Positions 1 through 64,000 of a DNA stretch of 64,000 nucleotides are shown here, one piece after another. Position numbers and translations under genes: made by a program. The stretch comes from Bacteroidota bacterium (GTDB taxonomy: Bacteria > Bacteroidota > Bacteroidia > 2-12-FULL-35-15), in assembly GCA_947449315.1 (NCBI GenBank), contig CANFRC010000009.1, forward strand, positions 71,157 to 135,156, in the 5' to 3' direction. Positions within the stretch are counted from its first letter, which is position 1. Each line of letters begins with the position of its first letter. The notes beneath the pieces are model-generated. The model saw nothing but the letters and a program-made list of their open reading frames with translations. It did not search any database and was not told where the DNA came from.

Positions 1-613
1 GAACAACACCTATCATTAATAAGAAGGATAAGGCTAGTACTTTTATTGTTGGATTATCATTTATAAAGTCGCTTACTTTTCCTGAAAATAAGATCATAAT
101 GATCATAGCGACAAGTACAGCTGCAATCATGATCAGAAGATTCGACACTAAACCTACAGCAGTTAAAATAGAATCGAATGAAAAAACGATATCTATTACC
201 ACAATTTGCAACACAATAGCATTAAAACTTATCTTTTTTACATTCATTTCTTCATCATCATAACCTTGAATCTTATTATGCAACTCCATTGTAGTTTTAT
301 ACAACAAGAAAACGCCTCCTGAAAACAAAATAAGATCCCTGCCAGTAACTCCAAAGTTACCAATAGAAAATAACGCATCTTTCAAACCTACTATCCATGA
401 AATGCTAAACAATAAAGCTACACGCATTATTAGAGCCAATAAAAGACCAATGGTTCTTGCCTTGCCTTGCTCAACACGGGGAAGCTTTCCTGCTATTATA
501 GATATAAAGATGATATTATCAATGCCTAATACTATTTCGAGAACCGATAAGGTGAGTAAACTGATAAAAGAAGAAAGCGTAAAAAGCTCGTGAAAATCTT
601 GTGCTATATGCAT
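1..613 (-). CDS. TerC family integral membrane protein (partial; C-terminus lies beyond the window start; ATG at 613-611 on the complement)
   Basis: Reverse-strand translation MHIAQDFHELFTLSSFISLLTLSVLEIVLGIDNIIFISIIAGKLP...VAMIIMILFSGKVSDF is polytopic and hydrophobic with TerC/YkoY-like motifs. No in-frame stop before position 1. Confidence 0.55.
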   Translation of the reverse strand, partial: MHIAQDFHELFTLSSFISLLTLSVLEIVLGIDNIIFISIIAGKLPRVEQGKARTIGLLLALIMRVALLFSISWIVGLKDALFSIGNFGVTGRDLILFSGGVFLLYKTTMELHNKIQGYDDEEMNVKKISFNAIVLQIVVIDIVFSFDSILTAVGLVSNLLIMIAAVLVAMIIMILFSGKVSDFINDNPTIKVLALSFLLMIGVV

Positions 614-1063
614 AAATGAAAATTTTATGTAAAAATACGCAGATTTATCCAATTCAAGTAAAATTTATAACCCTGAAAAAACAAGTTGTTATAAATTATT
701 TTAGTAATAAGCCAAACAAGGAACGATTCATTATAAACAACTTTGCAATCTTTAAAGGCTGAATACAGATTACTTAAGAATCGTTTTTTCATTTCGTTAG
801 TTGAAGCGTTATGAAATCGAAGAAGAAAATAAAAGAGGGTATAATTCGTGTAAAATTTAATTTCACGAGAATACGTTCGCAGCATTTCTTATTCTCCGCC
901 CTATCTAATAAAAGCGATAAGTAATGCACTTATGGGTTTTATTATGAATAAATGCTTTGAAACTAATTCATTAAAGTCTCATCCAAATATTTCTTTGAAA
1001 CGATTCTATTTGCTAAATCAAATCATTATATTTGTAAACAACGAATATTTAACGATTACAATT

Positions 1064-3490
1064 ATGTCGAAAGCAGAAGAAACAATTCCCACAGGAAAAA
1101 CGAAAGTATCCGAATACATCAAAATAGTTTTAAATGATTACCGCATCGCTAACGAAAGCCGTGAAGCCAGTTTGATGGGAAGACGTGAAGTACTGACAGG
1201 AAAAGCTAAATTCGGAATCTTTGGTGATGGAAAGGAAGTTGCGCAATTAGCTATGGCAAAAGTATTCCAAAATGGAGATTTTCGTTCAGGATATTACCGA
1301 GACCAAACTTTTATGTTTGCTACCAATAACCTATCGTTACAGGAATGGTTTGCTGGACTTTATGGACATACGGATGTTGATGCAGAACCGATGAGTGCCG
1401 GCAGACAGATGGGTGGGCATTTTGGAACACGTAGTTTAAATGCGGATGGTACTTGGAAAGATCTTACTAAGATAAAAAATTCATCGCCCGATATTTCTCC
1501 TACGGGTGGACAGATGCCTCGCCTATTAGGTTTAGCAATGGCTTCTAAACAATATAAGAATAACCCTGAATTACAAAAAGATAAATTTCACATCTTTTCT
1601 AACAAAGGATCAGAAATAGCTTTTGGAACCATTGGTGATGCCAGCACTTCTGAAGGATTATTCTGGGAAACAATCAATGCAGCCGGTGTTATGCAAGTCC
1701 CCATGCTTGTTTCTGTTTGGGATGACGGACATGGAATCTCTGTTCCTAAAAAATACCAAACAACCAAAGAAAGTATTTCTGAAATATTAAAAGGTTTCCA
1801 GCGTGAAAACGAAGGAAGCGGATATGAAATTTTTAAAACAAAAGGCTGGGATTACGCACATCTGTGCGAAACGTATGAAAAAGCATCGAGAGTTTGCCGC
1901 GAACAGCATGTTCCTGTTTTAATTCATGTAGAAGAAGTTACGCAACCTCAAGGGCATAGTACATCGGGCTCTCATGAGCGTTATAAATCAAAAGAACGTT
2001 TGAAATGGGAATCCGATTTTGATGGCATCAAAAAAATGCGCGAATGGATCATCGCCAATAAATTATCGACAGATAATGAATTGAACGAGATTGAAGAAAA
2101 TGCAAAAAAAGTAGTTCGAGAAGCAAAATCTGCTGCATGGAGCGCTTATTTGAATCCGATAAAAGCAGAATTAAAAGAAGTTAGTTTGTTGATGGATGCT
2201 ATTGCTGCGCTATCTTCAAATGCTGCCTTCATCGCAAAAATTAAAAACGACCTCTATTCTATTTTAGAACCTATCCGTAAAGACATAATTGTGGCCGCTA
2301 AAAGTGTTTTACGTTTAACACGTAACGAGAATATTGCCGCTAAAAAACAATTAGTTGACTGGATCAACGAATCAAAATTAGCCAATCACGATCGCTATAG
2401 CTCCTATTTACAAAGTGAATCTGAATTCAGCGCACTGAAAGTAAAAACTCAAAAAGCCGAATTTAACGGGGAAGCAAAAACAGTAGATGGCAGAGAATTA
2501 TTACGCGAAAATTTCAATGCCATTCTTGCTAAATATCCTGAAGTTTTGATATTTGGAGAAGATGCAGGAAAAATTGGTGGCGTAAATCAAGGACTGGAAG
2601 GTTTACAGGAAAAATACGGCGAGATACGCGTTTTTGATACAGGTATTCGTGAAGCTACCATTATGGGCCAAGCAATTGGAATGGCAATGCGCGGATTACG
2701 TCCGATCGCTGAAATACAATATCTAGACTATTTATTATACGCTTTGCAAATCATGAGCGATGATCTAGCAACAGTTCAATACCGCACAAAGGGCGGACAA
2801 AAAGCGCCAGTCATTGTTCGTACAAGAGGCCATCGTTTAGAAGGTATCTGGCACAGTGGCTCTCCGATGGGAATGATCATTAATTCTCTGCGAGGCATCC
2901 ATGTATGTGTTCCAAGAAATATGCAGCAAGCAGCAGGTTTTTACAATACGCTATTATCAGCAGATGAACCAGCATTAGTGATTGAACCGTTAAACGGATA
3001 CCGTTTAAAAGAACAATTACCTAGTAACTTAGGTGAATATAAAATCCCATTAGGTGTTGTAGAAATTATCAATGAAGGTACGGATGTAACTCTAGTTACA
3101 TATGGTTCTTGCTGCCGCATAGCTTTGGAAGCAATAAAACAATTGGCCGAAGCTGATATTTCAGTAGAAGTGATCGATGTACAAACATTGTTACCCTTTG
3201 ATCTAAATCACTCGATCGTTAAATCAGTAAAGAAAACAAATCGATTGGTTATTTTAGATGAAGATGTTTCCGGTGGAGCAAGTGCATATATTCTGCAAAA
3301 AGTTCTTGAAGAGCAAGGTGCTTATCAACTCCTTGATTCAGAGCCACGAACATTAGCGGCAAAAGATCATCGTCCTGCCTATGGTTCTGATGGAGACTAT
3401 TTTTCTAAGCCAAGTCCAGATGATGTTTTCGATACTATTTATGAGCTGATGCACGAAACGAATCCAGGAAAATTCCCTAGAATTTATTAA
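1064..3490 (+). CDS. 2-oxoacid dehydrogenase E1 component, fused alpha/beta subunits (TPP-dependent). The ORF is open from 932, but MSKAEE at 1064 is the more plausible start.
   Basis: The 852-aa ORF has an N-terminal E1-alpha-like TPP-binding region and a C-terminal E1-beta/transketolase-C-like region (…VFDTGIREATIMGQAIGMAMRGLRPIAEIQYLDY…). Fused alpha/beta E1 is typical of Bacteroidota. Confidence 0.75.
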   Translation: MSKAEETIPTGKTKVSEYIKIVLNDYRIANESREASLMGRREVLTGKAKFGIFGDGKEVAQLAMAKVFQNGDFRSGYYRDQTFMFATNNLSLQEWFAGLYGHTDVDAEPMSAGRQMGGHFGTRSLNADGTWKDLTKIKNSSPDISPTGGQMPRLLGLAMASKQYKNNPELQKDKFHIFSNKGSEIAFGTIGDASTSEGLFWETINAAGVMQVPMLVSVWDDGHGISVPKKYQTTKESISEILKGFQRENEGSGYEIFKTKGWDYAHLCETYEKASRVCREQHVPVLIHVEEVTQPQGHSTSGSHERYKSKERLKWESDFDGIKKMREWIIANKLSTDNELNEIEENAKKVVREAKSAAWSAYLNPIKAELKEVSLLMDAIAALSSNAAFIAKIKNDLYSILEPIRKDIIVAAKSVLRLTRNENIAAKKQLVDWINESKLANHDRYSSYLQSESEFSALKVKTQKAEFNGEAKTVDGRELLRENFNAILAKYPEVLIFGEDAGKIGGVNQGLEGLQEKYGEIRVFDTGIREATIMGQAIGMAMRGLRPIAEIQYLDYLLYALQIMSDDLATVQYRTKGGQKAPVIVRTRGHRLEGIWHSGSPMGMIINSLRGIHVCVPRNMQQAAGFYNTLLSADEPALVIEPLNGYRLKEQLPSNLGEYKIPLGVVEIINEGTDVTLVTYGSCCRIALEAIKQLAEADISVEVIDVQTLLPFDLNHSIVKSVKKTNRLVILDEDVSGGASAYILQKVLEEQGAYQLLDSEPRTLAAKDHRPAYGSDGDYFSKPSPDDVFDTIYELMHETNPGKFPRIY

Positions 3491-3535
3491 AAAATATAAC
3501 CGCAAATTCTTTTTTGAAATTACGGTTATTAATGA

Positions 3536-4360
3536 TTGTTCCAATTGAAAAAGACCACCGAATCTGACTCAAAATACCATTCACTCGAAAAAATGAGTGT
3601 ACGGGAATTACTTACAAATATTAACAAGGAAGATAAAACAGTTCCTGCTGCTATTGAAAAAGAGATTCCGAAAATTGAGAAACTAGTGAATGTAATTGTA
3701 AAACAAATGAAAGCTGGCGGGCGTTTGTTTTATATGGGTGCAGGTACAAGCGGCCGCCTGGGAGTAGTAGATGCGAGTGAATGTCCACCTACATATGGTG
3801 TTCCTCAAGGATTGGTAATTGGTCTAATTGCTGGTGGCGACAAAGCCATCCGTAAAGCTGTTGAATTTGCTGAAGATGATAAAGAACAAGGTTGGAAAGA
3901 TTTACTTCAACATAAAATAAATAAAAAAGATGTGGTGATCGGAATTGCGGCATCAGGCTCTACTCCTTATGTAGTTAGCGCTTTAGACTATTGCAATAAA
4001 AATGGTATCACAACGGGTTGTATCGTTTGTAATAAAGGAAGTAATGTAGCTAAAGTTTCAAAATATAAAATTGAAGTGGTGGTAGGTCCTGAATTTGTTA
4101 CAGGGAGTACACGAATGAAATCGGGTACAGCACAAAAGTTAACCTTGAATATGATCTCTACTTCCGTGATGATAAAGCTCGGTAAAGTAAAAGGGAATAA
4201 AATGGTCGACATGAAACTAAGCAATAACAAGCTAGTGGACAGAGGAACAAAAATGGTTGCCACAGAAATAAAAGTAACCTACACGAAAGCAAATGAATTA
4301 TTGCTCAAACATGGTAGCGTCAGGAAAGCTGTTGACTATTATAAAAATTTGAAAAGTTAA
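3536..4360 (+). CDS. murQ: N-acetylmuramic acid 6-phosphate etherase (SIS domain)
   Basis: Strong colinear similarity to E. coli MurQ: EDKTVPAAIEKEIP…GGRLFYMGAGTSGRLGVVDASECPPTYGV…GIAASGSTPYVVSALDY…VTGSTRMKSGTAQKLTLNMIST. Confidence 0.85.
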   Translation: MFQLKKTTESDSKYHSLEKMSVRELLTNINKEDKTVPAAIEKEIPKIEKLVNVIVKQMKAGGRLFYMGAGTSGRLGVVDASECPPTYGVPQGLVIGLIAGGDKAIRKAVEFAEDDKEQGWKDLLQHKINKKDVVIGIAASGSTPYVVSALDYCNKNGITTGCIVCNKGSNVAKVSKYKIEVVVGPEFVTGSTRMKSGTAQKLTLNMISTSVMIKLGKVKGNKMVDMKLSNNKLVDRGTKMVATEIKVTYTKANELLLKHGSVRKAVDYYKNLKS

Positions 4361-4422
4361 TTACTAAGTTAACTAGGAATACCGGAATTAAAAAATTATC
4401 CCCAATCAACTCTTTTCCTAAA

Positions 4423-4989
4423 ATGCAGGATATAGAACCATTTTACAACTGGCGACATTTTTACATCGCATCAGAAGATGAGCGTTCTCCATTTTTTGGC
4501 CGAGAATACAGTGAATTCGAGTATACAAATGCTATCTATAATTTCCTGATTCATCCACAATGGGATGACATCGACTCCCCTACTCTTTATATAAAAATAC
4601 TTGCAGTCGATTATGATTTAGGGTATGTGATCATAGAATTGATAGGTGAATGGAATGATGCGATCAACAATGACATCATGCTTTTAAAACGTGATATCAT
4701 TGAACAAATCATGCAATATGGTGTAAATAAATTCATATTGATCGGAGAAAATATTTTGAATTTCCATGCAGCGAATGATTGTTATTATGAAGAATGGTTT
4801 GAAGAAATTGAAGATGGATGGATTGCTTTTTTAAATTTCAGAAAACATGTTCTGGAAGAATTTCACAGAGCAAACATCGATTATTATATTGTTTCTGGTG
4901 GGCAACTGAACGACATAGGATGGCGCACTTCAACCCCACAGCAACTATTTGAAAAGGTAGAGCATTTTGTTCAAAAAAGGATCGGGTAA
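4423..4989 (+). CDS. hypothetical cytoplasmic protein
   Basis: 188-aa ORF with compact spacing in a + strand gene run. No recognisable motif. Confidence 0.45.
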   Translation: MQDIEPFYNWRHFYIASEDERSPFFGREYSEFEYTNAIYNFLIHPQWDDIDSPTLYIKILAVDYDLGYVIIELIGEWNDAINNDIMLLKRDIIEQIMQYGVNKFILIGENILNFHAANDCYYEEWFEEIEDGWIAFLNFRKHVLEEFHRANIDYYIVSGGQLNDIGWRTSTPQQLFEKVEHFVQKRIG

Positions 4990-5150
4990 ACCTCGTCATA
5001 CCATCTCATATTAAATAAAATCTCTTGCATCAACTTCTTTTCCTCCCCGCTCATTTATGAATGGTCACCTTGTTGGTGTTCGCTATTATTTACCGATTCA
5101 TTTTAGCATGAAATAGCATTATTCCTCAAAAATAATCTCCCTATTTTCCT

Positions 5151-5158
5151 TATATTTG
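5151..5158 (+). promoter_or_regulatory. Bacteroidota-type -7 promoter element TAnnTTTG (TATATTTG) upstream of pruA
   Basis: Exact TAnnTTTG match about 45 nt upstream of the preferred ATG at 5204. No clear -33 TTTG element. Confidence 0.3.
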
Positions 5159-5203
5159 CAACTCAATTTAAATTCAACATTTACAATTTATAACTCTCTT
5201 ATT

Positions 5204-6844
5204 ATGCCAAAAGGAATTTATACCGTTCCCGTTCCGGTGAACGAACCAATTAAAAGCTATGCTGCAGGAAGTCCTGAAAGAATTGCAACACAAGCAATGT
5301 TAAAAGAACTACGGTCTAAAGAATTAGATATCCCAATGTATATTGGCGGGAAAGAAGTGCGTAGCAATGACAAAGTTCGTCTTGCTCCACCTCATGATCA
5401 TAAACATACATTAGGGCATTTCCATAAAAGCACAAAAGAACATGTAACACAAGCTATTGAAGCGGCATTGGCTGCAAAACCAAAATGGGAAGCGTTGGCT
5501 TGGGAACACCGTGCAAGCATCTTTTTAAAGGCTGCTGAATTAATTGCTGGTCCGTACCGTGCAAAATTAAATGCTGCAACCATGCTAGGACAATCAAAAA
5601 ATGCGTTTCAAGCAGAGATCGACTCGGCTTGTGAAATCATTGATTTTCTAAGATTCAATGTAATATACATGACCGAAATCTACAAACAACAACCTCCTGT
5701 TGCAGGAACAGGTTTTGGTGTTTGGAACCGTGTTGAGCATAGACCTTTGGAAGGCTTTATTTATGCTTTAACACCTTTTAACTTTACTGCCATAGCAGGT
5801 AATTTACCTACATCATGTGCAATGATGGGAAATGTGGTAGTCTGGAAACCGTCAAATACTCAAGTTTATGCTGCAAATGTTCTGATGGAGATATTTATGA
5901 AAGCTGGAGTTCCTGATGGAGTAATCAATTTAATTTATCCTTCAGGACCTGATGCTGCTGATGTTATTTTCTCTCACGCCGACTTTGCAGGTATTCATTT
6001 TACTGGCTCTACAGAAGTGTTTCAAAATATCTGGAAAACAATAGGAAACAATATTCACAAATACAAAACATACCCTAGAATTGTCGGAGAAACGGGAGGG
6101 AAAGATTTTATCATGGCACACAAATCTGCAGATGCAAAAATTTTAGCAACAGCTATCAGTCGTGGTGCATTTGAGTATCAAGGCCAAAAATGTTCCGCTG
6201 CATCTCGTGCATATATTCCAAGTAATCTTTGGGAAGAAGTAAAAGAATTGTTGATTACCGATCTAAAGTCATTCAAGATGGGACCAACAGAAGATTTCAC
6301 CAACTTTATTAATGCCGTGATCGATGAAAAATCTTTTGATAAATTAGCGAAATATATTGATGCTGCTAAGAAAGATAAAGAAGTAGAAATTATTGCTGGT
6401 GGCAATTACGACAAGTCAAAAGGTTGGTTCATAGAGCCTACAATCATTGTCGCTAAAGATCCAAAGTATGTGACCATGTGCGAAGAATTATTCGGTCCTG
6501 TATTAACACTTTATGTTTACGACGCGGAAAAATTTGATGAGACCTTAAAAATTGTGGACGCTACTTCTATTTATGCTCTAACAGGAGCTATTATAGCCCA
6601 AGATCGTTATGCCATTGAACACGCAACAAAAGCATTAAGAAATGCTGCAGGTAATTTTTACATCAATGATAAATGTACAGGAGCGGTAGTTGGACAACAA
6701 CCCTTTGGTGGCGCTCGCGGTTCAGGAACAAATGATAAAGCAGGTGCTATGATCAATTTATTACGTTGGGTTTCCCCTCGTACAATAAAAGAAACATTTG
6801 TTCCACCTACAGATTACAGATACCCTTTCTTACAAGCAGATTAG
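5204..6844 (+). CDS. pruA: L-glutamate gamma-semialdehyde (1-pyrroline-5-carboxylate) dehydrogenase. The ORF is open from 5156; MPKGIYTVP at 5204 is the preferred start.
   Basis: Aldehyde dehydrogenase superfamily with P5CDH-type N-terminus (MPKGIYTVPVPVNEPIKSYA), catalytic Cys region (FEYQGQKCSAASRAYIP) and Glu motif (VGETGGKDF). Confidence 0.8.
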   Translation: MPKGIYTVPVPVNEPIKSYAAGSPERIATQAMLKELRSKELDIPMYIGGKEVRSNDKVRLAPPHDHKHTLGHFHKSTKEHVTQAIEAALAAKPKWEALAWEHRASIFLKAAELIAGPYRAKLNAATMLGQSKNAFQAEIDSACEIIDFLRFNVIYMTEIYKQQPPVAGTGFGVWNRVEHRPLEGFIYALTPFNFTAIAGNLPTSCAMMGNVVVWKPSNTQVYAANVLMEIFMKAGVPDGVINLIYPSGPDAADVIFSHADFAGIHFTGSTEVFQNIWKTIGNNIHKYKTYPRIVGETGGKDFIMAHKSADAKILATAISRGAFEYQGQKCSAASRAYIPSNLWEEVKELLITDLKSFKMGPTEDFTNFINAVIDEKSFDKLAKYIDAAKKDKEVEIIAGGNYDKSKGWFIEPTIIVAKDPKYVTMCEELFGPVLTLYVYDAEKFDETLKIVDATSIYALTGAIIAQDRYAIEHATKALRNAAGNFYINDKCTGAVVGQQPFGGARGSGTNDKAGAMINLLRWVSPRTIKETFVPPTDYRYPFLQAD

Positions 6845-6863
6845 TATTTCACATACTGATAAA

Positions 6864-6898
6864 AAAACGTTCCGACAGAAGCGGGACGTTTTTTTTAT
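6864..6898 (+). terminator. Rho-independent terminator after pruA
   Basis: Hairpin aacgttccg-acagaag-cgggacgtt followed by a T8 run. Confidence 0.5.
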
Positions 6899-6947
6899 TT
6901 ACTATTTGAGTATTTATAGTATATTAGTTTAATCAATTATATACCAA

Positions 6948-7373
6948 ATGAAAAACAGAATCTATCTAATAATTACCTGCTTCAGTATCTTATACTTTTC
7001 TGAAAATACTTTCGCACAGGAAAAAGCAAAAACGGAAATCACTTCGGTAATACAAAATGCCCAAACTGTTGAATTGACTATTGAATCAACTACTCCATTC
7101 TATTTTGGAGGAAATGTTCATATTCTTCATGTCGGAAATAATGATTTTAAAATGTATAAACAAACAAAAAATAATGGCAAAGGACAGCTAACCTATTTGA
7201 TCCCGATCTCTGATTGGAATACTCTGACAAATGGAGCTGATGTTTGGGTGACGTATGGAAATCTTTTTAAAACAAGTCCAGATCAAAATATTGATATTAA
7301 AACCCTTTGTGAAAAAGCACCTCAAAAATGCTGGTATCTGGGCAAATTCAATGCAGATCTATTGAAAAAATAA
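6948..7373 (+). CDS. small secreted hypothetical protein (signal peptide)
   Basis: 141 aa. N-terminal hydrophobic signal MKNRIYLIITCFSILYFSENTFAQ. Confidence 0.45.
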   Translation: MKNRIYLIITCFSILYFSENTFAQEKAKTEITSVIQNAQTVELTIESTTPFYFGGNVHILHVGNNDFKMYKQTKNNGKGQLTYLIPISDWNTLTNGADVWVTYGNLFKTSPDQNIDIKTLCEKAPQKCWYLGKFNADLLKK

Positions 7374-7397
7374 TTTTAATTCGATAATGATATTACA

Positions 7398-9398
7398 ATG
7401 ACAATAAAAAAAATAAATCTAGCCGTACTTTTTCTTCTTGCATTATTAATCGGTTCTAATATAAACAAGACGATTGCGCAAACCACTCCCGATCCAGGAA
7501 TAGCAGGATCGTATAGTGTGCTTTCACTTGAATATAATTTAGGAGATCTCGCATTTTCTGATCCTAGTTTTCCAAACCCTATGGAAGTAAGAGGTTCTGT
7601 TCATTATCCTTCCTCATTATCAGGCGGACCTTTTCCTGTTTTGATGCTTATGCACGGTCGTCATGAAACAACCTATCAAACCAGTAACCCGTCCAACACA
7701 AATAGCAATTGGCCTCCTTCTTCAGGTTTTCAATCCATCACCAGTTTTCAAGGCTATGATTATTTTGCTACGCAAATGGCAAGTCATGGATACATTGTGA
7801 TTTCCATTTCTACCAATGCTATCAATGCGGCAGATGCGGGTGTTGCTGATTATGGAATGTCGGCTCGGGCAGCTTTGATGCAATATCATTTAAATTTATG
7901 GAACACATACAACACCGTTGGAGGAACTCCATTCGGAACGATGTTTGTCGGAAAATTAGATATGAATAACATCGGTACTATGGGACATTCTCGTGGTGGT
8001 GAAGGTGTTGTTGCAAATGCTTTACTTAACAGATCTTTAGGCAGTCCGTATGGTATAAAAGCTGTACTTACGCTTGCTCCTGTTGATTTTTTAAGAGAAG
8101 TATTAAACAATGTTCCTTTCTTGAATATCGCACCTTATTGCGATGGTGATGTTTCCAATCTTCAAGGTGTTCATTATTTAGATGATGCGCGTTATTCTGT
8201 TCCAACAGATGAGTCACCAAAACATTCTGTTTTATTGATGGGTGCTGATCATAATTTTTTTAATACCGTTTGGACTCCCGGATTATATCCAGCAGGAGGT
8301 TCAGACGACTGGTCATACACTTCCGATCCACATTGCGGTAGCGGGCCAACAAATAAACGATTAACTCCTACTGAACAACAAGCGGCATTCAATACCTATG
8401 CAAGTGCATTTTTTCGTTTATACATTGGAAATGAAACAACCTTTGCTCCTATCCTTGAAGTGGATGATATCATTCCTCCCGCTTCTTCTATGCTTGATTC
8501 TTCAGCTGTTTACGTTTCTTATCATGCACCCTATTCAAAACGATTGGATATCAACAGAACAACAACTGTCGGTAATGCCACATCAAATACACTATCAGGA
8601 GCTGTTACAAACGGAGGATTAGTTTCTTCGGGAATATGTGGTGGCGGATTGGGAGAAGCTGCTTGTGGAGTAAGTACCATAGCAGATAAAGAACCACATA
8701 AAGGTACTTCTGGAACAGGTGGATTATCGCAAATGGCCATAAGATGGAATAGCGCCACAGATTTTTATCAGAATATTTTACCTCCAGCTTATCAAAATGT
8801 TACCAATTTTTTAGATCTACAATTCAGAGCCGCTGAAAATTTTAAAGAAACAACTTCCGGTACCGACCTTGATTTTACAGTACAATTAATTGATGTTTTG
8901 GGAAATACAAGCAGTCAGACTATAAATAGCCATACAAATGCGCTGTTTTTTCAACCTGGAACGCAACCCTGGGAATTACCAAAAGTATTGTTCAATACCA
9001 TAAAGATCCCCTTAAATTCTTTTACAGGAATCGATATGACACAAATAGAAAAGATCAAATTCCTCTTTGATAAAACAACTGCTGGCTCTATTTTAATAAG
9101 CGACCTAGCATTGACTGGTCACCCTCCATTAACAACTGCTGTTGCTAATAATTTAGGATCAACTGTATTGATATACCCCAATCCAACAGAAAATAACCTA
9201 ACTATTGATCTTGGGGATACCTATAAAGAAAATTCAAAAATCAATATCTATGACATTCAAGGGAAGTTGGTTTATTATTCGGAAAGTGTAAAAGAAGAAT
9301 TAGTTAGAATCAATATGAGTAATTTTGGAAAAGGTATCTACATTTTAAATATTATGAGTAACAAGAGCTCCAAAAATTATAAAATCGTAAAACAATAG
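7398..9398 (+). CDS. secreted alpha/beta-hydrolase (chlorophyllase / PAF-acetylhydrolase-like, GHSRGG nucleophile elbow) with C-terminal T9SS sorting domain
   Basis: Signal peptide; LMLMHGRHET and GTMGHSRGGEG lipase-type motifs. C-terminal ~80 aa (…VLIYPNPTENNLTIDLGD…INIYDIQGKLVYY…GKGIYILNI…KIVKQ) matches Por/T9SS CTD. Confidence 0.65.
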   Translation: MTIKKINLAVLFLLALLIGSNINKTIAQTTPDPGIAGSYSVLSLEYNLGDLAFSDPSFPNPMEVRGSVHYPSSLSGGPFPVLMLMHGRHETTYQTSNPSNTNSNWPPSSGFQSITSFQGYDYFATQMASHGYIVISISTNAINAADAGVADYGMSARAALMQYHLNLWNTYNTVGGTPFGTMFVGKLDMNNIGTMGHSRGGEGVVANALLNRSLGSPYGIKAVLTLAPVDFLREVLNNVPFLNIAPYCDGDVSNLQGVHYLDDARYSVPTDESPKHSVLLMGADHNFFNTVWTPGLYPAGGSDDWSYTSDPHCGSGPTNKRLTPTEQQAAFNTYASAFFRLYIGNETTFAPILEVDDIIPPASSMLDSSAVYVSYHAPYSKRLDINRTTTVGNATSNTLSGAVTNGGLVSSGICGGGLGEAACGVSTIADKEPHKGTSGTGGLSQMAIRWNSATDFYQNILPPAYQNVTNFLDLQFRAAENFKETTSGTDLDFTVQLIDVLGNTSSQTINSHTNALFFQPGTQPWELPKVLFNTIKIPLNSFTGIDMTQIEKIKFLFDKTTAGSILISDLALTGHPPLTTAVANNLGSTVLIYPNPTENNLTIDLGDTYKENSKINIYDIQGKLVYYSESVKEELVRINMSNFGKGIYILNIMSNKSSKNYKIVKQ

Positions 9399-9507
9399 AA
9401 ACATTGATCATCAGTCTATACTATTCATAAAATATATCCTATCTTAAAAGTGGTGATACATTCCAATGGTATGAGTATTTTTATCCTGTGAAGGAAATGA
9501 TCGTTAA

Positions 9508-11517
9508 CTACTTCCCAACTATCACAAATTCTGTTCTTCTGTTTTTTGCCCTGCCTGCTTCTGTAGCGTTATCAGCAATTGGTTTGGAGGCGCCAAAACC
9601 TTTAAAATCAACCAATCGTTTTTCATCTATCCCTTGAGCAAGCAATAGATTTCTAACACTAAATGCCCTGTCGGTGGATAGAGCAAGATTTGATTTTACA
9701 TCTCCAACATTATCCGTATGTCCGTGCACTTCAATTTTAATCGTAGGATTTTTCTTTAGAAATTCGGCAAATTCTTCTATCACAATTGTAGAACTTGGAT
9801 CCAGATCTGCTGAATTTGTTTTGTAATAAATATTATTAAGAGCATATGTTTTACCAACTTTAATTGTATCAACAATCATATTAACCTTTGCAGGCTTGGC
9901 ATTTACAATCGAATCCTTTTTTATCAATTCAGAACTGAAAGAGTAATTGTCCTTTTTTACTGTAATAATAAGATCGTTTTTAGTTTTCTGATTTACAACA
10001 ACTGTATAATCACCTGTTAAAGTATCAACCATTGCTTTGGTGACTTTTTTTGTAACTGCATCTTTCACTTCTACTGTAAAACCTTTCGGTTCACCATGAC
10101 CATTGTCTTCAATTTTCCCTTTAAAAAATGCTACTTCATCAGGGCGAGCTTCCTTGTAGAGATCGAATGAATAAATATCATATTTTCCAACAGATTTCCC
10201 TTTTGTTCTGGCTGGTTCGTTTGAAGCAAAATATCCAAGGTGTCCATCAGTACTTACAAAGAAACCAAGATCATCACCTGTCGTATTAATTGGAACTCCA
10301 ATATTTTTCGGTTCAGCCCATTTACCATCCTCGCCTTTTTTTGAAAAGAAAATATCAAAGCCTCCCACTCCAGGTTGCCCATCAGAAGAAAAATAAAGTG
10401 TTTGAAAATCGGAGTGAATGAAAGGTGATTTTTCATCTCCACTTGTATTGATTGTTGGACCTAAATTTTCTGGAGTACACCAAACACCGTTATCACCCCG
10501 AACAGAGTTGTAAAGATCTACGCCTCCGCGACCACCTTTTCTGTCGCTTGCAAAATAAAGTGTCTTACCATCTGAGGCAATACTAGGCTGTGAATCCCAA
10601 TAAACAGGATCATTGATACCTTCTACCTTTTTTGCTTCTGTCCATTCTCCATTAACTTTATCCGAATAGTAGATGTCGCAATTAATGGTTGAACCGCCCT
10701 CATCTGTACATTTAGTAAAAAATAAATGTTTGTTATCAATAGACATGGTTGCACCGCCTTCACTTCCGTTTTTGTTAAATGGATACGACATTCGTTGCCC
10801 TTTATTAAATTGCCCGGTAATTTTGCTTCGGATCGAATAACTGAATAATTCCAATTCTTTGTCGCTCTGGTATACCACATTATTGTCAATAAAAGGCTGC
10901 TTTCTGGTAAACAACATCATTTCATCATCAGAGGATATGATTGGAAGATATTCGTCTTTTTCTGTACAAATACCAGGCACTGGATAAGGATCAAAAGGAA
11001 CAGGTTTCGCTAATTCAATATACAATTTACAATAGCGAATCATTTGTTTTGATTGTGATAAAAATGCATCGTAATCTTTGTTAAATTTCTTATCATCGTC
11101 ATCTTTAAAATCTAAGTATTGCTTTAAATATCTTATAGACTCTGCCCAATTTTCATCTTCGTATGCAATGAAACCAAGATAATAATAAGGATCAGAATGA
11201 TATTTAGGACATATCTCAATCACTTTTTTAAAGTATGGTTCCACAGGTTTGTATTTTGCATCGGCAAGGCTAAGTGTTTTAATTCGCTCTTCAGCAAAGG
11301 CGAAATTAGCATCCACGTAATCAGGTTCCAAAGCAATGGCTTTCGTAAGAAAAGCGAGGCGCTCTTCTTTTTTATATTTTTTATCTGTTCCCTGGGTATA
11401 AAGCTTAATTGCTTTTTTATTGTCTATCTCCTGACATTTTGTTTCTTCCTGAGCCAGCAAGGGAATCGCAAATGAACTAAGAATAAAAAATGATACTGCT
11501 TTTAAATAAAATTTCAT
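9508..11517 (-). CDS. OmpA-family outer-membrane lipoprotein with TPR repeats and TolB-like beta-propeller repeats
   Basis: C-terminal OmpA domain (VHGHTDNVGDVKSNLALSTDRAFSVRNLL…NRRTEFVIVGK), repeated PD40-like units (LYFSSDRKGG…, LYFSSDGQPGVGGFDIF), N-terminal signal and TPR-like region. Confidence 0.7.
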   Translation of the reverse strand: MKFYLKAVSFFILSSFAIPLLAQEETKCQEIDNKKAIKLYTQGTDKKYKKEERLAFLTKAIALEPDYVDANFAFAEERIKTLSLADAKYKPVEPYFKKVIEICPKYHSDPYYYLGFIAYEDENWAESIRYLKQYLDFKDDDDKKFNKDYDAFLSQSKQMIRYCKLYIELAKPVPFDPYPVPGICTEKDEYLPIISSDDEMMLFTRKQPFIDNNVVYQSDKELELFSYSIRSKITGQFNKGQRMSYPFNKNGSEGGATMSIDNKHLFFTKCTDEGGSTINCDIYYSDKVNGEWTEAKKVEGINDPVYWDSQPSIASDGKTLYFASDRKGGRGGVDLYNSVRGDNGVWCTPENLGPTINTSGDEKSPFIHSDFQTLYFSSDGQPGVGGFDIFFSKKGEDGKWAEPKNIGVPINTTGDDLGFFVSTDGHLGYFASNEPARTKGKSVGKYDIYSFDLYKEARPDEVAFFKGKIEDNGHGEPKGFTVEVKDAVTKKVTKAMVDTLTGDYTVVVNQKTKNDLIITVKKDNYSFSSELIKKDSIVNAKPAKVNMIVDTIKVGKTYALNNIYYKTNSADLDPSSTIVIEEFAEFLKKNPTIKIEVHGHTDNVGDVKSNLALSTDRAFSVRNLLLAQGIDEKRLVDFKGFGASKPIADNATEAGRAKNRRTEFVIVGK

Positions 11518-11621
11518 AGACTATTTTCTATAACGGGCTATTCCTTAAAAGATAAGCCATACAACCATTCAACGATGAATTTTTCCAGTAGGCATTCCAT
11601 TGGAACTTAATTAAAACTTTT

Positions 11622-14438
11622 TTATTGCAATTTCTTATCCGATTCCGCTTTTGCATTGATCAATATCTGATCTGCTTTTTTATTTGCCTCATCTAATATA
11701 GCTTGTGCTTTTTTGTCAATCTCCTTCTTCGCTTTTGGTGCTGCTAGTTTTGCAGTCCCTTTTGCTATCGGGTTTTTTATATCCTCAATATTTTTATCAA
11801 TTGCTGCATACCCTTCTGCTATTGTTTTATCTGCTAAAACTTTTGCTTCTGCCTTTATTTTATCCGCCTTTTCCTGAGCATCCTTCAATATTTTTTCTGC
11901 TTCTTCCTTCGCTTTTTGTTTAGCCGCGTCTATCCCTTTATTTAAAAGATCTGCCACCTGATCCTTAACACCTGCAGAAGGATTAAACAAGTCTGTTTTT
12001 AAAGTAGGCTTCGTGACTGTTCCACCAAACAATGCTTTGATCTTGACTTTATCCCCTAACTTAACATTTGTTCCTGCTTGTTTATTCAACTGATCCATCA
12101 AACTTCCCGCAACAGCATTCGCTTGAGAACCAAATTCCGAACGAGGAATCTCAAGATCCCATGTATAATCAATGGTTTGATCGAATCCCGTTGATCCTTT
12201 CACTTTCCCTGTCAAACTTCCGCATTTAATTGGCATTTCATCCACAATCAATCTTCCATCTACAAAACGATAACTTGCATTCACATTTTCGAAGGTCATC
12301 TTTTTGTATCTTTCTTGTTTCAAAGCATCAGCTAATTTATCAATTGGTTCAAATCCTTCAACAACAACACTTTTTGTAGTCAATTTACCACCACCTGTCA
12401 ACGATTTCATATCTGGATTCATATGCTGATCCATGAAGGTCGTGAACTTTAATTTCGTACCAAATTTACCTTTTGCATATTTTCCTATCGGCGCTAATTT
12501 TTGAACGCTATTAAAAGCTTTAAATGTTTTAGGGATGTCAAAGTTTGCGATATCAACATCAAAATCAACTGAAGGCTTTTTTATATCCTGAGAACTATAC
12601 ACACCTGTTAAGCCCATCGTTCCTTCTAACTCATCTATTGTCAATTTCAAATCATCTAACATCATCCTGCTGTCTTTGATTGCAACACCACCTATAACAT
12701 TTGTGATGGTCAATTTATCGTACAACATTTTTTTAAGATTTGCATTTAATTTTACTTCCAAATTAGAGGGCACTAGCACAACAGACATGGCGGCAGTATC
12801 AGCAGCGGCAGCAGTTTCAGGTTTAGTCGTATCACTACTACTCATTAGTTCATTCAAATCAAGATAGCTGGAATTTAAATTAAAACTTCCTTTAAGTAAT
12901 GAATCCTTTAAGGCGTATTGTAAAAAGTTTTCAATCTTACCATTCATTTGAATATCACTCTTTCCAATCTTTGCATCTAAGGCAGTCAGATCAACTGTTT
13001 TAGGATTAAAAGTTAAATACAACTTGCTAATCTGTGTCGGATAATTCAAGGATTTTGTTTGGTAGTTCATATCCAAAATAGCAAGTGTTCCTTCTGCATA
13101 AAATTCATCATAGTGCTCTTTTTCAATTGCACTCAAGCGTCCGTTCATTTTGATATCCGCTGTGATCATTCCATTAAGATCGTCTCCCTTTTCAAGAGGA
13201 ATAACATCTTTCATTGTAGCTAAGTTAATTTTTGCCAATACTTTGGCAACAATGTTTGCATCTGAAACAGGAGTAGAAACATGCATCGTAGCATCAACAG
13301 GATTGCCAGCCATTTCCACATGAAATTTATTCAGATCAATAACAGTGGCATCAGGATCTCCTGTTTTGTTATCTAACGCTAGATCCACCTGAATGTTTGT
13401 AGCCGATTTGGGTAGCGAAGGATATTGGAACATTGCATCTTTAATGATTAATTTTCCACCAAAAGCCGGCATTTTATTCGTAGAATATATCCCTTTTACA
13501 AAACCATCAAGCGCAAGCGATCCAGTGGTTTTCACATCTTTGAAATCAGCTGTATAAACTCCAGGCACTAATGATAAAATATTCTTGAACGCTGTTTGGT
13601 TTGCCTTAAATTTCAAATCCATATCCATATCATCTTTCGGCATAGCAAAATAGCCATCGAGTCCCAAAGTCAATTCATTTAACGAAAATTCATTGTCCTT
13701 AAATGTGAATTTAAAATTAGGCATATCGACATCCATATCGGCCTTAATAGCGGTTTTTACCTTATTCAAATAAGTAACACTACCATAGACTATTGTCATT
13801 TTTTCAATATCGGTAAGTGTTGTAAGAACAAAATTATCCGAGGTAAAATCACCACTTAACGTATGATTCATATTATACAATTCCGTCTTGAAATCCATAG
13901 ACGCATCATCATACATGATGTAACCATTCTTTATTTCAAACTTCTTTAACGTCATTTTAAAAGGAGCAGAATTCGCTGTATCAGCTGTCCCTGTTGAATC
14001 CGAAGACGGCTTTGTAATATCCCAATTTGCCATTCCATCTTTCATCACCAAAGCATGAATACGTGGTTGATTAAGTTTGACAGAATTGATCTTATACTTT
14101 TCACCTTTTATGACACTAACTAAATCTAATCCTATTGTCAGATTTTGAGCGAATAACAATGTATCGCCCTGAAAATAGCCCGTATTGGCAACACTCACAC
14201 TATCAACAGAAAGAGTAAAATCAGGAAACGTACTTAGTAACGTTAAGTCAAACTGACCAAAATTCACTTTCGCATTCAATTGTTCATTCGCTGTATCTTT
14301 CACAAATTGTACAATTTGTTTCTTAAATAAAAACGGTGCGCTGATGATCAAAATAATCAAGACTAGCATCGTTATTCCTGTCCATTTGAAAATTCTGCGT
14401 AGTAAACTTTTTTTCTTTTTGGGTATTTCGTTTGCCAT
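11622..14438 (-). CDS. AsmA-family outer-membrane biogenesis protein (N-terminal membrane anchor; Lys/Ala/Glu-rich C-terminal tail)
   Basis: 938 aa; N-terminal TM helix (WTGITMLVLIILIISAPFLF) followed by a long beta-rich body typical of AsmA/TamB-like proteins. Confidence 0.65.
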   Translation of the reverse strand: MANEIPKKKKSLLRRIFKWTGITMLVLIILIISAPFLFKKQIVQFVKDTANEQLNAKVNFGQFDLTLLSTFPDFTLSVDSVSVANTGYFQGDTLLFAQNLTIGLDLVSVIKGEKYKINSVKLNQPRIHALVMKDGMANWDITKPSSDSTGTADTANSAPFKMTLKKFEIKNGYIMYDDASMDFKTELYNMNHTLSGDFTSDNFVLTTLTDIEKMTIVYGSVTYLNKVKTAIKADMDVDMPNFKFTFKDNEFSLNELTLGLDGYFAMPKDDMDMDLKFKANQTAFKNILSLVPGVYTADFKDVKTTGSLALDGFVKGIYSTNKMPAFGGKLIIKDAMFQYPSLPKSATNIQVDLALDNKTGDPDATVIDLNKFHVEMAGNPVDATMHVSTPVSDANIVAKVLAKINLATMKDVIPLEKGDDLNGMITADIKMNGRLSAIEKEHYDEFYAEGTLAILDMNYQTKSLNYPTQISKLYLTFNPKTVDLTALDAKIGKSDIQMNGKIENFLQYALKDSLLKGSFNLNSSYLDLNELMSSSDTTKPETAAAADTAAMSVVLVPSNLEVKLNANLKKMLYDKLTITNVIGGVAIKDSRMMLDDLKLTIDELEGTMGLTGVYSSQDIKKPSVDFDVDIANFDIPKTFKAFNSVQKLAPIGKYAKGKFGTKLKFTTFMDQHMNPDMKSLTGGGKLTTKSVVVEGFEPIDKLADALKQERYKKMTFENVNASYRFVDGRLIVDEMPIKCGSLTGKVKGSTGFDQTIDYTWDLEIPRSEFGSQANAVAGSLMDQLNKQAGTNVKLGDKVKIKALFGGTVTKPTLKTDLFNPSAGVKDQVADLLNKGIDAAKQKAKEEAEKILKDAQEKADKIKAEAKVLADKTIAEGYAAIDKNIEDIKNPIAKGTAKLAAPKAKKEIDKKAQAILDEANKKADQILINAKAESDKKLQ

Positions 14439-14468
14439 AACTATTTGTCACTAATTAGAATTTGAATA

Positions 14469-15548
14469 TTATAATTTAGAATTTTTTGATCGCAATAAAT
14501 GATCTACAAGAACTAATGCCGCCATTGCCTCTACTATAGGAACAGCTCTGGGCAATACGCAAGGATCATGCCGACCTTTACCAGTCATTTCAACTGCTTC
14601 CCCGTTCGCATTAACCGTATTTTGTTTTTGCATAATAGTTGCAACGGGTTTGAAGGCTACACGAAAATAGATATCATCTCCATTACTTATTCCACCTTGT
14701 ATTCCACCTGAATGATTTGTTTTTGTTTTGATAGCATTGCTTTCCGAAACGAACGCATCATTATGCAGTGATCCATTCATTTTTACTCCTTCAAATCCAC
14801 TTCCATATTCAAAACCTTTTACAGCATTGATACTTAGCATTGCTTTACCCATATCCGCATGTAATTTATCGAAAACAGGTTCTCCTAATCCTACAGGAAC
14901 TCCTTTTGCCACACATGAAATTATTCCTCCGATTGTATCACCAGCTTTACGAACCTGCTCAATCTTCTGAATCATTGTTTCGGCAAGTAGAACATCCGGA
15001 CAACGAACAGGATTCGAATCAATTAAATTAAAATCCAAATCATGATAATTTTTCAATAATTTAATATCGCCAACTTGAGATGTATAGGCGTTAACGGAAA
15101 TTCCGTAATGCTTTAAAATGAGTTTAGCAATAGCGCCCGCCACTACTCTACTTACTGTTTCACGGGCAGAAGAACGTCCGCCACCTCGATGATCCCGCAT
15201 TCCATATTTTGCTTCATAGGTATAATCAGCATGGGAAGGTCGGTATACATCTATATTGTGTTCATAATCTTTCGATTTTTGATTTTCATTGCGAACAATA
15301 AAACCAATTGGAGTTCCCGTTGTCTTTCCTTCGAAAATTCCGGAAAGAAATTCCACTTTGTCACCTTCTTTACGTTGAGTAACAATAGAAGACTGACCAG
15401 GACGTCTTCTATCTAATTCAGATTGGATAAATTCTTGATCGATAACGAGTGCGGCAGGACAACCATCAATAATACCACCCAGCGCTTCGCCATGCGATTC
15501 GCCGAATGTAGTAAGGGTAAATATTTTTCCGAAAGTATTGCCAGCCAT
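14469..15548 (-). CDS. aroC: chorismate synthase
   Basis: [20 protein letters not shown]…[10 protein letters not shown]… canonical AroC motifs. Confidence 0.9.
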
Positions 15549-15604
15549 AAAATAGTATTATAAAACAGTCAAAATTAATGAATTATCGGGAGGAAACTTC
15601 CGCT

Positions 15605-16678
15605 TTAATTGTAAATAATTTTCTTGCATGAACAGCTTTTTCCAGCAACAACCTTCACAAAATAAATTCCAGTATCAAATGGTGTAAGATCTATTTGCTT
15701 TTTATATGTCCCGGTATTTTTTTCAACCTGATCAAAATAGATGGATCGCCCTAAAATGTCCGTAATAAAAACAGAAATATCTTGAGAAGAAGTTATAAAA
15801 CTTAGCTCAACTATTCCATTGGAAGGATTAGGAGCAACTGTAATATCCATCTGATCAAAGCCTTCCTTTACAGACAAATTAGGATTACACATTGCTGGAG
15901 CCAAATAACTTTGATTCAAACTACAACCTGCACCATCTGAAAAAATAGCGGAAACAAAACATGTATTACTGTCGGAAGGTAAACCTGAAAATAAATAGTT
16001 CGTGGGATTAGTAAATGGAGGTGTAAACGTTTGGCTACCTCCACAACTTCCAAAAACGGTTAATGTTCCTGTTGTAGGAGGATTCGAAAAATTCATTACA
16101 CCTGAAATACTATATGTGTTATCGGTAACATTACAAACAGATGGCGTAGCAGATAAGAAATTAAAAGAACAAGGTAAAACACATGTTGCCACGCCTGAAC
16201 CTCCACTTTGGGAATAGGAAACAAAAGCGGGTTGCCCAGAATAGTTAGACACCATGGCTATATAGTAAGAACCAGTTGTTGCACCTGTAATTGCAAAATT
16301 GAGCAAATTATCAGTAGAATAATCACATCCCAAAATATGTCCTGCATCCAATTGCGAATAACATATCCCTGACATGCTCGAAAATGGACCCCAATAAATA
16401 TAATCAATGTCCAATGGATTATCGGAAGCATCTAATCCCGCTCCTGTAATAGTAAGGTCGCCGGGAGAAGTTACAAAAATAGAAATCCATAACGGACTAG
16501 ATTGTGTAGCTAAACAACCATAATCTGGTCCCGAAGGCGCAATAATACCAGCAGCCATTGTATAGTTATAATAATTGCCGCTACAAAATGGTGAAGGAGT
16601 AAAACAACTATCCTGAGCCTTTAGGGAATTAAGTATAAATAAAAACAAGATGAGAAAAGAAATGATAGTTTTTTTCAT
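15605..16678 (-). CDS. secreted protein with T9SS C-terminal sorting domain
   Basis: Signal peptide, Ser/Gly/Thr-rich beta-rich body, C-terminal …GIVELSF…ISVFITDILGRSIYF…GIYFVKVVAG…. Confidence 0.6.
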   Translation of the reverse strand: MKKTIISFLILFLFILNSLKAQDSCFTPSPFCSGNYYNYTMAAGIIAPSGPDYGCLATQSSPLWISIFVTSPGDLTITGAGLDASDNPLDIDYIYWGPFSSMSGICYSQLDAGHILGCDYSTDNLLNFAITGATTGSYYIAMVSNYSGQPAFVSYSQSGGSGVATCVLPCSFNFLSATPSVCNVTDNTYSISGVMNFSNPPTTGTLTVFGSCGGSQTFTPPFTNPTNYLFSGLPSDSNTCFVSAIFSDGAGCSLNQSYLAPAMCNPNLSVKEGFDQMDITVAPNPSNGIVELSFITSSQDISVFITDILGRSIYFDQVEKNTGTYKKQIDLTPFDTGIYFVKVVAGKSCSCKKIIYN

Positions 16679-16807
16679 AGGATAGAAGTGAATTACAATC
16701 CTAACAAATATAATGAATTAATAACTGTTTTTTTGTTCGTTCAAAAAAATAAAAAATCATCGGATAATACCTAGTAAATTCTTATCTTTCGACCTAATTG
16801 TCTTTGC

Positions 16808-18061
16808 ATGAAAATTCTAATAAAAAACATAAAACAATTAGTTCAGGTTGAAGAAAATTCCCGTTTAAAAGTGGCAGGGATAGACATGAAAAATCTTCCC
16901 TGTATTCAGGATGCATGGCTTGCTATTGAAAACGATACAATTGCAGGATTTGGAAAGATGGATGATTGGGAAGGAATTTCGGACTGGACAAATTTAACAA
17001 TCATAGATGCTTCCGATAAAATTGTAATGCCTAGTTATTGCGATAGCCATACCCATATTGTTTTTGCAGGCAGTCGCGAAGGTGAATTTGTGGATAGAAT
17101 CAACGGCCTAACCTATGAACAAATATTCGAAAGAGGTGGTGGTATTTTAAATTCTGCAAAAAAATTAGCGGATGCTTCGGAAGACGAATTAGTAAAGAGT
17201 GCTCTTATACGACTGAATGAGATCATGATTCAAGGAACTGGTGCTGTTGAAATAAAAAGTGGTTACGGATTAAGTGTTGAGTCCGAATTAAAAATGCTGC
17301 GTGTCATCAAAAAACTAAAAACACTTTCTCCTTTAACAATAAAAGCTACTTTCCTTGGTGCACATGCTGTTCCGACTGAATATAAAAATGACAAAAGAAA
17401 ATACATCGATCTTTTAATAAATGAAATGATGCCCAAAATTGCCGCAGAGCAATTAGCTGATTATTGCGATGTATTCTGTGAGAAGAACTATTTTACTAAA
17501 GAAGAAACAATAGAAATATTAACAGCCGGAAAAAAGCATGGTATGTCTCCTAAAGTACATGCTGAGCAGCTAAGTAATTCTGGTGGTGTATTAGCTGGTG
17601 TAGAGGTCGGAGCAATCAGTGTTGACCATTTGGAATTTGTGGGAGAGACAGAAATAAAAGCATTACAAAATTCAAATACAATACCAACCATTTTACCGGG
17701 AGCTGCCTTCTTTTTAGGGCTACCCCATCCACCCGCACGCAAAATGATTGATTCTGGATTAGCAGTTGCTATTGCTTCTGACTTTAACCCCGGAAGCAGT
17801 CCAAGTGGGAACATGAATTTAATGCTCTCTCTTGGTTGTATCCATTACAAAATGACACCAGAAGAAGTTATTAATGCTTCAACTATTAACTCAGCATATG
17901 CTATGGATCTAAGCAAAACACATGGCAGTATAGCAATTGGAAAAAAAGCAAATATTTTCATTACAAAAGAAATTCCGGGATATTCTTTTATACCCTATTC
18001 ATTTGGAAGTAATTTAGTAGATACAATTATTATTAATGGTAAAATAATCGAAAAAAAATAA
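16808..18061 (+). CDS. hutI: imidazolonepropionase
   Basis: Amidohydrolase metal-binding motifs (YCDSHTHIVFAGSR…; …DHLEF…; IASDFNPGSSPS) diagnostic of HutI. Confidence 0.85.
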   Translation: MKILIKNIKQLVQVEENSRLKVAGIDMKNLPCIQDAWLAIENDTIAGFGKMDDWEGISDWTNLTIIDASDKIVMPSYCDSHTHIVFAGSREGEFVDRINGLTYEQIFERGGGILNSAKKLADASEDELVKSALIRLNEIMIQGTGAVEIKSGYGLSVESELKMLRVIKKLKTLSPLTIKATFLGAHAVPTEYKNDKRKYIDLLINEMMPKIAAEQLADYCDVFCEKNYFTKEETIEILTAGKKHGMSPKVHAEQLSNSGGVLAGVEVGAISVDHLEFVGETEIKALQNSNTIPTILPGAAFFLGLPHPPARKMIDSGLAVAIASDFNPGSSPSGNMNLMLSLGCIHYKMTPEEVINASTINSAYAMDLSKTHGSIAIGKKANIFITKEIPGYSFIPYSFGSNLVDTIIINGKIIEKK

Positions 18062-18066
18062 CGCAT

Positions 18067-19749
18067 ATGAATCAATTAATCGAATGTGTTCCGAATTTTT
18101 CTGAAGGACACGACATGAACATCATTCATCAAATTACAACTGAAATTGAATCTGTTGAGGGTGTAAAATTATTAAATGTAGATCCGGGCAAAGCAACGAA
18201 CAGAACTGTAGTCACCTTTGTCGGAAATCCCGATGCTGTTATTCAAGCAGCATTTCTAGCAATAAAAAAAGCAGGTGAATTGATCGATATGAGCAAACAT
18301 AAAGGCGAACACCCACGAATGGGTGCTACCGATGTATGTCCGCTAATTCCAATCGCAGGAATCACCATGGAAGAAACGGCCGAGTATGCAAAAAAACTAG
18401 GTGCCAGAGTTGGAAAAGAACTAAGCATTCCTGTTTATCTCTATGAAGCGGCACAAACAGATAAAAAGCGTAATAATTTATCTGTAATTCGGGCAGGGGA
18501 ATACGAAGGTTTTTTCAAAAAAATAAAACTACCAGAATGGAAACCAGATTTCGGTCCTGCTGAACATTCTGTAAAATCAGGCTCAACCGTTATTGGGGCG
18601 CGTGACTTTCTAGTTGCATATAACGTAAATTTAAATACCACTTCAACCCGAAGAGCTAATTCAATTGCATTTGATGTTCGTGAAGCCGGTCGCGTAAAAC
18701 GCGAAGGAAACCCGGTAACTGGCAAAATTGTAATCGATGAAAAAGGAAACAATGTAAACATTCCTGGATCTTTAAAATCTGTAAAAGCGATTGGTTGGTA
18801 TATTGAAGAATATGGAATTGCACAAATTTCCATGAACTTAACGAATATCAATATCACATCTGTTCATAAGGCTTTTGATGAAGTATGTTCCAAAGCAAAC
18901 GAACGTGGGATCAGGGTAACAGGTTCAGAGTTGGTGGGATTGGTACCATTGAAATCAATGCTGGATGCCGGAAAATACTTTTTAGAAAAACAAAATCGTT
19001 CTATCGGTGTATCAGAAAAGGAACTAATTAAAATTGCCGTAAAATCACTTGGTTTGGATGAGTTATCTCCGTTTAAGCCCGAAGAACGCATTATTGAGTA
19101 CCTGTTAAAAAATAATTCAGAATCACGATTAATAAAAATGGATCTTGTTGAATTTGCTAATGAAACAGCAAGTGAGAGCCCCGCTCCCGGTGGAGGTTCT
19201 ATCGCTGCTTATATTGGTTCTCTTGGCATTTCTCTAGGAACAATGGTTGCTAACCTTTCTTCTCACAAACCAGGATGGGATGATCGTTGGAAAGAATTTT
19301 CCGATTGGGCAGAACGTGGTCAGTATTATAAAAATGAATTATTAAAATTAGTAGATGAAGACACAAATGCATTCAACAAGATCATGACAGCATTTGGATT
19401 ACCAAAAGGAACTGATGAAGAGAAAAAATCCAGAACATCAGCCATACAAGAAGCCACAAAATATGCCACAGAAGTACCTTTCAAGGTGATGCAATTGTGT
19501 TATGATTCTATGGAAGTAATAAAAGCAATGGCAGAAATAGGAAACCCTAATTCTGTAACCGACGCTGGCGTTGGCGCATTATGCGCAAGGTCTGCTGTAA
19601 TGGGAGCCTTTCTTAATGTAAAAATAAATGCTGGAGGATTAACCGATAAAGCATTTTCACAGAACATTATTGACCAAGGGAACGTATTAGAAGAAAAAAC
19701 AAAAGCGCTGGAAACAGAGATCTTGCAGATCGTTAATTCTAAAATTTAG
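18067..19749 (+). CDS. bifunctional glutamate formimidoyltransferase / formimidoyltetrahydrofolate cyclodeaminase
   Basis: N-terminal MNQLIECVPNFSEG…HPRMGATDVCP (formiminotransferase) plus a C-terminal ~200-aa cyclodeaminase domain. 560 aa fits fused FTCD. Confidence 0.8.
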   Translation: MNQLIECVPNFSEGHDMNIIHQITTEIESVEGVKLLNVDPGKATNRTVVTFVGNPDAVIQAAFLAIKKAGELIDMSKHKGEHPRMGATDVCPLIPIAGITMEETAEYAKKLGARVGKELSIPVYLYEAAQTDKKRNNLSVIRAGEYEGFFKKIKLPEWKPDFGPAEHSVKSGSTVIGARDFLVAYNVNLNTTSTRRANSIAFDVREAGRVKREGNPVTGKIVIDEKGNNVNIPGSLKSVKAIGWYIEEYGIAQISMNLTNINITSVHKAFDEVCSKANERGIRVTGSELVGLVPLKSMLDAGKYFLEKQNRSIGVSEKELIKIAVKSLGLDELSPFKPEERIIEYLLKNNSESRLIKMDLVEFANETASESPAPGGGSIAAYIGSLGISLGTMVANLSSHKPGWDDRWKEFSDWAERGQYYKNELLKLVDEDTNAFNKIMTAFGLPKGTDEEKKSRTSAIQEATKYATEVPFKVMQLCYDSMEVIKAMAEIGNPNSVTDAGVGALCARSAVMGAFLNVKINAGGLTDKAFSQNIIDQGNVLEEKTKALETEILQIVNSKI

Positions 19750-19751
19750 TT

Positions 19752-22034
19752 ATGTTACTAACCACACGCATAAAGAGGTCTTTCAGAAAGCATCCTACTT
19801 TCCGAAAACTCATTTATTCTTTTCCGTTTAGGTTAGTCTTACTCGATATTAAAAAAAACCTTCTGTTAGTTGTATTTTGGTTTTTATTTTTTGGAATTAT
19901 TACCAATAGTGTTGCTTCACGATACGGTGTTGCCTACCTTTTTCTTGGACCTGAATATTTTGACAAAATAAGTTTTCTCTCTTATTTCATTCTGGGTTTT
20001 TCTTGTGGTGGATTTATTATGGCATACAATATTGCCAGCTATATAAAAAATGCATTTCGATTCCCCTTTTTAGCAACCTTAAGAAACCCTTTTCTTAAAT
20101 ATTGTTTAAATAATTTTTTCTTCCCCCTGTTGTTTATTACACTCTATTGTTTTCTTGTTTTTTCTTTCCTCAAAGGAGAAGATATCATGTCAACATATAA
20201 GATTTTTCTAATGATCGTAGGCTTTTTGAGCGGAGTTGCTTTTTTTCTGTTTGTATCATTCACCTATTTCTTTAAAGCAAACAAAGACATTTACAAGCTT
20301 TATGGCATCCAGCATCAAAATGAGATGACACAAAATGTAAAAACGAAAGTAATGCAGGGTGAGCGAAACCCAAGACTTATTAAAGAGTCTCGCGACTGGT
20401 ATGTGGAAACCTATTTTAGTAATTTCACAAAAATAAGACTTGTCCGTTCTGTTCAGCATTACAAAAAAGAAATGCTCAAAGATGTCCTCAGACAAAATCA
20501 TCATTCAGCATTCATTTTTCAAATCATAACGATCATAAGCTTATTAGGATTAGGATTATTAAGCAAAATTAAAATACTGGAAATCCCTGCAGGAGCAAGT
20601 GTATTTCTGTTATTTACTACATTTATCATGCTCTTTAGCTCTTTTTACAGATGGTTCAGAGGTTGGTCAACAATCGTATTCATTCTCTTTTTACTTTCAT
20701 TCAATTACCTTCATAAAATTCAATTTCTTCATTCAGAAAATTATGCATATGGTCTAAATTACGACATAAAAAAAGCTGAATACAGCTATGATAATTTGAA
20801 GGTCATGGACAAGCAATACAGCAACCTGAAGAAAGACATTGATGAAACGCTGCAAATATTAAACAAATGGAAAGCAAAAAATACAAGCTCCATCGACCCG
20901 AATAAAAAACCTAAAATTATTTTTATTAATGTCAGTGGTGGTGGCTTACGTTCGTCTTTATGGACACTTTCTACCTTGCAGTATGTTGATAGTTTATTAG
21001 AGGGTAAGCTGCTAAGTCAAACTCAACTTATATCCGGATCATCTGGCGGAATGGTTGGTGCAGCCTATTTAAGGGAACTTTATCTTGAAAAACAAAAACA
21101 TAAAATAAGTAGTTACTATGGAGAGGAATTTCAAACTAACATTTCAAAAGATATATTAAACCCAATTGCTTTTAAGGTTGCAACAAGTGAATGGCTATTT
21201 CCAATGCAAAATTTTGTGATTGATAATCAGCGTTATTCGGAGGATAGAGGGTCAGCATTTGAACATAAATTACAAGAAAACACTCACCATGTTTTCGATA
21301 AACGTCTCGATGATTATAAATTATCAGAAGCGAATTCTGATATTCCTATGATGGTATTTTCTCCTTCTATTGTAAATGATGGACGAAAAATGTTGATCTC
21401 TCCACAAGGTATTTCCTATCTCAGCATGAATGCGATAATGGACAAGACACAATACAATAAGCTATTTGATGCAATTGAATATTCCCGTTTTTTTGAAGAG
21501 CAAGGAGCCAAAAACACACTATTCACAAGTGTTTTAAGAATGAGTGCAACTTTCCCCTATATTTCACCTATCGTATCATTACCTAGCGAACCACGGATTG
21601 AAATTATGGATGCTGGCTTGCGTGATAATTACGGATTAGAAACAAGTTTACGTTTTATTAAAGCATTTAATGATTGGATCGCACAGAACACAAGTGGTAT
21701 TATTATTATCCAAATGCGAGACAAACATAAAAACATCCCTATTGACGAAAACCCTACACAAACACTAGGACAAGCTTTAACACGTCCAATGGGAAGTTTT
21801 TACGGACATCTTTTTGAAGTACAAGACTATAATCAGAATCAACAGATTCAAATGGCGGATCTTTGGTGTAAAAGCCAGATTGATATTATTGATTTAGAAC
21901 TCCGAAATGAATTGAACGATCGAATTTCGCTGAGCTGGCATCTGACCAATAAAGAGAAAAAGAAAGTACTTGCTTCCCTAAAATTACCTACGAATCAGGA
22001 AGAAATTAAACGATTAGTAAAACTTCTAAACTAA
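19752..22034 (+). CDS. patatin-like phospholipase fused to an N-terminal polytopic membrane domain
   Basis: Patatin motifs INVSGGGLRSS (oxyanion GGGxR), GSSGGMVGAAY (GxSxG) and DAGLRDNYG (catalytic Asp) in the C-terminal half. The N-terminal ~330 aa contain about 7 hydrophobic helices. Confidence 0.7.
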   Translation: MLLTTRIKRSFRKHPTFRKLIYSFPFRLVLLDIKKNLLLVVFWFLFFGIITNSVASRYGVAYLFLGPEYFDKISFLSYFILGFSCGGFIMAYNIASYIKNAFRFPFLATLRNPFLKYCLNNFFFPLLFITLYCFLVFSFLKGEDIMSTYKIFLMIVGFLSGVAFFLFVSFTYFFKANKDIYKLYGIQHQNEMTQNVKTKVMQGERNPRLIKESRDWYVETYFSNFTKIRLVRSVQHYKKEMLKDVLRQNHHSAFIFQIITIISLLGLGLLSKIKILEIPAGASVFLLFTTFIMLFSSFYRWFRGWSTIVFILFLLSFNYLHKIQFLHSENYAYGLNYDIKKAEYSYDNLKVMDKQYSNLKKDIDETLQILNKWKAKNTSSIDPNKKPKIIFINVSGGGLRSSLWTLSTLQYVDSLLEGKLLSQTQLISGSSGGMVGAAYLRELYLEKQKHKISSYYGEEFQTNISKDILNPIAFKVATSEWLFPMQNFVIDNQRYSEDRGSAFEHKLQENTHHVFDKRLDDYKLSEANSDIPMMVFSPSIVNDGRKMLISPQGISYLSMNAIMDKTQYNKLFDAIEYSRFFEEQGAKNTLFTSVLRMSATFPYISPIVSLPSEPRIEIMDAGLRDNYGLETSLRFIKAFNDWIAQNTSGIIIIQMRDKHKNIPIDENPTQTLGQALTRPMGSFYGHLFEVQDYNQNQQIQMADLWCKSQIDIIDLELRNELNDRISLSWHLTNKEKKKVLASLKLPTNQEEIKRLVKLLN

Positions 22035-22036
22035 AA

Positions 22037-22069
22037 AACGTCCTGTTCTTTAAAAGAGCAGGACGTTTT
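22037..22069. terminator. bidirectional Rho-independent terminator between convergent transcription units
   Basis: acgtcctgttcttt-aa-aagagcaggacgt hairpin (14-bp stem, one mismatch) flanked by an A-run and a T-run. Confidence 0.5.
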
Positions 22070-22085
22070 CAAATTTCGTAACCGT

Positions 22086-22277
22086 TTAGTTTAAAACCAT
22101 TTCAAAATGTTCTCCGCTTTTTGATTTTCGGATCGATAGCGCTTTTGAATAGTTCAGAATGTTATGGATAACATTATTTCCCGGTTCATAAGGAAACTCT
22201 TTTGTGTTATCATTTTTCTCATTCATTTCTGTTCTAACGGGTTCAATAATTTTTTTTGTAGTAAAGATTTTATTCAT
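22086..22277 (-). CDS. small hypothetical protein (63 aa)
   Basis: ORF only. It lies between two terminator hairpins downstream of the ECF sigma factor gene. No motif and no TM segment, so it is unlikely to be a canonical anti-sigma factor. Confidence 0.25.
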   Translation of the reverse strand: MNKIFTTKKIIEPVRTEMNEKNDNTKEFPYEPGNNVIHNILNYSKALSIRKSKSGEHFEMVLN

Positions 22278-22342
22278 GCAATATTTGTTTAGTTTATATA
22301 CAGATAACGAAAGTTATTTTTGTTTATTGTATAGGGCATAAA

Positions 22343-22377
22343 AAAAGCTGTTCCTCGAATAAAGAACAGCTTTTTCA
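22343..22377 (-). terminator. terminator hairpin downstream of the ECF sigma factor gene
   Basis: gctgttc-ctcgaataaa-gaacagc stem flanked by A and T runs. Confidence 0.4.
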
Positions 22378-22392
22378 CAAAAAAACCAATAA

Positions 22393-22995
22393 TTAATAAC
22401 TAACAACAATCTCTTTTTCTTCAATCATCTTACGTAAATTTATTAATGCATATCGCATACGCCCCAAAGCAGTATTAATGCTCACATTTGTTTGTTCAGA
22501 AATTTCTTTAAAACTCATATCGAAATAATGACGCATCATTAATACTTCGCGTTGCTCCGCAGGAAGACATTCAACCAGTTTACGAATATCCTTCCGAACC
22601 TGAGCTTGTATCATCTCTTGCTCAATCGTTTTATCATACGTACCTAGCACACTAAAAATATCAAATTCTTCACCATCTCCATTGGTGCCACCACTTATTG
22701 TTGGCATCCTTTTGTCTTTGCGAAAAGTATCGATAATGAGATTGTGCGAAATCCGCAATACCCAAGGTAAAAACTTACCTTCTTCATTATAATGACCTTT
22801 TTTAAGGGTATTAATTACTTTAATAAAGGTGTCTTGAAAAACGTCTTCAGCCAATGCTCTGTCTTTTACAGTAAGCATAATGTAGCTAAAAATTCTACGT
22901 TTGTGGCGTGTTATTAAAGAAACGAGAGCTGATTCATCACCCTTGATGTAAAGATTAACGAGTTCTTGGTCGTCAACAATCTGTTGAATAGGCAT
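22393..22995 (-). CDS. RNA polymerase ECF-type sigma-70 factor (sigma-24 family)
   Basis: Region 2 (…DVFQDTFIKV…) and region 4 HTH (…SFKEISEQTNVSINTALGRMRYALINLR…). Confidence 0.85.
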   Translation of the reverse strand: MPIQQIVDDQELVNLYIKGDESALVSLITRHKRRIFSYIMLTVKDRALAEDVFQDTFIKVINTLKKGHYNEEGKFLPWVLRISHNLIIDTFRKDKRMPTISGGTNGDGEEFDIFSVLGTYDKTIEQEMIQAQVRKDIRKLVECLPAEQREVLMMRHYFDMSFKEISEQTNVSINTALGRMRYALINLRKMIEEKEIVVSY

Positions 22996-23411
22996 AGGTA
23001 CCTCCTTTTTTAGTTAAATAAAAAATTAAAAAAGTAGATGTTTCCCTATATCTGTTCTCCTTTGTTTGATGGACTTTTAATAATTTATGTTAAAAGTCCT
23101 GGGTGAATACTAAAATTGAATTTGTTTGGTTTAACGCAGAAATACTTTAATTGTTGCATTTAACAAATAAAATATTCATTTTGTTAAAACAAATATAGTC
23201 TTTTTAACTAAAAATCCAAAGCTAAATTGACTAATTTTGAAGACTTACTAAAAATGGAATAAACATAATCCGTTTTTTTAGCTGAAAAACGATCTATTTT
23301 AATGTGAATTCAGGTAGGTCCAAAATAATAACGAATACATAAAAACACTTTGCGCACCTGTTCAGCCGATATGTAAGCATACGACTAAGCTGCAAAAATT
23401 TCAAAAAAAAT

Positions 23412-26276
23412 ATGGCTAAGGCTAAGCATATAGAAGATCTTGATTCAAAAGAATTCATTATTATTAAAGGGGCACGCGTTCATAATTTAAAAAACATTGA
23501 CGTTGCAATTCCGCGCAACAAATTGGTTGTAATTACTGGCTTATCAGGATCTGGCAAATCTTCTTTGGCTTTTGATACGCTTTATGCAGAAGGACAAAGA
23601 CGGTACGTGGAAAGTCTTTCTTCATATGCAAGACAATTTTTAGGAAGGATTGATAAACCGGAAGTTGATTACATTAAGGGGATTTCACCGGCCATTGCCA
23701 TTGAACAAAAAGTTAATTCACGTAACCCCCGCTCTACCATTGGAACATCAACAGAAATATATGATTATCTAAAGTTATTATTTGCCAGAATCGGTAATAC
23801 TTTTTCGCCAATTTCCGGAAATCAAGTAAAGCGTGATACCGTTTCGGATGTTGTGGCATACATTCATTCACTTTCACCTGAAACAAAATTTTATGTTCTA
23901 TCTCCTCTAAAAAAACAGGCCGATAAAACAATAAAAAAACAGCTAGAGTTATTATCTCAACAAGGTTTTACCCGCATCCAGCAAAATGGAAAAGTTCAAA
24001 AGATTGAGGATTTTATCAATGCAAAATTTTCAGAAAAAGAACAAATTTATATTGTGGTGGATCGTTTAACTGTTCGTCCTGAAGATGAAGATAACGAAAA
24101 CCGCATTTCTGATTCTGTTCAAACAGCATTTTATGAAGGCGAAGGCGAATGTTCAATAGAAATTTTAGATGCTCCTGAACCCGAGTCAAAAACAAAAAAT
24201 AAAAAAACAAAAACAGGAATGCGATCTTTTTCCAATAAATTTGAATTGGACGAGATGGTTTTCGAAGAACCAAGCACACATTTTTTTAGCTTTAATAATC
24301 CTATTGGTGCTTGCAAACACTGTGAAGGATTTGGTAGTGTGATCGGTATAGACGAAGATCTTGTTATACCGAATAAAAATATATCGGTCTATGAAGATGC
24401 GATAGTGTGCTGGAAAGGTGACAAAATGAGTGAGTGGAAAAAAGTGTTAGTGAATAATTCTCATAAATTTGATTTTCCTATTCATCGCCCATATTACGAT
24501 CTGACTGCAAAAGAAAAAAAACTAATTTGGAGTGGAAATAAGTATTTTCAGGGGCTTACTGATTTTTTCAAGCATCTGGAAGAACAAGCCTATAAGATCC
24601 AGTACCGTGTCATGTTATCACGGTACCGAGGAAAAACAACTTGCCCAGAATGTAATGGAACTCGTCTTCGCAAAGATGCAAGCTATGTGAAAATAGCAGA
24701 CATGTCCATCACAGATATCGTTTTGATGCCGGTAAAAAATTCATTGTATTTTTTCAAAAACATTAAACTATCTAAATATGATACAGCAGTAGCTAAACGG
24801 ATTTTAGTTGAAATAACAAATCGCCTGCAGTTTCTGGATGATGTTGGATTAGGCTACCTCACATTGAACCGATTGTCAAACTCTTTATCAGGAGGTGAAT
24901 CGCAACGAATCAATTTAGCAACATCGCTAGGAAGTAGTCTTGTAGGATCCATGTATATTCTTGATGAACCAAGTATAGGTCTGCATTCAAGGGATACTAG
25001 CCGATTGATAAAAGTTCTAAATTCATTGCGCGATATTGGAAATACAGTAATTGTTGTTGAGCATGACGAAGAGATCATGCGCGCTGCTGACCAACTAATT
25101 GACATCGGTCCATTAGCAGGAACACATGGAGGGGAACTTGTTTTTCAGGGAACTCATAAAGATTTAGCAACTGAAAAAAGAAGTTTGACTGCATTCTATT
25201 TAACCGGAAAAGAAAAGATAGAAGTTCCTTCATCCAGAAGAAATTGGAATCAGTATATTGAACTTATCGGTGTCAGAGAAAATAATCTAAAAGGAGTAAA
25301 TGTAAAATTTCCGCTCAATGTAATGACAGTTATTACTGGTGTTAGTGGGTCTGGTAAAACCTCATTAGTTAAACGCGTTTTATATCCTGCATTAAAAAAA
25401 ATCCATGGAGGTTTCGGAGAACAAACAGGAAGTTTCGATAAATTAGGTGGCGACTTTAAAAATATTTCTGCCATAGAGATGATCGATCAAAACCCTATTG
25501 GTAAGTCATCTCGTTCGAATCCGGTCACCTATGTGAAAGCATATGATGAGATACGTGCCTTATACGCAGATCAACTATTAGCCAAAAACAGAGGTTACAA
25601 ACCTTCTCACTTTTCATTTAATGTTGATGGTGGAAGATGCGAAGTTTGTGAAGGAGAAGGAGAAGTGACCGTTGAAATGCAGTTTATGGCAGACATCCAC
25701 CTTGTCTGCGAAGCATGTAATGGCAAACGTTTTAAACAAGACATTCTTGACATCACGTACAATGAGAAAAACATTTCTGACATTTTGAATATGACTGTTG
25801 ATGACGCAATCAACTTTTTCGATTCAGCGTTGCGGCCAACGAATACTGAAAAGAAGATTGTTCAAAAATTAAAACCTTTATCTGATGTAGGACTGGGATA
25901 CGTTCATTTAGGACAACCATCCAGCACACTGAGCGGTGGAGAAGCGCAACGGATTAAACTTGCATCCTTTTTGGGTATTGGTCAAAATAGCACTACGCCT
26001 ACTCTATTTATTTTTGATGAGCCTACAACCGGCTTACATTTTCATGATATCTCAAAATTATTATACGCTTTCAATGCACTCTTAAAGCAAGGGCATTCAT
26101 TAATCATCATTGAACACAATGCAGAAATAATTAAGTGTGCTGATTGGATCATTGACCTTGGTCCTGAAGGAGGAACAGATGGAGGAAACCTTGTTTTTGA
26201 AGGAGTGCCTGAAGATCTTGTTAAATGCAAAGGATCCTATACAGGTCAATATTTAAAAGACAAATTAAACAATTAG
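23412..26276 (+). CDS. uvrA: excinuclease ABC subunit A
   Basis: Two ABC ATPase modules (GLSGSGKSSLAFDT…; GVSGSGKTSLV…), zinc fingers (CKHCEGFG; CEVCEGEGE), LSGGE signatures. 954 aa. Confidence 0.95.
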   Translation: MAKAKHIEDLDSKEFIIIKGARVHNLKNIDVAIPRNKLVVITGLSGSGKSSLAFDTLYAEGQRRYVESLSSYARQFLGRIDKPEVDYIKGISPAIAIEQKVNSRNPRSTIGTSTEIYDYLKLLFARIGNTFSPISGNQVKRDTVSDVVAYIHSLSPETKFYVLSPLKKQADKTIKKQLELLSQQGFTRIQQNGKVQKIEDFINAKFSEKEQIYIVVDRLTVRPEDEDNENRISDSVQTAFYEGEGECSIEILDAPEPESKTKNKKTKTGMRSFSNKFELDEMVFEEPSTHFFSFNNPIGACKHCEGFGSVIGIDEDLVIPNKNISVYEDAIVCWKGDKMSEWKKVLVNNSHKFDFPIHRPYYDLTAKEKKLIWSGNKYFQGLTDFFKHLEEQAYKIQYRVMLSRYRGKTTCPECNGTRLRKDASYVKIADMSITDIVLMPVKNSLYFFKNIKLSKYDTAVAKRILVEITNRLQFLDDVGLGYLTLNRLSNSLSGGESQRINLATSLGSSLVGSMYILDEPSIGLHSRDTSRLIKVLNSLRDIGNTVIVVEHDEEIMRAADQLIDIGPLAGTHGGELVFQGTHKDLATEKRSLTAFYLTGKEKIEVPSSRRNWNQYIELIGVRENNLKGVNVKFPLNVMTVITGVSGSGKTSLVKRVLYPALKKIHGGFGEQTGSFDKLGGDFKNISAIEMIDQNPIGKSSRSNPVTYVKAYDEIRALYADQLLAKNRGYKPSHFSFNVDGGRCEVCEGEGEVTVEMQFMADIHLVCEACNGKRFKQDILDITYNEKNISDILNMTVDDAINFFDSALRPTNTEKKIVQKLKPLSDVGLGYVHLGQPSSTLSGGEAQRIKLASFLGIGQNSTTPTLFIFDEPTTGLHFHDISKLLYAFNALLKQGHSLIIIEHNAEIIKCADWIIDLGPEGGTDGGNLVFEGVPEDLVKCKGSYTGQYLKDKLNN

Positions 26277-28048
26277 ACAACTATTTCGTCCTTAAATTGA
26301 AGCTCAAACAGTTTCTTATATTGTCCATTCTTTTTTAATAACTCCTGGTGATTTCCCATTTCAAGGATCTCACCATTGTCCATCACAATAATTTTGTCTG
26401 CTTTCTGAATAGTTGCCAAACGATGCGCAATCACAATAGATGTGCGACCTTTTGTAAGAATATCTATAGCATTCTGGATTAGTTTTTCAGATTCTGTATC
26501 AATAGAAGATGTTGCTTCATCTAATACCAAGACTTTAGGATCGTAAACATAGGCGCGTATGAATGATATCAATTGTCGCTGCCCTACTGAAAGCATACCA
26601 CCTCGCTCCATAACATTATAATCATACGTATTTGGCAACTTACTAATGAATTCATGAGCACCAACCATCTTTGAAGCTTCAATTATCTTCTCACGACTAA
26701 TACTCGAATTATTCAACGAAATATTATTTGCAATTGTATCCGAAAACAAAAACACATCTTGTAATACGACTCCAATATTTCTTCGTAAGGATGTCAATTC
26801 GTATTCACGAATATTGACACCATCGATACGAATTGAACCACTGTTGTATTCGTAAAAACGGTTCAACAAATTTATGATAGACGATTTACCAGCACCAGTG
26901 GCACCAACCAAAGCAACGGTATCCCCTTTCTTAACAGAAAATGAAATGTTTTTTAAAACAAAATCATTGTTATTGTATGCAAACCAAATATCTTTAAGTT
27001 CAACCTCTCCGCTAATACCGCTTGCTTCTTTAGTTCCATTATTTTCAATAATCTCGTCTGTATCAAGCACTTTAAAAACCCGCTCTGACGAAACCATTCC
27101 CATTTGAAGCGTATTAAATTTATCTGCTAACTGTCGGATAGGGCGAAACAATAAATTCAAAAACATAATAAATTCTACCAGCTGACCCATAGTAGCTGTA
27201 GCATTCAAAATACCTCTTCCACCCCACCAAACCAATAAACCAATAGAAACAGAGGATAATATTTCGACAATCGGAAAAAAGATGGAATAAGCCATAATAG
27301 ATCTAATATTTGCATCGCGATGTTTTGCGTTAATCTTTTCAAATTTTTCTGATTCTGCCTTTTCACGATTAAATATTTGTACAATATTCATTCCTGTGAT
27401 ATGTTCCTGAACAAACGCGTTTAGTCGGGCGACTTGCGTTCTTACATCTTGAAAAGAAGACTGGACAGCCTTTTTAAAAATGTAAGTAGCAATAAGTAAA
27501 AATGGGATTGGAACAAGTACGATCAAGGTTAATTTAAAATTTATAAATATCATCACCACAAGAATCACAATAACTTTTAAAAGATCACCAATAATGGAGA
27601 TCAAACCATCTGAAAACATATCTGCAAGAACCTCAATATCAGAAACGGAACGCGTTACCAATGTCCCTATAGGAGTGTTATCATAATATTTTAGACGTAA
27701 GCGAATCACATGTTTATAAAGAACGGAACGGATATCTTTAATAATATTTTGAGCAATTTTATTTGTTAAAAATGAATCGGCAAATTGTGTGAACGATTCT
27801 AAAATCAAAAGAAGAATAAGAATTTCTGTAGAAAACAAGAGCATATGAGCATCTGGTTTGGCAATATAATGATCAAATGTATATTGAATTAACACAGGTC
27901 GAACAGGAGATAAAAATGCAAGAGTGATGGTAGTAAAAACAGCAAACAAAAAAGTTTTTTTATACGGTTTTACATACTGAAATATTCTTTTCAGGATAAC
28001 AAGATCTAACGCCTTACCAATAACAGATTTTTTCTTTTCTTTAGACAT
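26273..28048 (-). CDS. ABC transporter ATP-binding protein/permease (MsbA-like lipid exporter family)
   Basis: N-terminal 6-TM domain plus C-terminal NBD (GATGAGKSSIINLL…LSVGQRQLISFIRA…LVLDEATSSID…). Overlaps truA by 8 nt, consistent with an operon. Confidence 0.85.
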   Translation of the reverse strand: MSKEKKKSVIGKALDLVILKRIFQYVKPYKKTFLFAVFTTITLAFLSPVRPVLIQYTFDHYIAKPDAHMLLFSTEILILLLILESFTQFADSFLTNKIAQNIIKDIRSVLYKHVIRLRLKYYDNTPIGTLVTRSVSDIEVLADMFSDGLISIIGDLLKVIVILVVMIFINFKLTLIVLVPIPFLLIATYIFKKAVQSSFQDVRTQVARLNAFVQEHITGMNIVQIFNREKAESEKFEKINAKHRDANIRSIMAYSIFFPIVEILSSVSIGLLVWWGGRGILNATATMGQLVEFIMFLNLLFRPIRQLADKFNTLQMGMVSSERVFKVLDTDEIIENNGTKEASGISGEVELKDIWFAYNNNDFVLKNISFSVKKGDTVALVGATGAGKSSIINLLNRFYEYNSGSIRIDGVNIREYELTSLRRNIGVVLQDVFLFSDTIANNISLNNSSISREKIIEASKMVGAHEFISKLPNTYDYNVMERGGMLSVGQRQLISFIRAYVYDPKVLVLDEATSSIDTESEKLIQNAIDILTKGRTSIVIAHRLATIQKADKIIVMDNGEILEMGNHQELLKKNGQYKKLFELQFKDEIVV

Positions 28049-28805
28049 GAAAATAATTTTCAGGGTAGTCTACCTTTATTAAATATAATCCGCAAGCATG
28101 TGCCGACAAGCCTGCATTAGATCTCGTTTTACTTTCTATTATCTCTTTAAATTTTTCAATGCTGATTTTTCCTTTCCCAACTTCTACTATAGTTCCTACA
28201 ATAGCTCTGACCATATTTCTCAAAAAGCGATCGGCCGAAATTGTAAAAACCAACAAACCATTTTCTTCTTTCCACTCCGCGATATATAATTTACAATTAT
28301 TCGTACCTGTTTGAGTGTTACTTTTTGCAAAAGAAGAAAAATCTATATAATCAAACAGCACTTTTGCTGCTTTGTTCATTTCATCCATATTTAAATCGCC
28401 ATAAATAAAACAAGCGTTATTAACGCGAAATGGATCTTTGGTCCTATTTATAACATATTGGTAAGTGCGTGCAACAGCATCAAACCTTGCATTCGCATTT
28501 TCTTTTACTTTAAGAATCTTTTGAATCGCAATATCTGGAGGCAAGGCGTTATTAAATTTAAAAATCCATCGAGCCTCATCCGCAAGTAAATCTACAGAAG
28601 TATCAAAATGAGCATAATAATGGGACGCGTGAACTCCTGTATCGGTTCTGCCACATCCCATAACAGAAACAGACTCATTCAATAATTTGGAAAGCATTTC
28701 ATTGATAACATGCTGAACAGTTAAAAACGTATTCGCCTGAACCTGCCAACCATGGTAGGCCGTTCCATTGTATGAAAGTTGAATAAAATAACGTTTCATT
28801 CGCAT
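28041..28805 (-). CDS. truA: tRNA pseudouridine(38-40) synthase
   Basis: RYFIQLSYNGTAYHGWQVQ…GCGRTDTGVHA catalytic Asp motif. Confidence 0.85.
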   Translation of the reverse strand: MRMKRYFIQLSYNGTAYHGWQVQANTFLTVQHVINEMLSKLLNESVSVMGCGRTDTGVHASHYYAHFDTSVDLLADEARWIFKFNNALPPDIAIQKILKVKENANARFDAVARTYQYVINRTKDPFRVNNACFIYGDLNMDEMNKAAKVLFDYIDFSSFAKSNTQTGTNNCKLYIAEWKEENGLLVFTISADRFLRNMVRAIVGTIVEVGKGKISIEKFKEIIESKTRSNAGLSAHACGLYLIKVDYPENYFHV

Positions 28806-29018
28806 GCTTAAATCGTAGTCGTTCTAATTAATTAATAAAATGGCACATGTACCAAATAATGGTGGACAAATGTAAGTAAATTAATACTTAAAATTAGATA
28901 GACTTCCGAGCAACCTTTAACAATTTTTAACAGCCTAAATCAGCTATTACAATGGCTTTGTATTAATTTTGCAACACTCAAAAATGCTAACTAGCGTACT
29001 CTTAAAAAAACCAAACAA

Positions 29019-30005
29019 ATGACGGACATTCAAGAATTAAACGAGCGTATTCAGCGCGAAAGCGCCTTTGTAGACTTGCTAACCATGGAAATGGACAAAG
29101 TAATTGTTGGACAAAAATACATGGTAGAACGACTTCTAATAGGTCTTTTATCAAATGGGCACATACTTCTGGAAGGAGTTCCCGGATTGGCAAAAACATT
29201 AGCTATCAAATCATTAGCAAATACTATTCATGCTAATTTCAGCCGTATTCAATTTACACCTGATCTTTTGCCTGCCGATTTGATCGGAACAATGATCTAT
29301 AGTCAGAAAAAAGAAGAATTTACAGTCAAACATGGTCCTATCTTCGCTAATTTTATTTTAGCCGATGAGATCAATCGTGCCCCTGCAAAGGTTCAAAGTG
29401 CGCTGCTTGAAGCAATGCAAGAGAAACAAGTAACTATTGGTGAACAAACATTTAAATTACCAAACCCGTTTTTAGTTCTAGCTACACAAAATCCAATAGA
29501 ACAAGAAGGAACTTATCCATTGCCTGAAGCACAAGTTGACCGTTTTATGCTGAAGTTGGTAATCGGATATCCAACGAAGGAAGATGAACGTAAAATCATT
29601 CGTCAGAATTTAGCAAGTGAATATCCTACTGTAAATCCAATCTTAAAAACAGAAGATATTTTAAATGCAAGAAAAGTGGTGAAAGAGGTATACATGGATG
29701 AAAAAATTGAGAAATACATAGTAGATATTGTTTTTGCAACCCGTTATCCTTCTGAATATAAATTAGACAAATTTGCGGGTCTTATAAGTTTTGGAGGCTC
29801 ACCACGTGCAAGTATCAATTTAGCAATGGCTGCAAAAGCATATGCTTTTATTAAAAGAAGAGGATATGTTATTCCGGAGGATGTAAGAGCCATCTGTACG
29901 GATGTGTTGCGTCATCGTATTGGATTAACCTACGAAGCAGAGGCTGAAAATATCACCACTGAAATGATTATCAATGAAATATTAAACACTGTTGAAGTTC
30001 CTTAA
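29019..30005 (+). CDS. moxR: MoxR-family AAA+ ATPase
   Basis: Walker A (GVPGLAKT), Walker B (ILADEINRAP). 328 aa. First gene of a Bat-type operon. Confidence 0.85.
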   Translation: MTDIQELNERIQRESAFVDLLTMEMDKVIVGQKYMVERLLIGLLSNGHILLEGVPGLAKTLAIKSLANTIHANFSRIQFTPDLLPADLIGTMIYSQKKEEFTVKHGPIFANFILADEINRAPAKVQSALLEAMQEKQVTIGEQTFKLPNPFLVLATQNPIEQEGTYPLPEAQVDRFMLKLVIGYPTKEDERKIIRQNLASEYPTVNPILKTEDILNARKVVKEVYMDEKIEKYIVDIVFATRYPSEYKLDKFAGLISFGGSPRASINLAMAAKAYAFIKRRGYVIPEDVRAICTDVLRHRIGLTYEAEAENITTEMIINEILNTVEVP

Positions 30006-30099
30006 TAATTTAAAAATCAGGAAGGAAATTTATTTGAACTATAAAACAAATATGTTAACAATACCTTATTTTAAAATAGCCGAATCTTCAAATTGAATA

Positions 30100-30963
30100 A
30101 TGGAAACAAGTGAGCTTTTAAAGAAAGTCAGGAAAATTGAAATTAAAACACGTGGACTCTCTAACCAGGTTTTTTCTGGAGAATACCATAGTGCTTTTAA
30201 GGGACGAGGTATGACCTTTAGTGAAGTTCGGGAGTACCAACCGGGAGACGATATTCGCTCTATCGATTGGAATGTTACAGCAAGATTCAACACCCCCTTT
30301 GTAAAAGTTTTTGAAGAAGAGCGTGAGATGACAGTTATGATTTTAGTTGACGTAAGTGCCTCTGGAGAATTCGGAACACAGAAACAACTAAAACAGGATG
30401 TCATTACAGAACTTTGCGCAGTGCTATCCTTCTCCTCCATTCAAAATAATGACAAAATCGGAGTCATCTTCTTTAGTGATAAAATTGAAAAATTTATTCC
30501 ACCAAAAAAAGGGAAAAGCCATGTTCTAAGAATCATTCGAGATTTGATTGAATTTAAACCTGAACATAAAAAAACAAACATTCAGCTCGCTTTAAAATAC
30601 CTAACGAGTGTCATAAAAAAAAGAAGCATAGCTTTTGTGATCTCTGATTTTATGGATGAAAATTTTACAGATGCATTAAAGATCGCAAATAAAAAACATG
30701 ATTTGATAGCCCTACGCATTTTTGATAAACGCGAACAAGAATTACCTGATGTTGGGCTAATAAAACTGATTGATGCTGAAACAGGTATTCAAAAATGGGT
30801 GGACACTTCGGATAAAAATGTAAGACTAAGTTATTTGGCAAATGCTAAAAAACGTGAAGCCTATTTAAAAGACGTTTTTAACAAAAGTGGTGTAGATACT
30901 GCTAACATTAACACAGCAGATTCATACATCCTTCCTTTGACCAACTTATTTAAAAGAAGATAA
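30100..30963 (+). CDS. DUF58 domain protein (vWA-like, MoxR partner)
   Basis: FSGEYHSAFKGRGMTFSEVREYQPGDDIRSIDWNVTAR is the conserved DUF58 signature. It is adjacent to moxR. Confidence 0.75.
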   Translation: METSELLKKVRKIEIKTRGLSNQVFSGEYHSAFKGRGMTFSEVREYQPGDDIRSIDWNVTARFNTPFVKVFEEEREMTVMILVDVSASGEFGTQKQLKQDVITELCAVLSFSSIQNNDKIGVIFFSDKIEKFIPPKKGKSHVLRIIRDLIEFKPEHKKTNIQLALKYLTSVIKKRSIAFVISDFMDENFTDALKIANKKHDLIALRIFDKREQELPDVGLIKLIDAETGIQKWVDTSDKNVRLSYLANAKKREAYLKDVFNKSGVDTANINTADSYILPLTNLFKRR

Positions 30964-30986
30964 TAATTATTTAAAGATTCCGATCG

Positions 30987-31988
30987 GTGTTTGCTAAAAA
31001 AATGAAAAATAAATGGAGACTAATCCAATCATATGGTAAAACATTTGTATTGTTTGCATTGCTTTGTGTTTCTTTTATTTCTTCGGCACAAGAAACAAAA
31101 GTGAATGCAACACTCAATAGTAATAATATACAAATTGGACAGCAAATAAAATTAGAATTAAGTATACAATACAGAGTAGACAAAGGCAAACAAGTAAACA
31201 TCATCTGGCCTGAGATTAACGACACCATTCGAAAAGAAGTTGAAGTAGTGAGTCAATCAAAAATTGATACCATAGTCAGCAAAAACGACCCTTTTCTTTT
31301 TACACAAACAAAAACACTTTTTGTAACCTCATTCGATTCAGGTTATTGGGCAATTCCTCCATTTAAATTTTTTGTCAATACAGATACCAATGGTATCTTA
31401 ACATCTCCGCTTTTATTACAAGTAAACACGATTCCAGTTGATACTACGGTTGCTATTAAGACCATCAAACCTCCCTACGAAGAACAATACACATGGCTAG
31501 ACTGGTTAAAAGACAACATGATTGTAGTGTATGTTGGAATAGCTGCCATACTATCCATCATTATAGCAATTTTTATTATTCGGCATTTTAGGAAGGTTCC
31601 TCCTCCAATGGTTCGTGTTGAAGTTCCAAAAATTCCTGCGCACATAATTGCTCTTGAAAAACTAGAAAAACTGACAAATGAAAAACTTTGGCAAAATGGA
31701 AAACTAAAACAATACCACATTGCTATTACAGATATTATTAGAGAATACATTGAAAACCGATTTAAAATTCAGGCATTGGAACAAACAACTGATGAAATTC
31801 TTTTCGGATTCAGAAACATTGCAATGGATGACGAAAGTCGTCAAAAACTAAAGCAGGTTCTTATCTTAGGGGATTTGGTAAAATTTGCGAAAGAGCAGCC
31901 CTTGCCGAATGAAAATGAAAAGAGTCTTCAAAACTGTTATGATTTCATAAACGGGACAAAACGAGAAGAGACAGTAGACAATAAATAG
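30987..31988 (+). CDS. hypothetical membrane-anchored protein within the Bat operon
   Basis: N-terminal signal/TM, one internal TM (MIVVYVGIAAILSIIIAIFII). Position conserved between DUF58 and batA in Bacteroides aerotolerance operons. Confidence 0.5.
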   Translation: MFAKKMKNKWRLIQSYGKTFVLFALLCVSFISSAQETKVNATLNSNNIQIGQQIKLELSIQYRVDKGKQVNIIWPEINDTIRKEVEVVSQSKIDTIVSKNDPFLFTQTKTLFVTSFDSGYWAIPPFKFFVNTDTNGILTSPLLLQVNTIPVDTTVAIKTIKPPYEEQYTWLDWLKDNMIVVYVGIAAILSIIIAIFIIRHFRKVPPPMVRVEVPKIPAHIIALEKLEKLTNEKLWQNGKLKQYHIAITDIIREYIENRFKIQALEQTTDEILFGFRNIAMDDESRQKLKQVLILGDLVKFAKEQPLPNENEKSLQNCYDFINGTKREETVDNK

Positions 31989-32015
31989 AAATAAAAATAA
32001 CAGATATTTAAAAAA

Positions 32016-33026
32016 ATGTTCGACTTTTTTAATGATATTACTTTTGCTAATAAAGAATTACGATGGTTATTCCTTGTGATCCCTTTTATTATTCTTTGGT
32101 ATTTTCTAAAAAGTAAAACGAATACAGCCGAATTAAAAACATCATCACTAAGCGGATTTGAAAATGTAAAATCTTCCTTCAAACAATATTTGAGACATCT
32201 TTTAATTGTTTTACGACTTATTGCAATTTCTGCATTAATACTTGTTTTGATGCGGCCGCAATCCAGATCAAGTTTTAAGGACGTAAAAACACAGGGGATT
32301 GATATTGTAATGGCACTAGACATTTCAGGAAGTATGCTTGCAAAAGATTTTAAACCTGATCGCATAGAAGCGGCAAAAGAAGTTGCACAAGATTTTATAG
32401 ACAGTAGGCCGAACGATAGGATTGGTTTGGTTATATTCAGCGGTGAAAGTTTTACTCAATGTCCAATTACGAGTGACCATGCCGTAATTAAAAATTTATT
32501 TGCTGGCATTCATACAGGAATGGTTGCAGATGGGACAGCCATTGGCAATGGTTTAGCTACAGCCATTTCGAGAGTAAAAGATAGTAAATCCAAAAGTAAA
32601 GTTGTCATTCTTTTAACCGATGGTGTTAATAATCAGGGATCCGTTGCACCATTAACTGCAGCTTCCATAGCAAAAGCATTCGGAGTAAGAGTGTATACCA
32701 TCGGTGTAGGAACAACAGGAAAAGCATTATCCCCTGTAGGAATCTATCCTGATGGCAGTTATGAATATGCCTATGTTGATGTGAACATTGACGAAAAAGT
32801 ACTCGGCGAAATTGCATCTTTGACAGGAGGAAAATACTTCAGAGCTACCGACAATGAAAAATTAAGAGCAACGTACAGTGAAATAGACCGTTTAGAAAAG
32901 ACCATTTTTGAAGAAAAAAACTTCACCAACAAAGCAGAACACTTTTTGCCATTTGCAATTATTGCGGCTGTTTTATTATTAATAGAATTTTTATTAAAAA
33001 ATATAGTATTTAAAAGTATCCCATAA
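32016..33026 (+). CDS. batA: aerotolerance protein BatA (membrane-anchored vWA domain)
   Basis: 2 N-terminal TM helices, then a vWA domain with MIDAS residues (DISGSM…; LLTDGVNN), C-terminal TM. Confidence 0.75.
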   Translation: MFDFFNDITFANKELRWLFLVIPFIILWYFLKSKTNTAELKTSSLSGFENVKSSFKQYLRHLLIVLRLIAISALILVLMRPQSRSSFKDVKTQGIDIVMALDISGSMLAKDFKPDRIEAAKEVAQDFIDSRPNDRIGLVIFSGESFTQCPITSDHAVIKNLFAGIHTGMVADGTAIGNGLATAISRVKDSKSKSKVVILLTDGVNNQGSVAPLTAASIAKAFGVRVYTIGVGTTGKALSPVGIYPDGSYEYAYVDVNIDEKVLGEIASLTGGKYFRATDNEKLRATYSEIDRLEKTIFEEKNFTNKAEHFLPFAIIAAVLLLIEFLLKNIVFKSIP

Positions 33027-33044
33027 TTCAATTGTCATTTAAAG

Positions 33045-34085
33045 GTGTTTCAGTTAGAAAATAAAATATATCTATACGCATTGGCTTTGATCCCTTTGTT
33101 CATTATCATTTATTGGATAATGACCCGATGGAGAAAAAAGGCATTGTTGTCATTTGGCGAACTCGCTGTTATCCAACAGCTTTACCCTGATGTTTCAAAA
33201 TCAAAACGAATCTGGAAATTTATTTTGTATCTGTTCGCATTTACTTTTTTGATAATTGGAATTGTAAATCCTCAAGTTGGAACCCGACTAGAAGAAGTAA
33301 AACGTAAAGGTGCTGACTTAATGATCTGTCTCGATGTTTCTAACAGTATGAAAGCAGAGGATCTTGCTCCAAATCGTTTAGAAAAAGCGAAACAATCGAT
33401 TTCAAAATTAATAGACAAACTGGATGGCGACCGATTAGGGGTTATAGTTTTTGGAGGAGAAGCGTATGTTCAATTACCAATTACCACAGATTATTCGGCA
33501 GCAAAGATGTTCTTAGAAAGCATTAATACGGACATGATTCCAACACAAGGTACTGCGATCGGAAAAGCAATTGACATGGCTATGGAATCATTTGGTAAAG
33601 ATGAAGGGAAAAATAAAGCCATTGTCATAATAACAGATGGGGAAAACCATGAAGATGATGCAATAAAAGCTGCTGAAGATGCCGCTGAAAAAGGGATTAC
33701 TATCCACACAATAGGCATGGGATCTGCTGAAGGAGCTCCTATCCCACTTTATAAAGGAAATGTAAGAGAAGGCTTCAGAAAAGATAAAGAAGGAAATACT
33801 ATTGTAACAAAACTTGATGAAAAGATGCTACAGGAAATTTCTGCTGCAGGTAACGGAATCTATGTAAGAGCATCTAACTCCGATGCTGGTTTAAATAATG
33901 TTCTTGAGGCATTAGATAAATTAGAAAAAAAACAGTTTGACAGCAAAATGTATAGTGATTATGAAGATCGTTTCCAATGGTTCATTGCTGTAGCATTTTT
34001 ACTCTTATTAATTGAAACATTTTTAACTGAACGGAAAAGTAAGATCTACCAACGTTTGAATTTATTTGGAAATGAAAAGAAGTAA
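33045..34085 (+). CDS. batB: aerotolerance protein BatB (vWA domain)
   Basis: Same architecture as BatA (LDVSNSM MIDAS motif; ITDGENH). Confidence 0.7.
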   Translation: MFQLENKIYLYALALIPLFIIIYWIMTRWRKKALLSFGELAVIQQLYPDVSKSKRIWKFILYLFAFTFLIIGIVNPQVGTRLEEVKRKGADLMICLDVSNSMKAEDLAPNRLEKAKQSISKLIDKLDGDRLGVIVFGGEAYVQLPITTDYSAAKMFLESINTDMIPTQGTAIGKAIDMAMESFGKDEGKNKAIVIITDGENHEDDAIKAAEDAAEKGITIHTIGMGSAEGAPIPLYKGNVREGFRKDKEGNTIVTKLDEKMLQEISAAGNGIYVRASNSDAGLNNVLEALDKLEKKQFDSKMYSDYEDRFQWFIAVAFLLLLIETFLTERKSKIYQRLNLFGNEKK

Positions 34086-34839
34086 TCAGTCCATACTTTT
34101 TAAAGCTAAACCTGCAGGCATATTTGTACTTGCATTGTGCTGTTTATTGGCAACTGTTGCAAACGCACAACAGGAGAAGAAATTCATTCACGATGGTAAT
34201 AATCAATACAAAAGCAAAGATTTTGCAGGAGCTGCAAAACAATATGAAAAGGCGGTAATTAAAAATAAAGATTCATATAAAGGAGCATTTAACTTAGGAG
34301 ATGCCTACTATAATCAAGGAAAATATGAAGATGCGGCTAACCAGTTCCAACTTCTTACGCATCGGGCAACATCAAAAGACACTTTAGCAAAAGCATATCA
34401 CAACCTTGGTAACTCATTATTAAAATCCAAAAAATACCAGGAAAGTGTTGATGCATATAAGAGTGCTTTAAAAAATAATCCAAACGATGAAGACACGCGT
34501 TACAATCTTTCTTATGCGCAACAAATGTTAAAAAAACAACAAGAGCAGCAAAAAAAACAGCAAGACAAAGACAACAAGAATAAAGACAACAAAGACAAGA
34601 AAGATAAAGATAAGAAGGACAATAAGAACAAGGATAAAAAAGAGAATAAGGATAAGCAAAACAAGGACAAACAAGACAAAGATAAAGAGGATAAAGAAAA
34701 GCAAGAGCAGAATAATATTTCGAAAGATGATGCTAAAAGAATTTTGGATGCGCTTCAAAATGATGAAAAGAACCTTCAGGATAAAGTAAAAAAAGGAAAA
34801 GTGAATGGCGTGAAAGTAAAGATTGAAAAAGATTGGTAG
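34066..34839 (+). CDS. batC: aerotolerance protein BatC (TPR repeats, K/D/N-rich low-complexity linker)
   Basis: Signal peptide, TPR units (…AYYNQGKYEDAANQF…; AYHNLGNSLLKSKKYQESVDAYKSALKNNPND…), then a KDKDNKNKD… repeat. Confidence 0.65.
   Translation: MEMKRSNQSILFKAKPAGIFVLALCCLLATVANAQQEKKFIHDGNNQYKSKDFAGAAKQYEKAVIKNKDSYKGAFNLGDAYYNQGKYEDAANQFQLLTHRATSKDTLAKAYHNLGNSLLKSKKYQESVDAYKSALKNNPNDEDTRYNLSYAQQMLKKQQEQQKKQQDKDNKNKDNKDKKDKDKKDNKNKDKKENKDKQNKDKQDKDKEDKEKQEQNNISKDDAKRILDALQNDEKNLQDKVKKGKVNGVKVKIEKDW
34549..34722 (+). repeat. in-frame low-complexity tandem repeat (aag/gac/aac/aaa codons; KDKxNK units) inside batC
   Basis: Direct inspection: repeated aagacaa(c/g)aa / aaggataaa units over ~170 nt. 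It also produces a spurious antisense ORF (34528-34758). Confidence 0.5.
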
Positions 34840-36700
34840 AATAGTAACACTAATAAAATCAGCAAAGAGAATTGATCAACAAAAAATGAGAAAAATAGTT
34901 TCCATATTATTTTTTATAGTATCATTAGTACATTACTCGGTCGGACAAAAGCTGACGGCCTCTGTCAGTTCAAGCAGAGTTGCCGTTGGGGAAGCGTTTC
35001 AGATTCAGTTTTCGTTAAGTGGTAGCGGTTCAAATTTTAAACTACCACAATTAACCGACTTTGAAATAATTGAAGGACCCTACCAGTCGTCCAGTACTTC
35101 AATCGTTAATGGTGTAGTAACACAATCGTCTTCGCTTACCTATGTTCTTGTGGGTAAAAAAGAAGGGAAATATACAATTGGACCTGCAAGTGCTTCCTCT
35201 CAAGGAAAAACGATTCAATCGAACATCGTTGATATGGATGTATTAAAAGGGAAAACGGCTGCAGGAAACCCAAACACTTCCTCCAATCAAAACTCCGCCC
35301 CATCAACGAATAACGGCACCGATGATGTAGCTGGAAATCTCTTTATTAAAACAAGTGTTAGTAAAACAAAAGTTTTTCAAGGTGAACAAATTTCTGTCAT
35401 TCAAAAAGTATATTCCCGTTTTCAATTACGAGATTTTCAAAATATACAATTCCCAAGTTATAATGGATTCTGGACTCAGGATGAACCCTTAAACAAACAG
35501 ATAACAGTTCAAAACGAAAACATTAATGGAGTAAGTTATCAGGTTGCTGAATTAAAACGAACTTTTATTTTTGCTCAAAAAAGTGGCAAATTAGAAATCG
35601 ACCCTATGAAGATCGACTGCCTTGTTCGCAAAAAATCTTCTAGAAAACCAAGAGATATTTTTGAACAATTTTTTGGTGGTGGATATGAAGATGTTGTTTG
35701 TTCCATAAAGAGTGATCCTATTACAATTGATGTATCTGCTTTACCAGAAGCCAACAAGCCTGCAGGTTTCTCAGGCGCTGTAGGAGAATATACATTTAAA
35801 GCACAGTTAAATAAAGATAAAGTAAAAGCAAATGACGGTGTAAATTTAACCATCACGCTTACAGGAAAAGGAAACATAAAACTTGTTGACCTTTCTAAAA
35901 TAGATTTCCCGGAAGATTTCGAAACATATGACCCTAAAACATCTGAAAATATTATTGTTGGAGGAAATGGCGTTAGCGGTACAAAAACATTTGATTTCTT
36001 AATGATCCCTCGTCATGAAGGAGATTACAAAATCGACCAGGTAAATTTCAGTTATTTTGACCCATCAAAAAAAGAATACATCACCATACCCTCACCAGAA
36101 TTTAATTTGCATGTTGATAAGGGTGACAACACTCCTGCAACAGTTGTTGGGTCTTCTAACAGACAGGAAGACCTGAAAGTACTGGGCAATGATATTCGAT
36201 ATATTAAAACTGATAAAATTCATTTAAAGTCGAAAGATGCATTCTTTTTTGGCTCAATACCATTCATCATTGGATTACTATCTCCACTAATAGCTTTCCT
36301 AGGTTTCATTTTTATTCGCAGAAAAAATATTGAACAAAACAAAGATATGGTTGCCGTTAAAAGTAGAAAAGCGACAAAAATGGCTAAAAAACGTTTATCA
36401 ATAGCTGAAAAACATTTGAGATCAAACAACAAAGAATTATTTTATATTGAAATATTTAAATCATTGGATGGATATATAAGTGACAAATTGAATATTCCAG
36501 TTGCTGATTTTAACAAAGAACATATTTCTCAAACATTAAAATCGAGAGACGTTTCTACTCCAACCATTTTGCTTTTAATGAAAACGCTTGACAATTGCGA
36601 GTACGCTCATTATGCGCCGAGTGCTGTTTCGGAAGACCTACAAACCATTTACACCAGTACTGTTGAACTGATCACAAATATTGAAGATGAGATCAAATAA
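34823..36700 (+). CDS. batD: aerotolerance protein BatD (oxygen-tolerance protein). The hydrophobic signal at M22 (34886) suggests a later true start.
   Basis: Large secreted/periplasmic body with a C-terminal TM (FGSIPFIIGLLSPLIAFLGFIF). Position after batC. Confidence 0.6.
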   Translation: MKKIGRIVTLIKSAKRIDQQKMRKIVSILFFIVSLVHYSVGQKLTASVSSSRVAVGEAFQIQFSLSGSGSNFKLPQLTDFEIIEGPYQSSSTSIVNGVVTQSSSLTYVLVGKKEGKYTIGPASASSQGKTIQSNIVDMDVLKGKTAAGNPNTSSNQNSAPSTNNGTDDVAGNLFIKTSVSKTKVFQGEQISVIQKVYSRFQLRDFQNIQFPSYNGFWTQDEPLNKQITVQNENINGVSYQVAELKRTFIFAQKSGKLEIDPMKIDCLVRKKSSRKPRDIFEQFFGGGYEDVVCSIKSDPITIDVSALPEANKPAGFSGAVGEYTFKAQLNKDKVKANDGVNLTITLTGKGNIKLVDLSKIDFPEDFETYDPKTSENIIVGGNGVSGTKTFDFLMIPRHEGDYKIDQVNFSYFDPSKKEYITIPSPEFNLHVDKGDNTPATVVGSSNRQEDLKVLGNDIRYIKTDKIHLKSKDAFFFGSIPFIIGLLSPLIAFLGFIFIRRKNIEQNKDMVAVKSRKATKMAKKRLSIAEKHLRSNNKELFYIEIFKSLDGYISDKLNIPVADFNKEHISQTLKSRDVSTPTILLLMKTLDNCEYAHYAPSAVSEDLQTIYTSTVELITNIEDEIK

Positions 36701-37490
36701 GCCATTCATTTTATTCAAAGAAAATTCAATGCTTTTAAAAAAAAGCATAGGATTCATTCTATTTGTTTTACTTTTTTCAACCGCCAATGCTATTGATTGC
36801 AACGCTAAGATAGATAGTGCAAATGCGAATTATGCAAAAGGTAATTATGATCAAGCTATTAGACAATACGCAACTGTTTTAGATCAGAATTTAGAATCTT
36901 CCGAACTTTATTTCAATTTAGGAAATGCATATTATAAAACAAACCAAATAGGATTGGCGATATTAAATTATGAGCGTGCAAAAAAGCTAGCACCCAATGA
37001 TGAGGATATTATTTCGAACCTAAGATTGGCAAATCAAAAGACCGAAGATAAAATTGAAGCCGCTCCTCAATTATTCTTATCCGAATGGGAAAAAGGAATT
37101 ATCGATATGACGACAGAAAAAAGTTGGTCCTACTTCTGTATCCTTTCTTTTTCCGTTTCATTAATTTTAATTGCTCTTTACATTTTGTCAACGAATCAAA
37201 AATTAAAAAAACTCGGATTTTTTGGCGGAATCGCTATTGGAATAACATCAGTAATTGTATTTTTTATTGCAAAACAAAAATATGAACACACAATAAATAT
37301 TGAAGAAGCAATTATAACTTCAGCAAGTGTAACTGTTACTGGATCACCAAGTGAAAAAGGTACAAAGCTTTTCATTCTGCACGAAGGAACAAAAGTGGTT
37401 ATTACTGAAGAAGGTGAAGAATGGACTGAAATTAAAATCGCCAATGGAAATGTTGGTTGGTTAAAATCTAAGACCATTTCTACTATTTAA
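36681..37490 (+). CDS. batE: aerotolerance protein BatE (TPR + C-terminal bacterial SH3 domain). Likely true start at M17 (36729).
   Basis: Signal peptide, TPR units, TM helix, C-terminal SH3b-like …EGEEWTEIKIANGNVGWLKSKTIS. Confidence 0.6.
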   Translation: MKMRSNKPFILFKENSMLLKKSIGFILFVLLFSTANAIDCNAKIDSANANYAKGNYDQAIRQYATVLDQNLESSELYFNLGNAYYKTNQIGLAILNYERAKKLAPNDEDIISNLRLANQKTEDKIEAAPQLFLSEWEKGIIDMTTEKSWSYFCILSFSVSLILIALYILSTNQKLKKLGFFGGIAIGITSVIVFFIAKQKYEHTINIEEAIITSASVTVTGSPSEKGTKLFILHEGTKVVITEEGEEWTEIKIANGNVGWLKSKTISTI

Positions 37491-37529
37491 TTCTTTCCTT
37501 TCATTACTTTTGTATGAAAGAACAAAAAA

Positions 37530-38027
37530 ATGCAACGAATAGCATTACTTTCCGATACACATAATTATTTAGATCATAAACTCTTTAAATATTTTGAAGC
37601 CTGCGACCAGATTTGGCATGCAGGAGATATTGGAACAATTACAATAACAGATGAATTATCAAAAATAAAACCTGTAATTGCTGTTTATGGAAATATTGAT
37701 GGACAGGATGTACGAAAAGTTCATCCGCTAAATCAACGTTTTTTTTGCGAGGATGTAGATGTATATATGACGCACATTGGAGGTTATCCTGACCGCTATT
37801 CGCTTGAAGCATTGGAAGAGATAAAAAACAACCCGCCTAAGCTGTTCATTAGTGGACATTCTCACATACTAAAAGTAATGTTCGATAAAAAATATCAATT
37901 GTTACATATCAATCCAGGAGCCGCAGGAATGCATGGTTTTCACAGGGTAAAAACAATGGTCCGTTTCTCCATAGATGCTGACAAAATAAAGGATCTAGAG
38001 GTTATTGAATTAGGAGAAAGAGCCTAA
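37530..38027 (+). CDS. metallophosphoesterase (YfcE/MJ0936-type phosphodiesterase)
   Basis: MQRIALLSDTHN…GDIG…GNID…ISGHSH calcineurin-like metal-binding motifs. 165 aa. Confidence 0.7.
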   Translation: MQRIALLSDTHNYLDHKLFKYFEACDQIWHAGDIGTITITDELSKIKPVIAVYGNIDGQDVRKVHPLNQRFFCEDVDVYMTHIGGYPDRYSLEALEEIKNNPPKLFISGHSHILKVMFDKKYQLLHINPGAAGMHGFHRVKTMVRFSIDADKIKDLEVIELGERA

Positions 38028-38279
38028 TACACGATTACCTAACCTTTATTTTTATTAACCGTTTAATTCTTAACCGTTTACAGTTCAATTAATTTCTTAA
38101 TTATTATTTGTATGTTAAAAATTCTTTGTATTATTGCAATGCGTTTCCGCTGTTATGTCTTCTCATAACAATTCACAATCTTACTTTTATCGAACAACTA
38201 AAAACACAAAACTTATATCTCATTACTACCCTTAACGATCATTCATTCGAAATGATTTTTTTAAATTAACACAAAAAAT

Positions 38280-39962
38280 ATGTACGACATTATTGAATTG
38301 AACAACAAACTTGTTGGTGAATTAAAAGACATCGCAAAAAGCTTAAACATTCCTAAGTACGAGCTCTTAAAAAAGCAAGAACTGATTTACAAAATTCTTG
38401 ACCAACAAGCCATCAATCCAACACCTTCAGATACTAAGCCTAAAAACAATAAGCCAGACGAACAAAAAATTATGCGACCACGAAAAGTTCGCTTAGAAAA
38501 TATAGATACCGAACCTAAAACAAAAGCTCAGGAATCCACTTCTTTTTTTAATGATGATGAATTTACTCCACCTGTCCAGAAAACAGAAAATGTAGTAAAT
38601 GGGAACGATTCCACATCAACTCCATCTCATGAAGTAACTCCAGAAGTTATAAAAAACACGAATGATACTGTCTCTCACCAACAATCAGAGATACAACAAC
38701 TAGAAAACGCTGCAACTGAAAACCAACATGCTCAACAAGAAAACAATAATGAAGAGAAGGATGCGGTTGGAAATATGGAGCGTAAAGAAAATAATCAAAA
38801 TCGCCAAAAATATAATAATGCGCGTCCACAAGATCTTTACAATTTCGATGGAATTGTTTCAAGTGAAGGTGTATTAGAGATAATGCCTGATGGCTACGGT
38901 TTTTTACGTTCTTCTGATTACAATTATTTAAATTCACCTGACGATGTCTATGTATCTCAATCACAAATAAAATTATTCGGACTAAAAACCGGAGATACTG
39001 TAAGAGGGACAATTCGTCCTCCCAAAGAAGGTGAAAAATATTTCCCTTTAATCAAAGTTGAAAAAATTAATGGACGCGAACCGGCATTTGTGCGTGACCG
39101 AGTTCCATTTGATTATTTAACTCCATTGTTTCCCTATGAAAAATTTAATTTAACAGGTCATCCGCAACAAAATTTATCATCACGAATTGTTGATCTGATC
39201 ACACCAATAGGAAAAGGCCAAAGAGCATTAATTGTGGCGCAACCTAAAACTGGTAAAACGGTATTATTAAAAGATATCGCAAACGCTATTGCAGCAAATC
39301 ATCCGGAAACTTATTTGATAATTCTTTTAATTGATGAACGTCCGGAAGAGGTTACAGACATGGCACGTAGTGTTAAAGCAGAAGTTATTGCATCCACTTT
39401 TGATGAGCCTGCTGATCGTCACGTAAAGATTGCAAATATCGTTTTAGAAAAAGCAAAAAGGATGGTAGAATGCGGACACGATGTTTGTATTTTACTAGAC
39501 TCAATTACTCGTTTAGCACGTGCATACAACACCGTTCAACCTGCATCAGGAAAAGTATTAAGCGGTGGTGTGGATGCAAATGCATTACATAAACCTAAAC
39601 GCTTTTTTGGAGCAGCACGTAAAATAGAAGGAGGCGGTTCATTAACAATCATAGCAACAGCATTAACTGAAACAGGATCTAAAATGGATGAAGTGATCTT
39701 TGAGGAATTCAAAGGAACAGGTAACTCCGAGATCCAACTGGATCGTAAGATCGCTAATAAACGTATTTATCCTGCAATTGATATTGTCGCTTCAAGTACC
39801 CGAAGAGATGACCTTTTAGTTGATAAAGAAACACAACAGCGTGTTTGGATATTACGTAAACATTTGTCTGACATGAACCCTGTTGAAGCTATGGAATTTA
39901 TGAAGGACAGAATCAAAAATACGCAAACAAACGAAGAGTTTTTGATTTCAATGAATGGTTAG
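38280..39962 (+). CDS. rho: transcription termination factor Rho (with Bacteroidota-type N-terminal insertion domain)
   Basis: N-terminal [25 protein letters not shown]; ~150-aa N/Q/E-rich insertion; OB/CSD region ([14 protein letters not shown]); Walker A ([17 protein letters not shown]); Q and R loops. Confidence 0.9.
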
Positions 39963-40015
39963 TTTCTTAACTAGGCTCATGGTTAACAAACGATAATTTT
40001 TTTAGATTTTTTTAT

Positions 40016-40534
40016 ATGAAGATTGGAATAAACGTAAGATTAGGAATTGCCGCAGGATGTATCAATTGTATCGCCTGGTATGCTTTCGCAAAAAAATTAG
40101 GCTTTTATTCTATTGACGTCTATATCTACAGAAATTATGTAACGCTTGCCGTTTTAATTCTTGGTGTGTTTCTATCCGTTTTTTTAACAAAAAGAAAAAA
40201 CAAAAGTTTTTTAGAGTTCAAAGAAGGGTTAAAAACTGGGGTGCTTTATAGTATAGTATTGGCATGTATTCTCGGAATTTTCAACTACATCTATTACACC
40301 TACATCACTCCTGACACCATCGATTATTTTCTTAGCGAAGCAAAAAAATCTGCCATCGCGCATCACCTATCAGAAGCTGATCTTACAAAATTTTTAGCTG
40401 GTGAAAAGAGCAATTTCAGTTCGTTTAAACTGATTCCTCCAATTATTTTCTTTGGATTGATCTCTTCACTTTTAGCTGCATCTGCTTTTCAGAAAAAAAA
40501 TCCAGCTAATCCTATTTCGGAAAACGAAAACTAA
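40016..40534 (+). CDS. DUF4199-like small membrane protein (4 TM)
   Basis: 172 aa, four hydrophobic helices. No enzymatic motif. Confidence 0.4.
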   Translation: MKIGINVRLGIAAGCINCIAWYAFAKKLGFYSIDVYIYRNYVTLAVLILGVFLSVFLTKRKNKSFLEFKEGLKTGVLYSIVLACILGIFNYIYYTYITPDTIDYFLSEAKKSAIAHHLSEADLTKFLAGEKSNFSSFKLIPPIIFFGLISSLLAASAFQKKNPANPISENEN

Positions 40535-40617
40535 GTTGAAAATTTGTTACATTTATTTTTTCCTCTCCTGAACAATCAGCCTTATTGATTGTTCAAGAAA
40601 AAAGACAATTAATCCCG

Positions 40618-43002
40618 ATGAAAAAAGTATCCATTTTCCTATTTGCAATTCTGTTTTCAACAATCGTTTTTTCACAAAACGGAATCATTAAGGGTAAAGT
40701 ATTCAATTCGATCAATAACGAGTCGATTCCTTTTGCTTCTGTTGGAATTTCAACAACTTCAACAACTACCACTACTGATATCAATGGGAATTATGAATTA
40801 AAAAATTTAATTCCAGGCCTCTATAACGTTTCCGTTTCCTACCTAGGGTATAGACAAAAAACAATTTTTGAGATTCAGGTTAACAATTTTACTCCGACAG
40901 TTTTAAATATTCCACTGGAAGAAAAGATCGATAGCCTAAGTGAGATAGAAATAAAAGCGTCGCCTTTTAACAAAACAGAAGAGAGTCCCGTTTCAATGAG
41001 AACAATCGGATCATCTGAAATAGACAGAAATCCAGGTGGCAACAGAGATATTTCAAAAGTTATCCAATCCTTACCAGGTGTAGCATCAACTGTATCTTTC
41101 CGAAATGATATTATTATTAGAGGCGGTGCACCTAATGAGAATCGTTTTTATTTGGATGGAATTGAGGTGCCAAATATCAACCACTTTGCTACACAAGGAG
41201 CTTCTGGCGGACCAGTTGGAATGATAAATGTAAATTTTATTCGAGAAGTAGATTTTTATTCCGGTGCATTTCCTGCCAACCGGGGCAATTCACTCAGTTC
41301 AATTTTTGATTTTAAACAAAAAGATGGTAATAATGAAAAACTTGTTACTACAGCAACCTTAGGCTCATCTGATATAGGATTAACATTAGATGGACCAATT
41401 GGCAAAAAAACCACTTTCATTGCTTCAGCAAGAAGATCGTATTTGGGCTGGTTATTTAAAATTTTAGAACTACCATTTTTACCAATTTATAATGATGCAC
41501 AATTTAAAGCGAAGATTCGTTTCAATGAAAAAAACGAAATATCCTTTATTGGATTAGGAGCAATTGACGATTTTAAATTGAACTTGGATGCAAATAAAAC
41601 AGAACAACAAAAATATATTCTTGGATATTTACCCGTTTTCACACAATGGAATTATGCTTTAGGGGCTAACTACAAGCATTTTTATGAAAAAAGCTATCTA
41701 ACGCTAGTGGTCAGTAGAAACCACTTAAACAATAGATCCTATAAATATGCTAACAATGATTTAAGTAAACCAGAGAACAAAATACTGGATTATACGTCTC
41801 AGGAAATAGAAAACAAAGTAAGAATTGAAGACACCTACAGGCAAAATGGGTTTAAACTAAATTTCGGTGCCGGAATTGAAAATGTCACCTATACTAACTC
41901 TACCTATAATAAAATAACAACTCCATTTGGTCTAACAACTATTGATTTCAACTCAAAATTAAATTTTAATAAATATGCACTATTTGGTCAAATCAGTAAA
42001 GGAGTATTTGATGAAAAGCTAGTGCTATCATTAGGTGCTCGAACTGATATCAATGATTACTCATCAACTATGAGCAATCCGCTCAATCAATTTTCTCCCC
42101 GTTTTTCATTAGCACTCAACATCACCAATAAATTAAGTTTCAATTTGAACATTGGTAGATATTTCCAATTACCCGCATATACTGTTTTAGGTTACAGAGA
42201 TTCTCTAAACCAATTACTAAACAAGCAAAACAAGGTTACCTACATTTCAAATAATCAATTGATTGGAGGATTTGAGTATAATACAAAAATAAATACCAAG
42301 ATAACTGTAGAAGCATTTTATAAATTATATGATAAGTATCCAATGACCTTGAGAGATTCTATTTGTTTGGCCAATCTTGGCGGTGACTATGGAGTTATTG
42401 GAAATGAGCCTGTATCCTCAATTTCAAAAGGAAGGTCCTATGGATTGGAATTTATGATACAACAAAAATTGTATAAAGGATTTTACGGAATCATTGCTTA
42501 TACTTTGGTAAAAAGTGAATTCCAGGACAAAAAAAATAATTACAAACCATCAGCATGGGATAATGGTAACATTGTATCACTCACATTGGGAAAAAAAATA
42601 AAACACAATTGGGAAGTAGGCTTTAAGTGGCGTTATTTGGGCGGAACACCTTATACTCCAATTGATGTAAAAACATCTTCACTTAAATCTGTATGGGATA
42701 TTAACGGCAGAGGAATTTCCGATTACAATCAATTAAACGAAAAAAGGCTGAAGGCATTTCATCAATTGGACCTAAGGATTGATAAAAAATATTTTTTCAA
42801 AAAATGGTCTTTGAATATCTATCTCGATGTACAAAATGCATACAAATATTCTGCACAGCAACCACCGGTATTACTATTGGATAGAGATGCGTTAGGAAAT
42901 TCACAAACTGATCCGAATGATCCTGCTTCTTATAAAACTAAAATGATTGACAATTCTTCTGGCACAATGCTTCAAACATTAGGTATTATAATAGAATTTT
43001 AA
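40618..43002 (+). CDS. TonB-dependent outer-membrane receptor with N-terminal carboxypeptidase-regulatory-like domain (ORF open from 40585)
   Basis: Signal peptide MKKVSIFLFAILFSTIVFSQ, CarbopepD_reg-like (GIIKGKVFNS…INGNYELKNLIPGLYNVSVSYLGY), plug region, C-terminal beta-barrel ending in a hydrophobic-x-F terminus (IIEF). Confidence 0.75.
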   Translation: MKKVSIFLFAILFSTIVFSQNGIIKGKVFNSINNESIPFASVGISTTSTTTTTDINGNYELKNLIPGLYNVSVSYLGYRQKTIFEIQVNNFTPTVLNIPLEEKIDSLSEIEIKASPFNKTEESPVSMRTIGSSEIDRNPGGNRDISKVIQSLPGVASTVSFRNDIIIRGGAPNENRFYLDGIEVPNINHFATQGASGGPVGMINVNFIREVDFYSGAFPANRGNSLSSIFDFKQKDGNNEKLVTTATLGSSDIGLTLDGPIGKKTTFIASARRSYLGWLFKILELPFLPIYNDAQFKAKIRFNEKNEISFIGLGAIDDFKLNLDANKTEQQKYILGYLPVFTQWNYALGANYKHFYEKSYLTLVVSRNHLNNRSYKYANNDLSKPENKILDYTSQEIENKVRIEDTYRQNGFKLNFGAGIENVTYTNSTYNKITTPFGLTTIDFNSKLNFNKYALFGQISKGVFDEKLVLSLGARTDINDYSSTMSNPLNQFSPRFSLALNITNKLSFNLNIGRYFQLPAYTVLGYRDSLNQLLNKQNKVTYISNNQLIGGFEYNTKINTKITVEAFYKLYDKYPMTLRDSICLANLGGDYGVIGNEPVSSISKGRSYGLEFMIQQKLYKGFYGIIAYTLVKSEFQDKKNNYKPSAWDNGNIVSLTLGKKIKHNWEVGFKWRYLGGTPYTPIDVKTSSLKSVWDINGRGISDYNQLNEKRLKAFHQLDLRIDKKYFFKKWSLNIYLDVQNAYKYSAQQPPVLLLDRDALGNSQTDPNDPASYKTKMIDNSSGTMLQTLGIIIEF

Positions 43003-43020
43003 ATGAATGGACGCCGCGTA

Positions 43021-44379
43021 TTATTTAATGACCTGATCTCCTAACTCTTTAAAATCAATACCATCAAAGTTGCCTGAGCTCATCATCAGTAAATTTTTAT
43101 TGTCATAATTCATTTTTAATAACTCTTGAATCAATTGATCTGAGTTTGTAATAACATGAATGTTGTTTCCTCCGAAGGCATTTTTCACTTGCTCTTCAGT
43201 GATGGGCTTTAATTTTTTATGCTCAATCGTATGTTGATTATAGTAAACAATTGCAACATCAGCCAGTTGCATCGAACTTTTATACTCTTTCAAAAACTCA
43301 TCGGTTAAACTACTGAATGTGTGTAACTCCATGCAGGCAACTAATTTTCGCTCAGGAAATTGCTTTTTAACAGCCTGAGTTGTGGCTTTTAGCTTGGAAG
43401 GTGAGTGAGCAAAATCTTTATACATGGCAGAAACATCATTTCTTTTTACTAATTCCAATCGTTTTGCAGCTCCTTTAAAACTTTGAATTGCCTCGTAAAA
43501 TTGGTCATCATTCAAACCAAGTTGGTTACATACAAGGCGGGCACCATTAATATTCATCAGATTATGATCACCAAAAACTAGCAATGGAATAGATGTCGTA
43601 TTTGTATTTATAAAAGTTGTACCATTTTCGATTTTATTTTCCGGAATTGCATACGGAAACTTCTTAATATCCTTTCTGGCATGCTCACACACTTTTTTTA
43701 CTTCCTTGTCTAATTGACAATAAACAAGGCTTCCACCCTCCTCGATTTGATCGACAAATAGTTTAAATTGTTCCACATAAAAATCGAAAGTTGGAAATAC
43801 ATTAATGTGATCCCAAGCTATTCCACTTAAAATAGCAATATTAGGTTTGTACAAATGAAACTTAGGACGTCTGTCGATCGGTGAAGATAAATACTCATCA
43901 CCTTCAATAATGGCAATTTTTGCTTCTTTTGTTAATTTCACCATGGTATCAAAACCTTCCAATTGAGCCCCTACTAAATAATCACAATCTATCGTATGAA
44001 AATTTAACACATGTAATATCATGGCAGTAATTGTTGTTTTACCATGGCTTCCACCAACAACAACACGGATCTTATCTTTAGTTTGCTCATAAATATATTC
44101 AGGATACGAATATATTTTCAATCCCAATTCCTGAGCTTTCAATAATTCCGGATTATCAATACGGGCATGCATACCCAGTATGACAGCATCTAATCCTGAA
44201 TGAATATTAGTGACATCCCAACCTTGTTTGGCGGGTAACAAATTTAATTTTGCTAAACGACTTTTAGAAGGTTCGAAAATTTCATCATCAGAGCCAGTTA
44301 CATGAAACCCTTTTTTATGCATGGCTATTGCCATATTGTGCATGGCACTACCACCAATTGCTATAAGATGTACGTTCAT
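43021..44379 (-). CDS. mpl: UDP-N-acetylmuramate:L-alanyl-gamma-D-glutamyl-meso-diaminopimelate ligase (Mur ligase family, peptidoglycan recycling)
   Basis: MNVHLIAIGGSAMHNMAIAMHKKGFHVTGSD… (MurC/Mpl N-terminus), GSHGKTTITAM P-loop. 452 aa. Confidence 0.8.
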   Translation of the reverse strand: MNVHLIAIGGSAMHNMAIAMHKKGFHVTGSDDEIFEPSKSRLAKLNLLPAKQGWDVTNIHSGLDAVILGMHARIDNPELLKAQELGLKIYSYPEYIYEQTKDKIRVVVGGSHGKTTITAMILHVLNFHTIDCDYLVGAQLEGFDTMVKLTKEAKIAIIEGDEYLSSPIDRRPKFHLYKPNIAILSGIAWDHINVFPTFDFYVEQFKLFVDQIEEGGSLVYCQLDKEVKKVCEHARKDIKKFPYAIPENKIENGTTFINTNTTSIPLLVFGDHNLMNINGARLVCNQLGLNDDQFYEAIQSFKGAAKRLELVKRNDVSAMYKDFAHSPSKLKATTQAVKKQFPERKLVACMELHTFSSLTDEFLKEYKSSMQLADVAIVYYNQHTIEHKKLKPITEEQVKNAFGGNNIHVITNSDQLIQELLKMNYDNKNLLMMSSGNFDGIDFKELGDQVIK

Positions 44380-44551
44380 TTTTATTTCAAATTATGATTA
44401 AAATATCATTCATTGACATTTTAAATTTGGAATAAACTTAGGAAATCAAACAACAAGAAGATGTAATTGCTTAAGAAGTTTTAAACACTCTGCTGTTATA
44501 TTATTTAATAAAGAAATAAATTTGAACCTAGCAGTTTCTAGGAAACAATAA

Positions 44552-45913
44552 CTACTTTTTCAACCTAGGATCCAAGGCATCTCTTAATCCATCTCCTAAT
44601 ATATTAAATACAGCAATAGTAACAAATAGTGCAATGCCAGGAAAAAACACCAACCACCAAGCACTGAACTGCTGCCAGCCTGAATTTAACAAAGAACCCC
44701 AAGTTACTGATGTTGGTGGCACACCTATCCCTAAAAATGACAAAGTAGATTCAATTAAAATTGCTGATGCTACACCAAATGCGATAGCGGTAAATGCTGG
44801 AGCCAAACCATTAGGAAGCGCATGCTTAAAGATGATCCGAAATTCTTTAAACCCCATAGCATGTGCCGCCTGAATATATTCTAGTTTTGATATCCTCAGA
44901 AATTCGGCTCTTGTCAGTCGCGCTATTGCAGTCCAGGATATAAGTCCAATTATCACGATCAAATTAACTATCGATTTTTCTTTTGTAATCGCGGAAAGAG
45001 AAATGATCAAAATCAACAATGGCATCGACAGAAGCATTTCGATCAACCTTGAAACAATTGAATCAACTGGAATAGTTACAATTTTGTTTAAGAAAGCTAT
45101 CTGGCCCACTAATTTGCCTATCCAATAAAACAAAAAAAGAATGATTGAGAAAATAAGCAAACTAAAAATCAACTCATAAAGAATTGAGAAACTAGAAATA
45201 CCAAAACTATCTACTATTGCATAAGACCGAACAGAAAAGGCATAAAAATAAGCTAGGAGAATGCCCAAAATAAATGTCCAGAAGGCCCCTCTTGAAGTTT
45301 GTAATTTGTGATCTCCAAAATAACCCGCCATAGCACCAAGTAAAATCCCTAAAATCGAAGCAATTCCTATCGATAAAATACCGATTGTTAAAGAAACCCT
45401 CGTCCCATTGATAAGCCCCGACAATACATCTTCACCACGTTTATTCGTTCCTAGCCAATGACGGAATTTTAATGGGATGTTTACAGACTGTCCTTCATTA
45501 TTTAAAAAAAATTGCTTTCCAGCAGGAGAAACATAATTCGCATTTTCAAAATCTGTTTTATTGGGTGCATATGGAATAGGCGCAAAAATAATTGTAGTAG
45601 CAGCTAAGTGCTTCCAATCTGCAATATCATATTGAAGCATTTCAATTGTACCATCTATATTTTTTATCTCACAATTAGTAGCAAGAGAAAAAGCAGGAAA
45701 CATATTAACCCCTTTATATTTACAATACAAAGGCTGATCTGTGGCAATAAAAGGAGAAACGATGGCTAGACCAATAAGGAAAAGTAAAATCCTGAAAGAA
45801 TAAAAAGCGAACTTATTTTTTCTGAATTGCGACCATGCATATTTTTTAAAACTGAAATCATTGGTAATTTTCATTTCAATTGATGTTTCCATATTTGCAG
45901 CCTCCTCTTTCAT
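44552..45913 (-). CDS. ABC transporter permease (OppC/DppC-like, peptide/nickel family)
   Basis: 6-TM permease with EAA-like loop (…AAHAMGFKEFRIIFKHALPN…). Confidence 0.8.
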   Translation of the reverse strand: MKEEAANMETSIEMKITNDFSFKKYAWSQFRKNKFAFYSFRILLFLIGLAIVSPFIATDQPLYCKYKGVNMFPAFSLATNCEIKNIDGTIEMLQYDIADWKHLAATTIIFAPIPYAPNKTDFENANYVSPAGKQFFLNNEGQSVNIPLKFRHWLGTNKRGEDVLSGLINGTRVSLTIGILSIGIASILGILLGAMAGYFGDHKLQTSRGAFWTFILGILLAYFYAFSVRSYAIVDSFGISSFSILYELIFSLLIFSIILFLFYWIGKLVGQIAFLNKIVTIPVDSIVSRLIEMLLSMPLLILIISLSAITKEKSIVNLIVIIGLISWTAIARLTRAEFLRISKLEYIQAAHAMGFKEFRIIFKHALPNGLAPAFTAIAFGVASAILIESTLSFLGIGVPPTSVTWGSLLNSGWQQFSAWWLVFFPGIALFVTIAVFNILGDGLRDALDPRLKK

Positions 45914-45918
45914 CTCAT

Positions 45919-47397
45919 TTATTTTTTAAAAGAAATTCGGGGATCAACAATAGCATATAAAATATCCGAGATCAAATAACCAAGCAAGGTTAAAAAACCC
46001 GATATAGTTAGTGCAGCTATAATTACAGGATAATTATTATTTTGAATGGCATAAACTGCTTCAGAGCCTATTCCAGGAATAGTAAATATGCTTTCTATAA
46101 TTATAGAACCGCCAATAGCTGCAGGAAAAACATTTGCAAAAACAGTGATGATGGGAAGCAGTGCATTTCGGAGAGCATGTTTCCAGATGACGGTATTCTC
46201 CGGCACCCCTTTCGCATAAGCTGTTCTGATATAATCCTGCTCTAAAACTTCAAGCATAGCACCTCTCATGATCCGTGAAAGAAAACCAAATGAACTATAG
46301 GTAAAACATATTAACGGTAGAATAATATAGGGAATAGAGGCCTTTATTTTTTGAAATAACGATGCACTTTCAGGGTATCCCAAAGCTGGTTTTACACCCG
46401 ATGCTGGAAATAAATGCAGCATATCTGGATTTGCAAATGTCATTAATAATAAGGTTGCCAACCAAAACGATGGCATTGAATAAAGCATAAAAAAAATAGC
46501 CGAAGTAGTTTTATCAAATCGGGAACCACGCTTTGCAGCAGCTTTTATACCGACGGGAATACTTATTAAATATGCCAGGATTACAGAAAGCATTGAAAAA
46601 AGTAGTGACCAGCCAATTTTTGAATAAATTACATCTGAGACAGGCTGTTTGGTAATATATGATGTCCCGAAATCACCATGAATCAAACCTTTTGAATAAT
46701 TCCCTCCATCACCAAAAAGCCAACGGTGGTATTGATTCTTATACCCATAAAAAATAATTTTCGGAATGTAATTTTTCCAGACTGTTGACGTGTTCTTTAT
46801 TTTATTATAATTTGCCTTTGAGGTTGAAAAAGTTATTTGAAGTTTTGATAAAAAAGGAAATAAAGAAAGAAGTTTTTCAATGTTAGAAATTTTTAAATCT
46901 ATTACTGAAGCAGTATAGGATGACTTTAAACTCAATGCTTCAAACCTAATCTGATTAAGCGTTTCCAAAATAGCACTTCTATCTACAAATCGAATTTCAT
47001 TAGTATCCAGAACAAATGCAGCTTGTTCCTTGTAAAAATTATTCAATGAAGCATAATATTCCTCTATCTCCTTCCAATTACCGTATTGATGAATCAAACG
47101 CCCAAGCGCTTCTCTTTCATTTTTATCATAGATCTTATAGAGCGTATCCGGAAACGAAAATGGAGAGAGTGAAAAATAAAAAATGGGAAGATCCAAACCC
47201 AATTTTTTACGCCATATTTTTTTTTGTTCTAATTGGTTTATTGCTTGAGCAGCGGTTTCTCCTCCATCCTGAGAAGCGACAACCATTCGTTCAACTGGAT
47301 CACCGGGAGCATTCACACTAATCATAAACCCTAGAAGAGTTATTGCAATTAGTGTAGGAATAAAAATTAATATTCGTTTGAAAATATATCTAAGCAT
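45919..47397 (-). CDS. ABC transporter permease (OppB/DppB-like) with long periplasmic insertion
   Basis: N-terminal TM, ~220-aa extracytoplasmic insertion, C-terminal 5 TM with EAA motif (TAYAKGVPENTVIWKHALRN). Confidence 0.8.
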   Translation of the reverse strand: MLRYIFKRILIFIPTLIAITLLGFMISVNAPGDPVERMVVASQDGGETAAQAINQLEQKKIWRKKLGLDLPIFYFSLSPFSFPDTLYKIYDKNEREALGRLIHQYGNWKEIEEYYASLNNFYKEQAAFVLDTNEIRFVDRSAILETLNQIRFEALSLKSSYTASVIDLKISNIEKLLSLFPFLSKLQITFSTSKANYNKIKNTSTVWKNYIPKIIFYGYKNQYHRWLFGDGGNYSKGLIHGDFGTSYITKQPVSDVIYSKIGWSLLFSMLSVILAYLISIPVGIKAAAKRGSRFDKTTSAIFFMLYSMPSFWLATLLLMTFANPDMLHLFPASGVKPALGYPESASLFQKIKASIPYIILPLICFTYSSFGFLSRIMRGAMLEVLEQDYIRTAYAKGVPENTVIWKHALRNALLPIITVFANVFPAAIGGSIIIESIFTIPGIGSEAVYAIQNNNYPVIIAALTISGFLTLLGYLISDILYAIVDPRISFKK

Positions 47398-47465
47398 ATT
47401 TCAGTTGATCAACAAAGGGAAATACAAACCAAATCCACTATCAAAATTATGAAAAGGACAAAAAA

Positions 47466-49370
47466 CTAATTTGCAGAGGTTGACATTTTCATGGAAGAAC
47501 CACTATTTAGCAAGCGTAAATTACTTAACCAAAGGCAAGGTCGTTCATAATACATTTCCTGATTTCCAAAACGCTTATGCATCACAATTCTTCTTACCCC
47601 TGCAAATAAAAAGATATATGGCTGCTCATCGTATACTATCGATTGGAATCTTTTTATCATAGGAATCGATTTTGCAGTATCGAGTGTGTGTTTTATTGAA
47701 TCTATTAATGCATCCGATTGAACAGAACCAAAACCCGTAAAATTAGATCCTTTTGAAACCCATGAAGACGTATGCCATAATTGGGTGTAATCTTCCGGAA
47801 AAACAGTACCACCCCAAGATGCAATAAACATGTCAAAATCATGATTACTTGCTTTCTCATTCAGTACAGAAGGATTTTCAGAATCTATATTTGCCTTCAC
47901 CCCTGCCTTATTCATTTGTTCTGAGACCATTTCGGCAAGATCTTTCCACTCTACTGAAGTAGCAAAAAATCCTAGATTAAATTCCATTTTCACTTTTTCT
48001 CCATCTATCATTTTATCGCGAATATTATCGCCATCCGTGTCTTTCCAACCAGAATCATCCAACAACTTCTTAGCGCCTTCCACGTCAAATGGAAGCAACT
48101 TCAATGCTGAATTGTATTCGGGTTTAAGCGGAGACACAGGTCCAACTATACGTCTGTTTTTACCTTTCTGGACAATCCTAATCACTTCATCAATCGGAAC
48201 AAGCAATGCCATTGCTCGTCTAACTTTTTTATCTGTGAATATTTTTTTATGTTTTATTCCATCAGGCTTCATGTTCATAGCTATGTATGCATAGTTATAA
48301 GTATCTATAAATCGAGAATTATAATTAGCATTAAAATTGGCATCTGCCTGAAGCTCCATTAATGTTTTTGAAGATAAAGAAGTTGACGCATCTAGTGTCT
48401 GTGCTTTAAATTCAAGCTTTTGAGAATTTGCATCTGTATTTAGTTTAAACAGTATTGTTTCCGGAAAAGCAGTTTCAAAAGCTGAATTACTGACATCAGA
48501 CCAATGATTTTTCTTTTTAACAAGAGTAATGCTTTGTCCGGCATCCCATTTTTCGAAACGATAAGGACCTGCTCCAACAATAAAATTTGGATCACGACTG
48601 TATTTTGCACTGTTAAAATCTGTAGCCCAGTCTATCAAATCTTTTTGCATTTCTGCATTAAAATTTTTATCCGAAAATTGCGCAATTGTATATTTGGAAA
48701 GCACGTTCTTTTTATCAAAAAAGGATCGCTGCATGATAGGAAATGTAGTCAGAAAAGAAATATTTTGAATGTATTTATCTTTCATGATCACTTTAAATTT
48801 AGTAGGATCGGTTTTATCGAATACAATATCAATCAGATTTTCTAAATAGGGTTTCGCATTTGGATTGTTTGTCAAAGGGCATTTATTGGCCTTAAAAGTA
48901 AAAAGAACATCTTCCATTGAAAGTGTACTGCCATCATCAAACTTAATATCATTGCGCAATTCGTAGGTATATTCCTTCCCGTTATCAGAAATGACAGGCA
49001 TCGACTTTACAGCAATGGGTCTCATTGTTAAAGATTGAAAATCAGTACCTATCAAAAACACTTGTGTATAGCCCATTATTTCAGCCCTGCAAGCGTTCAG
49101 GCCATTTGTAGGATGCATTTCATCTGGCTCACCCACAATATGATACACCATCACATTTTCGGATGACCATGAAGGCAAAAATGCCTGTGAATCTTCGATC
49201 TTAATGTACGTTGATGCATTCTGATTACTTTTCTCAACATGACCACTTGCTGAGTCATTCTTAACGGATTCGTTTGCACCGCACCCCAAAAAAAAGGCTA
49301 TAGAACAAACGAAAATGAAACAAGAAACTGCAGTTCTGATAGACATAAGGCGGTATTTAAAAAATTTCAA
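47466..49370 (-). CDS. ABC transporter substrate-binding lipoprotein, family 5 (peptide/nickel). Lipobox FFLGC suggests the start is at MSIRTAV.
   Basis: Signal plus lipobox (…AFFLGCGAN), SBP_bac_5-like length and composition. Immediately upstream of two Opp-like permeases. Confidence 0.75.
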   Translation of the reverse strand: MKFFKYRLMSIRTAVSCFIFVCSIAFFLGCGANESVKNDSASGHVEKSNQNASTYIKIEDSQAFLPSWSSENVMVYHIVGEPDEMHPTNGLNACRAEIMGYTQVFLIGTDFQSLTMRPIAVKSMPVISDNGKEYTYELRNDIKFDDGSTLSMEDVLFTFKANKCPLTNNPNAKPYLENLIDIVFDKTDPTKFKVIMKDKYIQNISFLTTFPIMQRSFFDKKNVLSKYTIAQFSDKNFNAEMQKDLIDWATDFNSAKYSRDPNFIVGAGPYRFEKWDAGQSITLVKKKNHWSDVSNSAFETAFPETILFKLNTDANSQKLEFKAQTLDASTSLSSKTLMELQADANFNANYNSRFIDTYNYAYIAMNMKPDGIKHKKIFTDKKVRRAMALLVPIDEVIRIVQKGKNRRIVGPVSPLKPEYNSALKLLPFDVEGAKKLLDDSGWKDTDGDNIRDKMIDGEKVKMEFNLGFFATSVEWKDLAEMVSEQMNKAGVKANIDSENPSVLNEKASNHDFDMFIASWGGTVFPEDYTQLWHTSSWVSKGSNFTGFGSVQSDALIDSIKHTLDTAKSIPMIKRFQSIVYDEQPYIFLFAGVRRIVMHKRFGNQEMYYERPCLWLSNLRLLNSGSSMKMSTSAN

Positions 49371-49523
49371 AATGTACTACAAATATACTATTCCCCGCTG
49401 ATTATTACATCAAAAACAGGTCGAGTTTCGAAATGCATCGATTTGCTAATTTTGGGAATATTTTACTTTTTGTTTTACAATAGCAAATCTTTTTCTACAT
49501 TTGCATTCCTTAAAAAAAGGCTT

Positions 49524-49613
49524 TGGAGAGATGCCTGAGTGGCCGAAAGGAACAGTTTGCTAAACTGTCGTACTGGGAAACCGGTACCGAGGGTTCGAAT
49601 CCCTCTCTCTCCG
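49524..49613 (+). tRNA. tRNA-Ser (anticodon GCT), long variable arm
   Basis: GGAGAGA…TCTCTCC acceptor stem, D-loop AGTGGCCGAA, anticodon stem-loop ACAGT-TTGCTAA-ACTGT, long extra arm, T-arm GGTTCGAATCC. Confidence 0.85.
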
Positions 49614-49628
49614 CTGAAAAATTACAAA

Positions 49629-49668
49629 AGATCTGCTCTGATTATCAGGGCAGATCTTTTTGTTTTTA
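49629..49668 (+). terminator. hairpin plus T-run after tRNA-Ser
   Basis: agatctgctctga-ttat-cagggcagatct followed by tttttgttttt. Confidence 0.4.
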
Positions 49669-49890
49669 GCAATGACTAACCCTTGAATTTATCTCACTAA
49701 TTTTTATTTTGGGGATCAATAGCAATAAATACCTGTGCATTGCTTTCATTGGTATTGTTTGCGATCAAACGTGAATGAGATAAATTATGGTAAATAGTCA
49801 ATAGGAATTATAAACTTTTTTATTAAAATCTTTGCAGAATAAAAAATAATGGTACATTTGCATCCGCATTTATAGTTCTTTATAGTAGTT

Positions 49891-49964
49891 CGGGGCGTAG
49901 CGTAGTTGGTTATCGCGCCTGGTTTGGGACCAGGAGGTCGCAAGTTCGAGTCTTGCCGCCCCGA
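49891..49964 (+). tRNA. tRNA-Pro (anticodon TGG)
   Basis: CGGGGCG…CGCCCCG acceptor stem, anticodon stem-loop CCTGG-TTTGGGA-CCAGG, T-arm GGTCGCAAGTTCGAGTCTTGCC. Confidence 0.85.
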
Positions 49965-50048
49965 CAAAACAAGTGGTTAATGGTTATTTGTTATATTTTA
50001 CTTATAACATATTATCGTTAACCATTTTTGTTAGTAGCCTTTTAAAAT

Positions 50049-50122
50049 GATCCCATAGCTCAGCTGGATAGAGCAACGGTTTTCTAAACCGTAGGCCTTT
50101 GGTTCGAATCCAAATGGGATCA
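50049..50122 (+). tRNA. tRNA-Arg (anticodon TCT)
   Basis: GATCCCA…TGGGATC acceptor stem, D-arm TAGCTCAGCTGGATAGAGCA, anticodon loop TTTCTAA, T-arm GGTTCGAATCC. Confidence 0.85.
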
Positions 50123-50180
50123 CTAAAGCATACTGATAATCAATTAGTTAGCTGTTTGTATTGACAATATTATTGACAAA

Positions 50181-50218
50181 AAAAGGGTTTCTGATTAATT
50201 TCTGAAACCCTTTTTTTG
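50181..50218. terminator. strong bidirectional hairpin terminator downstream of the tRNA cluster
   Basis: aaaaaaagggtttctga-ttaat-ttctgaaaccctttttttg: 11-bp stem flanked by an A7 and a T7 run. Confidence 0.5.
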
Positions 50219-50285
50219 TAATAAAAATAACTGATGAGAATCTATTCTGAGTAATCTAAAAGAAGAAACATAAGTAACATCCAAA

Positions 50286-50398
50286 ATGCTGATAAATCCA
50301 TATTATGTTTATGGTGGTTCAGGTGTTATCCTGATTTTAACAACAGCAGTTATTATTTTGATTTTTAAAAGGAAAAATAAGACCGATGAAGTCGCATA
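50286..50398 (+). CDS. putative 37-aa hydrophobic single-TM peptide (unlisted small ORF)
   Basis: ATG…TAG ORF MLINPYYVYGGSGVILILTTAVIILIFKRKNKTDEVA: hydrophobic core plus basic C-terminus. No RBS can be judged. Speculative. Confidence 0.2.
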
Positions 50399-50651
50399 GA
50401 ATGTTTGTAATCATCAATGCTAATCGCTGATCATCACTTTTCATCGTTTTTAATCGCATTTCAGCGATTAACATCGCTGTTCATCGCTGAGAAGCGCATC
50501 TCATTTCTCAAAAAACTACCCGCTATCGACTCATCATCAATTGAAAAAACTGCTCTTTTTTAGAGTTTTACAGGCTTTATTAAGTTACACAAATCTGTAA
50601 CGTAATAAACATTTATACATTTTACAATACATTGTAAAATGCTGAATTTAG

Positions 50652-50832
50652 TATAAAGAAGCTTTGCGTCATACCAATGTTGCTTTGATAAAAGTGTTGG
50701 AAGGCTTGAACAATAATGTGACTGGCGATTTCTTAGCGATGGATATCCGCACCTCGCTTCATCATCTGGGTGAGAACACCGGAGAAATTTCGAGTGACGA
50801 TCTATTAGCGATTTTTTTTAGTCGATTTTGTA
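50652..50832 (+). pseudogene. mnmE: 3'-terminal fragment (last ~60 codons) of tRNA-modification GTPase gene mnmE (trmE/thdF), truncated by upstream in-frame stops
   Basis: In-frame translation [63 protein letters not shown] matches the conserved MnmE C-terminus, including the terminal FCIGK. Stops (TGA, TAG) lie immediately 5'. No G-domain is present. Confidence 0.7.
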
Positions 50833-51035
50833 TCGGGAAGTAATTTTTTTGTTTTTGGAGCAGTCAATTTTTGTAAAAAAAAATAAGGCTGTCATGAGTT
50901 TGAACTGAAAAAAGCAGCAGTAAACGGGGGGCAACATGTTTATTTTATTGAAAAAGAGTTTCCAATTAAAAAATCATTGGGATGGCGGGAAAATATATGA
51001 AACATAAAAAATGAAAAAATCATAAAATGTTTACA

Positions 51036-51043
51036 TAAATTTG
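51036..51043 (+). promoter_or_regulatory. TAnnTTTG (-7) promoter element (TAAATTTG) about 30 nt upstream of the island's cysteine desulfurase gene
   Basis: Exact motif in a ~230-nt very AT-rich leader. Confidence 0.3.
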
Positions 51044-51072
51044 TATCTTACAAGAGATAAAAGCAAAAACTA

Positions 51073-52227
51073 GTGAATATATCTAAAGATTTAATTTATC
51101 TTGATAATAATTCGACAACAAAAGTTGATGATAGGGTTATTGATGCAATGATTCCAATCATGACAGAATGCTATGGAAATCCCTCTAGCTCTCACCCATT
51201 TGGAAAAGAAATTCATCAATTAATTATTGAAGCCAGAAAAAACGTTTCAAATCTAATTAGTTGCGAACCTAAAGAAATAATATTCACATCCGGAGCAACT
51301 GAAGCTATTAACTTAGCTTTAAAAGGAATTGCCCAATCCTCTCATTTCAATAGAAAAAAAATAGTAACTTTCTCAACGGAACACAAAGCCGTTTTAGATA
51401 CTTGTAAAATCCTTGAAAACCAAGGATTTGAAATTGTAATCCTTCCTGTAAATAATGATGGTACCGTTGACATAGCTTTATTATCCAATGTTGTCGATCA
51501 AGAAACACTTCTTGTTGCTGCAATGTTCGTAAATAACGAAACTGGAGTTATTCATGATATTAAAAAAATGGCTGAAATTACCCATAATATGGGAGCAATT
51601 TTCTTTTGTGATGGCACACAGGCTGTAGGAAAAATTAAAGTAGACATAAATGAACTCGATGTTGATATGCTATGCTTTTCAGGTCACAAGTTTCACGGAC
51701 CAAAAGGAATTGGAGCATTATATGTAAACAATTCTATAAAAAATAAAATTCAAGCACAACAAACTGGTGGTGGACAGGAATCCGGATTAAGAAGTGGAAC
51801 TTCCAATACTGGAGGAATTGTTGGTTTAGGTGAAGCATGCAAAATAGCTGTAATAGAAATAAAAGAAACTGAAGTCAAAGTCGCAAAGCTAAGAGACCAA
51901 TTAGAGTCTGAACTTTTACAAATTCCAGGGACATTTATTAATGGTAATATAAAAAATCGAATTTATAACACTACTAACATTTGCTTCCCTAAAAATGACG
52001 CAAATGTAATAATAGGAAGATTAAAGAAAATTTCTGTAAGTAATGGTTCTGCATGTACATCTTTAATTGTTGAACCATCACATGTTTTATCTGCGATGGG
52101 TTTAGATAATGATTTGGCCTTTGCCTCCCTTCGCTTCTCATTAAGTAGATACAACAATATAAATGAAGTAAAAAAAGTTGTTAAAGAATTAAGTAATATT
52201 CTGATTCCAAATTTAATTATAAATTAA
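51073..52227 (+). CDS. cysteine desulfurase (class V aminotransferase, IscS/NifS/DndA/SspA-like); GTG start
   Basis: LIYLDNNSTTKVDDRV (IscS N-terminus), PLP-lysine motif FSGHKFHGPKGIGALYV, catalytic Cys loop SNGSACTS. 384 aa. Confidence 0.85.
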   Translation: MNISKDLIYLDNNSTTKVDDRVIDAMIPIMTECYGNPSSSHPFGKEIHQLIIEARKNVSNLISCEPKEIIFTSGATEAINLALKGIAQSSHFNRKKIVTFSTEHKAVLDTCKILENQGFEIVILPVNNDGTVDIALLSNVVDQETLLVAAMFVNNETGVIHDIKKMAEITHNMGAIFFCDGTQAVGKIKVDINELDVDMLCFSGHKFHGPKGIGALYVNNSIKNKIQAQQTGGGQESGLRSGTSNTGGIVGLGEACKIAVIEIKETEVKVAKLRDQLESELLQIPGTFINGNIKNRIYNTTNICFPKNDANVIIGRLKKISVSNGSACTSLIVEPSHVLSAMGLDNDLAFASLRFSLSRYNNINEVKKVVKELSNILIPNLIIN

Positions 52228-52231
52228 AAAA

Positions 52232-52447
52232 ATGGAACAGACTCTAGCAAATACCACAAATTGGCTAAAAAGTAAAGAGGTTGAAAGTAAATTGAAAGTT
52301 TATAATAGTCATTTAATGCATTTAAGACTTGAAAGTAAATTAAGTTATACCAAAAACGGGAATTCATTTTTCTACAAAAAAAGTGATGTTAAGAAAATTA
52401 AAGCTATTTTTAAAAACTCAATAATTTCAAAGAGTAGAAATAAATAG
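52232..52447 (+). CDS. small DNA-binding protein, HTH_17 (excisionase/AlpA/MerR-like) candidate
   Basis: 71 aa. …LKSKEVESKLKVYNSHLMHLRLESKLSYTKNGNSFFYKKSDVKKI fits the helix-turn-helix … wing … F..DV pattern of HTH_17. It starts 4 nt after the desulfurase stop. Confidence 0.35.
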   Translation: MEQTLANTTNWLKSKEVESKLKVYNSHLMHLRLESKLSYTKNGNSFFYKKSDVKKIKAIFKNSIISKSRNK

Positions 52448-52534
52448 AGAAAATGAATTATAAAATTGAGCCTCAAAAAAGGAAAGTTGATCTTTTTAAG
52501 GAGCTTAACAGAGTTTTAGAAGAAATTGAAAATT

Positions 52535-54115
52535 ATGATAAATGATATTAAAGAATTAATTTGTGATTTACCTGATGGAAAAAAAAGAAATTATTTAGGT
52601 CAACTTTTCGTACAGTCGCTGAGTAATTATTACTCCAATTTTGGAGTTGATGAAGAAATTGATTTAGATGAACTTCTTGTTAGAAACATCAAAGAAATTA
52701 TTATTGAGGATGAATTATTGAAAGACTTAAAATTATTCGTTTCAAAAAAATTAGAAGAACTTTTTAATCTAAATTCTAATGATATAAGTGAACTTAGAAT
52801 TAAAGATCTTCGAGCAAAACTGATTTCACATTTTGAAATAAAATTTGAAATCGATCAAACAGCTGATAGAATATATGAGAATAATTTAATCTGTAAATTT
52901 CCACTTCATGATTTTCAAGATCGAATTAGGAGAAAAGTCATAAATTTAATTTTCGATAATCAGAAACGATTTTTGATTCATATGCCGACTGGTTCTGGTA
53001 AAACAAGAACCGCAGCAGAGGTTATTTTAGATTTTATTCGATTATCTTCAAGCAAATCCTTGTTAAATGATAAAATAAAAATTCTATGGATAGCGCAATC
53101 CAGCGAACTTTGTTATCAAGCTTATGAAACAGTAAAACTTATAATAGAAAATAAAGGAACTCAAAATATAAGTTTGGCAAATTATTATGGTAATCAAGAG
53201 TTGCCAAATGATATAGAAAACAAATCAGCTGTAATTTTCTGCGGTATTCAAAAATTACTTTTACATTATACAGATGATATTTGGAGAAATATAAAAAATA
53301 ATACTTATTTAGTTATCGTTGATGAAGCGCATAGATCGGTAGCAAATCAATGGGTACAAGCATTAGATTATTTTGTGTCAGATCAAAGCGTATATTTATT
53401 AGGATTAACTGCGACACCTGGACTGGGTACAGTTAATGAAGATAGAACATTTTTGCTATCTACTTATTACCAAAGTAATAAGATAACAATAACGGATTCA
53501 AATTATGAAGAAATACCAAATCCAATTAATGAGTTAGTAAAATTAAAATTTTTGGCTCAAATAAAACGAATTGATATTGATTCGAAAGTTGTTATTGAAA
53601 ATGGTGTAGACACCTCTGACGAAAATGAAATTAAATTTTCAAATAATACTTTAGATGAATTGACTGCGAATCAACAACGAAATGCTTCAATTATTAATAT
53701 AATAAAAGAAAATCATTTAAAGAAGAAAAAAATGCTGGTTTTCACTTGTGGGTTAGAGCATAATCGTATTTTAAAATCCATATTAACAGATTTGAATATA
53801 GTTTCAGAAACTATTGATCAAAGTACTACAAATAGAAATTCTATAATTGATAGATTTAAAGATAGCAATAGTGGTCTCGATATTTTACTAAATTTTGGCA
53901 TTTTAACTACTGGATTTGACGCTCCTAAAACCGATGTATGTATCATTGCTAGACCTATTTCTTCAATTGTAATGTATTCACAAATGGTTGGAAGAATATT
54001 GCGAGGGCCAAAAAATAATGGAAACGATGAAAATACACTCTACACTATAAAAGACAACCTTGGTCACGGTGACTATGATAATCTATTTAATTCATTTAAT
54101 AATTTTTATAAATAA
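52535..54115 (+). CDS. superfamily-2 DEAD/DEAH-type helicase (restriction Res-subunit-like) with ~130-aa N-terminal domain of unknown function. The ORF is open from TTG 52526.
   Basis: Motif I HMPTGSGKTRTAA, motif II LVIVDEAHRS, motif III LGLTATPG, motif VI YSQMVGRILRG. Confidence 0.8.
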   Translation: MINDIKELICDLPDGKKRNYLGQLFVQSLSNYYSNFGVDEEIDLDELLVRNIKEIIIEDELLKDLKLFVSKKLEELFNLNSNDISELRIKDLRAKLISHFEIKFEIDQTADRIYENNLICKFPLHDFQDRIRRKVINLIFDNQKRFLIHMPTGSGKTRTAAEVILDFIRLSSSKSLLNDKIKILWIAQSSELCYQAYETVKLIIENKGTQNISLANYYGNQELPNDIENKSAVIFCGIQKLLLHYTDDIWRNIKNNTYLVIVDEAHRSVANQWVQALDYFVSDQSVYLLGLTATPGLGTVNEDRTFLLSTYYQSNKITITDSNYEEIPNPINELVKLKFLAQIKRIDIDSKVVIENGVDTSDENEIKFSNNTLDELTANQQRNASIINIIKENHLKKKKMLVFTCGLEHNRILKSILTDLNIVSETIDQSTTNRNSIIDRFKDSNSGLDILLNFGILTTGFDAPKTDVCIIARPISSIVMYSQMVGRILRGPKNNGNDENTLYTIKDNLGHGDYDNLFNSFNNFYK

Positions 54116-54121
54116 TCAACT

Positions 54122-55918
54122 ATGAGTAATAAAAGACCACTAATGGGTACAGATAATATCCTTGGGTTACAAGATAACGGATATAAAAGTACTGTTTCTG
54201 CTATTTCTGAAATAATTGATAATAGTATTCAAGCACATGCAACAAATGTTGACATTGTTATTATTAGAAATACTACTCGAGAATCGGATGAAATTGACGA
54301 AATTATGATAATTGATGACGGAGATGGAATGGATCAAAATATTTTTGACAAGGCTCTTCAAATGAGCTCAGGAAGTAGATCAAAAGCAAAATCAGGCTTA
54401 GGTAAATATGGCCAAGGCTTACCTAATTCATCTATTTCTCAAACAAAAAGAGTCGAAGTTTATACCATGCAAAAGGGGAAAATACTTTATAATCATATTG
54501 ATTTAAATGAAATTTACGAAAGTCAACAACCCTATTTACCAGATACCGAAAAAAGAAATGAAATTGATATTCCTATTTTCAAATCTAAAAAATTAAAAGC
54601 ACCTGAAACTGGTACAATAGTAAGATGGGTTAATCCTAATAAAGTAAAACCTAAAACTGCTAGAACATTAGCAACACATATTGAACAAATAGCTGGTCGA
54701 ACATTCAGATATTTTATTAATGGCTTTAAAGACAATGATGGAAAGATTTATAAATGTAATATAAACATTTTAGTCTTTGATTTTAATGGTAAAAATTATG
54801 AACCTGATAATTTTATTACAAAGAAAAATATTCTACCATTTGACCCTATGTTTCTTATGCCAGCAACGCAAATGAATAAATTGTTTCCAGAGAGCAGTCA
54901 TCCAACTAGTAGTATATTTGATGAAAAAATCAAGAAAGAATTTAAAGTTATATACAATAATGAAAAAGTAAAAACAATTGTTGAAATTAAATTATCCTAT
55001 TGCAATAAAAAAGAACGTGATAGATATGGACGAAATGCCGGTGGTGAACCTTTTGGAAAAAAGTACTTGAATAGAAATTTGATTGGTACATCTGGATACA
55101 ATAATATTTCAATAATTCGCGCCGGAAGAGAAATTGATTACGGAAGTTTTGGTTTTATTTTAGATGCTTCTGAATCAACAAATAGATGGTGGTCTGCTGA
55201 AATTTTAGTTGAGCCAGTTATAGATTCTATTATTGGTATCGATAATAAAAAACAACAAGCTTCACAAATTCAATTTGTCGACAATCAGACATCTGAGGAT
55301 TATGACCATCATGAAATTATTCGATGGATTTCTACATTTCTTACGCAAAACATTAAAAGTGTTAAGACAATTATCGAATTGCAAAATGCGTCCTCTAATG
55401 GTACAACTGCTAAGGGGAAAGGAAAAGGACCAAAACTTCCTCCCGGGGGAGGAACTGAGCCAGGAAACTCAGGAAATCCAGGCGCTAATCCTGACGATGA
55501 TGAAATGAAAAAAGTTAAGAAGGAATTATTTGAATGGATAAAAGAAAGATACCCAAAACTGAAAGATGATGAAATATGGGAAATCGTAGATTACGCATTC
55601 AGTATAAAGGATTGTCATATTTTTATTAAATCAGATTTAGGAGATACACAGCTATACAGTTATAAGGTTTTTGGCACTAAAGTTTTGATAGAAATTAATT
55701 ATACTCATAGTTTTTATAAAAGATTTATTCAAGGGTTTGAAGAAGACCCAAGTCAAGAAAAATCATTACGTTCAATCAGATTATTGATAGGTGCCATGGT
55801 TAATGCAGAAATTGTGAATGGTACTGATGAAAAAGAAATACTTAAAGATAGACGGAATATTAAAAATAGGATGTCAGAATGTTTAGAGGATTATATCGAG
55901 GATTTATACGCAAGTTAA
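54122..55918 (+). CDS. GHKL-superfamily ATPase (HATPase_c; prokaryotic MORC / MutL-like) with long C-terminal extension
   Basis: Bergerat-fold boxes: N box EIIDNSIQAHA, G1 box IIDDGDGMD, G2 box GKYGQGL. 598 aa. It starts 7 nt after the helicase stop. Confidence 0.8.
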   Translation: MSNKRPLMGTDNILGLQDNGYKSTVSAISEIIDNSIQAHATNVDIVIIRNTTRESDEIDEIMIIDDGDGMDQNIFDKALQMSSGSRSKAKSGLGKYGQGLPNSSISQTKRVEVYTMQKGKILYNHIDLNEIYESQQPYLPDTEKRNEIDIPIFKSKKLKAPETGTIVRWVNPNKVKPKTARTLATHIEQIAGRTFRYFINGFKDNDGKIYKCNINILVFDFNGKNYEPDNFITKKNILPFDPMFLMPATQMNKLFPESSHPTSSIFDEKIKKEFKVIYNNEKVKTIVEIKLSYCNKKERDRYGRNAGGEPFGKKYLNRNLIGTSGYNNISIIRAGREIDYGSFGFILDASESTNRWWSAEILVEPVIDSIIGIDNKKQQASQIQFVDNQTSEDYDHHEIIRWISTFLTQNIKSVKTIIELQNASSNGTTAKGKGKGPKLPPGGGTEPGNSGNPGANPDDDEMKKVKKELFEWIKERYPKLKDDEIWEIVDYAFSIKDCHIFIKSDLGDTQLYSYKVFGTKVLIEINYTHSFYKRFIQGFEEDPSQEKSLRSIRLLIGAMVNAEIVNGTDEKEILKDRRNIKNRMSECLEDYIEDLYAS

Positions 55919-56220
55919 ATTAACTAATTAATATGATTTTCAAATCTGATTTGGCTTTTGATATTAAAAAAAAGTAAGAGCAGTAATTATTTAACTAACT
56001 TAAAAATCTTGCAGTAGAATATTATAATTTTATTTTGTAAAAATTATTTGGATTAATTCACGAATAAAAAATGTAATACTTATTAGATAACTGCTTTAAT
56101 TTATTAAAAACTGTATTTTCAGCAATTTCATCTTTTATTTCCTTTAGGAAACACTAGAGATAAATCATTTCTCACTATATATAGTGTAAAGTTATTATTA
56201 TTCACTAATGTTTTACAATT

Positions 56221-57183
56221 ATGCTATATAGAAGTGGAGAAAATTTAGAACATGGCGCAATTAATTTCGTAAATAATTGCGAAACAGTAACATTATATTC
56301 AGCATATCTTAAATTGGATGAATTAAAGAAAATAAATGAACATAAAAAAATAAAGCAAATTATTGTCAGATGGGAAATTGAAGATCTTTGTAGAAAAATT
56401 TCAGATATCGAACTATTTCTATACTGCAAAGAAAATAGTATTGTATTATACCGAAATACTCGCATTCACTTAAAAGCCTTTTGGGATAATAAATCAGATG
56501 TGTTTTTTGGTTCTGCAAATGTTACCAACAAAGGCCTTGGCGAAAACGGGAACTTCAATTTTGAATTAAATGGCGCATTAAAGGGAATAAGTTTTGCTGA
56601 CCAAACTTATTTCAATAAATTAATATTAGACAGCGAATATGTTACAGACGACCTTTATAATAAGTTATTGGACTTAATTGAAAGTGTTGTTTTGCCAACA
56701 TTTGATTTCCCAAAACTTCCAACTCCTCCACCAACAGTAGAATATTTTTTAATTAATCAGCTTCCAATGACAACGAGTCCTGAATTACTTTTTGAAATCT
56801 ATAGTGGACAGATGAAAAATGAAATAGAAATGAATTGTGCAGCACATGACTTAGAGTTGTATCGCATACCAAAAGGACTAACTAAAACTGTTTTTTTTGA
56901 CCAATTAAAACAAACATTCAACAATCATCCTTTTATATTGGAATTTAAAGTTACAATTAAAAATTCTGTCGATGAATTAAACCGAACTGATAGGAATGGA
57001 AGTATGACTTTTGGATCTGTTAAACGATGGTTTCAAGATAAAACTACTACTGTTCCCACACCCCGCTCATTTGAATTGAATGATTATGTAAATATATTAT
57101 ACGATTGGATCTGCCATTTCGATAATTGTTACAGCCATTCCATTCCAGGAGGGTACTCTCAGGTAATTAAGTATATTTGCTAA
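56221..57183 (+). CDS. phospholipase D-family nuclease, single HKD motif (Nuc/BfiI-like)
   Basis: HLKAFWDNKSDVFFGSANVTNKG matches HxK(x)3-4D(x)6GSxN. Only one copy is present, implying dimeric use as in Nuc. The C-terminal ~150 aa are unassigned. Confidence 0.65.
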   Translation: MLYRSGENLEHGAINFVNNCETVTLYSAYLKLDELKKINEHKKIKQIIVRWEIEDLCRKISDIELFLYCKENSIVLYRNTRIHLKAFWDNKSDVFFGSANVTNKGLGENGNFNFELNGALKGISFADQTYFNKLILDSEYVTDDLYNKLLDLIESVVLPTFDFPKLPTPPPTVEYFLINQLPMTTSPELLFEIYSGQMKNEIEMNCAAHDLELYRIPKGLTKTVFFDQLKQTFNNHPFILEFKVTIKNSVDELNRTDRNGSMTFGSVKRWFQDKTTTVPTPRSFELNDYVNILYDWICHFDNCYSHSIPGGYSQVIKYIC

Positions 57184-57262
57184 TGAAAATTTAGTATAAT
57201 AAATCAAAATGAACCTAATATAGTTACAAAATTGCGATTTACAAATATTTAAAAACATCAAC

Positions 57263-58837
57263 ATGAAAATTGAAGCTTTAAAAAATCAAATTGTTTCAGG
57301 AGGTAGAACATATCCGATATTCATTGCTTTTATAGAAGCGGAGTTAGTATTAAAATACTCTGTTGTTCCAAATTTTAGTAATGATGATCATGAAGAGGCA
57401 ATTGCGGTGAATATAAAAAGTAAACCTGTAAAAAAATGGCAGCGCCCTCTAATTCAATCGAAAGTTGATGAACTGATTAAAACGTTTAATAATACTGGGG
57501 AATTCATGCCAAATCCTGTTCTGTTATCAGAAAATCCACTGCGAACAAGTAAATCACAAGAAAAAATTAAGGCCTACCCTAAAATTATCGGAGGGCAAAC
57601 TAGTTCTGTTTGGGAAATAAGTTTACCTGAAGAAAAAGAGGTCTTGTGGATTATTGACGGACAGCACAGAATTACAGGTTTAGGAGATGTTGATTGTAAA
57701 CAAAATTCAAATATTGTTCCGGTAGTGCTTTTATTAAACCCTGATACTGTTTTCTATACCCCCCCTGACTTTGCAAAAATATTTGCGCAAGTTTCAACGA
57801 CAGCTTCAGAATTAAGACCACTTCATAAAGAATGGTTGCAGTATTCTTTTGAACTGGCAAAATACGAAGGGAAGCAGTGGCAGGATTCAATGTCTACTGT
57901 GGTTGAGCTATGTGCCCACACAGAATTTATAGACCGAGGCACCACCTACCCTAATCCATATTGGGACAAAATTGTTTTTAACGATGCCAATTTAGAGAAT
58001 AATATGCGTCTAAATTGTCAAGTATTCGCAGAAATAATTCACTCAGAATATTATAATAGAAAACCAGAATACAATCATTTTGCTCCGACTGAACTAGCTG
58101 TTCTTGTTGAAAAAGCGTTCTTTCAGCTTCGTCACACAATACCAAATCCTGACCTTTCGGTGTTTTTTGGAAGCGAATCTACGATTCGTCACGTTGTTTC
58201 AATTAAGGCATATATCAGAGGCATATTAACCTATATCCTAAAATATTGCGACCCTCAAGATTCAAGCAAAACACCTGATTTGAATGCATGGAAAAATGTA
58301 TATGAAACTTTATATTTTAACAAAACTGATTTTAATTGGGCTTTACATTCTATGACTGGTGAAGCGTGGTATTCAAAGTCGGAAATTTTGGCGAATGTCG
58401 TATTTAAAGAAGCTTTTAGATCTTTGACAATCCCTGATGGTGCCGTAGATTTAACTCATTGTATTTGTCTTGGAAATAATCAATTTATAGAACTGGAATT
58501 AACAAACAATGTAGGAGTTTCTACCACAAAAAAAATCACGAGTAACACAACAGTTATAAATGACCCGGGGAATATTTCAAATATAAAAATTGTAAACAAA
58601 TCATTTAATTGCGAATTAATCAGTATCGTTGACCAAAAAACTACCCATAATTATCCTCAAAAGTTCAATATGGATTATGCGCGAAAAAATAAAGGAAAAG
58701 GAATAGATGTTCCTTTTACAAAGCCTGCAACAAAAAGTAAACCCGCATACGATACAACAAAAAACTTCAATCTTGAAGTCAAAATAACACGCTATGGCGG
58801 GGGGACTGATACAATGGTAATTAAATTTCACATTTAA
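57263..58837 (+). CDS. DGQHR-domain protein (DndB-like family), 524 aa
   Basis: Diagnostic motif VLWIIDGQHRITGL. Upstream QRPLIQSKVDEL is the DndB-type region. It is ~150 aa longer than canonical DndB, with an extra C-terminal region. Confidence 0.8.
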   Translation: MKIEALKNQIVSGGRTYPIFIAFIEAELVLKYSVVPNFSNDDHEEAIAVNIKSKPVKKWQRPLIQSKVDELIKTFNNTGEFMPNPVLLSENPLRTSKSQEKIKAYPKIIGGQTSSVWEISLPEEKEVLWIIDGQHRITGLGDVDCKQNSNIVPVVLLLNPDTVFYTPPDFAKIFAQVSTTASELRPLHKEWLQYSFELAKYEGKQWQDSMSTVVELCAHTEFIDRGTTYPNPYWDKIVFNDANLENNMRLNCQVFAEIIHSEYYNRKPEYNHFAPTELAVLVEKAFFQLRHTIPNPDLSVFFGSESTIRHVVSIKAYIRGILTYILKYCDPQDSSKTPDLNAWKNVYETLYFNKTDFNWALHSMTGEAWYSKSEILANVVFKEAFRSLTIPDGAVDLTHCICLGNNQFIELELTNNVGVSTTKKITSNTTVINDPGNISNIKIVNKSFNCELISIVDQKTTHNYPQKFNMDYARKNKGKGIDVPFTKPATKSKPAYDTTKNFNLEVKITRYGGGTDTMVIKFHI

Positions 58838-58838
58838 A

Positions 58839-59381
58839 ATGATTTTTACTGAATTAAATAATTTCAGAATCGAAATTTCTAAAAAATACGTAAATCATCT
58901 TTCTGTGTCATTTATTGTTGGATGGGAAAAATGTAGAAAATCATTAGAAACCGAAAAAGATACATATGAATTAATTTTAAAAAAATTAGCACTACTGCAT
59001 CCCGAACACTACTACTTAATTTTAAAAACTGAAACCAGTAGGATTAATAGCAAAATTGAACTAATTCAAGGAAATAGATCCTTTCCGCAGATTGATGACA
59101 CCGAAAAATGTCAATCTGAAGAACTTTGGGGGTATATTTGTCCTTTTACAATAGAAAACAAGGTTCAAGATCATGAATTTCCATACTCCTTAGGAGGCCC
59201 TACAAATAAGGCATTTAATAGAAGAATACTTTGCAGATGGCATAATATGATAAAAGCTAACGACATCCATAATTATCCCTGGGAAAAACTATTTAATCAA
59301 TATGAATATTATATAAAAACCAACAGGGTGCACTGGGTTGATGAACAATTAAATAAAATCATAAAAGAATTCAATTTGTAA
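58839..59381 (+). CDS. HNH endonuclease
   Basis: CPFTIENKVQDHEFPYSLGGPTNKAFNRRILCRWHNMIK: Cys…D-H…N…C..H-N pattern of the HNH beta-beta-alpha-Me finger. The start is 2 nt after the DGQHR gene stop, so the two are translationally coupled. Confidence 0.6.
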   Translation: MIFTELNNFRIEISKKYVNHLSVSFIVGWEKCRKSLETEKDTYELILKKLALLHPEHYYLILKTETSRINSKIELIQGNRSFPQIDDTEKCQSEELWGYICPFTIENKVQDHEFPYSLGGPTNKAFNRRILCRWHNMIKANDIHNYPWEKLFNQYEYYIKTNRVHWVDEQLNKIIKEFNL

Positions 59382-59651
59382 ATAAGTAGAAATTAAAAAA
59401 TTCTACAAAGAACTCAACAATTTTTCTAGTTCATTTTTTAACTCTTTTTCCTTTTTTCTTATTGAAACATCTATTTCAATAGGGAAAGTATGGCTCATGT
59501 ACTTTTCAATGTCTCCAATTAAGCTACCTTGAATACCATTTCTCATCTTTTTTAAAAATTGAATTCAATCTTCTAAATTATTAAAAATAATCGAAGAGGA
59601 ATGTCTTACAATCTCAAAAAAAATTTAAAAACAGGATCAAAATCGGATTTT

Positions 59652-59908
59652 TCATCCACTAAAATATTTTTTTCCAAGCGCAGCAGCAAAGCCAACTTCA
59701 AGAGTTAAACCATAACCTGAAGGATTATCCTTTTGCAATCCCAAAGAGTATATTCAATTGGAGAAAGTAATTCGTGCTCTCTTGGATTAAAAAAAACAAC
59801 ATTACTTTTACCGACATTTTTAATAACTAGAGATTGCCAATCTATGATATTCATCCCACCTGAAAGAAATATTTTAGAGTCCATCATTTTGTGTATTAAA
59901 TAAAACAA
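59652..59908 (-). pseudogene. nucleoside 2-deoxyribosyltransferase-like small gene interrupted by a +1 frameshift near 59740-59755
   Basis: Frame A (59908-59705) encodes MMDSKIFLSGGMNIIDWQ…NVVFFNPREHE (N-terminal KI(Y/F)L(A/S)G(P/G) motif). Frame B (59753-59652) encodes …SGYGLTLEVGFAAALGKKYFSG*, the D/G..(T)..E.G.A.A.GK C-terminal signature of PF05014-like proteins. The frames overlap and differ by one nucleotide. Confidence 0.35.
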
Positions 59909-60996
59909 CTAGCACAACCCGCATCATCGTCTTCTAGTATATCAATTAGAAGAGATGATTTTTTCTGTGCATTCTTTTCAGTTTTTTTTATGTAATCTTC
60001 TTTTATCTGTTGAATTCTTTCAGGCTTAATTAAATCACCTAAGGCCTCCTCACTCCATGAGTATCCAGTTTTTTCATATTCCAAAGCCTTGTTAAAAAGA
60101 TCAGGGTGCTGTTCGTAAAGCCAAACCCACTCTATTTTCTGCTGGTAAAAACAAAAATAGCATCCTGAGCGGCTTCGTGCATACTCCCCCATTTTACCGT
60201 TTACTTCAAATTTAATCTTTTTATAATACTCAGGCACTCCAACTCCACTTTCTTCTAGTATTTTAAAAATGTCACTTTTAATTAAGATATCCTCATTATC
60301 CAGCAAAGCAAAATCATTTTCCATTGCAAGAGGGTACTCTGTAGTTTTCAGAAATTGAAATACTAAATGATTAAAACCTTTGATGTCGGTATCTAAAATA
60401 GCATTCAATTTATGTTTTAAGGTAAATGAAGTGTCTATTTTCTTAGAAATTAATGCTTCAAACTTTTCTTTATTTCTGCCCCAGTATACATTTGAAAACA
60501 TCGGCATAACTTTATCTAAATTTTGATTGGATAAAACCTTAGCAATAACATCTTCACTCCAAATGTTTTTTCGAAAAGGGAAAATCGATTGAATATTTTT
60601 TTTGGTAGAAATATAACCTTCTCTTTCCTCATCACCTCTGATGCCAACGTAAGAAACTACAGGATCATTTCCAACGTATTTCTCAAAGGGGTCAAGCTTT
60701 AAGGTCTTTGTGCACCATCTAGCAGTTGCAGAAGGCAAATAACCACCATGCAACGTCAAAAAATGATCAAATGGATCAGCTTCCGAAGTCTCTCTTGTTG
60801 CCAAAAGTAAATTAATTTTGATTCCTAAATAAACCTCCAAATTTTTTATCAGTTGGTAAGTTTCGTCAAGCTCCTTTCCAGTATCACATGAATAAAACTC
60901 CAAATCAATGCTTGGATATTTTGTTTTCATATAAATAGCTAAAGCAGCACTATCTTTTCCACCTGAAATCCCTAAAACGTGTCTTGTCTTTTTCAT
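59896..60996 (-). CDS. PAPS-reductase-family PP-loop ATP pyrophosphatase (DndC/SspD/BrxP-like), 366 aa
   Basis: N-terminal PP-loop HVLGISGGKDSAA. C-terminal Cys cluster (RSGCYFCFYQ … DAGCASCFI) as in DndC-type proteins. The start ATG overlaps the upstream gene's stop (TA[A]TG). Confidence 0.8.
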   Translation of the reverse strand: MKKTRHVLGISGGKDSAALAIYMKTKYPSIDLEFYSCDTGKELDETYQLIKNLEVYLGIKINLLLATRETSEADPFDHFLTLHGGYLPSATARWCTKTLKLDPFEKYVGNDPVVSYVGIRGDEEREGYISTKKNIQSIFPFRKNIWSEDVIAKVLSNQNLDKVMPMFSNVYWGRNKEKFEALISKKIDTSFTLKHKLNAILDTDIKGFNHLVFQFLKTTEYPLAMENDFALLDNEDILIKSDIFKILEESGVGVPEYYKKIKFEVNGKMGEYARSRSGCYFCFYQQKIEWVWLYEQHPDLFNKALEYEKTGYSWSEEALGDLIKPERIQQIKEDYIKKTEKNAQKKSSLLIDILEDDDAGCASCFI

Positions 60997-63900
60997 TATT
61001 TCAATAAATCCTTCAATAGATTAACCAATGCAGCAATATTCAATGTTTTATCTGAAGAAAGTTTCTTTTTTAATTGTTCCTTAATTTCATTTATCTCCAA
61101 CTCTTTCTTCTTAGGTATTTTTACGATTTTAGGTGCAATTCCACTAAAAAACGAGTCAATTTTAACGGCTATAACTTCTTCCTTATCTTCATCAATATCA
61201 GTTTTAGAAATATTAGTCAACCCATCAAGTTGTATGATACAGTTTTTAAATTTTTCATACAAACTAATCTCGTCCTCATCTTTAAAGGTATCTAACGTTT
61301 TACCAACAGCAATTTGAGCAAGTGAGTTCAACCAAATCTTCTTATCGTCAATTTTCGAATTTATTCGTTGAACAAATACTTTCTGATCAGCTAATAGCAA
61401 ATGTTGCTTTAACTTTTTAAATCTCTGCTGCAGCTTTTCTTTGTAATCTTCAAAATCTAATTTATCATATACAATTTCATTACAAATAAATTCTTCAAAA
61501 CGCTCAACTAATAAATCATAACATGATCTTAACTCACGAATTGTGCTCTGCAAAGTATTTGTGTATTTCTGTAACTTCTTTTTATCCTTTTGTAGTTCTA
61601 AAACCGTAAAGTCTAAAGCTGCAGGAAATGCATTAAAAAATGTATCTTCTGGGTCTTTAGAGGAAGCTATAGAAGTCCTGATTTTAATAGCTTCTTTTGA
61701 AAGACGATTGGTTTGTTTTGAATATTCAGGCAATTGCTTGTAAAAAGTAAGAAATGGCTTTATTGTTTCAATAAATGACTTATTATCAATCTTTACCCCA
61801 GTAGCTTGATTCAAAAAAGTTCTATAACTATTGAATATATCTAATTTGACACCTTCAATATCGAATGCTTTTATTTTAAATTTCGCAGGTAACTTAGAAA
61901 CTAATTCTAAATTTTCATCAGAAAGATTAGGAACGTACCCTGTTTCTCCAAAAAGCGCAAAATCGTCACGTTTAATAAACAGGAAAGTTGGAATCCAAAA
62001 ATCAATTAAGCCTTGTTTGAGCTTAAATGGCCTTTTGCTTAATATATCGACAAGCTCATCAATAGACCTAGGTTCAATTTTCGTACTTGCAATAAACTTT
62101 TCTGATGTGTTCCAAAGATCCAAAAATGAAGAAGAATTTTCAACACTTGGTACATCAGTACTTCCATCTCTAATTGGAGAGATACCATTTTCTTTCATTA
62201 GAGAAAGAAAAATAGTTTTCTCTGGCGGGAATTTATCGTTTTCAAAACCAAGATTCTCCTTATCCCAATTATTTGCTAAAGCTTTAAAATAATTTTTCTT
62301 AGCCGAATGAATAGATGGAGAAATCCTATGTTTATTCATCAATTCATTAACAAATTCTGGAGTAGAACTATAAACCGAATCGCAAATTTTAGATAAAAAT
62401 TTATTAAATAATTTTTTGTCTGTTATTGTTTTCACTTCCCCGTCCTTCCAAAACCATCTAACGTCAAGATTGTTACTGAATAGATTAGCAACAATGTATT
62501 CATTTAATATTTTTTTCTGATGTGAAAGAATACTCTCTAACTCACGTTTAGCAACTTTATCATCGACATTTTCTTCAATTACTTTTTGAATTTTTTCAAT
62601 TTCGAAAAGCAAATCTTTAATTTCATTTGCATTTCTGTAGAAACCATAAATAACAGCATCTTGTTGATTAATAGCTATTTTTTCGAGTTCATTTAATTTA
62701 AGCTTTGAATTAAATATTAGATTTATATAACCATCTATTTCACCCGTAGGAATTTTTTCTATGGGATACTCTGAAATAACAAATTCGAAAAATCGAGGAG
62801 TACCCTTTTTATAGGAATGCTGCTTTGCCAATATTGGAGCAAAAGAAAAATATTTATTTAACAAAGTAGTTATATCAGTTACCTCAGATACTTTATTTGC
62901 AGCTTCAATAAGAGCTGTTTGTATATCCAAATCTGTACCTTCAAACAAAATATATCTTTGTGAATGGGCTCTATATAGTATAATTTTTTTCTGCTCAAGC
63001 TTTTGAATTAGTTCTCTACCGTTCTTTATTCCACAAGAAGTGATTAAATATTCATCTAGAAAAACAAGGTCTAATTTTGACCCACTAGCCGAAAAAATGT
63101 TAAGCAACCCTATTGTCTTAATAATTTTTGAATACTCAACTATAGAATCATCAAATGCTCTTTCAACTTCTTCAATAGCTGTTCTTATAGAAGACCATGC
63201 AGAAAAATCAGAATTATATTTTGAAGTTAAGTACGAATAAAAATTAAAAATTAAATAATCGTATACACAAGATAAATTATAAAAAGGATTGTCTTTTTTA
63301 TTAAACTTAGCTAAACCAGTATTATCTGTAGATTCTAGAAAAGAAAACAATGACCTTTCATTTTGCCCATATCTTTGAAGTGATAGGGTCAGTACATTAG
63401 CAGAAAGTATATCCAGAGGATATAATTTACTAGCAATTTGTTGTAGAAAATCCTTGTTAAAACTAAATGCTTTTGTATTTATATTAAGCTTTAATGACCT
63501 TTCTATAATAGCCTTTCCAGCTATTGCTTCAACCGTTTCACCAATATGTTCAGAAGCCAAGAACAGCAATTGTTCCACTGGCTCATTAAAAGTAATTTCC
63601 TTAAATCGTCCCTTAACTTTCGTCCACTCTTGCTTCTGTTGTCCTTGAAGTGAAAACGCATACGATTCAAAACTTTGATGAACGGTAGTAATAAAAACGA
63701 TATTATACTTTGGGTCATTGCAAAATTCAGCCAATTGTTGAATAAAATACAATTCATCTTCTGGACTATTTTTTGAAGCATACTCTAAAAATTTGCCAAA
63801 TTCATCAATAAGAAGGAAAAGGATTTTATTTCCCTTTCCCAATGAGTGATATCGATTGAAGATTTCAGAAAAAATATTTTCTTGTTTATTTTTGTTTGAT

Positions 63901-64000
63901 GTTATCTTAAGAAGATCCGCAAAAGTTTGTATAACACTGTTATATTCCCCAATCACCTTAAGGAAATCAACTTTAGGATTATCTATAAAATTAACATTGA
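60996..64000 (-). CDS. large (>1000 aa) ATPase-like protein, N-terminus lies beyond the window end. BrxC/PglY (DUF499) or SspC-like is a candidate family.
   Basis: The minus-strand frame is open from 60996 to the window edge with no stop; the listed GTG at 63956 is not the true start. A Walker-B-like GNKILFLLIDEFGKFLEY lies near the visible N-terminus. The remainder is a long, mostly alpha-helical K/E/L/I-rich body. No P-loop is visible in the window; it is presumably upstream. Confidence 0.55.
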   Translation of the reverse strand, partial: NVNFIDNPKVDFLKVIGEYNSVIQTFADLLKITSNKNKQENIFSEIFNRYHSLGKGNKILFLLIDEFGKFLEYASKNSPEDELYFIQQLAEFCNDPKYNIVFITTVHQSFESYAFSLQGQQKQEWTKVKGRFKEITFNEPVEQLLFLASEHIGETVEAIAGKAIIERSLKLNINTKAFSFNKDFLQQIASKLYPLDILSANVLTLSLQRYGQNERSLFSFLESTDNTGLAKFNKKDNPFYNLSCVYDYLIFNFYSYLTSKYNSDFSAWSSIRTAIEEVERAFDDSIVEYSKIIKTIGLLNIFSASGSKLDLVFLDEYLITSCGIKNGRELIQKLEQKKIILYRAHSQRYILFEGTDLDIQTALIEAANKVSEVTDITTLLNKYFSFAPILAKQHSYKKGTPRFFEFVISEYPIEKIPTGEIDGYINLIFNSKLKLNELEKIAINQQDAVIYGFYRNANEIKDLLFEIEKIQKVIEENVDDKVAKRELESILSHQKKILNEYIVANLFSNNLDVRWFWKDGEVKTITDKKLFNKFLSKICDSVYSSTPEFVNELMNKHRISPSIHSAKKNYFKALANNWDKENLGFENDKFPPEKTIFLSLMKENGISPIRDGSTDVPSVENSSSFLDLWNTSEKFIASTKIEPRSIDELVDILSKRPFKLKQGLIDFWIPTFLFIKRDDFALFGETGYVPNLSDENLELVSKLPAKFKIKAFDIEGVKLDIFNSYRTFLNQATGVKIDNKSFIETIKPFLTFYKQLPEYSKQTNRLSKEAIKIRTSIASSKDPEDTFFNAFPAALDFTVLELQKDKKKLQKYTNTLQSTIRELRSCYDLLVERFEEFICNEIVYDKLDFEDYKEKLQQRFKKLKQHLLLADQKVFVQRINSKIDDKKIWLNSLAQIAVGKTLDTFKDEDEISLYEKFKNCIIQLDGLTNISKTDIDEDKEEVIAVKIDSFFSGIAPKIVKIPKKKELEINEIKEQLKKKLSSDKTLNIAALVNLLKDLLK

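Follow-up and report, generated by a model that had tools for sequence, protein, structure and literature searches.

A short piece of mnmE lies at the inner edge of a defense island in the window, by which we mean the whole 64,000-nt stretch of Bacteroidota DNA analyzed here. On balance, this relic is probably a dead, misplaced copy of 257 bp of the mnmE locus, a scar of DNA that would have been copied from a defense hotspot at mnmE to a second hotspot at a tRNA-Arg gene, with the cargo being swapped later. We infer both the mechanism of the copying and its direction. The relic is useful as a boundary marker, but it is an ordinary pseudogene scar at a defense-island hotspot and shows no new mechanism.

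Identity, decay and probable source of the mnmE relic

The mnmE homology covers 50658-50843 on the forward strand, that is, 186 nt including the TAA stop codon, corresponding to MnmE codons 405-465. The frame is open over 50652-50843 (+), and direct reading of the sequence placed an in-frame TAG at 50649-50651, three codons before the homology starts. A first-pass annotation made from the sequence alone had given the relic as 50652-50832; the locus was right, but the exact extent was not. Pfam MnmE_helical matched with 43.3 bits (E 6e-11; cutoff 40.1) over profile positions 153-211 of 211, and in NCBIfam two MnmE equivalogs, aligned over their last ~58 positions, were the sole matches, leaving MnmE rather than another TrmE-like GTPase family as the only family assignment. 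When the full-length MnmE P0026 was compared with the window by tblastn, only residues 405-465 matched, at 50658-50840 (95% identity, E 1e-30). The domains that characterize a functional MnmE GTPase gene, the N-terminal TrmE_N and the Ras-like G domain, are lacking in the relic and were found nowhere in the 64-kb window by tblastn or Pfam. The initial description of a gene end reduced to its last codons, terminating in FCIGK, with a stop codon upstream and no G-domain, is confirmed.

In all comparisons with intact genes, the DNA homology has a sharp left edge at 50657|50658, without microhomology there. To the right of the stop codon, it continues into about 70 bp (50844-50914, +) that are found 3′ of intact mnmE in relatives. 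This stretch is 88% identical to the DNA immediately 3′ of intact mnmE in the metagenomic contig L062 and 84.5% identical to positions 2531-2601 of contig L057, where it lies just past a 5.6-kb cassette that sits at the stop codon of the intact gene. Because the mnmE 3′ flank continues the relic in this way, 50658-50914 is one continuous stretch of 257 bp from an mnmE locus without an insert, rather than a short att-core repeat. A repeat search found no further copy of the relic or of the 70-bp flank elsewhere in the window. An internally deleted duplicate of the full mnmE was rejected, as the 534-bp spacer ahead of the relic is unlike mnmE or its upstream DNA. A search for orphan relics elsewhere with the 61-aa relic protein gave only short proteins, and two short matches in long contigs turned out, when checked, to be frameshifted intact mnmE genes in long-read assemblies.

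Scanning species-representative genomes with the relic returned 49 loci, all of them with intact mnmE of ~460-470 aa (best protein identity 89%) and none sharing another gene with the junction region of the window; neither a relic nor an intact gene of >90% identity was returned. No further relic alleles appeared when metagenomes were scanned with a relic 24-mer; the four contigs obtained (L054-L057) carry only intact mnmE genes, which match the relic at their 3′ ends with 94-95% DNA identity. Two of these contigs (L055 and L056) span the whole intact gene, and in the other two (L054 and L057) its 3′ end is seen at the edge of the locus. Among the 120 closest full-length MnmE proteins obtained with the lineage gene as query, the best match to the relic was the cluster P0026/P0153, which shares with it the motif DIRTSLHH, otherwise unseen among those 120 proteins. 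The mnmE genes of this cluster are ~98% identical across eight contigs, and their DNA is 94-95% identical to the relic; intact genes with extended identity to the fragment, the lack of which would have told against the first-pass annotation, thus exist. What ties the species carrying the relic to the P0026/P0153 lineage is circumstantial: this similarity, a related series of sample accessions and shared HNH cargo (see below).

We then compared the relic with the consensus of the eight intact alleles of this lineage. The window allele differs by 8 synonymous and 3 private amino-acid changes, namely I40N in GEITGE (giving GENTGE) and N52I and I53F in ANIFS (giving AIFFS). A second allele, in the conspecific contig L053, differs by 6 synonymous and 5 private amino-acid changes, including a G-to-E replacement in FCIGK (giving FCIEK). 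The eight intact alleles carry 2-7 synonymous changes each and no amino-acid change. Since both relic alleles have private amino-acid changes in conserved motifs, the relic is, judging from its sequence, a decayed pseudogene fragment without present function; FCIGK is kept in the window allele, yet the C-terminal helical segment as a whole did not show the pattern expected under purifying selection. Two private synonymous changes are common to both relic alleles, which points to a single founding event followed by independent decay of the two copies. We also considered whether a 59-codon ORF with a TTG start (50664-50843) might encode a functional small protein that arose from the C-terminus of MnmE. 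A frame of equal length is open in both alleles, but these together carry 8 private amino-acid changes at residues unchanged in the eight intact alleles, the ratio of synonymous to non-synonymous changes looks roughly neutral, and the gene-position collection searched held no exact entry for the ORF, making such a protein barely credible.

The genomic setting of intact mnmE differs from that of the relic. In 21 of 33 species-representative loci, and also in the P0026/P0153 lineage, mnmE has a divergent sucD gene within 1.5 kb on its upstream side; neither sucD nor the 5′ part of mnmE is present in the window. No tRNA gene was found near intact mnmE among the 33 relatives, except for a tRNA-Leu gene ~8 kb downstream in L032. 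The conserved sucD-mnmE adjacency indicates that the position of the relic behind tRNA-Arg is not the normal one. Decay in place, in which mnmE would once have stood downstream of tRNA-Arg, was rejected, in view of the 33 relatives with no such tRNA near mnmE and of the conserved sucD-mnmE arrangement. A related explanation is that the relic is what remains of the only mnmE in the genome, codons 1-404 having been lost and MnmE being absent or supplied by a foreign gene. No intact mnmE is tied to the same assembly, in keeping with this explanation, as is the lack of an intact gene of >90% identity in the species-representative scan. MnmE is nearly universal across bacteria, however, and the explanation would require sucD to have been lost together with 10 kb or more of the conserved genes upstream. 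Moreover, two decayed alleles 6% apart imply an old loss, yet samples with related accessions contain near-identical intact genes. We therefore consider loss of the only copy quite improbable.

Borders and cargo of the island behind tRNA-Arg

The relic lies 0.5-1.1 kb to the right of a cluster of three forward-strand tRNA genes, which had already been noticed from the sequence and proved real in both ARAGORN and Rfam: tRNA-Ser (GCT) at 49525-49614, the first gene of the cluster (Rfam tRNA, 57 bits), tRNA-Pro (TGG) at 49891-49965 and tRNA-Arg (TCT) at 50049-50123. The genes for tRNA-Ser and tRNA-Pro are identical in L053. A hairpin with a 16-bp stem followed by a T run is located at 49626-49660, directly 3′ of tRNA-Ser and within the cluster. 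To the left of the cluster, the core DNA encodes an oligopeptide-type ABC transporter (opp), a Mur ligase, a TonB-dependent receptor and rho. An operon of the aerotolerance type with BatA-BatD, von Willebrand-factor and TPR proteins (29019-37490) likewise belongs to the core.

For strain comparison, we used the conspecific contig L053 (ENA, 470 kb); the comparison covers the left flank only. Over the 12.6 kb from 37466 to 50128, up to tRNA-Arg, the two strains differ at a single position. Differences become frequent at 50129, six bases past the end of tRNA-Arg (50123), and 534 bp separate this tRNA end from the relic. From 50129 to 50914, there are 32 substitutions and 6 indels, with a divergence of 4-6%; the substitutions are spread over the 534-bp spacer (15, in addition to 3 indels), the 186-bp relic (11) and the 70-bp flank (6). 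Homology between the strains ends at ~50914. In place of sspA, L053 then has an HNH_4 gene, which L062 shows to be followed by genes for a helicase of the Schlafen type, a MazG-like protein and a PDDEXK protein. Divergence climbs steeply from 50129 on, so that the exchanged region has its outer boundary where tRNA-Arg ends. By this comparison, the outer border lies at 50123/50124 and the cargo border at ~50915, and the ~790 bp between them (50124-50914) are a shared but diverged left-end module of a hypervariable defense-island locus.

These results bear out the proposal that the fragment borders an accessory island, given that L053 carries unrelated cargo past ~50914. As for the left boundary, which had been put at 50.2-51.0 kb, the cargo border falls inside this interval, whereas the outer border at 50124 lies ~80 bp to the left of it. 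The locus therefore shows one left flank followed by different defense cargo in two strains, an Ssp island in the window and an HNH/helicase cassette in L053, and its variable region starts at the 3′ end of a tRNA gene, as in tRNA-associated islands. With the relic as a marker, the limits of the defense island can be set at 50123/50124 on the outside and ~50915 at the cargo edge. The right end of the island is beyond the window edge, only the left flank being visible.

The spacer between tRNA-Arg and the relic (50124-50657; 534 bp), which forms the left part of the ~790-bp module common to the two island variants, is non-coding as far as can be told: 13 stop codons interrupt the first translated frame, and the spacer is homologous neither to intact mnmE or its upstream DNA nor to any locus compared and matches no Rfam family. 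No integrase or integrase remnant, att repeat or element end was found in it. A hairpin with 28-nt arms (82% complementary) and a 6-nt loop, followed by a T run, was located at 50167-50228 (+) by repeat search and inspection of the sequence, and it is likely the terminator of the tRNA operon. A 37-aa ORF with a hydrophobic stretch (50286-50399, +) has no Pfam match and in L053 shifts frame after ~26 residues to give a different 47-aa product, and it is probably not a gene. Allowing up to 3 mismatches, we found no repeat of the tRNA-Arg 3′ end elsewhere in the window, which ends before the distal border of the island. The window also contains no homologue of the mnmE-associated integrase described below, in line with the earlier remark that no integrase is seen; the family searches covered ORFs beyond the first 34.8 kb, which are core.

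Past the cargo border, the GC content falls from ~0.35 on the left to 0.26-0.32, and the variable cargo is an Ssp-type DNA phosphorothioation defense island that runs off the window (50915-64000). On the forward strand, it encodes an SspA/DndA-type cysteine desulfurase (51073-52227; PADLOC SspA, 495 bits; Pfam Aminotran_5), a ResIII/DEAD helicase resembling PbeA (52526-54115; Pfam, PADLOC), a GHKL (HATPase_c_3) ATPase (54122-55918; Pfam, NCBIfam, PADLOC), a 320-aa protein with a weak match to PLD-like nucleases (56221-57183; Pfam and, weakly, PADLOC) and a DGQHR-domain protein of the DndB/DpdB-like type (57263-58837; NCBIfam TIGR03187, E 7e-12). On the reverse strand, it encodes the PAPS-reductase-like SspD (59896-60996; PADLOC, 299 bits) and SspC (60996-64000; PADLOC, 1430 bits, from profile position 77). 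The sspC frame is open to the window edge, with the N-terminal ~73 residues outside; the full-length match P0160 has 1073 aa. SspA, SspC and SspD are thus found in the window, and the DUF4007 gene, which is not, adjoins sspC in the related island L065, where genes for GmrSD_N and NERD-helicase proteins are also present. We take DUF4007 in L065 to be the SspB domain and the GmrSD_N protein to represent the SspE domain; SspB would accordingly lie beyond the window end here.

The layout of the Ssp genes is unusual, with the helicase, the GHKL ATPase, the weakly matched PLD-like protein, the DGQHR protein and a 180-aa ORF standing between sspA and sspD/sspC. These intervening genes are possibly a phosphorothioation-dependent restriction module. 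The related Ssp island L065/L066 is mosaic (L065 is 82-85% identical in parts) and yielded no junction information; L065 has the GmrSD_N, NERD-helicase and DUF4007 genes instead. In many JGI records, homologues of SspC are labeled 'ribosomal protein S15P/S13E', apparently a misannotation that has been propagated. In contig L067, from a separate sample, the sequence is 100% identical to 50845-57170 of the window, so that the Ssp junction is reproducible. This Logan contig starts at the position equivalent to 50845, one to two bases past the stop codon of the relic (50841-50843). Such a start fits an assembly-graph branch at the shared mnmE end, although the T run at this point could also cause a break.

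Defense genes at the 3′ side of intact mnmE

We examined what lies behind mnmE when the gene is intact. In the P0026/P0153 loci, the DNA diverges directly past the mnmE stop codon into at least four contexts, most of which carry defense genes. In L055, L056, L060 and L061, and in the more divergent L054, a tyrosine integrase gene with the domains Arm-DNA-bind_5, Phage_int_SAM_5 and Phage_integrase follows ~200 bp 3′ on the same strand; in L061, the integrase gene is at 11601-12701 and an SNF2 helicase gene is found farther along. In L063 and L064, a 569-aa type IV restriction gene (DUF3427) stands on the opposite strand after the mnmE stop codon. L057 has the 5.6-kb cassette (2524-8190) mentioned above, which encodes a DUF3427 type IV restriction protein, a NUDIX protein, a Schlafen-type helicase and a MazG-like protein; it is inserted exactly at the mnmE stop codon, carries no integrase and is flanked by GGGAAATA(A/G) repeats of the gene end. 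In L062, ~70 bp are followed by an HNH island with genes for HNH_4, a Schlafen-type helicase, MazG, PDDEXK and a methylase. In the 1.58-Mb MAG contig L059, too, AbiEi/AbiEii and other nuclease genes (10657-12011) stand directly 3′ of mnmE, which is frameshifted there.

The association extends beyond this lineage. Integrases 37-52% identical to the L061 enzyme are encoded 149-611 bp past the mnmE stop codon, on the same strand, in 7 of 33 species-representative loci (L004, L005, L010, L036, L039, L045 and L048), which belong to several orders and include Fulvivirga and Salinimicrobium. A search for att repeats of integrase elements in seven relatives found no exact repeat of the mnmE end that reaches 13 bp within 10 kb downstream. 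In another MAG (L047, 8819-11902), a 104-bp direct repeat of the mnmE 3′ end (94% identity) lies 1.6 kb past the intact gene, a 60-aa ORF resembling an integrase N-terminus stands just before the repeat, and a 233-aa gene lies in between; this arrangement looks like a decayed element that targeted mnmE. In the full-text literature searched, we found no description of Bacteroidota tyrosine integrases directly 3′ of mnmE. This placement of the integrases, seen in several orders of Bacteroidota, has a parallel in Proteobacteria, where the SGI1 family targets trmE. The general part of the first-pass proposal, that the mnmE 3′ end is an attachment hotspot, therefore holds in this clade, as seen in the seven loci and in the lineage closest to the relic.

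Its specific part, that the junction in the window is itself an SGI1-type att site, is not supported. Under that explanation, an element would have entered the 3′ end of mnmE at the tRNA-Arg site and duplicated or displaced the fragment. It gains something from the use of mnmE 3′ ends as integrase targets in the clade, from the 104-bp repeat in L047, by which long 3′-end duplications do occur, and from the 70-bp flank, as a displaced original 3′ end would keep the gene's own downstream DNA. Against it, the 50 kb to the left consist of core DNA with no mnmE 5′ part, sucD or integrase, mnmE normally standing beside sucD. There is no intact, functional mnmE at the locus with an island in its last bases; a tyrosine integrase adjoins the junction beside intact mnmE in L054-L056 and L060-L061, and none does so in the window. 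The polarity is also wrong, the island being on the 3′ side of the relic where a displaced 3′ end predicts the 5′ side. The flanking repeat at a real mnmE site is only ~9-11 bp long (GGGAAATA, L057), in contrast to a relic that continues into 70 bp of flank, and the divergence between strains begins at tRNA-Arg, not at the relic. An att scar would further need an inversion or a recombination between two copies of the element, together with a deletion down to 534 bp, and we regard it as unlikely. In one multi-step form, a canonical attR would later have been moved by recombination between two such copies and then trimmed.

The two hotspots seem to share cargo. The DNA beside the L053 relic and that beside the intact mnmE of L062 are 97.7% identical, with a 607-bp identical run from the stop codon; identity is 95% in the relic and then 100% over the next 607 bp, a mosaic pattern, with the reservation that L062 is a Logan assembly (assumed k=31) whose mnmE/70-bp/HNH join could be chimeric across the shared 70 bp. 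The shared HNH cargo fits either a shared history or continuing exchange between both hotspots, L062 possibly being chimeric. This freshwater Bacteroidia lineage would thus have two defense hotspots, behind tRNA-Arg and immediately behind mnmE, that share a history.

The same observations bear on whether the relic and its 70-bp flank have been kept as a second attB, or homology arm, through which cassettes of the mnmE hotspot enter the tRNA-Arg locus. The mnmE end of the window relic, TGTATCGGGAAGTAA, is of the intact type: it agrees exactly with the consensus of the intact alleles and with L055, L056 and L062 among them. The near-identical HNH cargo after the L053 relic and after intact mnmE in L062, with its jump in identity, and the start of L067 just past the relic stop codon, as graph branching predicts, are both as expected of such a site. 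However, neither allele has an insert at the mnmE-end core, the cargo beginning ~70 bp farther on; a G>A change is present in the core of L053; the join in L062 may be chimeric; and no integrase or right-hand homology is known for the tRNA-Arg locus. We give a retained second site some weight, although the odds are clearly against it. A more far-reaching form of the idea, in which the relic with its flank is a transplanted left border of the mnmE hotspot that shuttles defense cassettes between the two hotspots, is doubtful as well; if true, it would explain why a near-identical HNH cassette is found behind the relic and behind intact mnmE.

Proposed origin and comparison with known systems

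In the copy-and-exchange origin that we favor, DNA from the defense hotspot at the mnmE 3′ end, a target of tyrosine integrases, would have been copied once to the tRNA-Arg locus. The copied piece would have started at mnmE codon 405 and run rightward, taking along the mnmE DNA at its left flank, and aberrant excision or illegitimate recombination of an island beside mnmE would be the likeliest route. The spacer at 50124-50657, in which neither an integrase nor an att repeat or element end was found, shows no direct trace of such copying. Cargo to the right of ~50915 would since have been exchanged between lineages, leaving the Ssp island here and the HNH/Schlafen-type-helicase cassette in the sister strain. 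The relic may meanwhile have drifted neutrally, and would now mark the inner edge of the zone in which cargo is swapped.

Compared with the SGI1 family, which occupies the 3′ end of trmE/mnmE in Gammaproteobacteria, the islands and integrases of this clade likewise lie directly past the mnmE stop codon, and L057 shows a short repeat of the gene end. The integrases here are of a Bacteroidota type (Arm-DNA-bind_5, Phage_int_SAM_5 and Phage_integrase). The fragment in the window differs in that it is not joined to mnmE, comprises 186 bp plus a flank, has the island on the wrong side and stands beside a tRNA gene. The locus resembles tRNA-associated islands in that the variable region starts within 6 bp of the tRNA-Arg 3′ end, with the tRNA reading into the island, but neither an integrase nor a repeat of the tRNA 3′ end was found in the 14 kb of it that the window covers. 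With regard to the cargo, the strong PADLOC scores for SspA, SspD and SspC agree with known Ssp systems (SspABCD with a restriction partner), from which the window departs in that sspA is set apart from sspD and sspC by the intervening genes named above. Core-flanked defense hotspots of E. coli and Pseudomonas aeruginosa hold different cargo at one site in conspecific strains (PMC10121019, PMC10250203). The two strains compared here match this pattern, carrying an Ssp island and an HNH/helicase cassette behind the same core flank, and they differ from it in having a diverged ~790-bp module with a gene relic between core and cargo.

Follow-up and report, generated by a model that had tools for sequence, protein, structure and literature searches.

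Genes and borders of the island

The window analysed here (64,000 nt) carries, from about 51 kb to its right-hand end, an island of genes related to DNA phosphorothioation (PT), and the features found in and next to it are listed in Table 1. All elements named in the first-pass annotation are present, at or close to the positions given there. A cluster of three tRNA genes forms its left-hand context and lies outside the system. Beyond the cluster is a 3'-terminal remnant of mnmE (about 59 codons, ending in FCIGK and a stop codon), which covers positions 157-211 of the 211 in the Pfam MnmE_helical profile, and a full-length mnmE is absent among the neighbouring ORFs. The first-pass annotation took the tRNA genes and the remnant as signatures of horizontal acquisition. 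Both are present, but the remnant is oriented towards the island, and a simple 3'-end duplication made by the island is therefore a poor fit. No integrase is visible in the part of the island inside the window. The GC content is 0.27-0.33 from ~51 kb on and 0.33-0.39 before, in agreement with the AT-richness first ascribed to the island.

Table 1. Features of the island and its left-hand border (window coordinates)
Feature	Position	Strand	Evidence
tRNA-Ser(gct), tRNA-Pro(tgg), tRNA-Arg(tct) cluster	49525-50123	+	ARAGORN; Rfam tRNA, 57-72 bits
mnmE 3'-terminal remnant	50664-50843	+	translation; Pfam MnmE_helical 8.6e-10
sspA, cysteine desulfurase (predicted sulfur donor)	51073-52227	+	PADLOC SspA 5.1e-149; Aminotran_5 4.9e-84
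Conserved 71-aa ORF after sspA	52232-52447	+	ORF; relatives
SF2 helicase/translocase, XPB/RadD-like (trio member 1)	52526-54115	+	ResIII 1.7e-28; Helicase_C 1.2e-09
MORC-like GHKL ATPase (trio member 2)	54122-55918	+	HATPase_c_3 7.4e-24
Single-HKD (PLD-superfamily) nuclease with C-terminal winged-helix-like domain (trio member 3)	56221-57183	+	fold, motif
DGQHR protein, 524 aa: ParB/Srx-fold N-terminus, helical middle, beta-sandwich C-terminus	57263-58837	+	
Small stand-alone HNH (His-Me finger) nuclease	58839-59381	+	motif; family HNH_5 matches
Nucleoside 2-deoxyribosyltransferase-like remnant, frameshifted, downstream of sspD	59547-59884	-	tblastn
sspD, PP-loop ATP pyrophosphatase/PAPS-reductase-like sulfur-transfer enzyme	59896-60996	-	PADLOC SspD 1.1e-89; PAPS_reduct 3.7e-08
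sspC, large ATPase, 5' end past the window end	60996-64000	-	PADLOC SspC E = 0

The suspected frameshifted deoxyribosyltransferase-like gene was recovered by tblastn, using as query an intact 128-aa gene of a related island (L001; Nuc_deoxyri_tr2 by Pfam annotation). It was found as two segments (59884-59738 and 59738-59547) that are out of frame with each other and join at ~59738. The gene order had been thought unique, yet the same layout, including the DGQHR-HNH pair, occurs in L016/L017 and L046, and dozens of metagenomic loci share it minus that pair. Cargo is visibly exchanged between such islands: L001-L006 carry Pbe-like genes, and the slot is also filled by DUF262 proteins or by other genes. 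A shared location in a defence island can come about without functional coupling.

The Ssp modification core

The core of the island is a canonical Ssp phosphorothioation module and not a novel one. PADLOC searches, as proposed at the outset, placed the dedicated desulfurase, the PP-loop protein and the large ATPase in Ssp families, and this membership upholds the suggestion of a sulfur-dependent DNA backbone modification module. The accompanying claim, that the gene content was that of no known Dnd or Ssp locus, is not upheld if taken to mean a novel modification system, given the high scores of SspA, SspC and SspD as catalogued Ssp members. The lack of DndD and DndE, noted at first, is the very trait by which Ssp is defined.

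Opening the plus-strand operon, sspA also matches the PADLOC DndA model (1.7e-147), and its translation shows SGHKFHGPKG as the PLP-lysine motif and SNGSACTS as the active-site loop. The product is 67-71% identical to those of related Ssp islands. The 71-aa protein encoded next is 44-62% identical to the products of genes of 63-68 aa that follow sspA in L001, L005 and L013, has no Pfam, PADLOC or NCBIfam match, and may be an excisionase/MerR-like HTH regulator.

SspD carries an SGGKDS PP-loop and the C-terminal cysteines noted earlier (in CYFCF and GCASCF), and has thousands of homologues at 70-94% identity, mostly in Bacteroidota. The sspC gene overlaps the start of sspD by 1 nt, as expected from the coupling first described, and its frame is still open at base 64000. 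The predicted size of more than 1000 aa is borne out by relatives of 1066-1079 aa; with the SspC of L001-L006 (1072 aa), identity is 79%. Its PADLOC match (1429.8 bits) spans profile positions 77-1038 of 1039, and the BrxC match is far weaker (1.6e-66). The likeness of this protein pair to SspD-SspC, one of two suggested at first, was correctly noted. Alignment with a relative puts about 73 N-terminal residues, including Walker A, beyond the window; the relative's Walker A (GTYGTGKSS) sits just upstream of the alignment start.

The gene for SspB, the DUF4007 DNA-binding protein and nickase, lies almost certainly just past base 64000, outside the window, since all related loci with enough flank (29 of 80 in the HKD-family set described below) have it as the immediate upstream neighbour of sspC. 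The same arrangement is seen in relatives whose SspD is 80-81% identical, two of which gave PADLOC SspB matches of 1e-83 and 2e-80. SspA would supply persulfide sulfur, and SspD and SspC, acting with SspB, would place single-strand phosphorothioate marks on host DNA.

A helicase-GHKL-HKD trio linked to Ssp

Between sspA and sspD lies a conserved unit that is the new part of the island, and consists of a helicase, a GHKL ATPase and an HKD nuclease. The genes for the first two are contiguous, as originally reported. The helicase matches RadD (1.8e-16) and XPB (8e-08) in the PDB, and 46 homologues preserve its Q motif, MPTGxGKT, DEAH, TATP and QxxGRxxR to 90% or more. MORC2 is the top PDB match of the GHKL ATPase (1.6e-4), in which the ATP-binding motifs (E30/N34, DxGxG, GxxGxG) and a C-terminal N526/H529/Y532 motif are conserved (45 homologues). 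The HKD residues of the third protein are invariant across its homologues, and its fold matches Nuc, NucT, BfiI and SauUSI, the last being the nearest structural match. Judged by motifs and predicted folds, all three proteins appear activity-competent.

The trio matches none of SspE, SspFGH, DndFGH and PbeABCD, and no published link between it and Ssp was found in the literature. All five cargo proteins stay below the curated cut-offs of the defence-system library, the weak PADLOC matches being to PbeA (7e-20, helicase core only), MzaB (1e-10), ZacB (2.8e-5) and DpdB (9e-7).

Gene linkage was examined in 80 metagenome loci retrieved via the HKD protein and in five GTDB genome loci retrieved via the GHKL protein, the latter covering Flavobacteriales, Cyclobacteriaceae, Saprospirales and the gammaproteobacterium Ignatzschineria. 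The helicase adjoins the GHKL gene in all five GTDB loci, and SspD and SspC are next door in all four with enough flank. Among the metagenome loci, helicase and GHKL genes are present, side by side, in 39 of the 42 with at least 4 kb upstream, and SspC/D in 37 of the 42 of at least 8 kb (40 of 42 with edge fragments included; three of the five loci without SspC/D have SspD fragments at the contig edge). The full set occurs in 23 of 25 loci having both flanks. The sspD and HKD genes converge; the median distance between them is 212 bp, and 22 of 45 loci have <50 bp. In 36 loci sspA is the first gene of the operon that holds the helicase, GHKL and HKD genes.

The trio might instead be a self-contained defence system (MORC-type, Type IV-like or an ATP-dependent nuclease) that shares a hotspot with Ssp and works independently of PT. 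MORC/paraMORC-helicase-nuclease operons are widespread in settings without PT genes (PMC2292703), SauUSI is a stand-alone modification-dependent enzyme, and the island swaps cargo, as noted above. We consider this unlikely, given that the linkage of the HKD family to sspBCD is near-obligate and persists at 40-87% HKD identity and across phyla, that the modification gene sspA opens the same operon, and that sspD lies within tens of bases of the HKD gene in half of the loci.

Co-transcription with sspA would also suit a trio that belongs to the modification machinery or assists it, opening or scanning DNA for SspBCD or processing SspB nicks. Extra DNA-handling proteins are conceivable in a process that uses a nickase and an ATPase, and PbeABCD-type systems have been reported to act without visible viral DNA degradation (PMC6459918). 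Such a role is highly improbable, however, as IscS/SspA and SspBCD alone give PT in heterologous hosts (PMC8092258), the trio is wholly missing in close relatives with 79-81% identical SspC and SspD, and the HKD nuclease site is invariant, as is typical of effectors.

The DGQHR-HNH pair

The HNH gene starts 1 nt after the DGQHR stop codon and is translationally coupled to it, as first inferred. The DGQHR protein matches TIGR03187 at 7.2e-12, under the curated cut-off of that model, and its DGQHR motif is invariant in 55 homologues. No Pfam model matches the HNH protein of the window itself, whereas HNH_5 matches 44 of 50 members of its family. This family (190 cluster representatives, all ~160-180 aa) has an invariant D-H...N...H-N motif and CCCH set, with C91, C101, D111, H112, N127, C132, H135, N136 and K139 as the invariant residues, and its profile matches the PDB HNH endonuclease 4h9d (0.016).

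The module recurs by Ssp as well as Dnd clusters. It is found in L016, in the same island layout (54% and 49% identity for DGQHR and HNH, respectively), in a Psychromonas Dnd island (37% and 40%), and beside DndBCDE(A) in L102/103 and L104. In sister loci its slot holds a DUF262/GmrSD_N protein. The pair would act as an accessory two-gene effector between the HKD gene and sspD, in which the NTPase-like DGQHR protein may be an NTP-regulated sensor controlling the His-Me nuclease, like SspE or DndI. Past the DGQ(H/Q)R motif it shows no significant homology to DUF262/SspE-type proteins, and comparison of the HNH protein with DUF1524 found nothing, so the analogy with SspE is one of fold class and gene position only.

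The DGQHR protein had been counted as a DndB-like hallmark component, and was considered as a filler of the DndB/SspB slot. It was rejected in that role, the true SspB (DUF4007) being upstream of sspC in related loci. For this pair, a lesser possibility is that the DGQHR protein, like DndB, restrains PT gene expression or PT density rather than controlling a nuclease: DndB, the founding DGQHR protein, is described (cited in PMC10853773) as an ATP-modulated transcriptional repressor of dnd genes, the window protein matches DGQHR and DndB-related models, and four homologues carry a Pfam DndB annotation. The protein exceeds DndB by ~160 aa, however, and is set apart by its helical middle and beta-sandwich C-terminus, it is always followed by an HNH gene, and Dnd loci carry it on top of a bona fide DndB, all of which argues against such a regulator.

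Comparison with known systems

SspABCD-SspE of Vibrio cyclitrophicus FF75 and E. coli 3234/A (Xiong et al. 2020, cited in PMC8092258 and PMC10853773) has SspA, SspC and SspD in common with the window, the same sspC-sspD operon structure and an accessory nuclease module downstream, and the combination of a ParB/Srx-fold sensor and a His-Me nuclease is SspE logic too. The window differs in having no SspE (no PADLOC SspE match and no significant DUF262 profile match), and its sensor and nuclease are separate proteins of other families, with DGQHR in place of DUF262 and HNH in place of DUF1524. The published system lacks the trio, which is the main conserved partner in the window. SspABCD-SspFGH of Vibrio anguillarum FF-93 likewise adds a three-gene, ATPase-containing restriction module to sspBCD, and SspFGH is proposed to damage non-PT DNA (PMC8092258). 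The folds of SspF (a Walker A protein), SspG and SspH (with an FtsK/SpoIIIE-like C-terminus) differ from those of the trio, and the PADLOC models for all three have no match among the window proteins.

DndCDEA-PbeABCD (PMC6459918; reinterpreted in PMC10853773) is also a PT-coupled module with an SF2 helicase and an HKD nuclease. The two are fused in PbeA, whereas the HKD protein of the window is separate, and the window helicase matches PbeA weakly and in its helicase core; true PbeA (PADLOC E = 0) is carried at the same position by the sister Ssp islands L001-L006. The CxC ABC ATPase (PbeC) and DndE-like PbeD are absent from the window, with a GHKL ATPase in their place. In MORC/paraMORC operons (Iyer, Abhiman and Aravind 2008, PMC2292703), predicted to be R-M-like and to restrict by DNA looping and translocation, a GHKL ATPase lies by a Rad25/XPB-like SFII helicase together with a nuclease that is sometimes of the HKD type. 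The authors tied those operons to DNA methylases, whereas the partner in the window is SspABCD, and the word 'phosphorothioate' does not occur in that paper. SauUSI (PDB 7clg) belongs to the ATP-dependent Type IV restriction enzymes. It consists of one polypeptide, cleaves modified DNA and works with neither a modification partner nor a GHKL ATPase; identity is only 15-19%.

A candidate restriction arm for Ssp

The region is best read, with a probability of roughly 0.65, as an Ssp-type DNA phosphorothioation defence island in three layers: the modification module, the trio and the DGQHR-HNH pair. This reading builds on the assignment of SspA, SspC and SspD to their families, on the folds and catalytic motifs seen in the remaining proteins, and on the conserved gene linkage; the activities of the enzymes, the direction in which PT acts on the nucleases and an anti-phage function are predictions from genomics and structure modelling. 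An effector role for the helicase, GHKL, HKD and HNH proteins, as first suggested, is plausible, and comparative genomics is strong for the helicase-GHKL-HKD and DGQHR-HNH groupings.

The trio looks like an ATP-dependent restriction partner of Ssp that has not been described before. Nuc and BfiI have one HKD motif per chain, and the HKD protein, also with one per chain, would dimerise and bind DNA via its winged-helix domain. In the proposed mechanism the helicase acts as a translocase, the GHKL dimer clamps or loops DNA, and the target of cleavage is DNA without the Ssp mark, the direction of PT dependence being a prediction. The trio could then be described as a relative of SauUSI/PbeA-type HKD-helicase nucleases, split into separate proteins and augmented by a GHKL ATPase. 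Both sspE and sspFGH are missing from 83.9% of 2,678 sspBCD loci, and further restriction partners have been postulated (PMC8092258). The trio may help to explain the apparent lack of a restriction partner in most Ssp systems.

Gene content and borders of the island

The G+C content drops from 0.33-0.39 to 0.27-0.33 at about 51 kb and stays low to the window end, and over this stretch seven plus-strand genes face three minus-strand genes in a convergent arrangement (see table). Every item of the gene list in the first-pass annotation was recovered by ORF calling, translation, Pfam and tblastn. The signatures of horizontal acquisition that it named are all confirmed: the G+C content is low, and the left border has both the tRNA cluster and a 59-codon 3' remnant of mnmE. 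The orientation of that remnant, however, does not agree with a simple integration into the mnmE 3' end. The remnant is oriented toward the Ssp island, which does not fit a simple att duplication made by the island itself, because 3'-end integration would place the element on the opposite side; more likely the hotspot underwent an insertion or deletion at an earlier time. No intact mnmE was found near the remnant, its neighbours being genes for an oligopeptide ABC transporter and for a Mur ligase, and the part of the island inside the window contains no integrase. A deoxyribosyltransferase-like gene that is intact after sspD in a related locus (L001) is pseudogenised in the window, which indicates ongoing decay of the cargo.

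Coordinates of features in the window and in related loci
Locus	Feature	Coordinates	Strand	Remarks
Window	tRNA-Ser/Pro/Arg cluster	49525-50123		left of island start
Window	10-nt-period array	50405-50503		non-coding
Window	mnmE 3' remnant	50664-50843	+	59 codons
Window	cysteine desulfurase (SspA)	51073-52227	+	PADLOC
Window	71-aa ORF	52232-52447	+	
Window	30-codon ORF	52453-52545		probably spurious
Window	SF2 helicase	52526-54115	+	
Window	GHKL ATPase	54122-55918	+	
Window	GHKL residues 526-532	55697-55717		N526/H529/Y532 motif
Window	HKD/PLD-like protein	56221-57183	+	
Window	DGQHR protein	57263-58837	+	
Window	small HNH protein	58839-59381	+	
Window	deoxyribosyltransferase-like remnant	59547-59884	-	frameshifted
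Window	PP-loop protein (SspD)	59896-60996	-	PADLOC
Window	large ATPase (SspC)	60996 to beyond 64000	-	PADLOC
L001	Pbe-like set + DndB	12271-20479		example
L005	three co-directional genes	10384-13225		after sspD
L006	three co-directional genes	6277-9118		after sspD
L008	helicase, GHKL and sspD	8381-18137		HKD gene absent
L013	605-790 aa protein	3233-5605		
L016	605-790 aa protein	1720-3537		
L018	sulfur-binding-domain gene	9284-9859		stand-alone
L104	sulfur-binding-domain gene	8994-9866		fused to HNH_2

Between tRNA-Arg and the mnmE remnant lies a degenerate array of about 6-10 units rich in ATCGCT/TCATC, accompanied by overlapping 19-nt inverted repeats; it may bind protein, perhaps in the manner of iterons, or may simply be sequence in decay. 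A 30-codon ORF that follows the 71-aa gene overlaps the start of the helicase gene, and the gene calls of an identical metagenomic contig (L106) include it. A promoter and terminator scan performed no better than on shuffled sequence, Bacteroidota promoters lying outside its coverage. Exact-protein look-ups intended to extend the sequence past the window gave no match for SspD or the DGQHR protein, and those with the HKD and GHKL proteins led no further than contigs of 1.9 and 6.3 kb.

The modification genes

Three proteins of the island are unambiguous members of the Ssp families by PADLOC. The desulfurase matches SspA at 5.1e-149, and the catalytic Cys loop and PLP-Lys motif are present in its translation; the PP-loop protein, with a readable SGGKDS motif, matches SspD at 1.1e-89 (DndC 7e-5 or weaker, BrxP 1.4e-6); and the large ATPase matches SspC at E = 0 (1429.8 bits, profile positions 77-1038 of 1039; BrxC 1.6e-66). 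The earlier description of the ATPase and PP-loop pair as SspC-SspD-like was correct. The genes sspC and sspD overlap by 1 nt. Walker B (LLIDEF) of SspC lies inside the window and the frame is still open at base 64000; alignment with a 1072-aa relative places about 73 residues, including Walker A (GTYGTGKSS), beyond the end.

Two other assignments of this core were rejected. A Dnd system does not fit, the region being without an ABC/SMC ATPase or DndE and the DndC matches being marginal; the absence of DndD and DndE, previously read as a sign of novelty, is what separates Ssp from Dnd. BREX type 4 does not fit either, as the BrxC and BrxP scores are far under those of Ssp, and neither PglZ nor BrxL was found in the window or in the 10-kb flanks of its relatives.

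In loci whose SspD is 80-81% identical to that of the window, a DUF4007 gene lies directly upstream of sspC, DUF4007 being the family of SspB, a DNA-binding protein and nickase. Such DUF4007 genes score as SspB by PADLOC (1e-83, 2e-80) and the position is filled in every related locus with enough flank, so that, judging from these relatives, sspB almost certainly lies just beyond base 64000. The DGQHR protein is accordingly not the DndB/SspB equivalent of the module, since the SspB slot belongs to the DUF4007 gene. On these profile matches, the modification core is a catalogued and already known Ssp system, with what should be ordinary chemistry.

The helicase, GHKL and HKD proteins

The five cargo genes, which lie between sspA and sspD, begin with three that are conserved together, referred to here as the trio. 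The helicase is XPB/RadD-like, matching RadD (1.8e-16) and XPB (8e-08) in the PDB, and across 46 homologues conservation reaches 90% or more in its Q motif and in motifs I, II (DEAH), III and VI. The GHKL protein matches HATPase_c_3 (7.4e-24), its best solved relatives are structures of human MORC2 (1.6e-4, PDB), and all ATP-binding motifs are conserved in the homologue alignment. An N526/H529/Y532 motif near its C-terminus is also conserved; some paraMORC families have His motifs conserved in a C-terminal extension, which have been considered possible nuclease sites (PMC2292703). The third protein has the PLD fold with one HxK...GSxN motif per chain, the hallmark of HKD nucleases such as Nuc, BfiI and the N-domain of SauUSI. 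Enzymes with a single HKD motif per chain work as dimers, as in Nuc and BfiI, and by analogy the window protein should do so as well. Searches of PDB sequences with the HKD and DGQHR profiles gave nothing significant.

When species-representative genomes were scanned for the GHKL protein, five relatives emerged (48-64% identity by tblastn), in a Flavobacterium MAG, a Flavobacteriales MAG, a Cyclobacteriaceae member, a Saprospirales member and the gammaproteobacterium Ignatzschineria. The helicase gene adjoins the GHKL gene in all five and the HKD gene is present in three, while SspD and SspC are encoded next door in all four loci with enough flank. The minimal form is seen in L009, where sspA-helicase-GHKL-HKD converges on sspD-sspC-sspB without any other gene. 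In the Ignatzschineria sp. F8392 locus (L008) helicase-GHKL converge on sspD, and SspD is matched as two overlapping segments, which may reflect a frameshift or strong divergence.

The HKD family comprises at least 504 members, nearly all without a name, and a metagenome scan with its alignment gave 104 relatives, from which 80 loci were kept and scored by tblastn. Where the upstream flank measures 4 kb or more (42 loci), helicase and GHKL genes are both present in 39; SspC/D is found in 37 of the 42 loci of at least 8 kb, and the complete set in 23 of the 25 with both flanks. Three of the five loci scored negative for SspC/D carry SspD fragments at the contig edge and another is truncated on the relevant side, leaving L094 as the sole true exception. 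The sspD and HKD genes run towards each other and are separated by a median of 212 bp (less than 50 bp for 22 of 45 loci), sspA stands at the head of the operon in 36 loci, and the linkage persists down to 40% HKD identity. Linkage this close to obligate, in an effector operon that includes a modification gene, speaks for a functional tie between the trio and Ssp rather than co-residence in an island, as far as gene neighbourhoods can tell, and supports the proposal that the three proteins form an effector side of sulfur modification.

The trio also fits the operons of MORC/paraMORC and SFII helicase-nuclease genes, the ATP-binding motifs of its GHKL protein being intact, MORC2 the best PDB match of that protein and the adjacency conserved. 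Such operons were predicted to be restriction-modification systems by Iyer et al., who tied them to methylases, not to phosphorothioation (PMC2292703). An independent MORC-type system that happens to lie beside Ssp would share this likeness; set against the linkage to SspC/D, we consider it unlikely. That the trio is a helper of modification itself, which the position of sspA in the same operon might suggest, is very improbable.

Comparison with known restriction partners

The trio amounts to an HKD-helicase fusion of the SauUSI or PbeA kind divided over separate genes, plus a GHKL ATPase. PbeABCD consists of PbeA (an HKD-SF2 fusion), the small PbeB, the CxC ABC ATPase PbeC and the DndE-like PbeD; it was rejected for the window, where the PbeA match (7e-20) is confined to the core of the helicase, unlike that of the L001 helicase (PbeA, E = 0), and PbeC and PbeD are absent. 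SspFGH (a Walker-A protein, SspG and an FtsK/SpoIIIE-like SspH) differs in domain content, and PADLOC gave no SspF, SspG or SspH match. For SspE, no window protein has a PADLOC SspE or Pfam GmrSD_N/DUF262 match. As identities for the cargo, SspFGH, SspE, DndFGH, Dpd, DISARM and BREX were all set aside on weak or partial PADLOC matches. PADLOC v2 has no system that corresponds to the cargo, and a literature search including the comparative genomics of phosphorothioate (PT) modification and BREX (the supplement of Xiong et al. 2020 being outside its scope) found no link between Ssp and GHKL/MORC-helicase-HKD genes. By domain content and profile scores, then, the cargo is neither SspE, SspFGH, DndFGH nor PbeABCD.

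The DGQHR-HNH pair

The 524-aa DGQHR protein has invariant WQRP and DGQHR motifs in the homologue alignment, the latter within a ParB/Srx-fold domain of the DGQHR/DndB family, and gave a confident model (pLDDT 92.2) with a helical middle and a beta-sandwich C-terminus. This family membership could point to a DndB-like regulator, which we regard as unlikely. The protein falls below the curated cut-offs of TIGR03187 (45.6 bits vs 58.85) and TIGR04172 (32.3 vs 450), and has no Pfam DndB match. A single nucleotide separates the DGQHR stop codon from the start of the gene for its 180-aa HNH partner. The HNH family includes about 190 cluster representatives, all of about 160-180 aa, with an invariant DH...N...HN motif and CCCH set; Pfam HNH_5 is found in 44 of 50 members and HNH in 33 of 50, and the window protein itself has no Pfam match at 0.1.

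The same pair occurs in L016 and L017 (54% identity for the DGQHR and 49% for the HNH protein), which share the layout of the window island, with sspA, helicase, GHKL, HKD, DGQHR and HNH genes converging on sspD-sspC-sspB, and it is also found in L046. Homologous pairs of 35-37% identity lie beside DndBCDE(A) in Psychromonas marina, an Alteromonas and two MAGs. Occurring next to both kinds of cluster, the pair is a PT-associated module that goes with both Ssp and Dnd, and its recurrence supports the earlier placing of the HNH protein on the effector side. A scan of viral contigs with the DGQHR alignment returned three weak partial matches only, with no sign of a phage-borne pair.

Two of the Dnd-linked loci, L018 and L104, encode a sulfur-binding domain of the ScoMcrA type immediately before the DGQHR gene, on its own in L018 and fused to HNH_2 in L104, so that the pair has a known PT reader as its neighbour.

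Where the window has the pair, sister Ssp loci encode a DUF262/GmrSD_N protein between the HKD gene and sspD; this is the domain type of SspE, but PADLOC does not score the protein as SspE. SspE itself, a GmrSD-like nickase that senses PT, joins both functions in one chain, DUF262 (QR, DGQQR, FxxxN) at the N-terminus and a DUF1524 His-Me nuclease at the C-terminus. As a claim of homology, a split SspE was dropped: hhalign of the DGQHR family against the sister-locus DUF262 proteins aligned 18 columns only, at the DGQ(H/Q)R motif (E 0.036, probability 1.4%), and the HNH protein matched nothing in their C-terminal parts. SspE and DndI work on the principle of a ParB/Srx-fold sensor combined with a His-Me nuclease, and the resemblance of the pair to SspE would be one of functional analogy, not membership.

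An exchangeable slot between sspA and sspD

The closest relatives (L001-L006) have the same convergent layout as the window and closely related frame genes (sspA 67-71% identity, the ORF after sspA 48-62%, sspC 79%, sspD 81%). The five cargo genes of the window have no match in them, and the middle is instead a Pbe-like set, comprising a helicase with PbeA E = 0, a PbeC-like ABC ATPase, small proteins and a 411-aa DndB. With the frame conserved and the middle genes different, the space between sspA and sspD is an exchangeable effector slot. PbeABCD has been described with Dnd or methylase genes (PMC10853773, PMC6459918), and the pairing of Ssp with Pbe in these islands may be unreported.

Two further gene sets were seen. 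Directly after sspD, L005 and L006 carry three co-directional genes (376, 203 and 364 aa), without a PADLOC match and with a faint AAA_22 match in the 364-aa protein; they are another candidate Ssp-linked module. A subset of loci other than the window (L013 and L016, with homologues in L024, L027, L032, L038, L076 and L098) encodes between sspA and the helicase a protein of 605-790 aa, with no Pfam match, that may serve as an optional fourth member of the trio.

Possible mechanism and significance

The data establish the families to which SspA, SspC and SspD belong, the fold and the catalytic motifs of each of the five cargo proteins, and the conserved linkage, and from these we infer how the island may work. 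SspABCD would place single-strand PT marks on host DNA, and the trio would act as an ATP-driven restriction complex, in which the HKD dimer binds DNA via its winged-helix tail, the helicase translocates and the GHKL dimer clamps or loops the DNA. PT is known to block SspFGH and DndFGH and to activate SspE and PbeABCD. The trio complex would cut DNA without the PT mark, and DGQHR-HNH would add a second, NTP-gated nicking activity; from sequence, PT may be either a block or an activator of these nucleases.

To our knowledge, phosphorothioation is the only natural modification of the DNA backbone, and we know of no characterised Ssp restriction partners other than SspE and SspFGH. Among 2,678 sspBCD loci, 83.9% were without sspE and sspFGH (Wang et al. 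2021, PMC8092258), so that most are either orphan epigenetic systems or have unknown effectors; 'more diversified restriction counterparts' were raised as one explanation in the same study (PMC8092258). With a probability of roughly 0.5, we propose that the trio is a third class of PT-coupled restriction module besides SspE and SspFGH, the prevalent SspABCD partner in aquatic Bacteroidota that explains part of the roughly 84% of 'orphan' sspBCD loci, and that DGQHR-HNH is a portable PT-linked effector for single-strand (Ssp) and double-strand (Dnd) PT. The modification chemistry is probably that of ordinary, known Ssp, and the new element would be the conserved partner module, which is a useful lead. 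The window island and more than 100 related loci supply a concrete candidate effector set with clear catalytic residues, and make the trio a concrete candidate for the additional restriction counterparts foreseen by Wang et al. It would be the first link of MORC-type GHKL ATPases to backbone modification, and the DGQHR-HNH pair, found beside both Ssp and Dnd, could reveal how PT is read regardless of strandedness and sequence motif.

What the first reader, a model, noticed from the sequence alone, without database searches (positions are those of the whole stretch)
51073..52227. Island-dedicated cysteine desulfurase separate from housekeeping Fe-S machinery
This is a full IscS/NifS-type enzyme with the PLP lysine and the SxGSAC catalytic loop. 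It sits as the first gene of the island operon, with its own TAnnTTTG promoter and a GTG start. It is not near isc or suf genes. Dedicated desulfurases are the sulfur donors DndA and SspA of PT systems, and they also occur in thio-nucleoside pathways. Its position argues for sulfur mobilisation feeding the downstream PP-loop enzyme.
Basis: partly seen in the sequence, partly recalled or inferred. Interest (0 to 1): 0.55.

Follow-up and report, generated by a model that had tools for sequence, protein, structure and literature searches.

The report
SspA sulfur donor of a phosphorothioation island
This gene encodes an intact cysteine desulfurase that belongs to a strain-specific DNA-phosphorothioation (Ssp) defence island and most likely supplies its sulfur; this is a known kind of enzyme, here wired into an unusual operon.

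Summary
Window 51073-52227 (+) is an intact 384-aa IscS/NifS-type cysteine desulfurase with a GTG start, PLP Lys206 and catalytic Cys328 in SNGSAC. No isc or suf gene lies in the 64 kb.

It is best read as SspA, the dedicated sulfur donor of an Ssp DNA-phosphorothioation system. SspD (59896-60996) and SspC (60996 to the window end) lie convergent to it.

- A conspecific contig is 99.7% identical up to 50914 and then diverges, 158 bp before the GTG. The gene is therefore accessory DNA, and its GC3 matches the island.
- All 11 homologues of at least 54% identity with readable context sit in Ssp or Pbe loci. They form one clade (NJ bootstrap 89/100).
- None of 78 more distant homologues has ssp or pbe genes nearby; five looked at sit beside iscU/iscA, sufS/sufE, Moco or other non-PT genes.

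Dedicated PT desulfurases are already known, so this is a new member of a known kind. The less ordinary point is that sspA is not transcribed with sspBCD. It heads a helicase / GHKL ATPase / HKD nuclease cassette, and sister loci carry PbeABCD at that position. The same cassette recurs with Ssp genes in cyanobacterial and Treponema plasmids. Whether this genome has a second desulfurase could not be tested.

The parts
50915..51072 (+). Island-specific leader of sspA. The left edge of the strain-variable DNA is at 50914/50915. It holds a Bacteroidota -7-like motif, TAAATTTG, at 51036-51043.
   Evidence: Conspecific contig L093 is 99.7% identical to window 33021-50914 and unrelated beyond that point. 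Motif; it is not statistically enriched.
51073..52227 (+). sspA: group-I (IscS/NifS-type) PLP cysteine desulfurase, 384 aa, GTG start, Lys206, Cys328 in SNGSAC, and no IscS C-terminal tail.
52232..52447 (+). Small 71-aa protein starting 4 nt after the sspA stop. It is conserved after sspA in relatives (41-45% identity). Its sequence pattern resembles an Xis/MerR-type HTH, but this is not established.
   Evidence: No Pfam hit. The AlphaFold model is low confidence, pLDDT 66.
52526..54115 (+). SF2 helicase (ResIII/DEAD plus Helicase_C). Only distantly PbeA-like: 21% identity to a bona fide PbeA.
   Evidence: It is 30-32% identical over most of its length to helicases in cyanobacterial Ssp loci.
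54122..55918 (+). GHKL-type ATPase (HATPase_c_3), 598 aa.
   Evidence: Homologues of 26-33% identity sit next to Ssp genes on cyanobacterial and Treponema plasmids.
56221..57183 (+). HKD/PLD-like putative nuclease, 320 aa. The motif HLKAFWDNKSDVFFGSAN fits HxK(x)4[D>N](x)6GSxN.
   Evidence: Weak PLDc_2 hit. It is 25% identical over about 300 aa to annotated PLD-family proteins in cyanobacterial Ssp loci. The motif was read.
57263..58837 (+). DGQHR-domain (DndB/ParB-like) protein, 524 aa.
   Evidence: TIGR03187 7e-12, TIGR04172 5e-08, DpdB-like. Weak GmrSD_N and DndB hits.
58839..59381 (+). 180-aa protein with an HNH-like motif (DHEFPYSLGG...N...LCRWHN). With the DGQHR protein it may form a split SspE-like reader/nickase.
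   Evidence: The motif was read from the translation. No profile hit. This is inference only.
59896..60996 (-). sspD: PP-loop/PAPS-reductase-type ATP pyrophosphatase and the presumed sulfur acceptor. It has C-terminal Cys motifs.
   Evidence: PADLOC SspD 1.1e-89 and Pfam PAPS_reduct.
60996..64000 (-). sspC: BrxC-like AAA+ ATPase. Its N-terminal ~76 residues are cut off by the window end. sspB (DUF4007) is expected just beyond 64000.
   Evidence: PADLOC SspC E=0, profile positions 77-1038. The reading frame stays open to the window end. sspB lies upstream of sspC in relatives L008, L009, L090, L091 and L092.

Best explanation
The gene is sspA, the system-encoded cysteine desulfurase of a horizontally acquired Ssp DNA-phosphorothioation island in a Bacteroidota genome.

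Mechanism (inferred from the enzyme family and from published SspA and DndA work): L-cysteine forms an external aldimine with PLP, displacing Lys206. Cys328, on the flexible SNGSAC segment, attacks the substrate sulfur. This yields alanine and an enzyme persulfide. The persulfide passes to the PP-loop enzyme SspD, which together with SspB and SspC places sulfur on a non-bridging phosphate oxygen of host DNA.

What is shown here: the catalytic residues are intact; the gene lies in strain-variable, island-composition DNA; its clade occurs only in Ssp or Pbe loci.

What is inferred: the enzyme activity, the transfer of sulfur to SspD, and independence from the housekeeping desulfurase.

sspA is not transcribed with sspBCD. 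It leads the operon of the putative PT-reading effector genes: helicase, GHKL ATPase, HKD nuclease, DGQHR and HNH. This arrangement would tie the supply of the sulfur donor to expression of the effectors.
For: 1. Intact enzyme.
2. Ssp context in the window: SspD 1e-89 and SspC E=0.
3. Island membership: conspecific contig L093 is 99.7% identical up to 50914 and different beyond it. sspA GC3 is 0.19, like the neighbouring cassette genes (0.16-0.19), against 0.23-0.31 for core genes.
4. Clade-level linkage: 11 of 11 homologues of 54-85% identity with readable context are followed by the helicase cassette, PbeABCD or another gene, and all with enough flank have sspD and sspC. Of 78 homologues at 43-51% identity, none has ssp or pbe within 10 kb. 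Five inspected sit beside iscU/iscA, sufS/sufE, xanthine-dehydrogenase/Moco or other non-PT genes.
5. Phylogeny: the in-clade sequences are monophyletic in an NJ tree, bootstrap 89/100. They share signature residues (N324, the block 297-315) and a median length of 384 against 405, so they lack the IscS C-terminal tail.
6. Recurrence: desulfurases of other lineages (39% and 36% identity) sit in the same Ssp + helicase/GHKL/PLD gene set on cyanobacterial plasmids. A Treponema plasmid carries a class-V PLP enzyme, not detectably similar to this one and of unverified function, directly before the same helicase, but no sspD was found there.
7. Literature: an sspA knockout abolishes PT in V. cyclitrophicus despite iscS, and SspA pulls down with SspD (PMC7188994).
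Against: - By sequence the protein is nearer to IscS/NFS1 (322 bits) than to the solved DndA (210 bits) or SspA (194 bits).
- It falls below every NCBIfam equivalog cut-off, including DndA.
- The PADLOC SspA and DndA models do not discriminate between the two.
- It is not in the sspBCD transcription unit.
- sspB lies outside the window.
- A second desulfurase in this genome was not demonstrated, because the genome is not in the searchable genome collection.
- Several Ssp systems work with housekeeping IscS alone (PMC8092258), so a dedicated donor is not obligatory.
- There is no experimental evidence that PT exists in this organism.
Confidence: 0.85

Rival explanations
1. It is the organism's ordinary NifS/IscS-like housekeeping desulfurase, serving Fe-S assembly or tRNA thiolation, and merely lies next to a defence island.
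For: The best structural-database matches are IscS/NFS1. NCBIfam ranks NifS and IscS above DndA. A second desulfurase in this genome was not shown.
Against: - The conspecific genome diverges 158 bp upstream of the gene, so the gene is strain-variable.
- Its GC3 matches the neighbouring cassette genes, not the core.
- Its clade is found only in Ssp or Pbe loci, 11 of 11.
- More distant homologues of 48-51% identity, some with Bacteroidota-like neighbours, fall outside the clade and lie in suf or other contexts.
- No iscU, iscA or suf gene is in the window.
- It lacks the IscS C-terminal tail.
Confidence: 0.04
2. The desulfurase mainly builds or repairs the Fe-S cluster of SspD, as DndA does for DndC, rather than donating the sulfur atom that ends up in DNA.
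For: DndA is reported to assemble the 4Fe-4S cluster of DndC (cited in PMC7188994 and PMC10853773). The window SspD carries Cys-rich motifs (SGCYFCF, GCASCF).
Against: This reading does not exclude the main one. Published models treat the desulfurase persulfide as the sulfur source for PT, and SspA binds SspD directly (PMC7188994). Nothing in the sequence separates the two roles.
Confidence: 0.08
3. The desulfurase works for the downstream helicase/GHKL/HKD (or Pbe) cassette itself, for example in a second sulfur-dependent step, and not for SspBCD.
For: sspA is linked more tightly to that cassette than to sspBCD. In L008, L009 and L091 its stop overlaps pbeA by 8 nt, while variable genes separate it from sspD. 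In the window it sits on the opposite strand from sspBCD.
Against: - The cassette has no PP-loop enzyme and no evident Fe-S cysteine cluster.
- In L090 the helicase cassette is absent but sspA and sspBCD remain.
- In archaeal dndCDEA-pbeABCD, the catalytic-Cys mutant of DndA abolishes PT itself (PMC6459918).
Confidence: 0.03

Closest known systems
SspA of Vibrio cyclitrophicus FF75 (PDB 6M4J; PMC7188994)
   Same: A dedicated PLP cysteine desulfurase encoded with sspBCD. The catalytic Cys, PLP Lys and substrate Arg are conserved. The expected partner is SspD.
   Different: Sequence similarity is modest: 194 bits, lower than to IscS. The FF75 enzyme is 348 aa in the crystal construct, with its Cys on a short helix. 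The window gene is not in the sspBCD operon but heads a helicase/GHKL/HKD operon.
DndA of Streptomyces lividans (PDB 3VAX), and DndA in haloarchaeal dndCDEA-pbeABCD (PMC6459918)
   Same: A NifS-like desulfurase dedicated to DNA phosphorothioation. In the archaeal locus the desulfurase gene directly precedes pbeA, as sspA does in sister Bacteroidota loci L007-L010 and L091.
   Different: The window has no dndC, dndD or dndE; the partners are SspC and SspD. The TIGR03235 DndA score of 352 is below its cut-off of 480. The window carries a helicase/GHKL/HKD cassette instead of bona fide PbeABCD.
E. coli IscS (PDB 1P3W) and mitochondrial NFS1
   Same: The same group-I fold and chemistry. Lys206 and Cys328 carry identical numbering. 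Identity is about 44-47%.
   Different: It lacks the ~20-residue C-terminal tail: 384 aa, aligned only to residue ~373 of 404. It has SNGSAC instead of SSGSAC and a diverged 297-315 block. No iscU, iscA or other isc neighbour is present. It scores below the IscS equivalog cut-offs.
Cysteine desulfurase recently linked to type 4 BREX PT systems (PMC12839542)
   Same: A system-encoded desulfurase accompanying BrxC/SspC-like, PAPS-reductase and DUF4007 components.
   Different: The window has no PglZ or BrxL, and SspD is not fused to DUF4007.

Membership tests
Group-I (IscS/NifS-type) cysteine desulfurase, Pfam PF00266 | Full-length class-V aminotransferase fold above the Pfam gathering score | tested here: met
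   PF00266 scores 282.9 bits against a cut-off of 21.5, covering profile positions 1-371 of 371.
Group-I (IscS/NifS-type) cysteine desulfurase, Pfam PF00266 | PLP-binding lysine in SGHK and catalytic cysteine in the S-x-GSAC-T/S-S segment, plus His104, Asp180, Gln183 and Arg354 | tested here: met
   Lys206 and Cys328 align with those of human NFS1, the printed top hit; E. coli IscS scores the same. All the listed residues are invariant in 20 relatives.
Housekeeping IscS (TIGR02006 / NF010611) | Score at or above the curated equivalog cut-off | tested here: not met
   402.5 against 643.2, and 411.7 against 548.
Housekeeping IscS (TIGR02006 / NF010611) | C-terminal extension (about residues 376-404), and an operon with iscU, iscA, hscBA and fdx | tested here: not met
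   The protein is 384 aa and the alignment ends near IscS residue 373. The clade median length is 384 against 405. No IscU or IscA homologue lies in the 64 kb window.
NifS (TIGR03402) | Score at or above the curated cut-off | tested here: not met
   425.2 against 530.75. No nif genes are in the window (by inspection).
DndA (TIGR03235) | Score at or above the curated cut-off, and linkage to dndBCDE | tested here: not met
   352.5 against 480. The PP-loop neighbour matches SspD at 1e-89 but DndC only at 7e-05, and no DndD or DndE is present.
SspA (desulfurase of SspABCD, defined by role) | Match to an SspA profile | tested here: inconclusive
   PADLOC SspA gives 5.1e-149, but DndA gives 1.7e-147, so the profile does not discriminate. 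The solved SspA 6M4J scores below IscS.
SspA (desulfurase of SspABCD, defined by role) | Encoded in the same locus as sspB, sspC and sspD | tested here: met
   sspD and sspC lie 7.7 kb away in the window. sspB is beyond the window end but is present upstream of sspC in relatives, including the close relative L092 (81% SspA). Linkage holds across the whole clade, 11 of 11, against 0 of 78 outside it.
SspA (desulfurase of SspABCD, defined by role) | Required for single-strand PT modification and not replaceable by housekeeping IscS; physical interaction with SspD | not testable with these tools
   This needs genetics, LC-MS/MS and pull-downs. The precedent is PMC7188994. The counter-examples, where IscS suffices, are in PMC8092258.

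The most novel reading that the evidence does not exclude
sspA is hard-wired as the first gene of an as yet unnamed Ssp-associated effector module: a small protein, an SF2 helicase, a GHKL ATPase and an HKD nuclease.

- In sister Bacteroidota loci this position is occupied by PbeABCD.
- The module recurs next to Ssp genes on plasmids of Cyanobacteriota and Spirochaetota, with desulfurases of other lineages (cyanobacteria) or an unrelated class-V PLP enzyme (Treponema). Related helicase+GHKL pairs also occur without Ssp genes (Agrobacterium plasmid), so the linkage to PT is not universal.

If real, this would be a further PT-coupled restriction partner of SspBCD beside SspE and SspFGH. Most sspBCD clusters (83.9% in PMC8092258) have no known partner. 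Its expression would be transcriptionally, and in the Pbe loci translationally, coupled to the sulfur donor. I found no description of this module in the searchable literature.
Probability: 0.45. Interest if true: 0.6.

Novelty: new member of a known kind. Interest (0 to 1): 0.32.

Why it matters
For the gene itself the result is confirmatory. It is one more PT-dedicated desulfurase, and it defines a Bacteroidota clade with recognisable signature residues. That clade could improve annotation, because current HMMs and NCBIfam cut-offs cannot separate SspA, DndA and IscS.

The broader value lies in the wiring. In this clade the sulfur donor travels with, and is co-transcribed with, the presumed PT-reading effectors rather than with SspBCD. 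The same helicase/GHKL/HKD module recurs with Ssp genes in at least three phyla. This gives a concrete candidate for the missing restriction partner of the many 'orphan' sspBCD clusters. It also gives a testable idea of how modification capacity and restriction are kept in step.

Tried and rejected
- **Genome-collection scan.** A scan with the protein found only a 31% Erysipelothrix hit.
- **NCBI contig look-ups.** The look-up of the window SspD failed. Cluster look-ups returned no organism names for island or core proteins beyond 'Bacteroidia/Bacteroidota bacterium' for a MoxR cluster.
- **Upstream alignment.** sspA upstream regions from relatives do not align, so there is no phylogenetic footprint for the promoter. 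An exact TAnnTTTG is absent upstream of most relatives.
- **Sigma-70 and terminator scan.** It gave background-level counts and is not informative for Bacteroidota.
- **SspFGH as the cassette's identity: rejected.** There are no PADLOC hits, and the published domain content differs: Walker A and an FtsK-like protein (PMC8092258).
- **Bona fide PbeABCD as the cassette's identity: rejected.** The helicase is 21% identical to a true PbeA, and the HKD protein shows no significant similarity to PbeA.
- **Structure prediction of the 71-aa protein.** The single-sequence model is low confidence, pLDDT 66, so no fold search was run.
- **Thio-nucleoside or Dpd (7-deazaguanine) pathway: rejected.** Only a weak DpdB-like DGQHR hit exists, and there are no DpdA/TGT-type genes.

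Full report
**1. The observation**

Window 51073-52227 (+) is a 384-codon ORF with a GTG start. The GTG is the only start codon upstream of the conserved N-terminal IYLDNNSTT. Relatives also use GTG or TTG, so the unusual start looks real.

Pfam Aminotran_5 covers the whole protein at 4.9e-84. The alignment to human NFS1 (the printed top hit; E. coli IscS 1P3W scores the same) places SGHKFHGPKG on SGHKIYGPKG, giving PLP Lys206. It places VSNGSACTS on LSSGSACTS, giving catalytic Cys328. H104, D180, Q183, S203, H205, K206, C328 and R354 are invariant in 20 relatives. The enzyme therefore looks intact.

A TAAATTTG (TAnnTTTG) motif lies at 51036-51043. The motif is not over-represented in the window (97 found, 100 expected). 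It is not exactly conserved upstream of relatives. It is a reasonable Bacteroidota -7 candidate and no more than that.

No IscU, IscA, SufS, SufE or DUF59 homologue occurs anywhere in the 64 kb, and no second class-V aminotransferase either. The other ORFs look like ordinary Bacteroidota housekeeping genes, such as uvrA, rho, aroC, hutI, the bat operon and mpl.

**2. The surroundings**

Downstream on the + strand lie six genes:
- a 71-aa protein, starting 4 nt after the sspA stop;
- an SF2 helicase (ResIII/DEAD/Helicase_C);
- a GHKL ATPase (HATPase_c_3);
- a 320-aa HKD/PLD-like protein;
- a DGQHR (DndB/ParB-like) protein;
- a 180-aa protein with an HNH-like motif.

Convergent on the - strand are SspD (PADLOC 1.1e-89) and SspC (E=0). 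SspC matches profile positions 77-1038, and its frame is open to the window end, so it is cut by the window and is not a pseudogene. sspB (DUF4007) is expected just past 64000. It lies upstream of sspC in every relative where that region is visible. The locus is therefore an Ssp single-strand DNA-phosphorothioation system, and the desulfurase is its SspA.

**3. Is it island DNA?**

A conspecific metagenomic contig (L093, 470 kb) is 99.7% identical to window 33021-50914 and then becomes unrelated. It carries a 343-aa HNH_4 protein instead. The variable region thus starts 158 bp before the sspA start codon and includes the promoter-like motif.

The break lies just after a tRNA-Ser/Pro/Arg cluster and after a roughly 60-codon mnmE-like 3' fragment that both strains share.

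sspA GC3 is 0.19, like the helicase and GHKL genes next to it (0.16-0.19; sspD is 0.27) and below the core genes (0.23-0.31). The exact core proteins occur on many contigs, whereas the island proteins occur on one.

The island is also mosaic. It holds a 36-codon remnant of a NERD-helicase gene at 56061-56168 and a remnant of a 144-aa gene at 52444-52539. Both mark genes that are intact in relative L002.

**4. Dedicated or housekeeping?**

Sequence profiles cannot decide this.
- PADLOC SspA and DndA score alike: 5e-149 and 2e-147.
- All NCBIfam equivalogs (NifS, IscS, DndA) fall below their cut-offs.
- IscS/NFS1 structures score higher (322 bits) than the solved DndA (210 bits) or SspA (194 bits).

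Context and phylogeny do decide it. I looked at the neighbourhoods of homologues across the identity range: 85, 81, 68, 63, 58, 56, 56 and 54-55%, plus L001, L005 and L010. All 11 are Ssp or Pbe loci.

As a control, 80 metagenome loci with homologues at 43-56% identity were fetched. Of the 78 that fall outside the clade, none has sspC, sspD or pbe within 10 kb. Five inspected lie next to other genes:
- iscU-iscA (L016);
- sufS-sufE-DUF59 (L011);
- xanthine-dehydrogenase and Moco genes (L012, L014);
- other, non-PT genes (L018).

In an NJ tree of 197 sequences, the 118 close homologues plus L010 form one clade that excludes all other controls. L010 is itself followed by pbeABC. The split has 89/100 bootstrap support on a 50-taxon subsample.

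The clade has signature residues: N324 in the catalytic segment (SNGSAC against SSGSAC), a diverged block at 297-315, S38 and C304. Its median length is 384 aa against 405, so it lacks the IscS C-terminal tail.

Together these results make a housekeeping role unlikely. The direct test, a second desulfurase in the same genome, could not be run because the genome is not in the searchable collection.

**5. How it most likely works**

By family knowledge and published work on SspA and DndA, the steps are as follows. Cysteine binds PLP. Cys328 takes the sulfur as a persulfide. The persulfide is handed to the PP-loop enzyme SspD. SspD, with SspB and SspC, installs PT on host DNA.

In V. cyclitrophicus FF75 an sspA knockout abolishes PT despite a chromosomal iscS, and DndA cannot replace it. 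SspA co-purifies with SspD; that pull-down used the Shewanella frigidimarina proteins (PMC7188994). Other Ssp systems lack sspA and use IscS (PMC8092258; PMC12914056). A dedicated donor is therefore common but not obligatory.

These steps are inferred for the window gene. What is shown here is the intact active site and the genomic linkage.

**6. The unusual wiring**

sspA is not in the sspBCD transcription unit. It heads the operon of the putative effectors.

In the closest relatives the order sspA, small protein, helicase, GHKL, HKD is conserved. In the more distant half of the clade sspA is followed by bona fide PbeABCD, with PADLOC PbeA at E=0. There the sspA stop overlaps the pbeA start by 8 nt, while variable genes separate sspA from sspD. 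This mirrors the archaeal dndCDEA-pbeABCD order (PMC6459918).

The window helicase is only 21% identical to PbeA, and the HKD protein is not detectably similar to it. The window cassette is therefore analogous to Pbe and is not a member of that family. It is not SspFGH either (PMC8092258).

The same triad recurs next to Ssp genes on plasmids. The helicase is 29-32% identical, the GHKL ATPase 26-33%, and the PLD 25% over about 300 aa in the cyanobacterial loci but only a short 85-aa match in Treponema.
- The hosts are Trichormus, Planktothrix, Geminocystis and Treponema.
- The two cyanobacterial loci that encode a desulfurase use other lineages (39% and 36% identity). Treponema has a class-V PLP enzyme, with no detectable similarity to the window protein, directly before the helicase, and no sspD was detected in that locus.
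- An Agrobacterium plasmid has a related helicase+GHKL pair with no Ssp genes nearby, so the pair is not always PT-linked.

Repeated recruitment of different desulfurases into one gene set suggests selection for a system-encoded sulfur donor. I found no description of this module in the papers searched.

**7. Verdict**

The gene is a new member of a known kind, a PT-system desulfurase (SspA role) of IscS/NifS ancestry. Its interest is modest.

The more novel and still unproven reading is that the sspA-led helicase/GHKL/HKD operon is an undescribed PT-coupled effector module.

Noticed in passing
window 50650-50842 (+): A roughly 60-codon fragment matches the C-terminus of the tRNA-modification GTPase MnmE (ending ...FFSRFCIGK*), with no upstream ORF. 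It is also present, slightly diverged, in the conspecific contig L093. It is therefore a shared gene remnant beside the variable hotspot, not part of the island.
   Followed up: partly
window 49525-50123 (+): A tRNA-Ser(GCT), tRNA-Pro(TGG) and tRNA-Arg(TCT) cluster lies about 0.8 kb before the point where conspecific genomes diverge. This is a likely integration or defence-island hotspot. TAnnTTTG motifs sit just upstream of tRNA-Ser (49496) and tRNA-Pro (49853).
   Followed up: partly
L093 1-1069 against window 50915 onward: The conspecific strain (99.7% identical core) carries a different gene at this site, a 343-aa protein with an HNH_4 domain. The 470-kb contig ends there. The locus is therefore a strain-variable defence hotspot.
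   Followed up: partly
window 56061-56168 (-) and 52444-52539 (+): These are deletion scars. The first is the opening 36 codons of a NERD/UvrD-type helicase gene (67% identity to L002). The second is the last ~32 codons of a 144-aa gene (75% identity). Both genes are intact in relative L002. The scars explain the 300-nt and 78-nt intergenic gaps inside the operon.
   Followed up: partly
window 57263-59381 (+): A DGQHR (DndB/ParB-like) protein is immediately followed by a 180-aa protein with an HNH-like motif (DHEFPYSLGG..N..LCRWHN). Close relatives have a single GmrSD_N/SspE-like protein of 712-779 aa after sspD instead. The pair may be a split SspE-like PT reader and nickase.
   Followed up: partly
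window 56221-57183 (+): The 320-aa protein has a single HKD-type motif, HLKAFWDNKSDVFFGSAN, with Asn at the canonical Asp position. Pfam PLDc_2 matches only weakly (E=0.0066). The protein is nevertheless 25% identical over ~300 aa to annotated PLD-family proteins in cyanobacterial Ssp loci.
   Followed up: partly
window 52232-52447 (+): This 71-aa protein is conserved directly after sspA in the subclade of at least 63% identity. Its invariant pattern is WLxSKxV..LK...L.H.R...K.GN.F.Y. The pattern resembles an Xis/MerR-type HTH, but there is no profile hit and the structure model is low confidence.
   Followed up: partly
L099 (Treponema saccharophilum pTS1, NZ_AP025289.1): The gene order is sspB, sspC, a class-V PLP enzyme, helicase, GHKL and PLD. 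No SspD/PAPS-reductase was detected by tblastn. The PLP enzyme shows no detectable similarity to the window SspA. This may be an Ssp variant with a different sulfur-insertion enzyme, or the plasmid gene table may be incomplete.
   Followed up: no
window 51073; L002 7852; L003 3700; L004 10001; L007 10001: Non-ATG start codons (GTG or TTG) are conserved for sspA across the subclade of at least 63% identity. The Pbe-linked subclade uses ATG. This may reflect tuned, low translation of the sulfur donor.
   Followed up: no

Follow-up and report, generated by a model that had tools for sequence, protein, structure and literature searches.

A helicase, a MORC-like ATPase and an HKD nuclease as a candidate restriction partner of Ssp-type DNA phosphorothioation

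Introduction

Gene clusters for Ssp-type DNA phosphorothioation (PT) can carry a restriction cassette beside sspBCD, and at times two such cassettes (PMC8092258). One partner, SspE, is a fusion of a DUF262 (ParB-like NTPase) domain to a DUF1524/HNH domain. The other, SspFGH of V. anguillarum, includes SspF, which has a Walker A motif, and SspH, which resembles DNA translocases such as FtsK (PMC8092258). For about 84% of sspBCD clusters no restriction partner is known, and those who made this survey anticipated that more partners would be found (PMC8092258).

Related combinations of domains occur in other systems. PbeA of Dnd systems is an HKD nuclease fused to an SF2 helicase (PMC10853773), and the ATP-dependent type IV enzyme SauUSI joins a PLD nuclease, an SF2 helicase and a target-recognition domain in one polypeptide. 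Gene neighborhoods that combine MORC or paraMORC ATPases with SF2 helicases and nucleases, HKD nucleases included, have been predicted to be restriction-modification systems (PMC2292703). Here we describe a three-gene locus from a Bacteroidota bacterium that has features of each of these systems, and that is named neither by any defense-system model nor in the literature searched.

Results

Positions 52535-57183 of the window, the 64,000-nucleotide stretch of DNA that was analyzed, code for three proteins: an SF2 helicase, a GHKL ATPase with an S5 domain, and a single-HKD PLD nuclease with a winged-helix module. A sequence-only reading had placed these three reading frames exactly as they are recovered here by open reading frames and domain profiles, although the 7 nt that it gave between the first two genes should be 6 nt (54116-54121). 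The catalytic residues on which that reading depended are retained on alignment in all three proteins (helicase motifs, GHKL boxes, and the H, K and GSxN residues of the PLD domain).

The first gene (52535..54115, plus strand) encodes a Rad25/XPB/RadD-like helicase or translocase, similar to the motors of type I and type III R subunits and itself lacking a nuclease domain. Its start is the ATG at 52535, which is also chosen by public gene callers; a TTG lies upstream at 52526. The protein matches the Pfam families ResIII (1.7e-28), DEAD (1.1e-15) and Helicase_C (1.2e-9), and RadD (1.8e-16) and Rad25 (8e-8) among sequences in the PDB. Its best match among PADLOC defense models is a weak one to PbeA (7e-20), confined to the helicase part (profile 248-433 of 672), and REase_I is also matched weakly. 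Among 53 homologues, conservation reaches 90% or more in motifs Q, I (MPTGsGKT), II (DEAH), III and VI.

The second gene (54122..55918, plus strand) encodes a protein with a HATPase_c_3 match in Pfam (7.4e-24), followed by an S5-fold transducer domain and a family-specific C-terminal helical/beta domain (residues ~450-598). The N-box, G1 and G2 are conserved among 54 homologues, with E30, N34, D65xGxG69 and G92-G99 invariant. The folds closest to its model are MORC3, SMCHD1, MORC2 and MutL. We call the protein MORC-like and no more than that, since it is a MORC-specific sequence motif that tells true MORCs from paraMORC1-5. A full-length homologue from Psychromonas marina (26% identity over 620 aa, E 1.5e-46) is encoded, in a Dnd/Pbe cluster, next to an HKD-helicase that resembles PbeA, which suggests that one ATPase family may serve both PT systems.

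The third gene (56221..57183, plus strand) encodes the single-HKD (HxK...N/GSxN) PLD nuclease (residues ~1-155), which continues into a wHTH/BrxA-like C-terminal module (~180-320), a winged-helix fold for DNA binding. The nuclease domain has the PLD fold and the HxK(x)4D(x)6GSxN motif of the PLD superfamily, except that N90 replaces the classical Asp, and its H, K and GSxN residues do not vary across homologues. Asparagine occupies the position of the HKD Asp in Tdp1-type 'HKN' motifs as well, and nuclease chemistry is plausible for the motif as it stands. The nearest folds are those of Nuc, BfiI and the nuclease part of SauUSI, a restriction enzyme that depends on ATP.

The genes on either side belong to the Ssp pathway. 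Upstream lies sspA (51073..52227, plus strand), which encodes the cysteine desulfurase that is the sulfur donor of PT modification (PADLOC SspA 5.1e-149 and DndA 1.7e-147; Aminotran_5 4.9e-84). Downstream, on the minus strand, are sspD (59896..60996), for a PAPS-reductase-type ATP pyrophosphatase (PADLOC SspD 1.1e-89; PAPS_reduct 3.7e-8), and the adjacent sspC, for an Orc/Cdc6-BrxC-like ATPase (PADLOC SspC E=0, profile 77-1038 of 1039). The latter is cut by the window end (60996..64000), up to which its reading frame stays open; sspB is therefore outside our view. In every relative with enough flank a DUF4007 sspB follows sspC, and by analogy it is expected past 64000. Because the trio is flanked by sspA and by sspD-sspC, the island is of the Ssp type, which modifies single strands, rather than of the Dnd type. 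Thus, the PT context proposed earlier holds, whereas its generic description as "PT-like" gives way to a specific assignment. The locus is low in GC and sits beside a tRNA cluster. Between sspA and the helicase gene there is also a 71-aa open reading frame (52232..52447, plus strand), which gene prediction recovers on an independent contig as well and which has tblastn homologues in loci L011 (54%), L012 and L071. It has no Pfam match and is possibly a small DNA-binding regulator, HTH-like by inspection alone.

The trio is a conserved module linked to sspBCD across phyla. In a metagenome scan anchored on the PLD gene, the helicase and GHKL genes are both present in 36 of the 37 loci that extend at least 4.5 kb upstream, and sspC/D in all 23 with at least 5 kb of flank on both sides, although such loci are not fully independent samples. 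The exception among the anchored loci, L072, lacks an upstream helicase and GHKL gene, and its contig stops 82 nt past the PLD gene; the arrangement P-x-H-G, which exists in other loci, bears on this case. Genomes anchored on the GHKL gene agree, with the helicase-GHKL pair adjoining sspD-sspC-sspB in all of them, and PLD-family members so divergent that the first search missed them (E 1e-36 to 1e-49) likewise accompany helicase, GHKL and ssp genes. Three gene orders are found (H-G-P, G-H-P and P-x-H-G), and the range takes in Flavobacteriia, Cytophagia, Saprospirales, Maribellus, the gammaproteobacterium Ignatzschineria, whose PLD protein is only remotely homologous (hhalign probability 92%, E 6e-7), and the alphaproteobacterium Roseobacter litoralis. 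Two complete plasmids carry the trio, pROLI83 of Roseobacter litoralis and one from Hymenobacter. The co-occurrence elsewhere on which the restriction hypothesis depended is thus borne out in several phyla and on plasmids. DUF262 proteins are encoded alongside the trio in L011, L088 and L093.

The sequence-only reading had held that these domains differ from those of DndFGH, SspE and PbeABCD, and the trio indeed matches the definition of none of these systems. In PADLOC it has no match to SspE, SspF, SspG or SspH, and neither PADLOC nor NCBIfam yields a match to DndF/G/H or DptF/G/H. The trio shares with SspE and SspFGH the modification module it accompanies, but its proteins match neither SspE nor GmrSD_N, and SspFGH is set apart by its published description, with a domain content unlike SF2 helicase, GHKL and PLD. 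Like PbeABCD, the trio ties an HKD nuclease and an SF2 helicase to a PT modification module. PbeA, however, is a single protein, whereas the nuclease and motor of the trio are encoded by separate genes, which have a MORC-like GHKL ATPase as constant third partner and Ssp rather than Dnd modification. Among the proteins scanned from 51 kb to the window end, there is no PbeC CxC-type ABC ATPase, DndE-like PbeD or small PbeB. Judged by their domains, the helicase and PLD proteins are best read as resembling a split PbeA.

The closest counterparts of the whole arrangement are the systems of Iyer, Abhiman and Aravind (2008), in which a GHKL and S5 ATPase likewise adjoins a Rad25-like SF2 helicase and a nuclease (PMC2292703). 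Those systems were linked to DNA methylases (PMC2292703), whereas the trio has no methylase and would have backbone phosphorothioation by SspABCD as its self-mark; among the cluster proteins searched with PADLOC, Pfam and NCBIfam, neither a methyltransferase nor any other self-marking gene goes with the trio. The reading that fits best is a PT-linked form of the MORC, SF2 helicase and nuclease systems predicted in 2008. SauUSI, unlike the trio, has no GHKL partner or PT link and attacks modified cytosine. MZA/MADS and DISARM also place a GHKL ATPase or a PLD nuclease within a multi-gene, modification-linked defense, but the similarity is slight: the GHKL protein matches MzaB (1.1e-10) in the ATP-binding core only, at 52 bits against a family cut-off of 850, and the PLD protein matches DrmC (1.8e-4) in the HKD motif only. 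The remaining MZA/MADS signature genes are absent, as are the DISARM helicase DrmA, DrmB (DUF1998) and methylase from the cluster in PADLOC and Pfam searches.

The GHKL and PLD genes are separated by an AT-rich spacer of 302 nt (55919..56220; GC 0.195). The roughly 300-nt gap of the earlier reading is thereby confirmed, but the promoter suggested for it receives no support, with 57 predicted sites against 54 +/- 10 in shuffled sequence. In most relatives the spacer measures ~10-30 nt or houses a whole gene. Here, the minus strand at 56061..56168 preserves the first ~36 codons, with one in-frame stop, of a gene for a NERD and UvrD-type SF1 helicase. In blastn, 107 nt of this relic are 70-75% identical to 20 loci, and in tblastn it is 56-58% identical (E 5e-8) to the N-termini of the proteins of L022 (552 aa) and L011 (543 aa). 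The intact gene occurs in ~25 related loci, between the GHKL and PLD genes and on the opposite strand, and encodes NERD (9.6e-8), UvrD_C and AAA_19 domains with a PADLOC match to RTasNERD-Hel (5e-57). By these similarities, the gap amounts to more than a promoter: it retains the remnant of a NERD/UvrD-type helicase gene that this cluster has lost. Should that gene be essential, the copy at 52535-57183 could be impaired.

Discussion

Dozens of unrelated bacteria resemble the present one in having the trio inside an Ssp gene cluster, and it therefore most likely represents a restriction arm, not described before, that relies on PT. Whereas the domain assignments, the intact catalytic motifs and the tight cross-phylum linkage to sspBCD are direct results, a restriction function is what we infer from gene neighborhood and domain content, in support of the candidate role first proposed for the locus; that the proteins form a complex, which way PT acts on them and that they protect against phage are likewise inferred. 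The trio and the SspABCD genes probably constitute one ATP-dependent restriction module, whose restriction arm, to judge from its sequence, would most likely tell self from phage by the sulfur mark on DNA.

Specifically, SspA, SspD, SspC and SspB, the last presumably encoded just beyond the window, would place sequence-specific, single-strand PT marks on host DNA. The HKD nuclease would grip DNA through its C-terminal winged-helix and dimerize to form one active site, like Nuc and BfiI, and the Rad25/RadD-like motor would move along DNA as do type I and type III restriction enzymes, PbeA and SauUSI. The MORC/MutL-like ATPase would serve as an ATP-operated dimerizing clamp that licenses or couples motor and nuclease, in the way MutL acts on MutH and UvrD. 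DNA without the PT pattern, such as that of a phage or plasmid, would then be nicked or cut, whereas PT-marked host DNA would be spared.

Alternatively, the module might be PT-sensing rather than PT-excluded, such that the wHTH module or the GHKL protein reads PT and nicking of incoming DNA follows, with no harm done in a PT-free cell. SspE, the best-studied Ssp partner, is activated by the PT of host DNA (PMC8092258), and the wHTH/BrxA-like module of the PLD protein could suit such a role. In Psychromonas, moreover, the gene after that of the GHKL homologue codes for a protein with a precomputed Pfam assignment to a ScoMcrA-type sulfur-binding domain, which suggests that PT is read nearby. 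However, this match was not reproduced at E<=0.01, the C-terminal domain of our PLD protein has no similarity to the Psychromonas protein (hhalign probability 0.1%), and the pairing of motor and nuclease fits enzymes that cut unmarked DNA (type I/III, PbeA, SauUSI). We consider this alternative unlikely.

It is far less credible that the trio is an autonomous MORC-helicase-nuclease defense, restriction-modification-like or abortive, that merely rides in the ssp island. In its favor, defense genes do group in islands, this locus has low GC and an adjoining tRNA cluster, and NERD-UvrD and DUF262 proteins are also inserted into these clusters. Against it, the linkage (23/23 and 36/37 loci) survives changes of gene order, of which there are three, and recurs in several phyla and on plasmids; the trio here has sspA on one side and sspD on the other, and it brings no methyltransferase or other self-marking gene. 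Equally hard to sustain is a role in modification or repair, by which the trio would open up or hold DNA while PT is inserted into a single strand, or deal with SspB nicks, even though MutL-like GHKL proteins and UvrD/RadD-type helicases do work in repair and a nickase takes part in Ssp modification. Canonical SspABCD modifies DNA without trio-like genes (PMC8092258), and an HKD nuclease with invariant residues, joined to a DNA-binding module and similar to SauUSI, BfiI and PbeA, points to DNA cleavage as the output.

With somewhat better than even confidence, we propose that the trio is a third family of restriction partners for Ssp phosphorothioation, unnamed so far, after SspE and SspFGH, in which a MORC-type clamp makes the action of a Rad25-like motor and an HKD-wHTH nuclease depend on whether the backbone sulfur mark is present or absent. 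If true, the trio explains part of the ~84% of sspBCD clusters that appear as orphans, especially in marine and freshwater Bacteroidota, and provides the first MORC-family ATPase downstream of a DNA-backbone epigenetic mark.

A neighboring gene pair could count against this reading of the trio, as it could itself be the restriction element of the window, or another one. Outside the conserved trio, a PT-associated cassette encodes a DGQHR (ParB/DndB-like) protein (57263..58837, plus strand; TIGR03187 DGQHR 7.2e-12, DGQHR_dnd_1 5e-8, DpdB 1.6e-6, with faint matches to GmrSD_N at 0.012 and DndB at 0.028) and its partner, a small HNH-like nuclease (58839..59381, plus strand). The latter has no Pfam or PADLOC match, and its motif (DHEFPYSLGG...N...LCRWHN) was recognized by eye. 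The pair is a candidate second restriction element. DGQHR homologues are directly followed by HNH homologues (40-52% identity) in Ssp cluster L040 and in Dnd clusters L094 and L095.

A helicase-GHKL-PLD trio among phosphorothioation genes

Three co-directional genes in the window encode an SF2 helicase (52535-54115; public gene callers also use 52535, with a TTG at 52526 as the alternative start), a MORC-like GHKL ATPase (54122-55918) and a single-HKD PLD nuclease (56221-57183). The sequence-only reading placed this trio inside a phosphorothioate (PT)-type modification island, and the flanking genes agree. Specifically, sspA lies upstream (51073-52227; PADLOC SspA, 5e-149), and on the opposite strand downstream are sspD (59896-60996; PADLOC, 1e-89) and sspC (60996 to the window end; PADLOC, E=0). 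Because the sspC frame is still open at base 64000, sspB is outside what the window can show. Between the PLD gene and sspD, 57263-58837 encodes a DGQHR protein and 58839-59381 a small HNH-like protein, and a 514-nt non-coding stretch (59382-59895) separates the convergent HNH and sspD genes. Directly after sspA is a 71-aa ORF (52232-52447, + strand); gene calling on an independent contig also recovers it, and the related locus L011 has a counterpart (54%) after its sspA. The ORF resembles a small HTH protein and has no Pfam match; small regulators beside the cysteine desulfurase of PT systems are mentioned in a 2026 BREX survey.

Upstream of sspA, a tRNA-Ser(GCT)/Pro(TGG)/Arg(TCT) cluster (49525-50123) is followed by a C-terminal mnmE fragment of 59 codons (50664-50843, + strand), whose match to the MnmE helical domain is confined to the final 52 positions of that domain (E 1.2e-9). 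Together they probably mark the left island boundary or a target-site duplication. GC content is 0.26-0.32 over 52-57 kb and 0.288 over 52535-57183, compared with 0.339 for the whole window, and this drop across the trio is consistent with recent horizontal acquisition. Given the low GC, the tRNA cluster and the mnmE fragment, the gene cluster looks like an island gained by horizontal transfer.

Linkage of the trio to ssp genes

Within the reach of comparative genomics, the trio is a unit that is tied to PT. A search with the GHKL protein yields over 120 full-length homologues, all of them uninformatively named. At every GHKL-anchored locus with enough flank (two Bacteroidota assemblies, Ignatzschineria, Maribellus, and Flavobacteriales, Cyclobacteriaceae and Saprospirales MAGs), the helicase-GHKL pair adjoins sspD-sspC-sspB. 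Independent evidence comes from loci anchored on the PLD gene, where a metagenome scan gives 74 loci that are not fully independent samples. The trio does recur in other genomes: both helicase and GHKL genes are present in 36 of the 37 metagenome loci that extend 4.5 kb or more upstream, and sspC/D are found in all 23 with at least 5 kb on either side. The sole exception is the locus L072, whose contig stops 82 nt past the PLD gene; its order could be PLD, another gene, helicase and GHKL, as in the related locus L088. Furthermore, three of three genome loci (L010, L011 and L012) carry sspA, helicase, GHKL, PLD, sspD, sspC and sspB, and the whole set resides, under generic annotations, on two complete plasmids: pROLI83 of Roseobacter litoralis (NZ_CP143425.1, about 67.4-80 kb) and one of Hymenobacter sp. 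GOD-10R (NZ_CP141190.1), both of them compact sources of the cluster.

The linkage extends over considerable divergence. Two classes of helicase/GHKL pair can be told apart, one close (50-75% identity) and one distant (25-35%), and three trio gene orders are found. An exhaustive PLD profile search gives 1331 family clusters at 50% identity (708 at E<=1e-10), and the two distant members that were checked are both again accompanied by helicase, GHKL and ssp genes. The Ignatzschineria PLD protein, encoded divergently, is a remote homologue (hhalign probability 92%). A genome-collection scan with GHKL patterns returns only six species representatives, which is an undercount because these patterns fit the close subfamily only. 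With identities, gene orders, phyla and replicon types as varied as these, it is very unlikely that chance or mere co-residence on an island causes the linkage.

Features of the three proteins

The helicase matches Pfam models ResIII (1.7e-28), DEAD (1.1e-15) and Helicase_C (1.2e-9). Its NCBIfam matches to RadD, EcoAI-R and HsdR are all sub-threshold, and there is a weak match to TIGR04095, 'DNA phosphorothioation system restriction enzyme'. The top PADLOC match, PbeA (7e-20), spans the helicase part of that model only, and by sequence RadD and Rad25/XPB come nearest among solved structures. The GHKL protein matches HATPase_c_3 (Pfam, 7.4e-24), and a PDB search with a profile of 40 homologues finds MORC2 only (8.7e-6). 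Its residues ~450-598 form a family-specific C-terminal domain with no recognisable relatives. For the PLD protein, Pfam matches are below threshold. Searches of sub-regions against Pfam (helicase 1-126, the GHKL and PLD C-termini, and the 71-aa ORF) likewise give no credible matches, and a ScoMcrA-type sulfur-binding domain was rejected as the identity of the PLD C-terminus, which has no similarity to it (hhalign probability 0.1%).

The catalytic residues, singled out for checking in the sequence-only reading, are present on alignment in all three proteins. Among 53 close and distant homologues, conservation is at least 90% for helicase motifs Q, I (MPTGsGKT), II (DEAH), III (GLtATP) and VI (sQ..GR..RG), and the ATP-binding N-box, G1 and G2 of the GHKL protein are invariant. 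In the PLD protein, H83, K85, G97, S98, A99 and N100 are invariant among 25 homologues (51-85% identity). A nearly invariant Asn replaces the classical Asp of HxK(x)4D, a variant that resembles the 'HKN' motif of Tdp1.

A remnant of a fourth gene

The helicase and GHKL genes are separated by 6 nt, rather than the 7 nt first reported, and the AT-rich gap of about 300 nt described before the PLD gene measures 302 nt with a GC content of 0.195. Part of it, 56061-56168 (- strand), shares 70-75% DNA identity with the sequence ahead of the PLD gene in 20 loci. Its translation corresponds to the first 36 residues of a ~545-aa protein with NERD and UvrD-type SF1 helicase domains (56-58% identity, E 5e-8), and the 36 codons contain one in-frame stop. 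An intact, oppositely oriented NERD/UvrD gene lies between GHKL and PLD in ~25 related loci, including L040, which also shares the DGQHR and HNH pair with the window. Because the relic matches this intact gene, the gap is the leftover from deletion of a frequent fourth gene that has been lost in this genome.

In relatives without the NERD gene, PLD follows GHKL by ~10-30 nt, a spacing consistent with a single operon. Here, a putative PLD promoter region would occupy the last ~50 nt of the gap. A promoter and terminator scan of 50.1-60.1 kb, with a sigma-70 consensus that is ill-suited to Bacteroidota, gave nothing above shuffled expectation and so does not bear on an internal promoter. Rfam and tRNA scans leave the gap empty, with the three tRNAs at 49.5-50.1 kb as the sole matches, and a repeat search of the gap finds short weak palindromes only, with no MITE-like copy elsewhere in the window.

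A candidate restriction partner for Ssp

PADLOC, Pfam and NCBIfam scans yield no named defence system that covers the trio. There are only partial matches (PbeA, REase_I, MzaB, ZacB/ZacC, DrmC and dnd_restrict_1), all far under family cut-offs, and public annotations of the proteins are generic. As the sequence-only reading proposed, the domains differ from those of DndFGH, SspE and PbeABCD: the trio matches neither the DUF262/HNH domains of SspE nor DndFGH, and its cluster lacks the nuclease-helicase fusion, PbeC and PbeD of PbeABCD. SspFGH differs by description, with a Walker A motif in SspF and an SspH that resembles DNA translocases such as FtsK (PMC8092258), and likeness to DISARM and MZA/MADS is at the motif level only. 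The searchable literature (subscription-only papers lie outside it), including 2024-2026 PT and BREX surveys and a 2026 review, contains no description of helicase-GHKL-PLD with Ssp, nor do PMC8092258, PMC10853773, PMC12839542, PMC12914056, PMC12904381 or PMC2292703. As the sequence-only reading noted, MORC-like GHKL ATPases with SF2 helicases and nucleases had been predicted to be restriction-like (PMC2292703), and the trio would work like a PT-coupled member of that class.

We consider the trio well supported computationally as a PT-linked module. The best-supported reading of its sequences is an ATP-dependent restriction module for which Ssp PT marks would distinguish self from non-self. 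Specifically, an HKD nuclease, which like Nuc and BfiI probably acts as a dimer, would be targeted by the C-terminal winged-helix (wHTH) module of the PLD protein. The SF2 translocase would serve as the motor, as in type I/III enzymes, PbeA and SauUSI, and a MORC/MutL-like clamp ATPase would couple the two. The same logic has been put forward for MORC/paraMORC-helicase-nuclease neighbourhoods (Iyer et al., PMC2292703) and for HKD-helicase proteins of Dnd clusters (Rakesh et al., PMC10853773). There is a direct bridge: the Psychromonas marina gene for a full-length homologue of the GHKL protein (E 1.5e-46) adjoins genes for a PbeA-like HKD-helicase and a CxC-type ABC ATPase as well as DndE-like genes.

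We lean towards PT as a protective mark, as for SspFGH and DndFGH, because of the motor-plus-nuclease architecture; activation of the module by PT marks, as for SspE, is less favoured. Two unlikely rivals to PT-guided restriction are that the trio is an autonomous defence system or that it acts in modification or repair.

A restriction partner is known for neither most Ssp nor many Dnd modification clusters (~84% of sspBCD clusters are without one according to the SspFGH paper, PMC8092258), and this gap has fed the debate on PT as chiefly a mark for defence or one with further functions. The trio is a concrete and testable partner candidate, conserved and mobile in many environmental bacteria, with cultured sources in Roseobacter litoralis pROLI83, the Hymenobacter sp. 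GOD-10R plasmid, Maribellus mangrovi, Ignatzschineria sp. F8392 and Aurantibacter aestuarii. It would also offer a tractable bacterial MORC-like ATPase with a chemically defined DNA mark as its known input and a nuclease as its known output, which would bear on how eukaryotic MORCs read epigenetic states.

Neighbouring cassettes

The ~520-aa DGQHR (ParB/DndB-like) protein is followed by the small HNH-like protein (~160-180 aa) in the window (57263-59381, + strand) and in the related loci L040 (9126-11300), L094 (9001-11042), L095 (9001-11019) and L092 (11701-13481). The pair occurs at the Ssp locus L040 and in Dnd clusters of Psychromonas and Alteromonas, and is a mobile PT-associated cassette of Ssp and Dnd clusters alike. 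On Roseobacter pROLI83, the DGQHR protein is paired with another small protein, GIY-YIG-like by eye and without database support. DUF262/SspE-like genes fill the cassette position in other loci, and the cassette may be a split SspE analogue. If so, the cluster would hold two restriction arms, as reported for SspE with SspFGH (PMC8092258).

Many distant-class loci carry an extra protein of 400-730 aa between sspA and the helicase (2562-4760 in L011, 5201-6430 in L012 and 3069-4583 in L022) that is absent from the window. It has no Pfam match, contains repeated 'DG-I/V-T..E...L.EKA' motifs and is TerB-like by eye. The Dnd-linked cluster of Psychromonas marina (L094, GCA_030161115.1, 961-11042) encodes, in order, TerB, the PbeA-like HKD-SF2 helicase, a small ORF, the CxC-type ABC ATPase, a dnd-associated-4 protein, the GHKL homologue, a protein for which a ScoMcrA sulfur-binding domain is listed (a listing not reproduced at E<=0.01), and the DGQHR and HNH pair.
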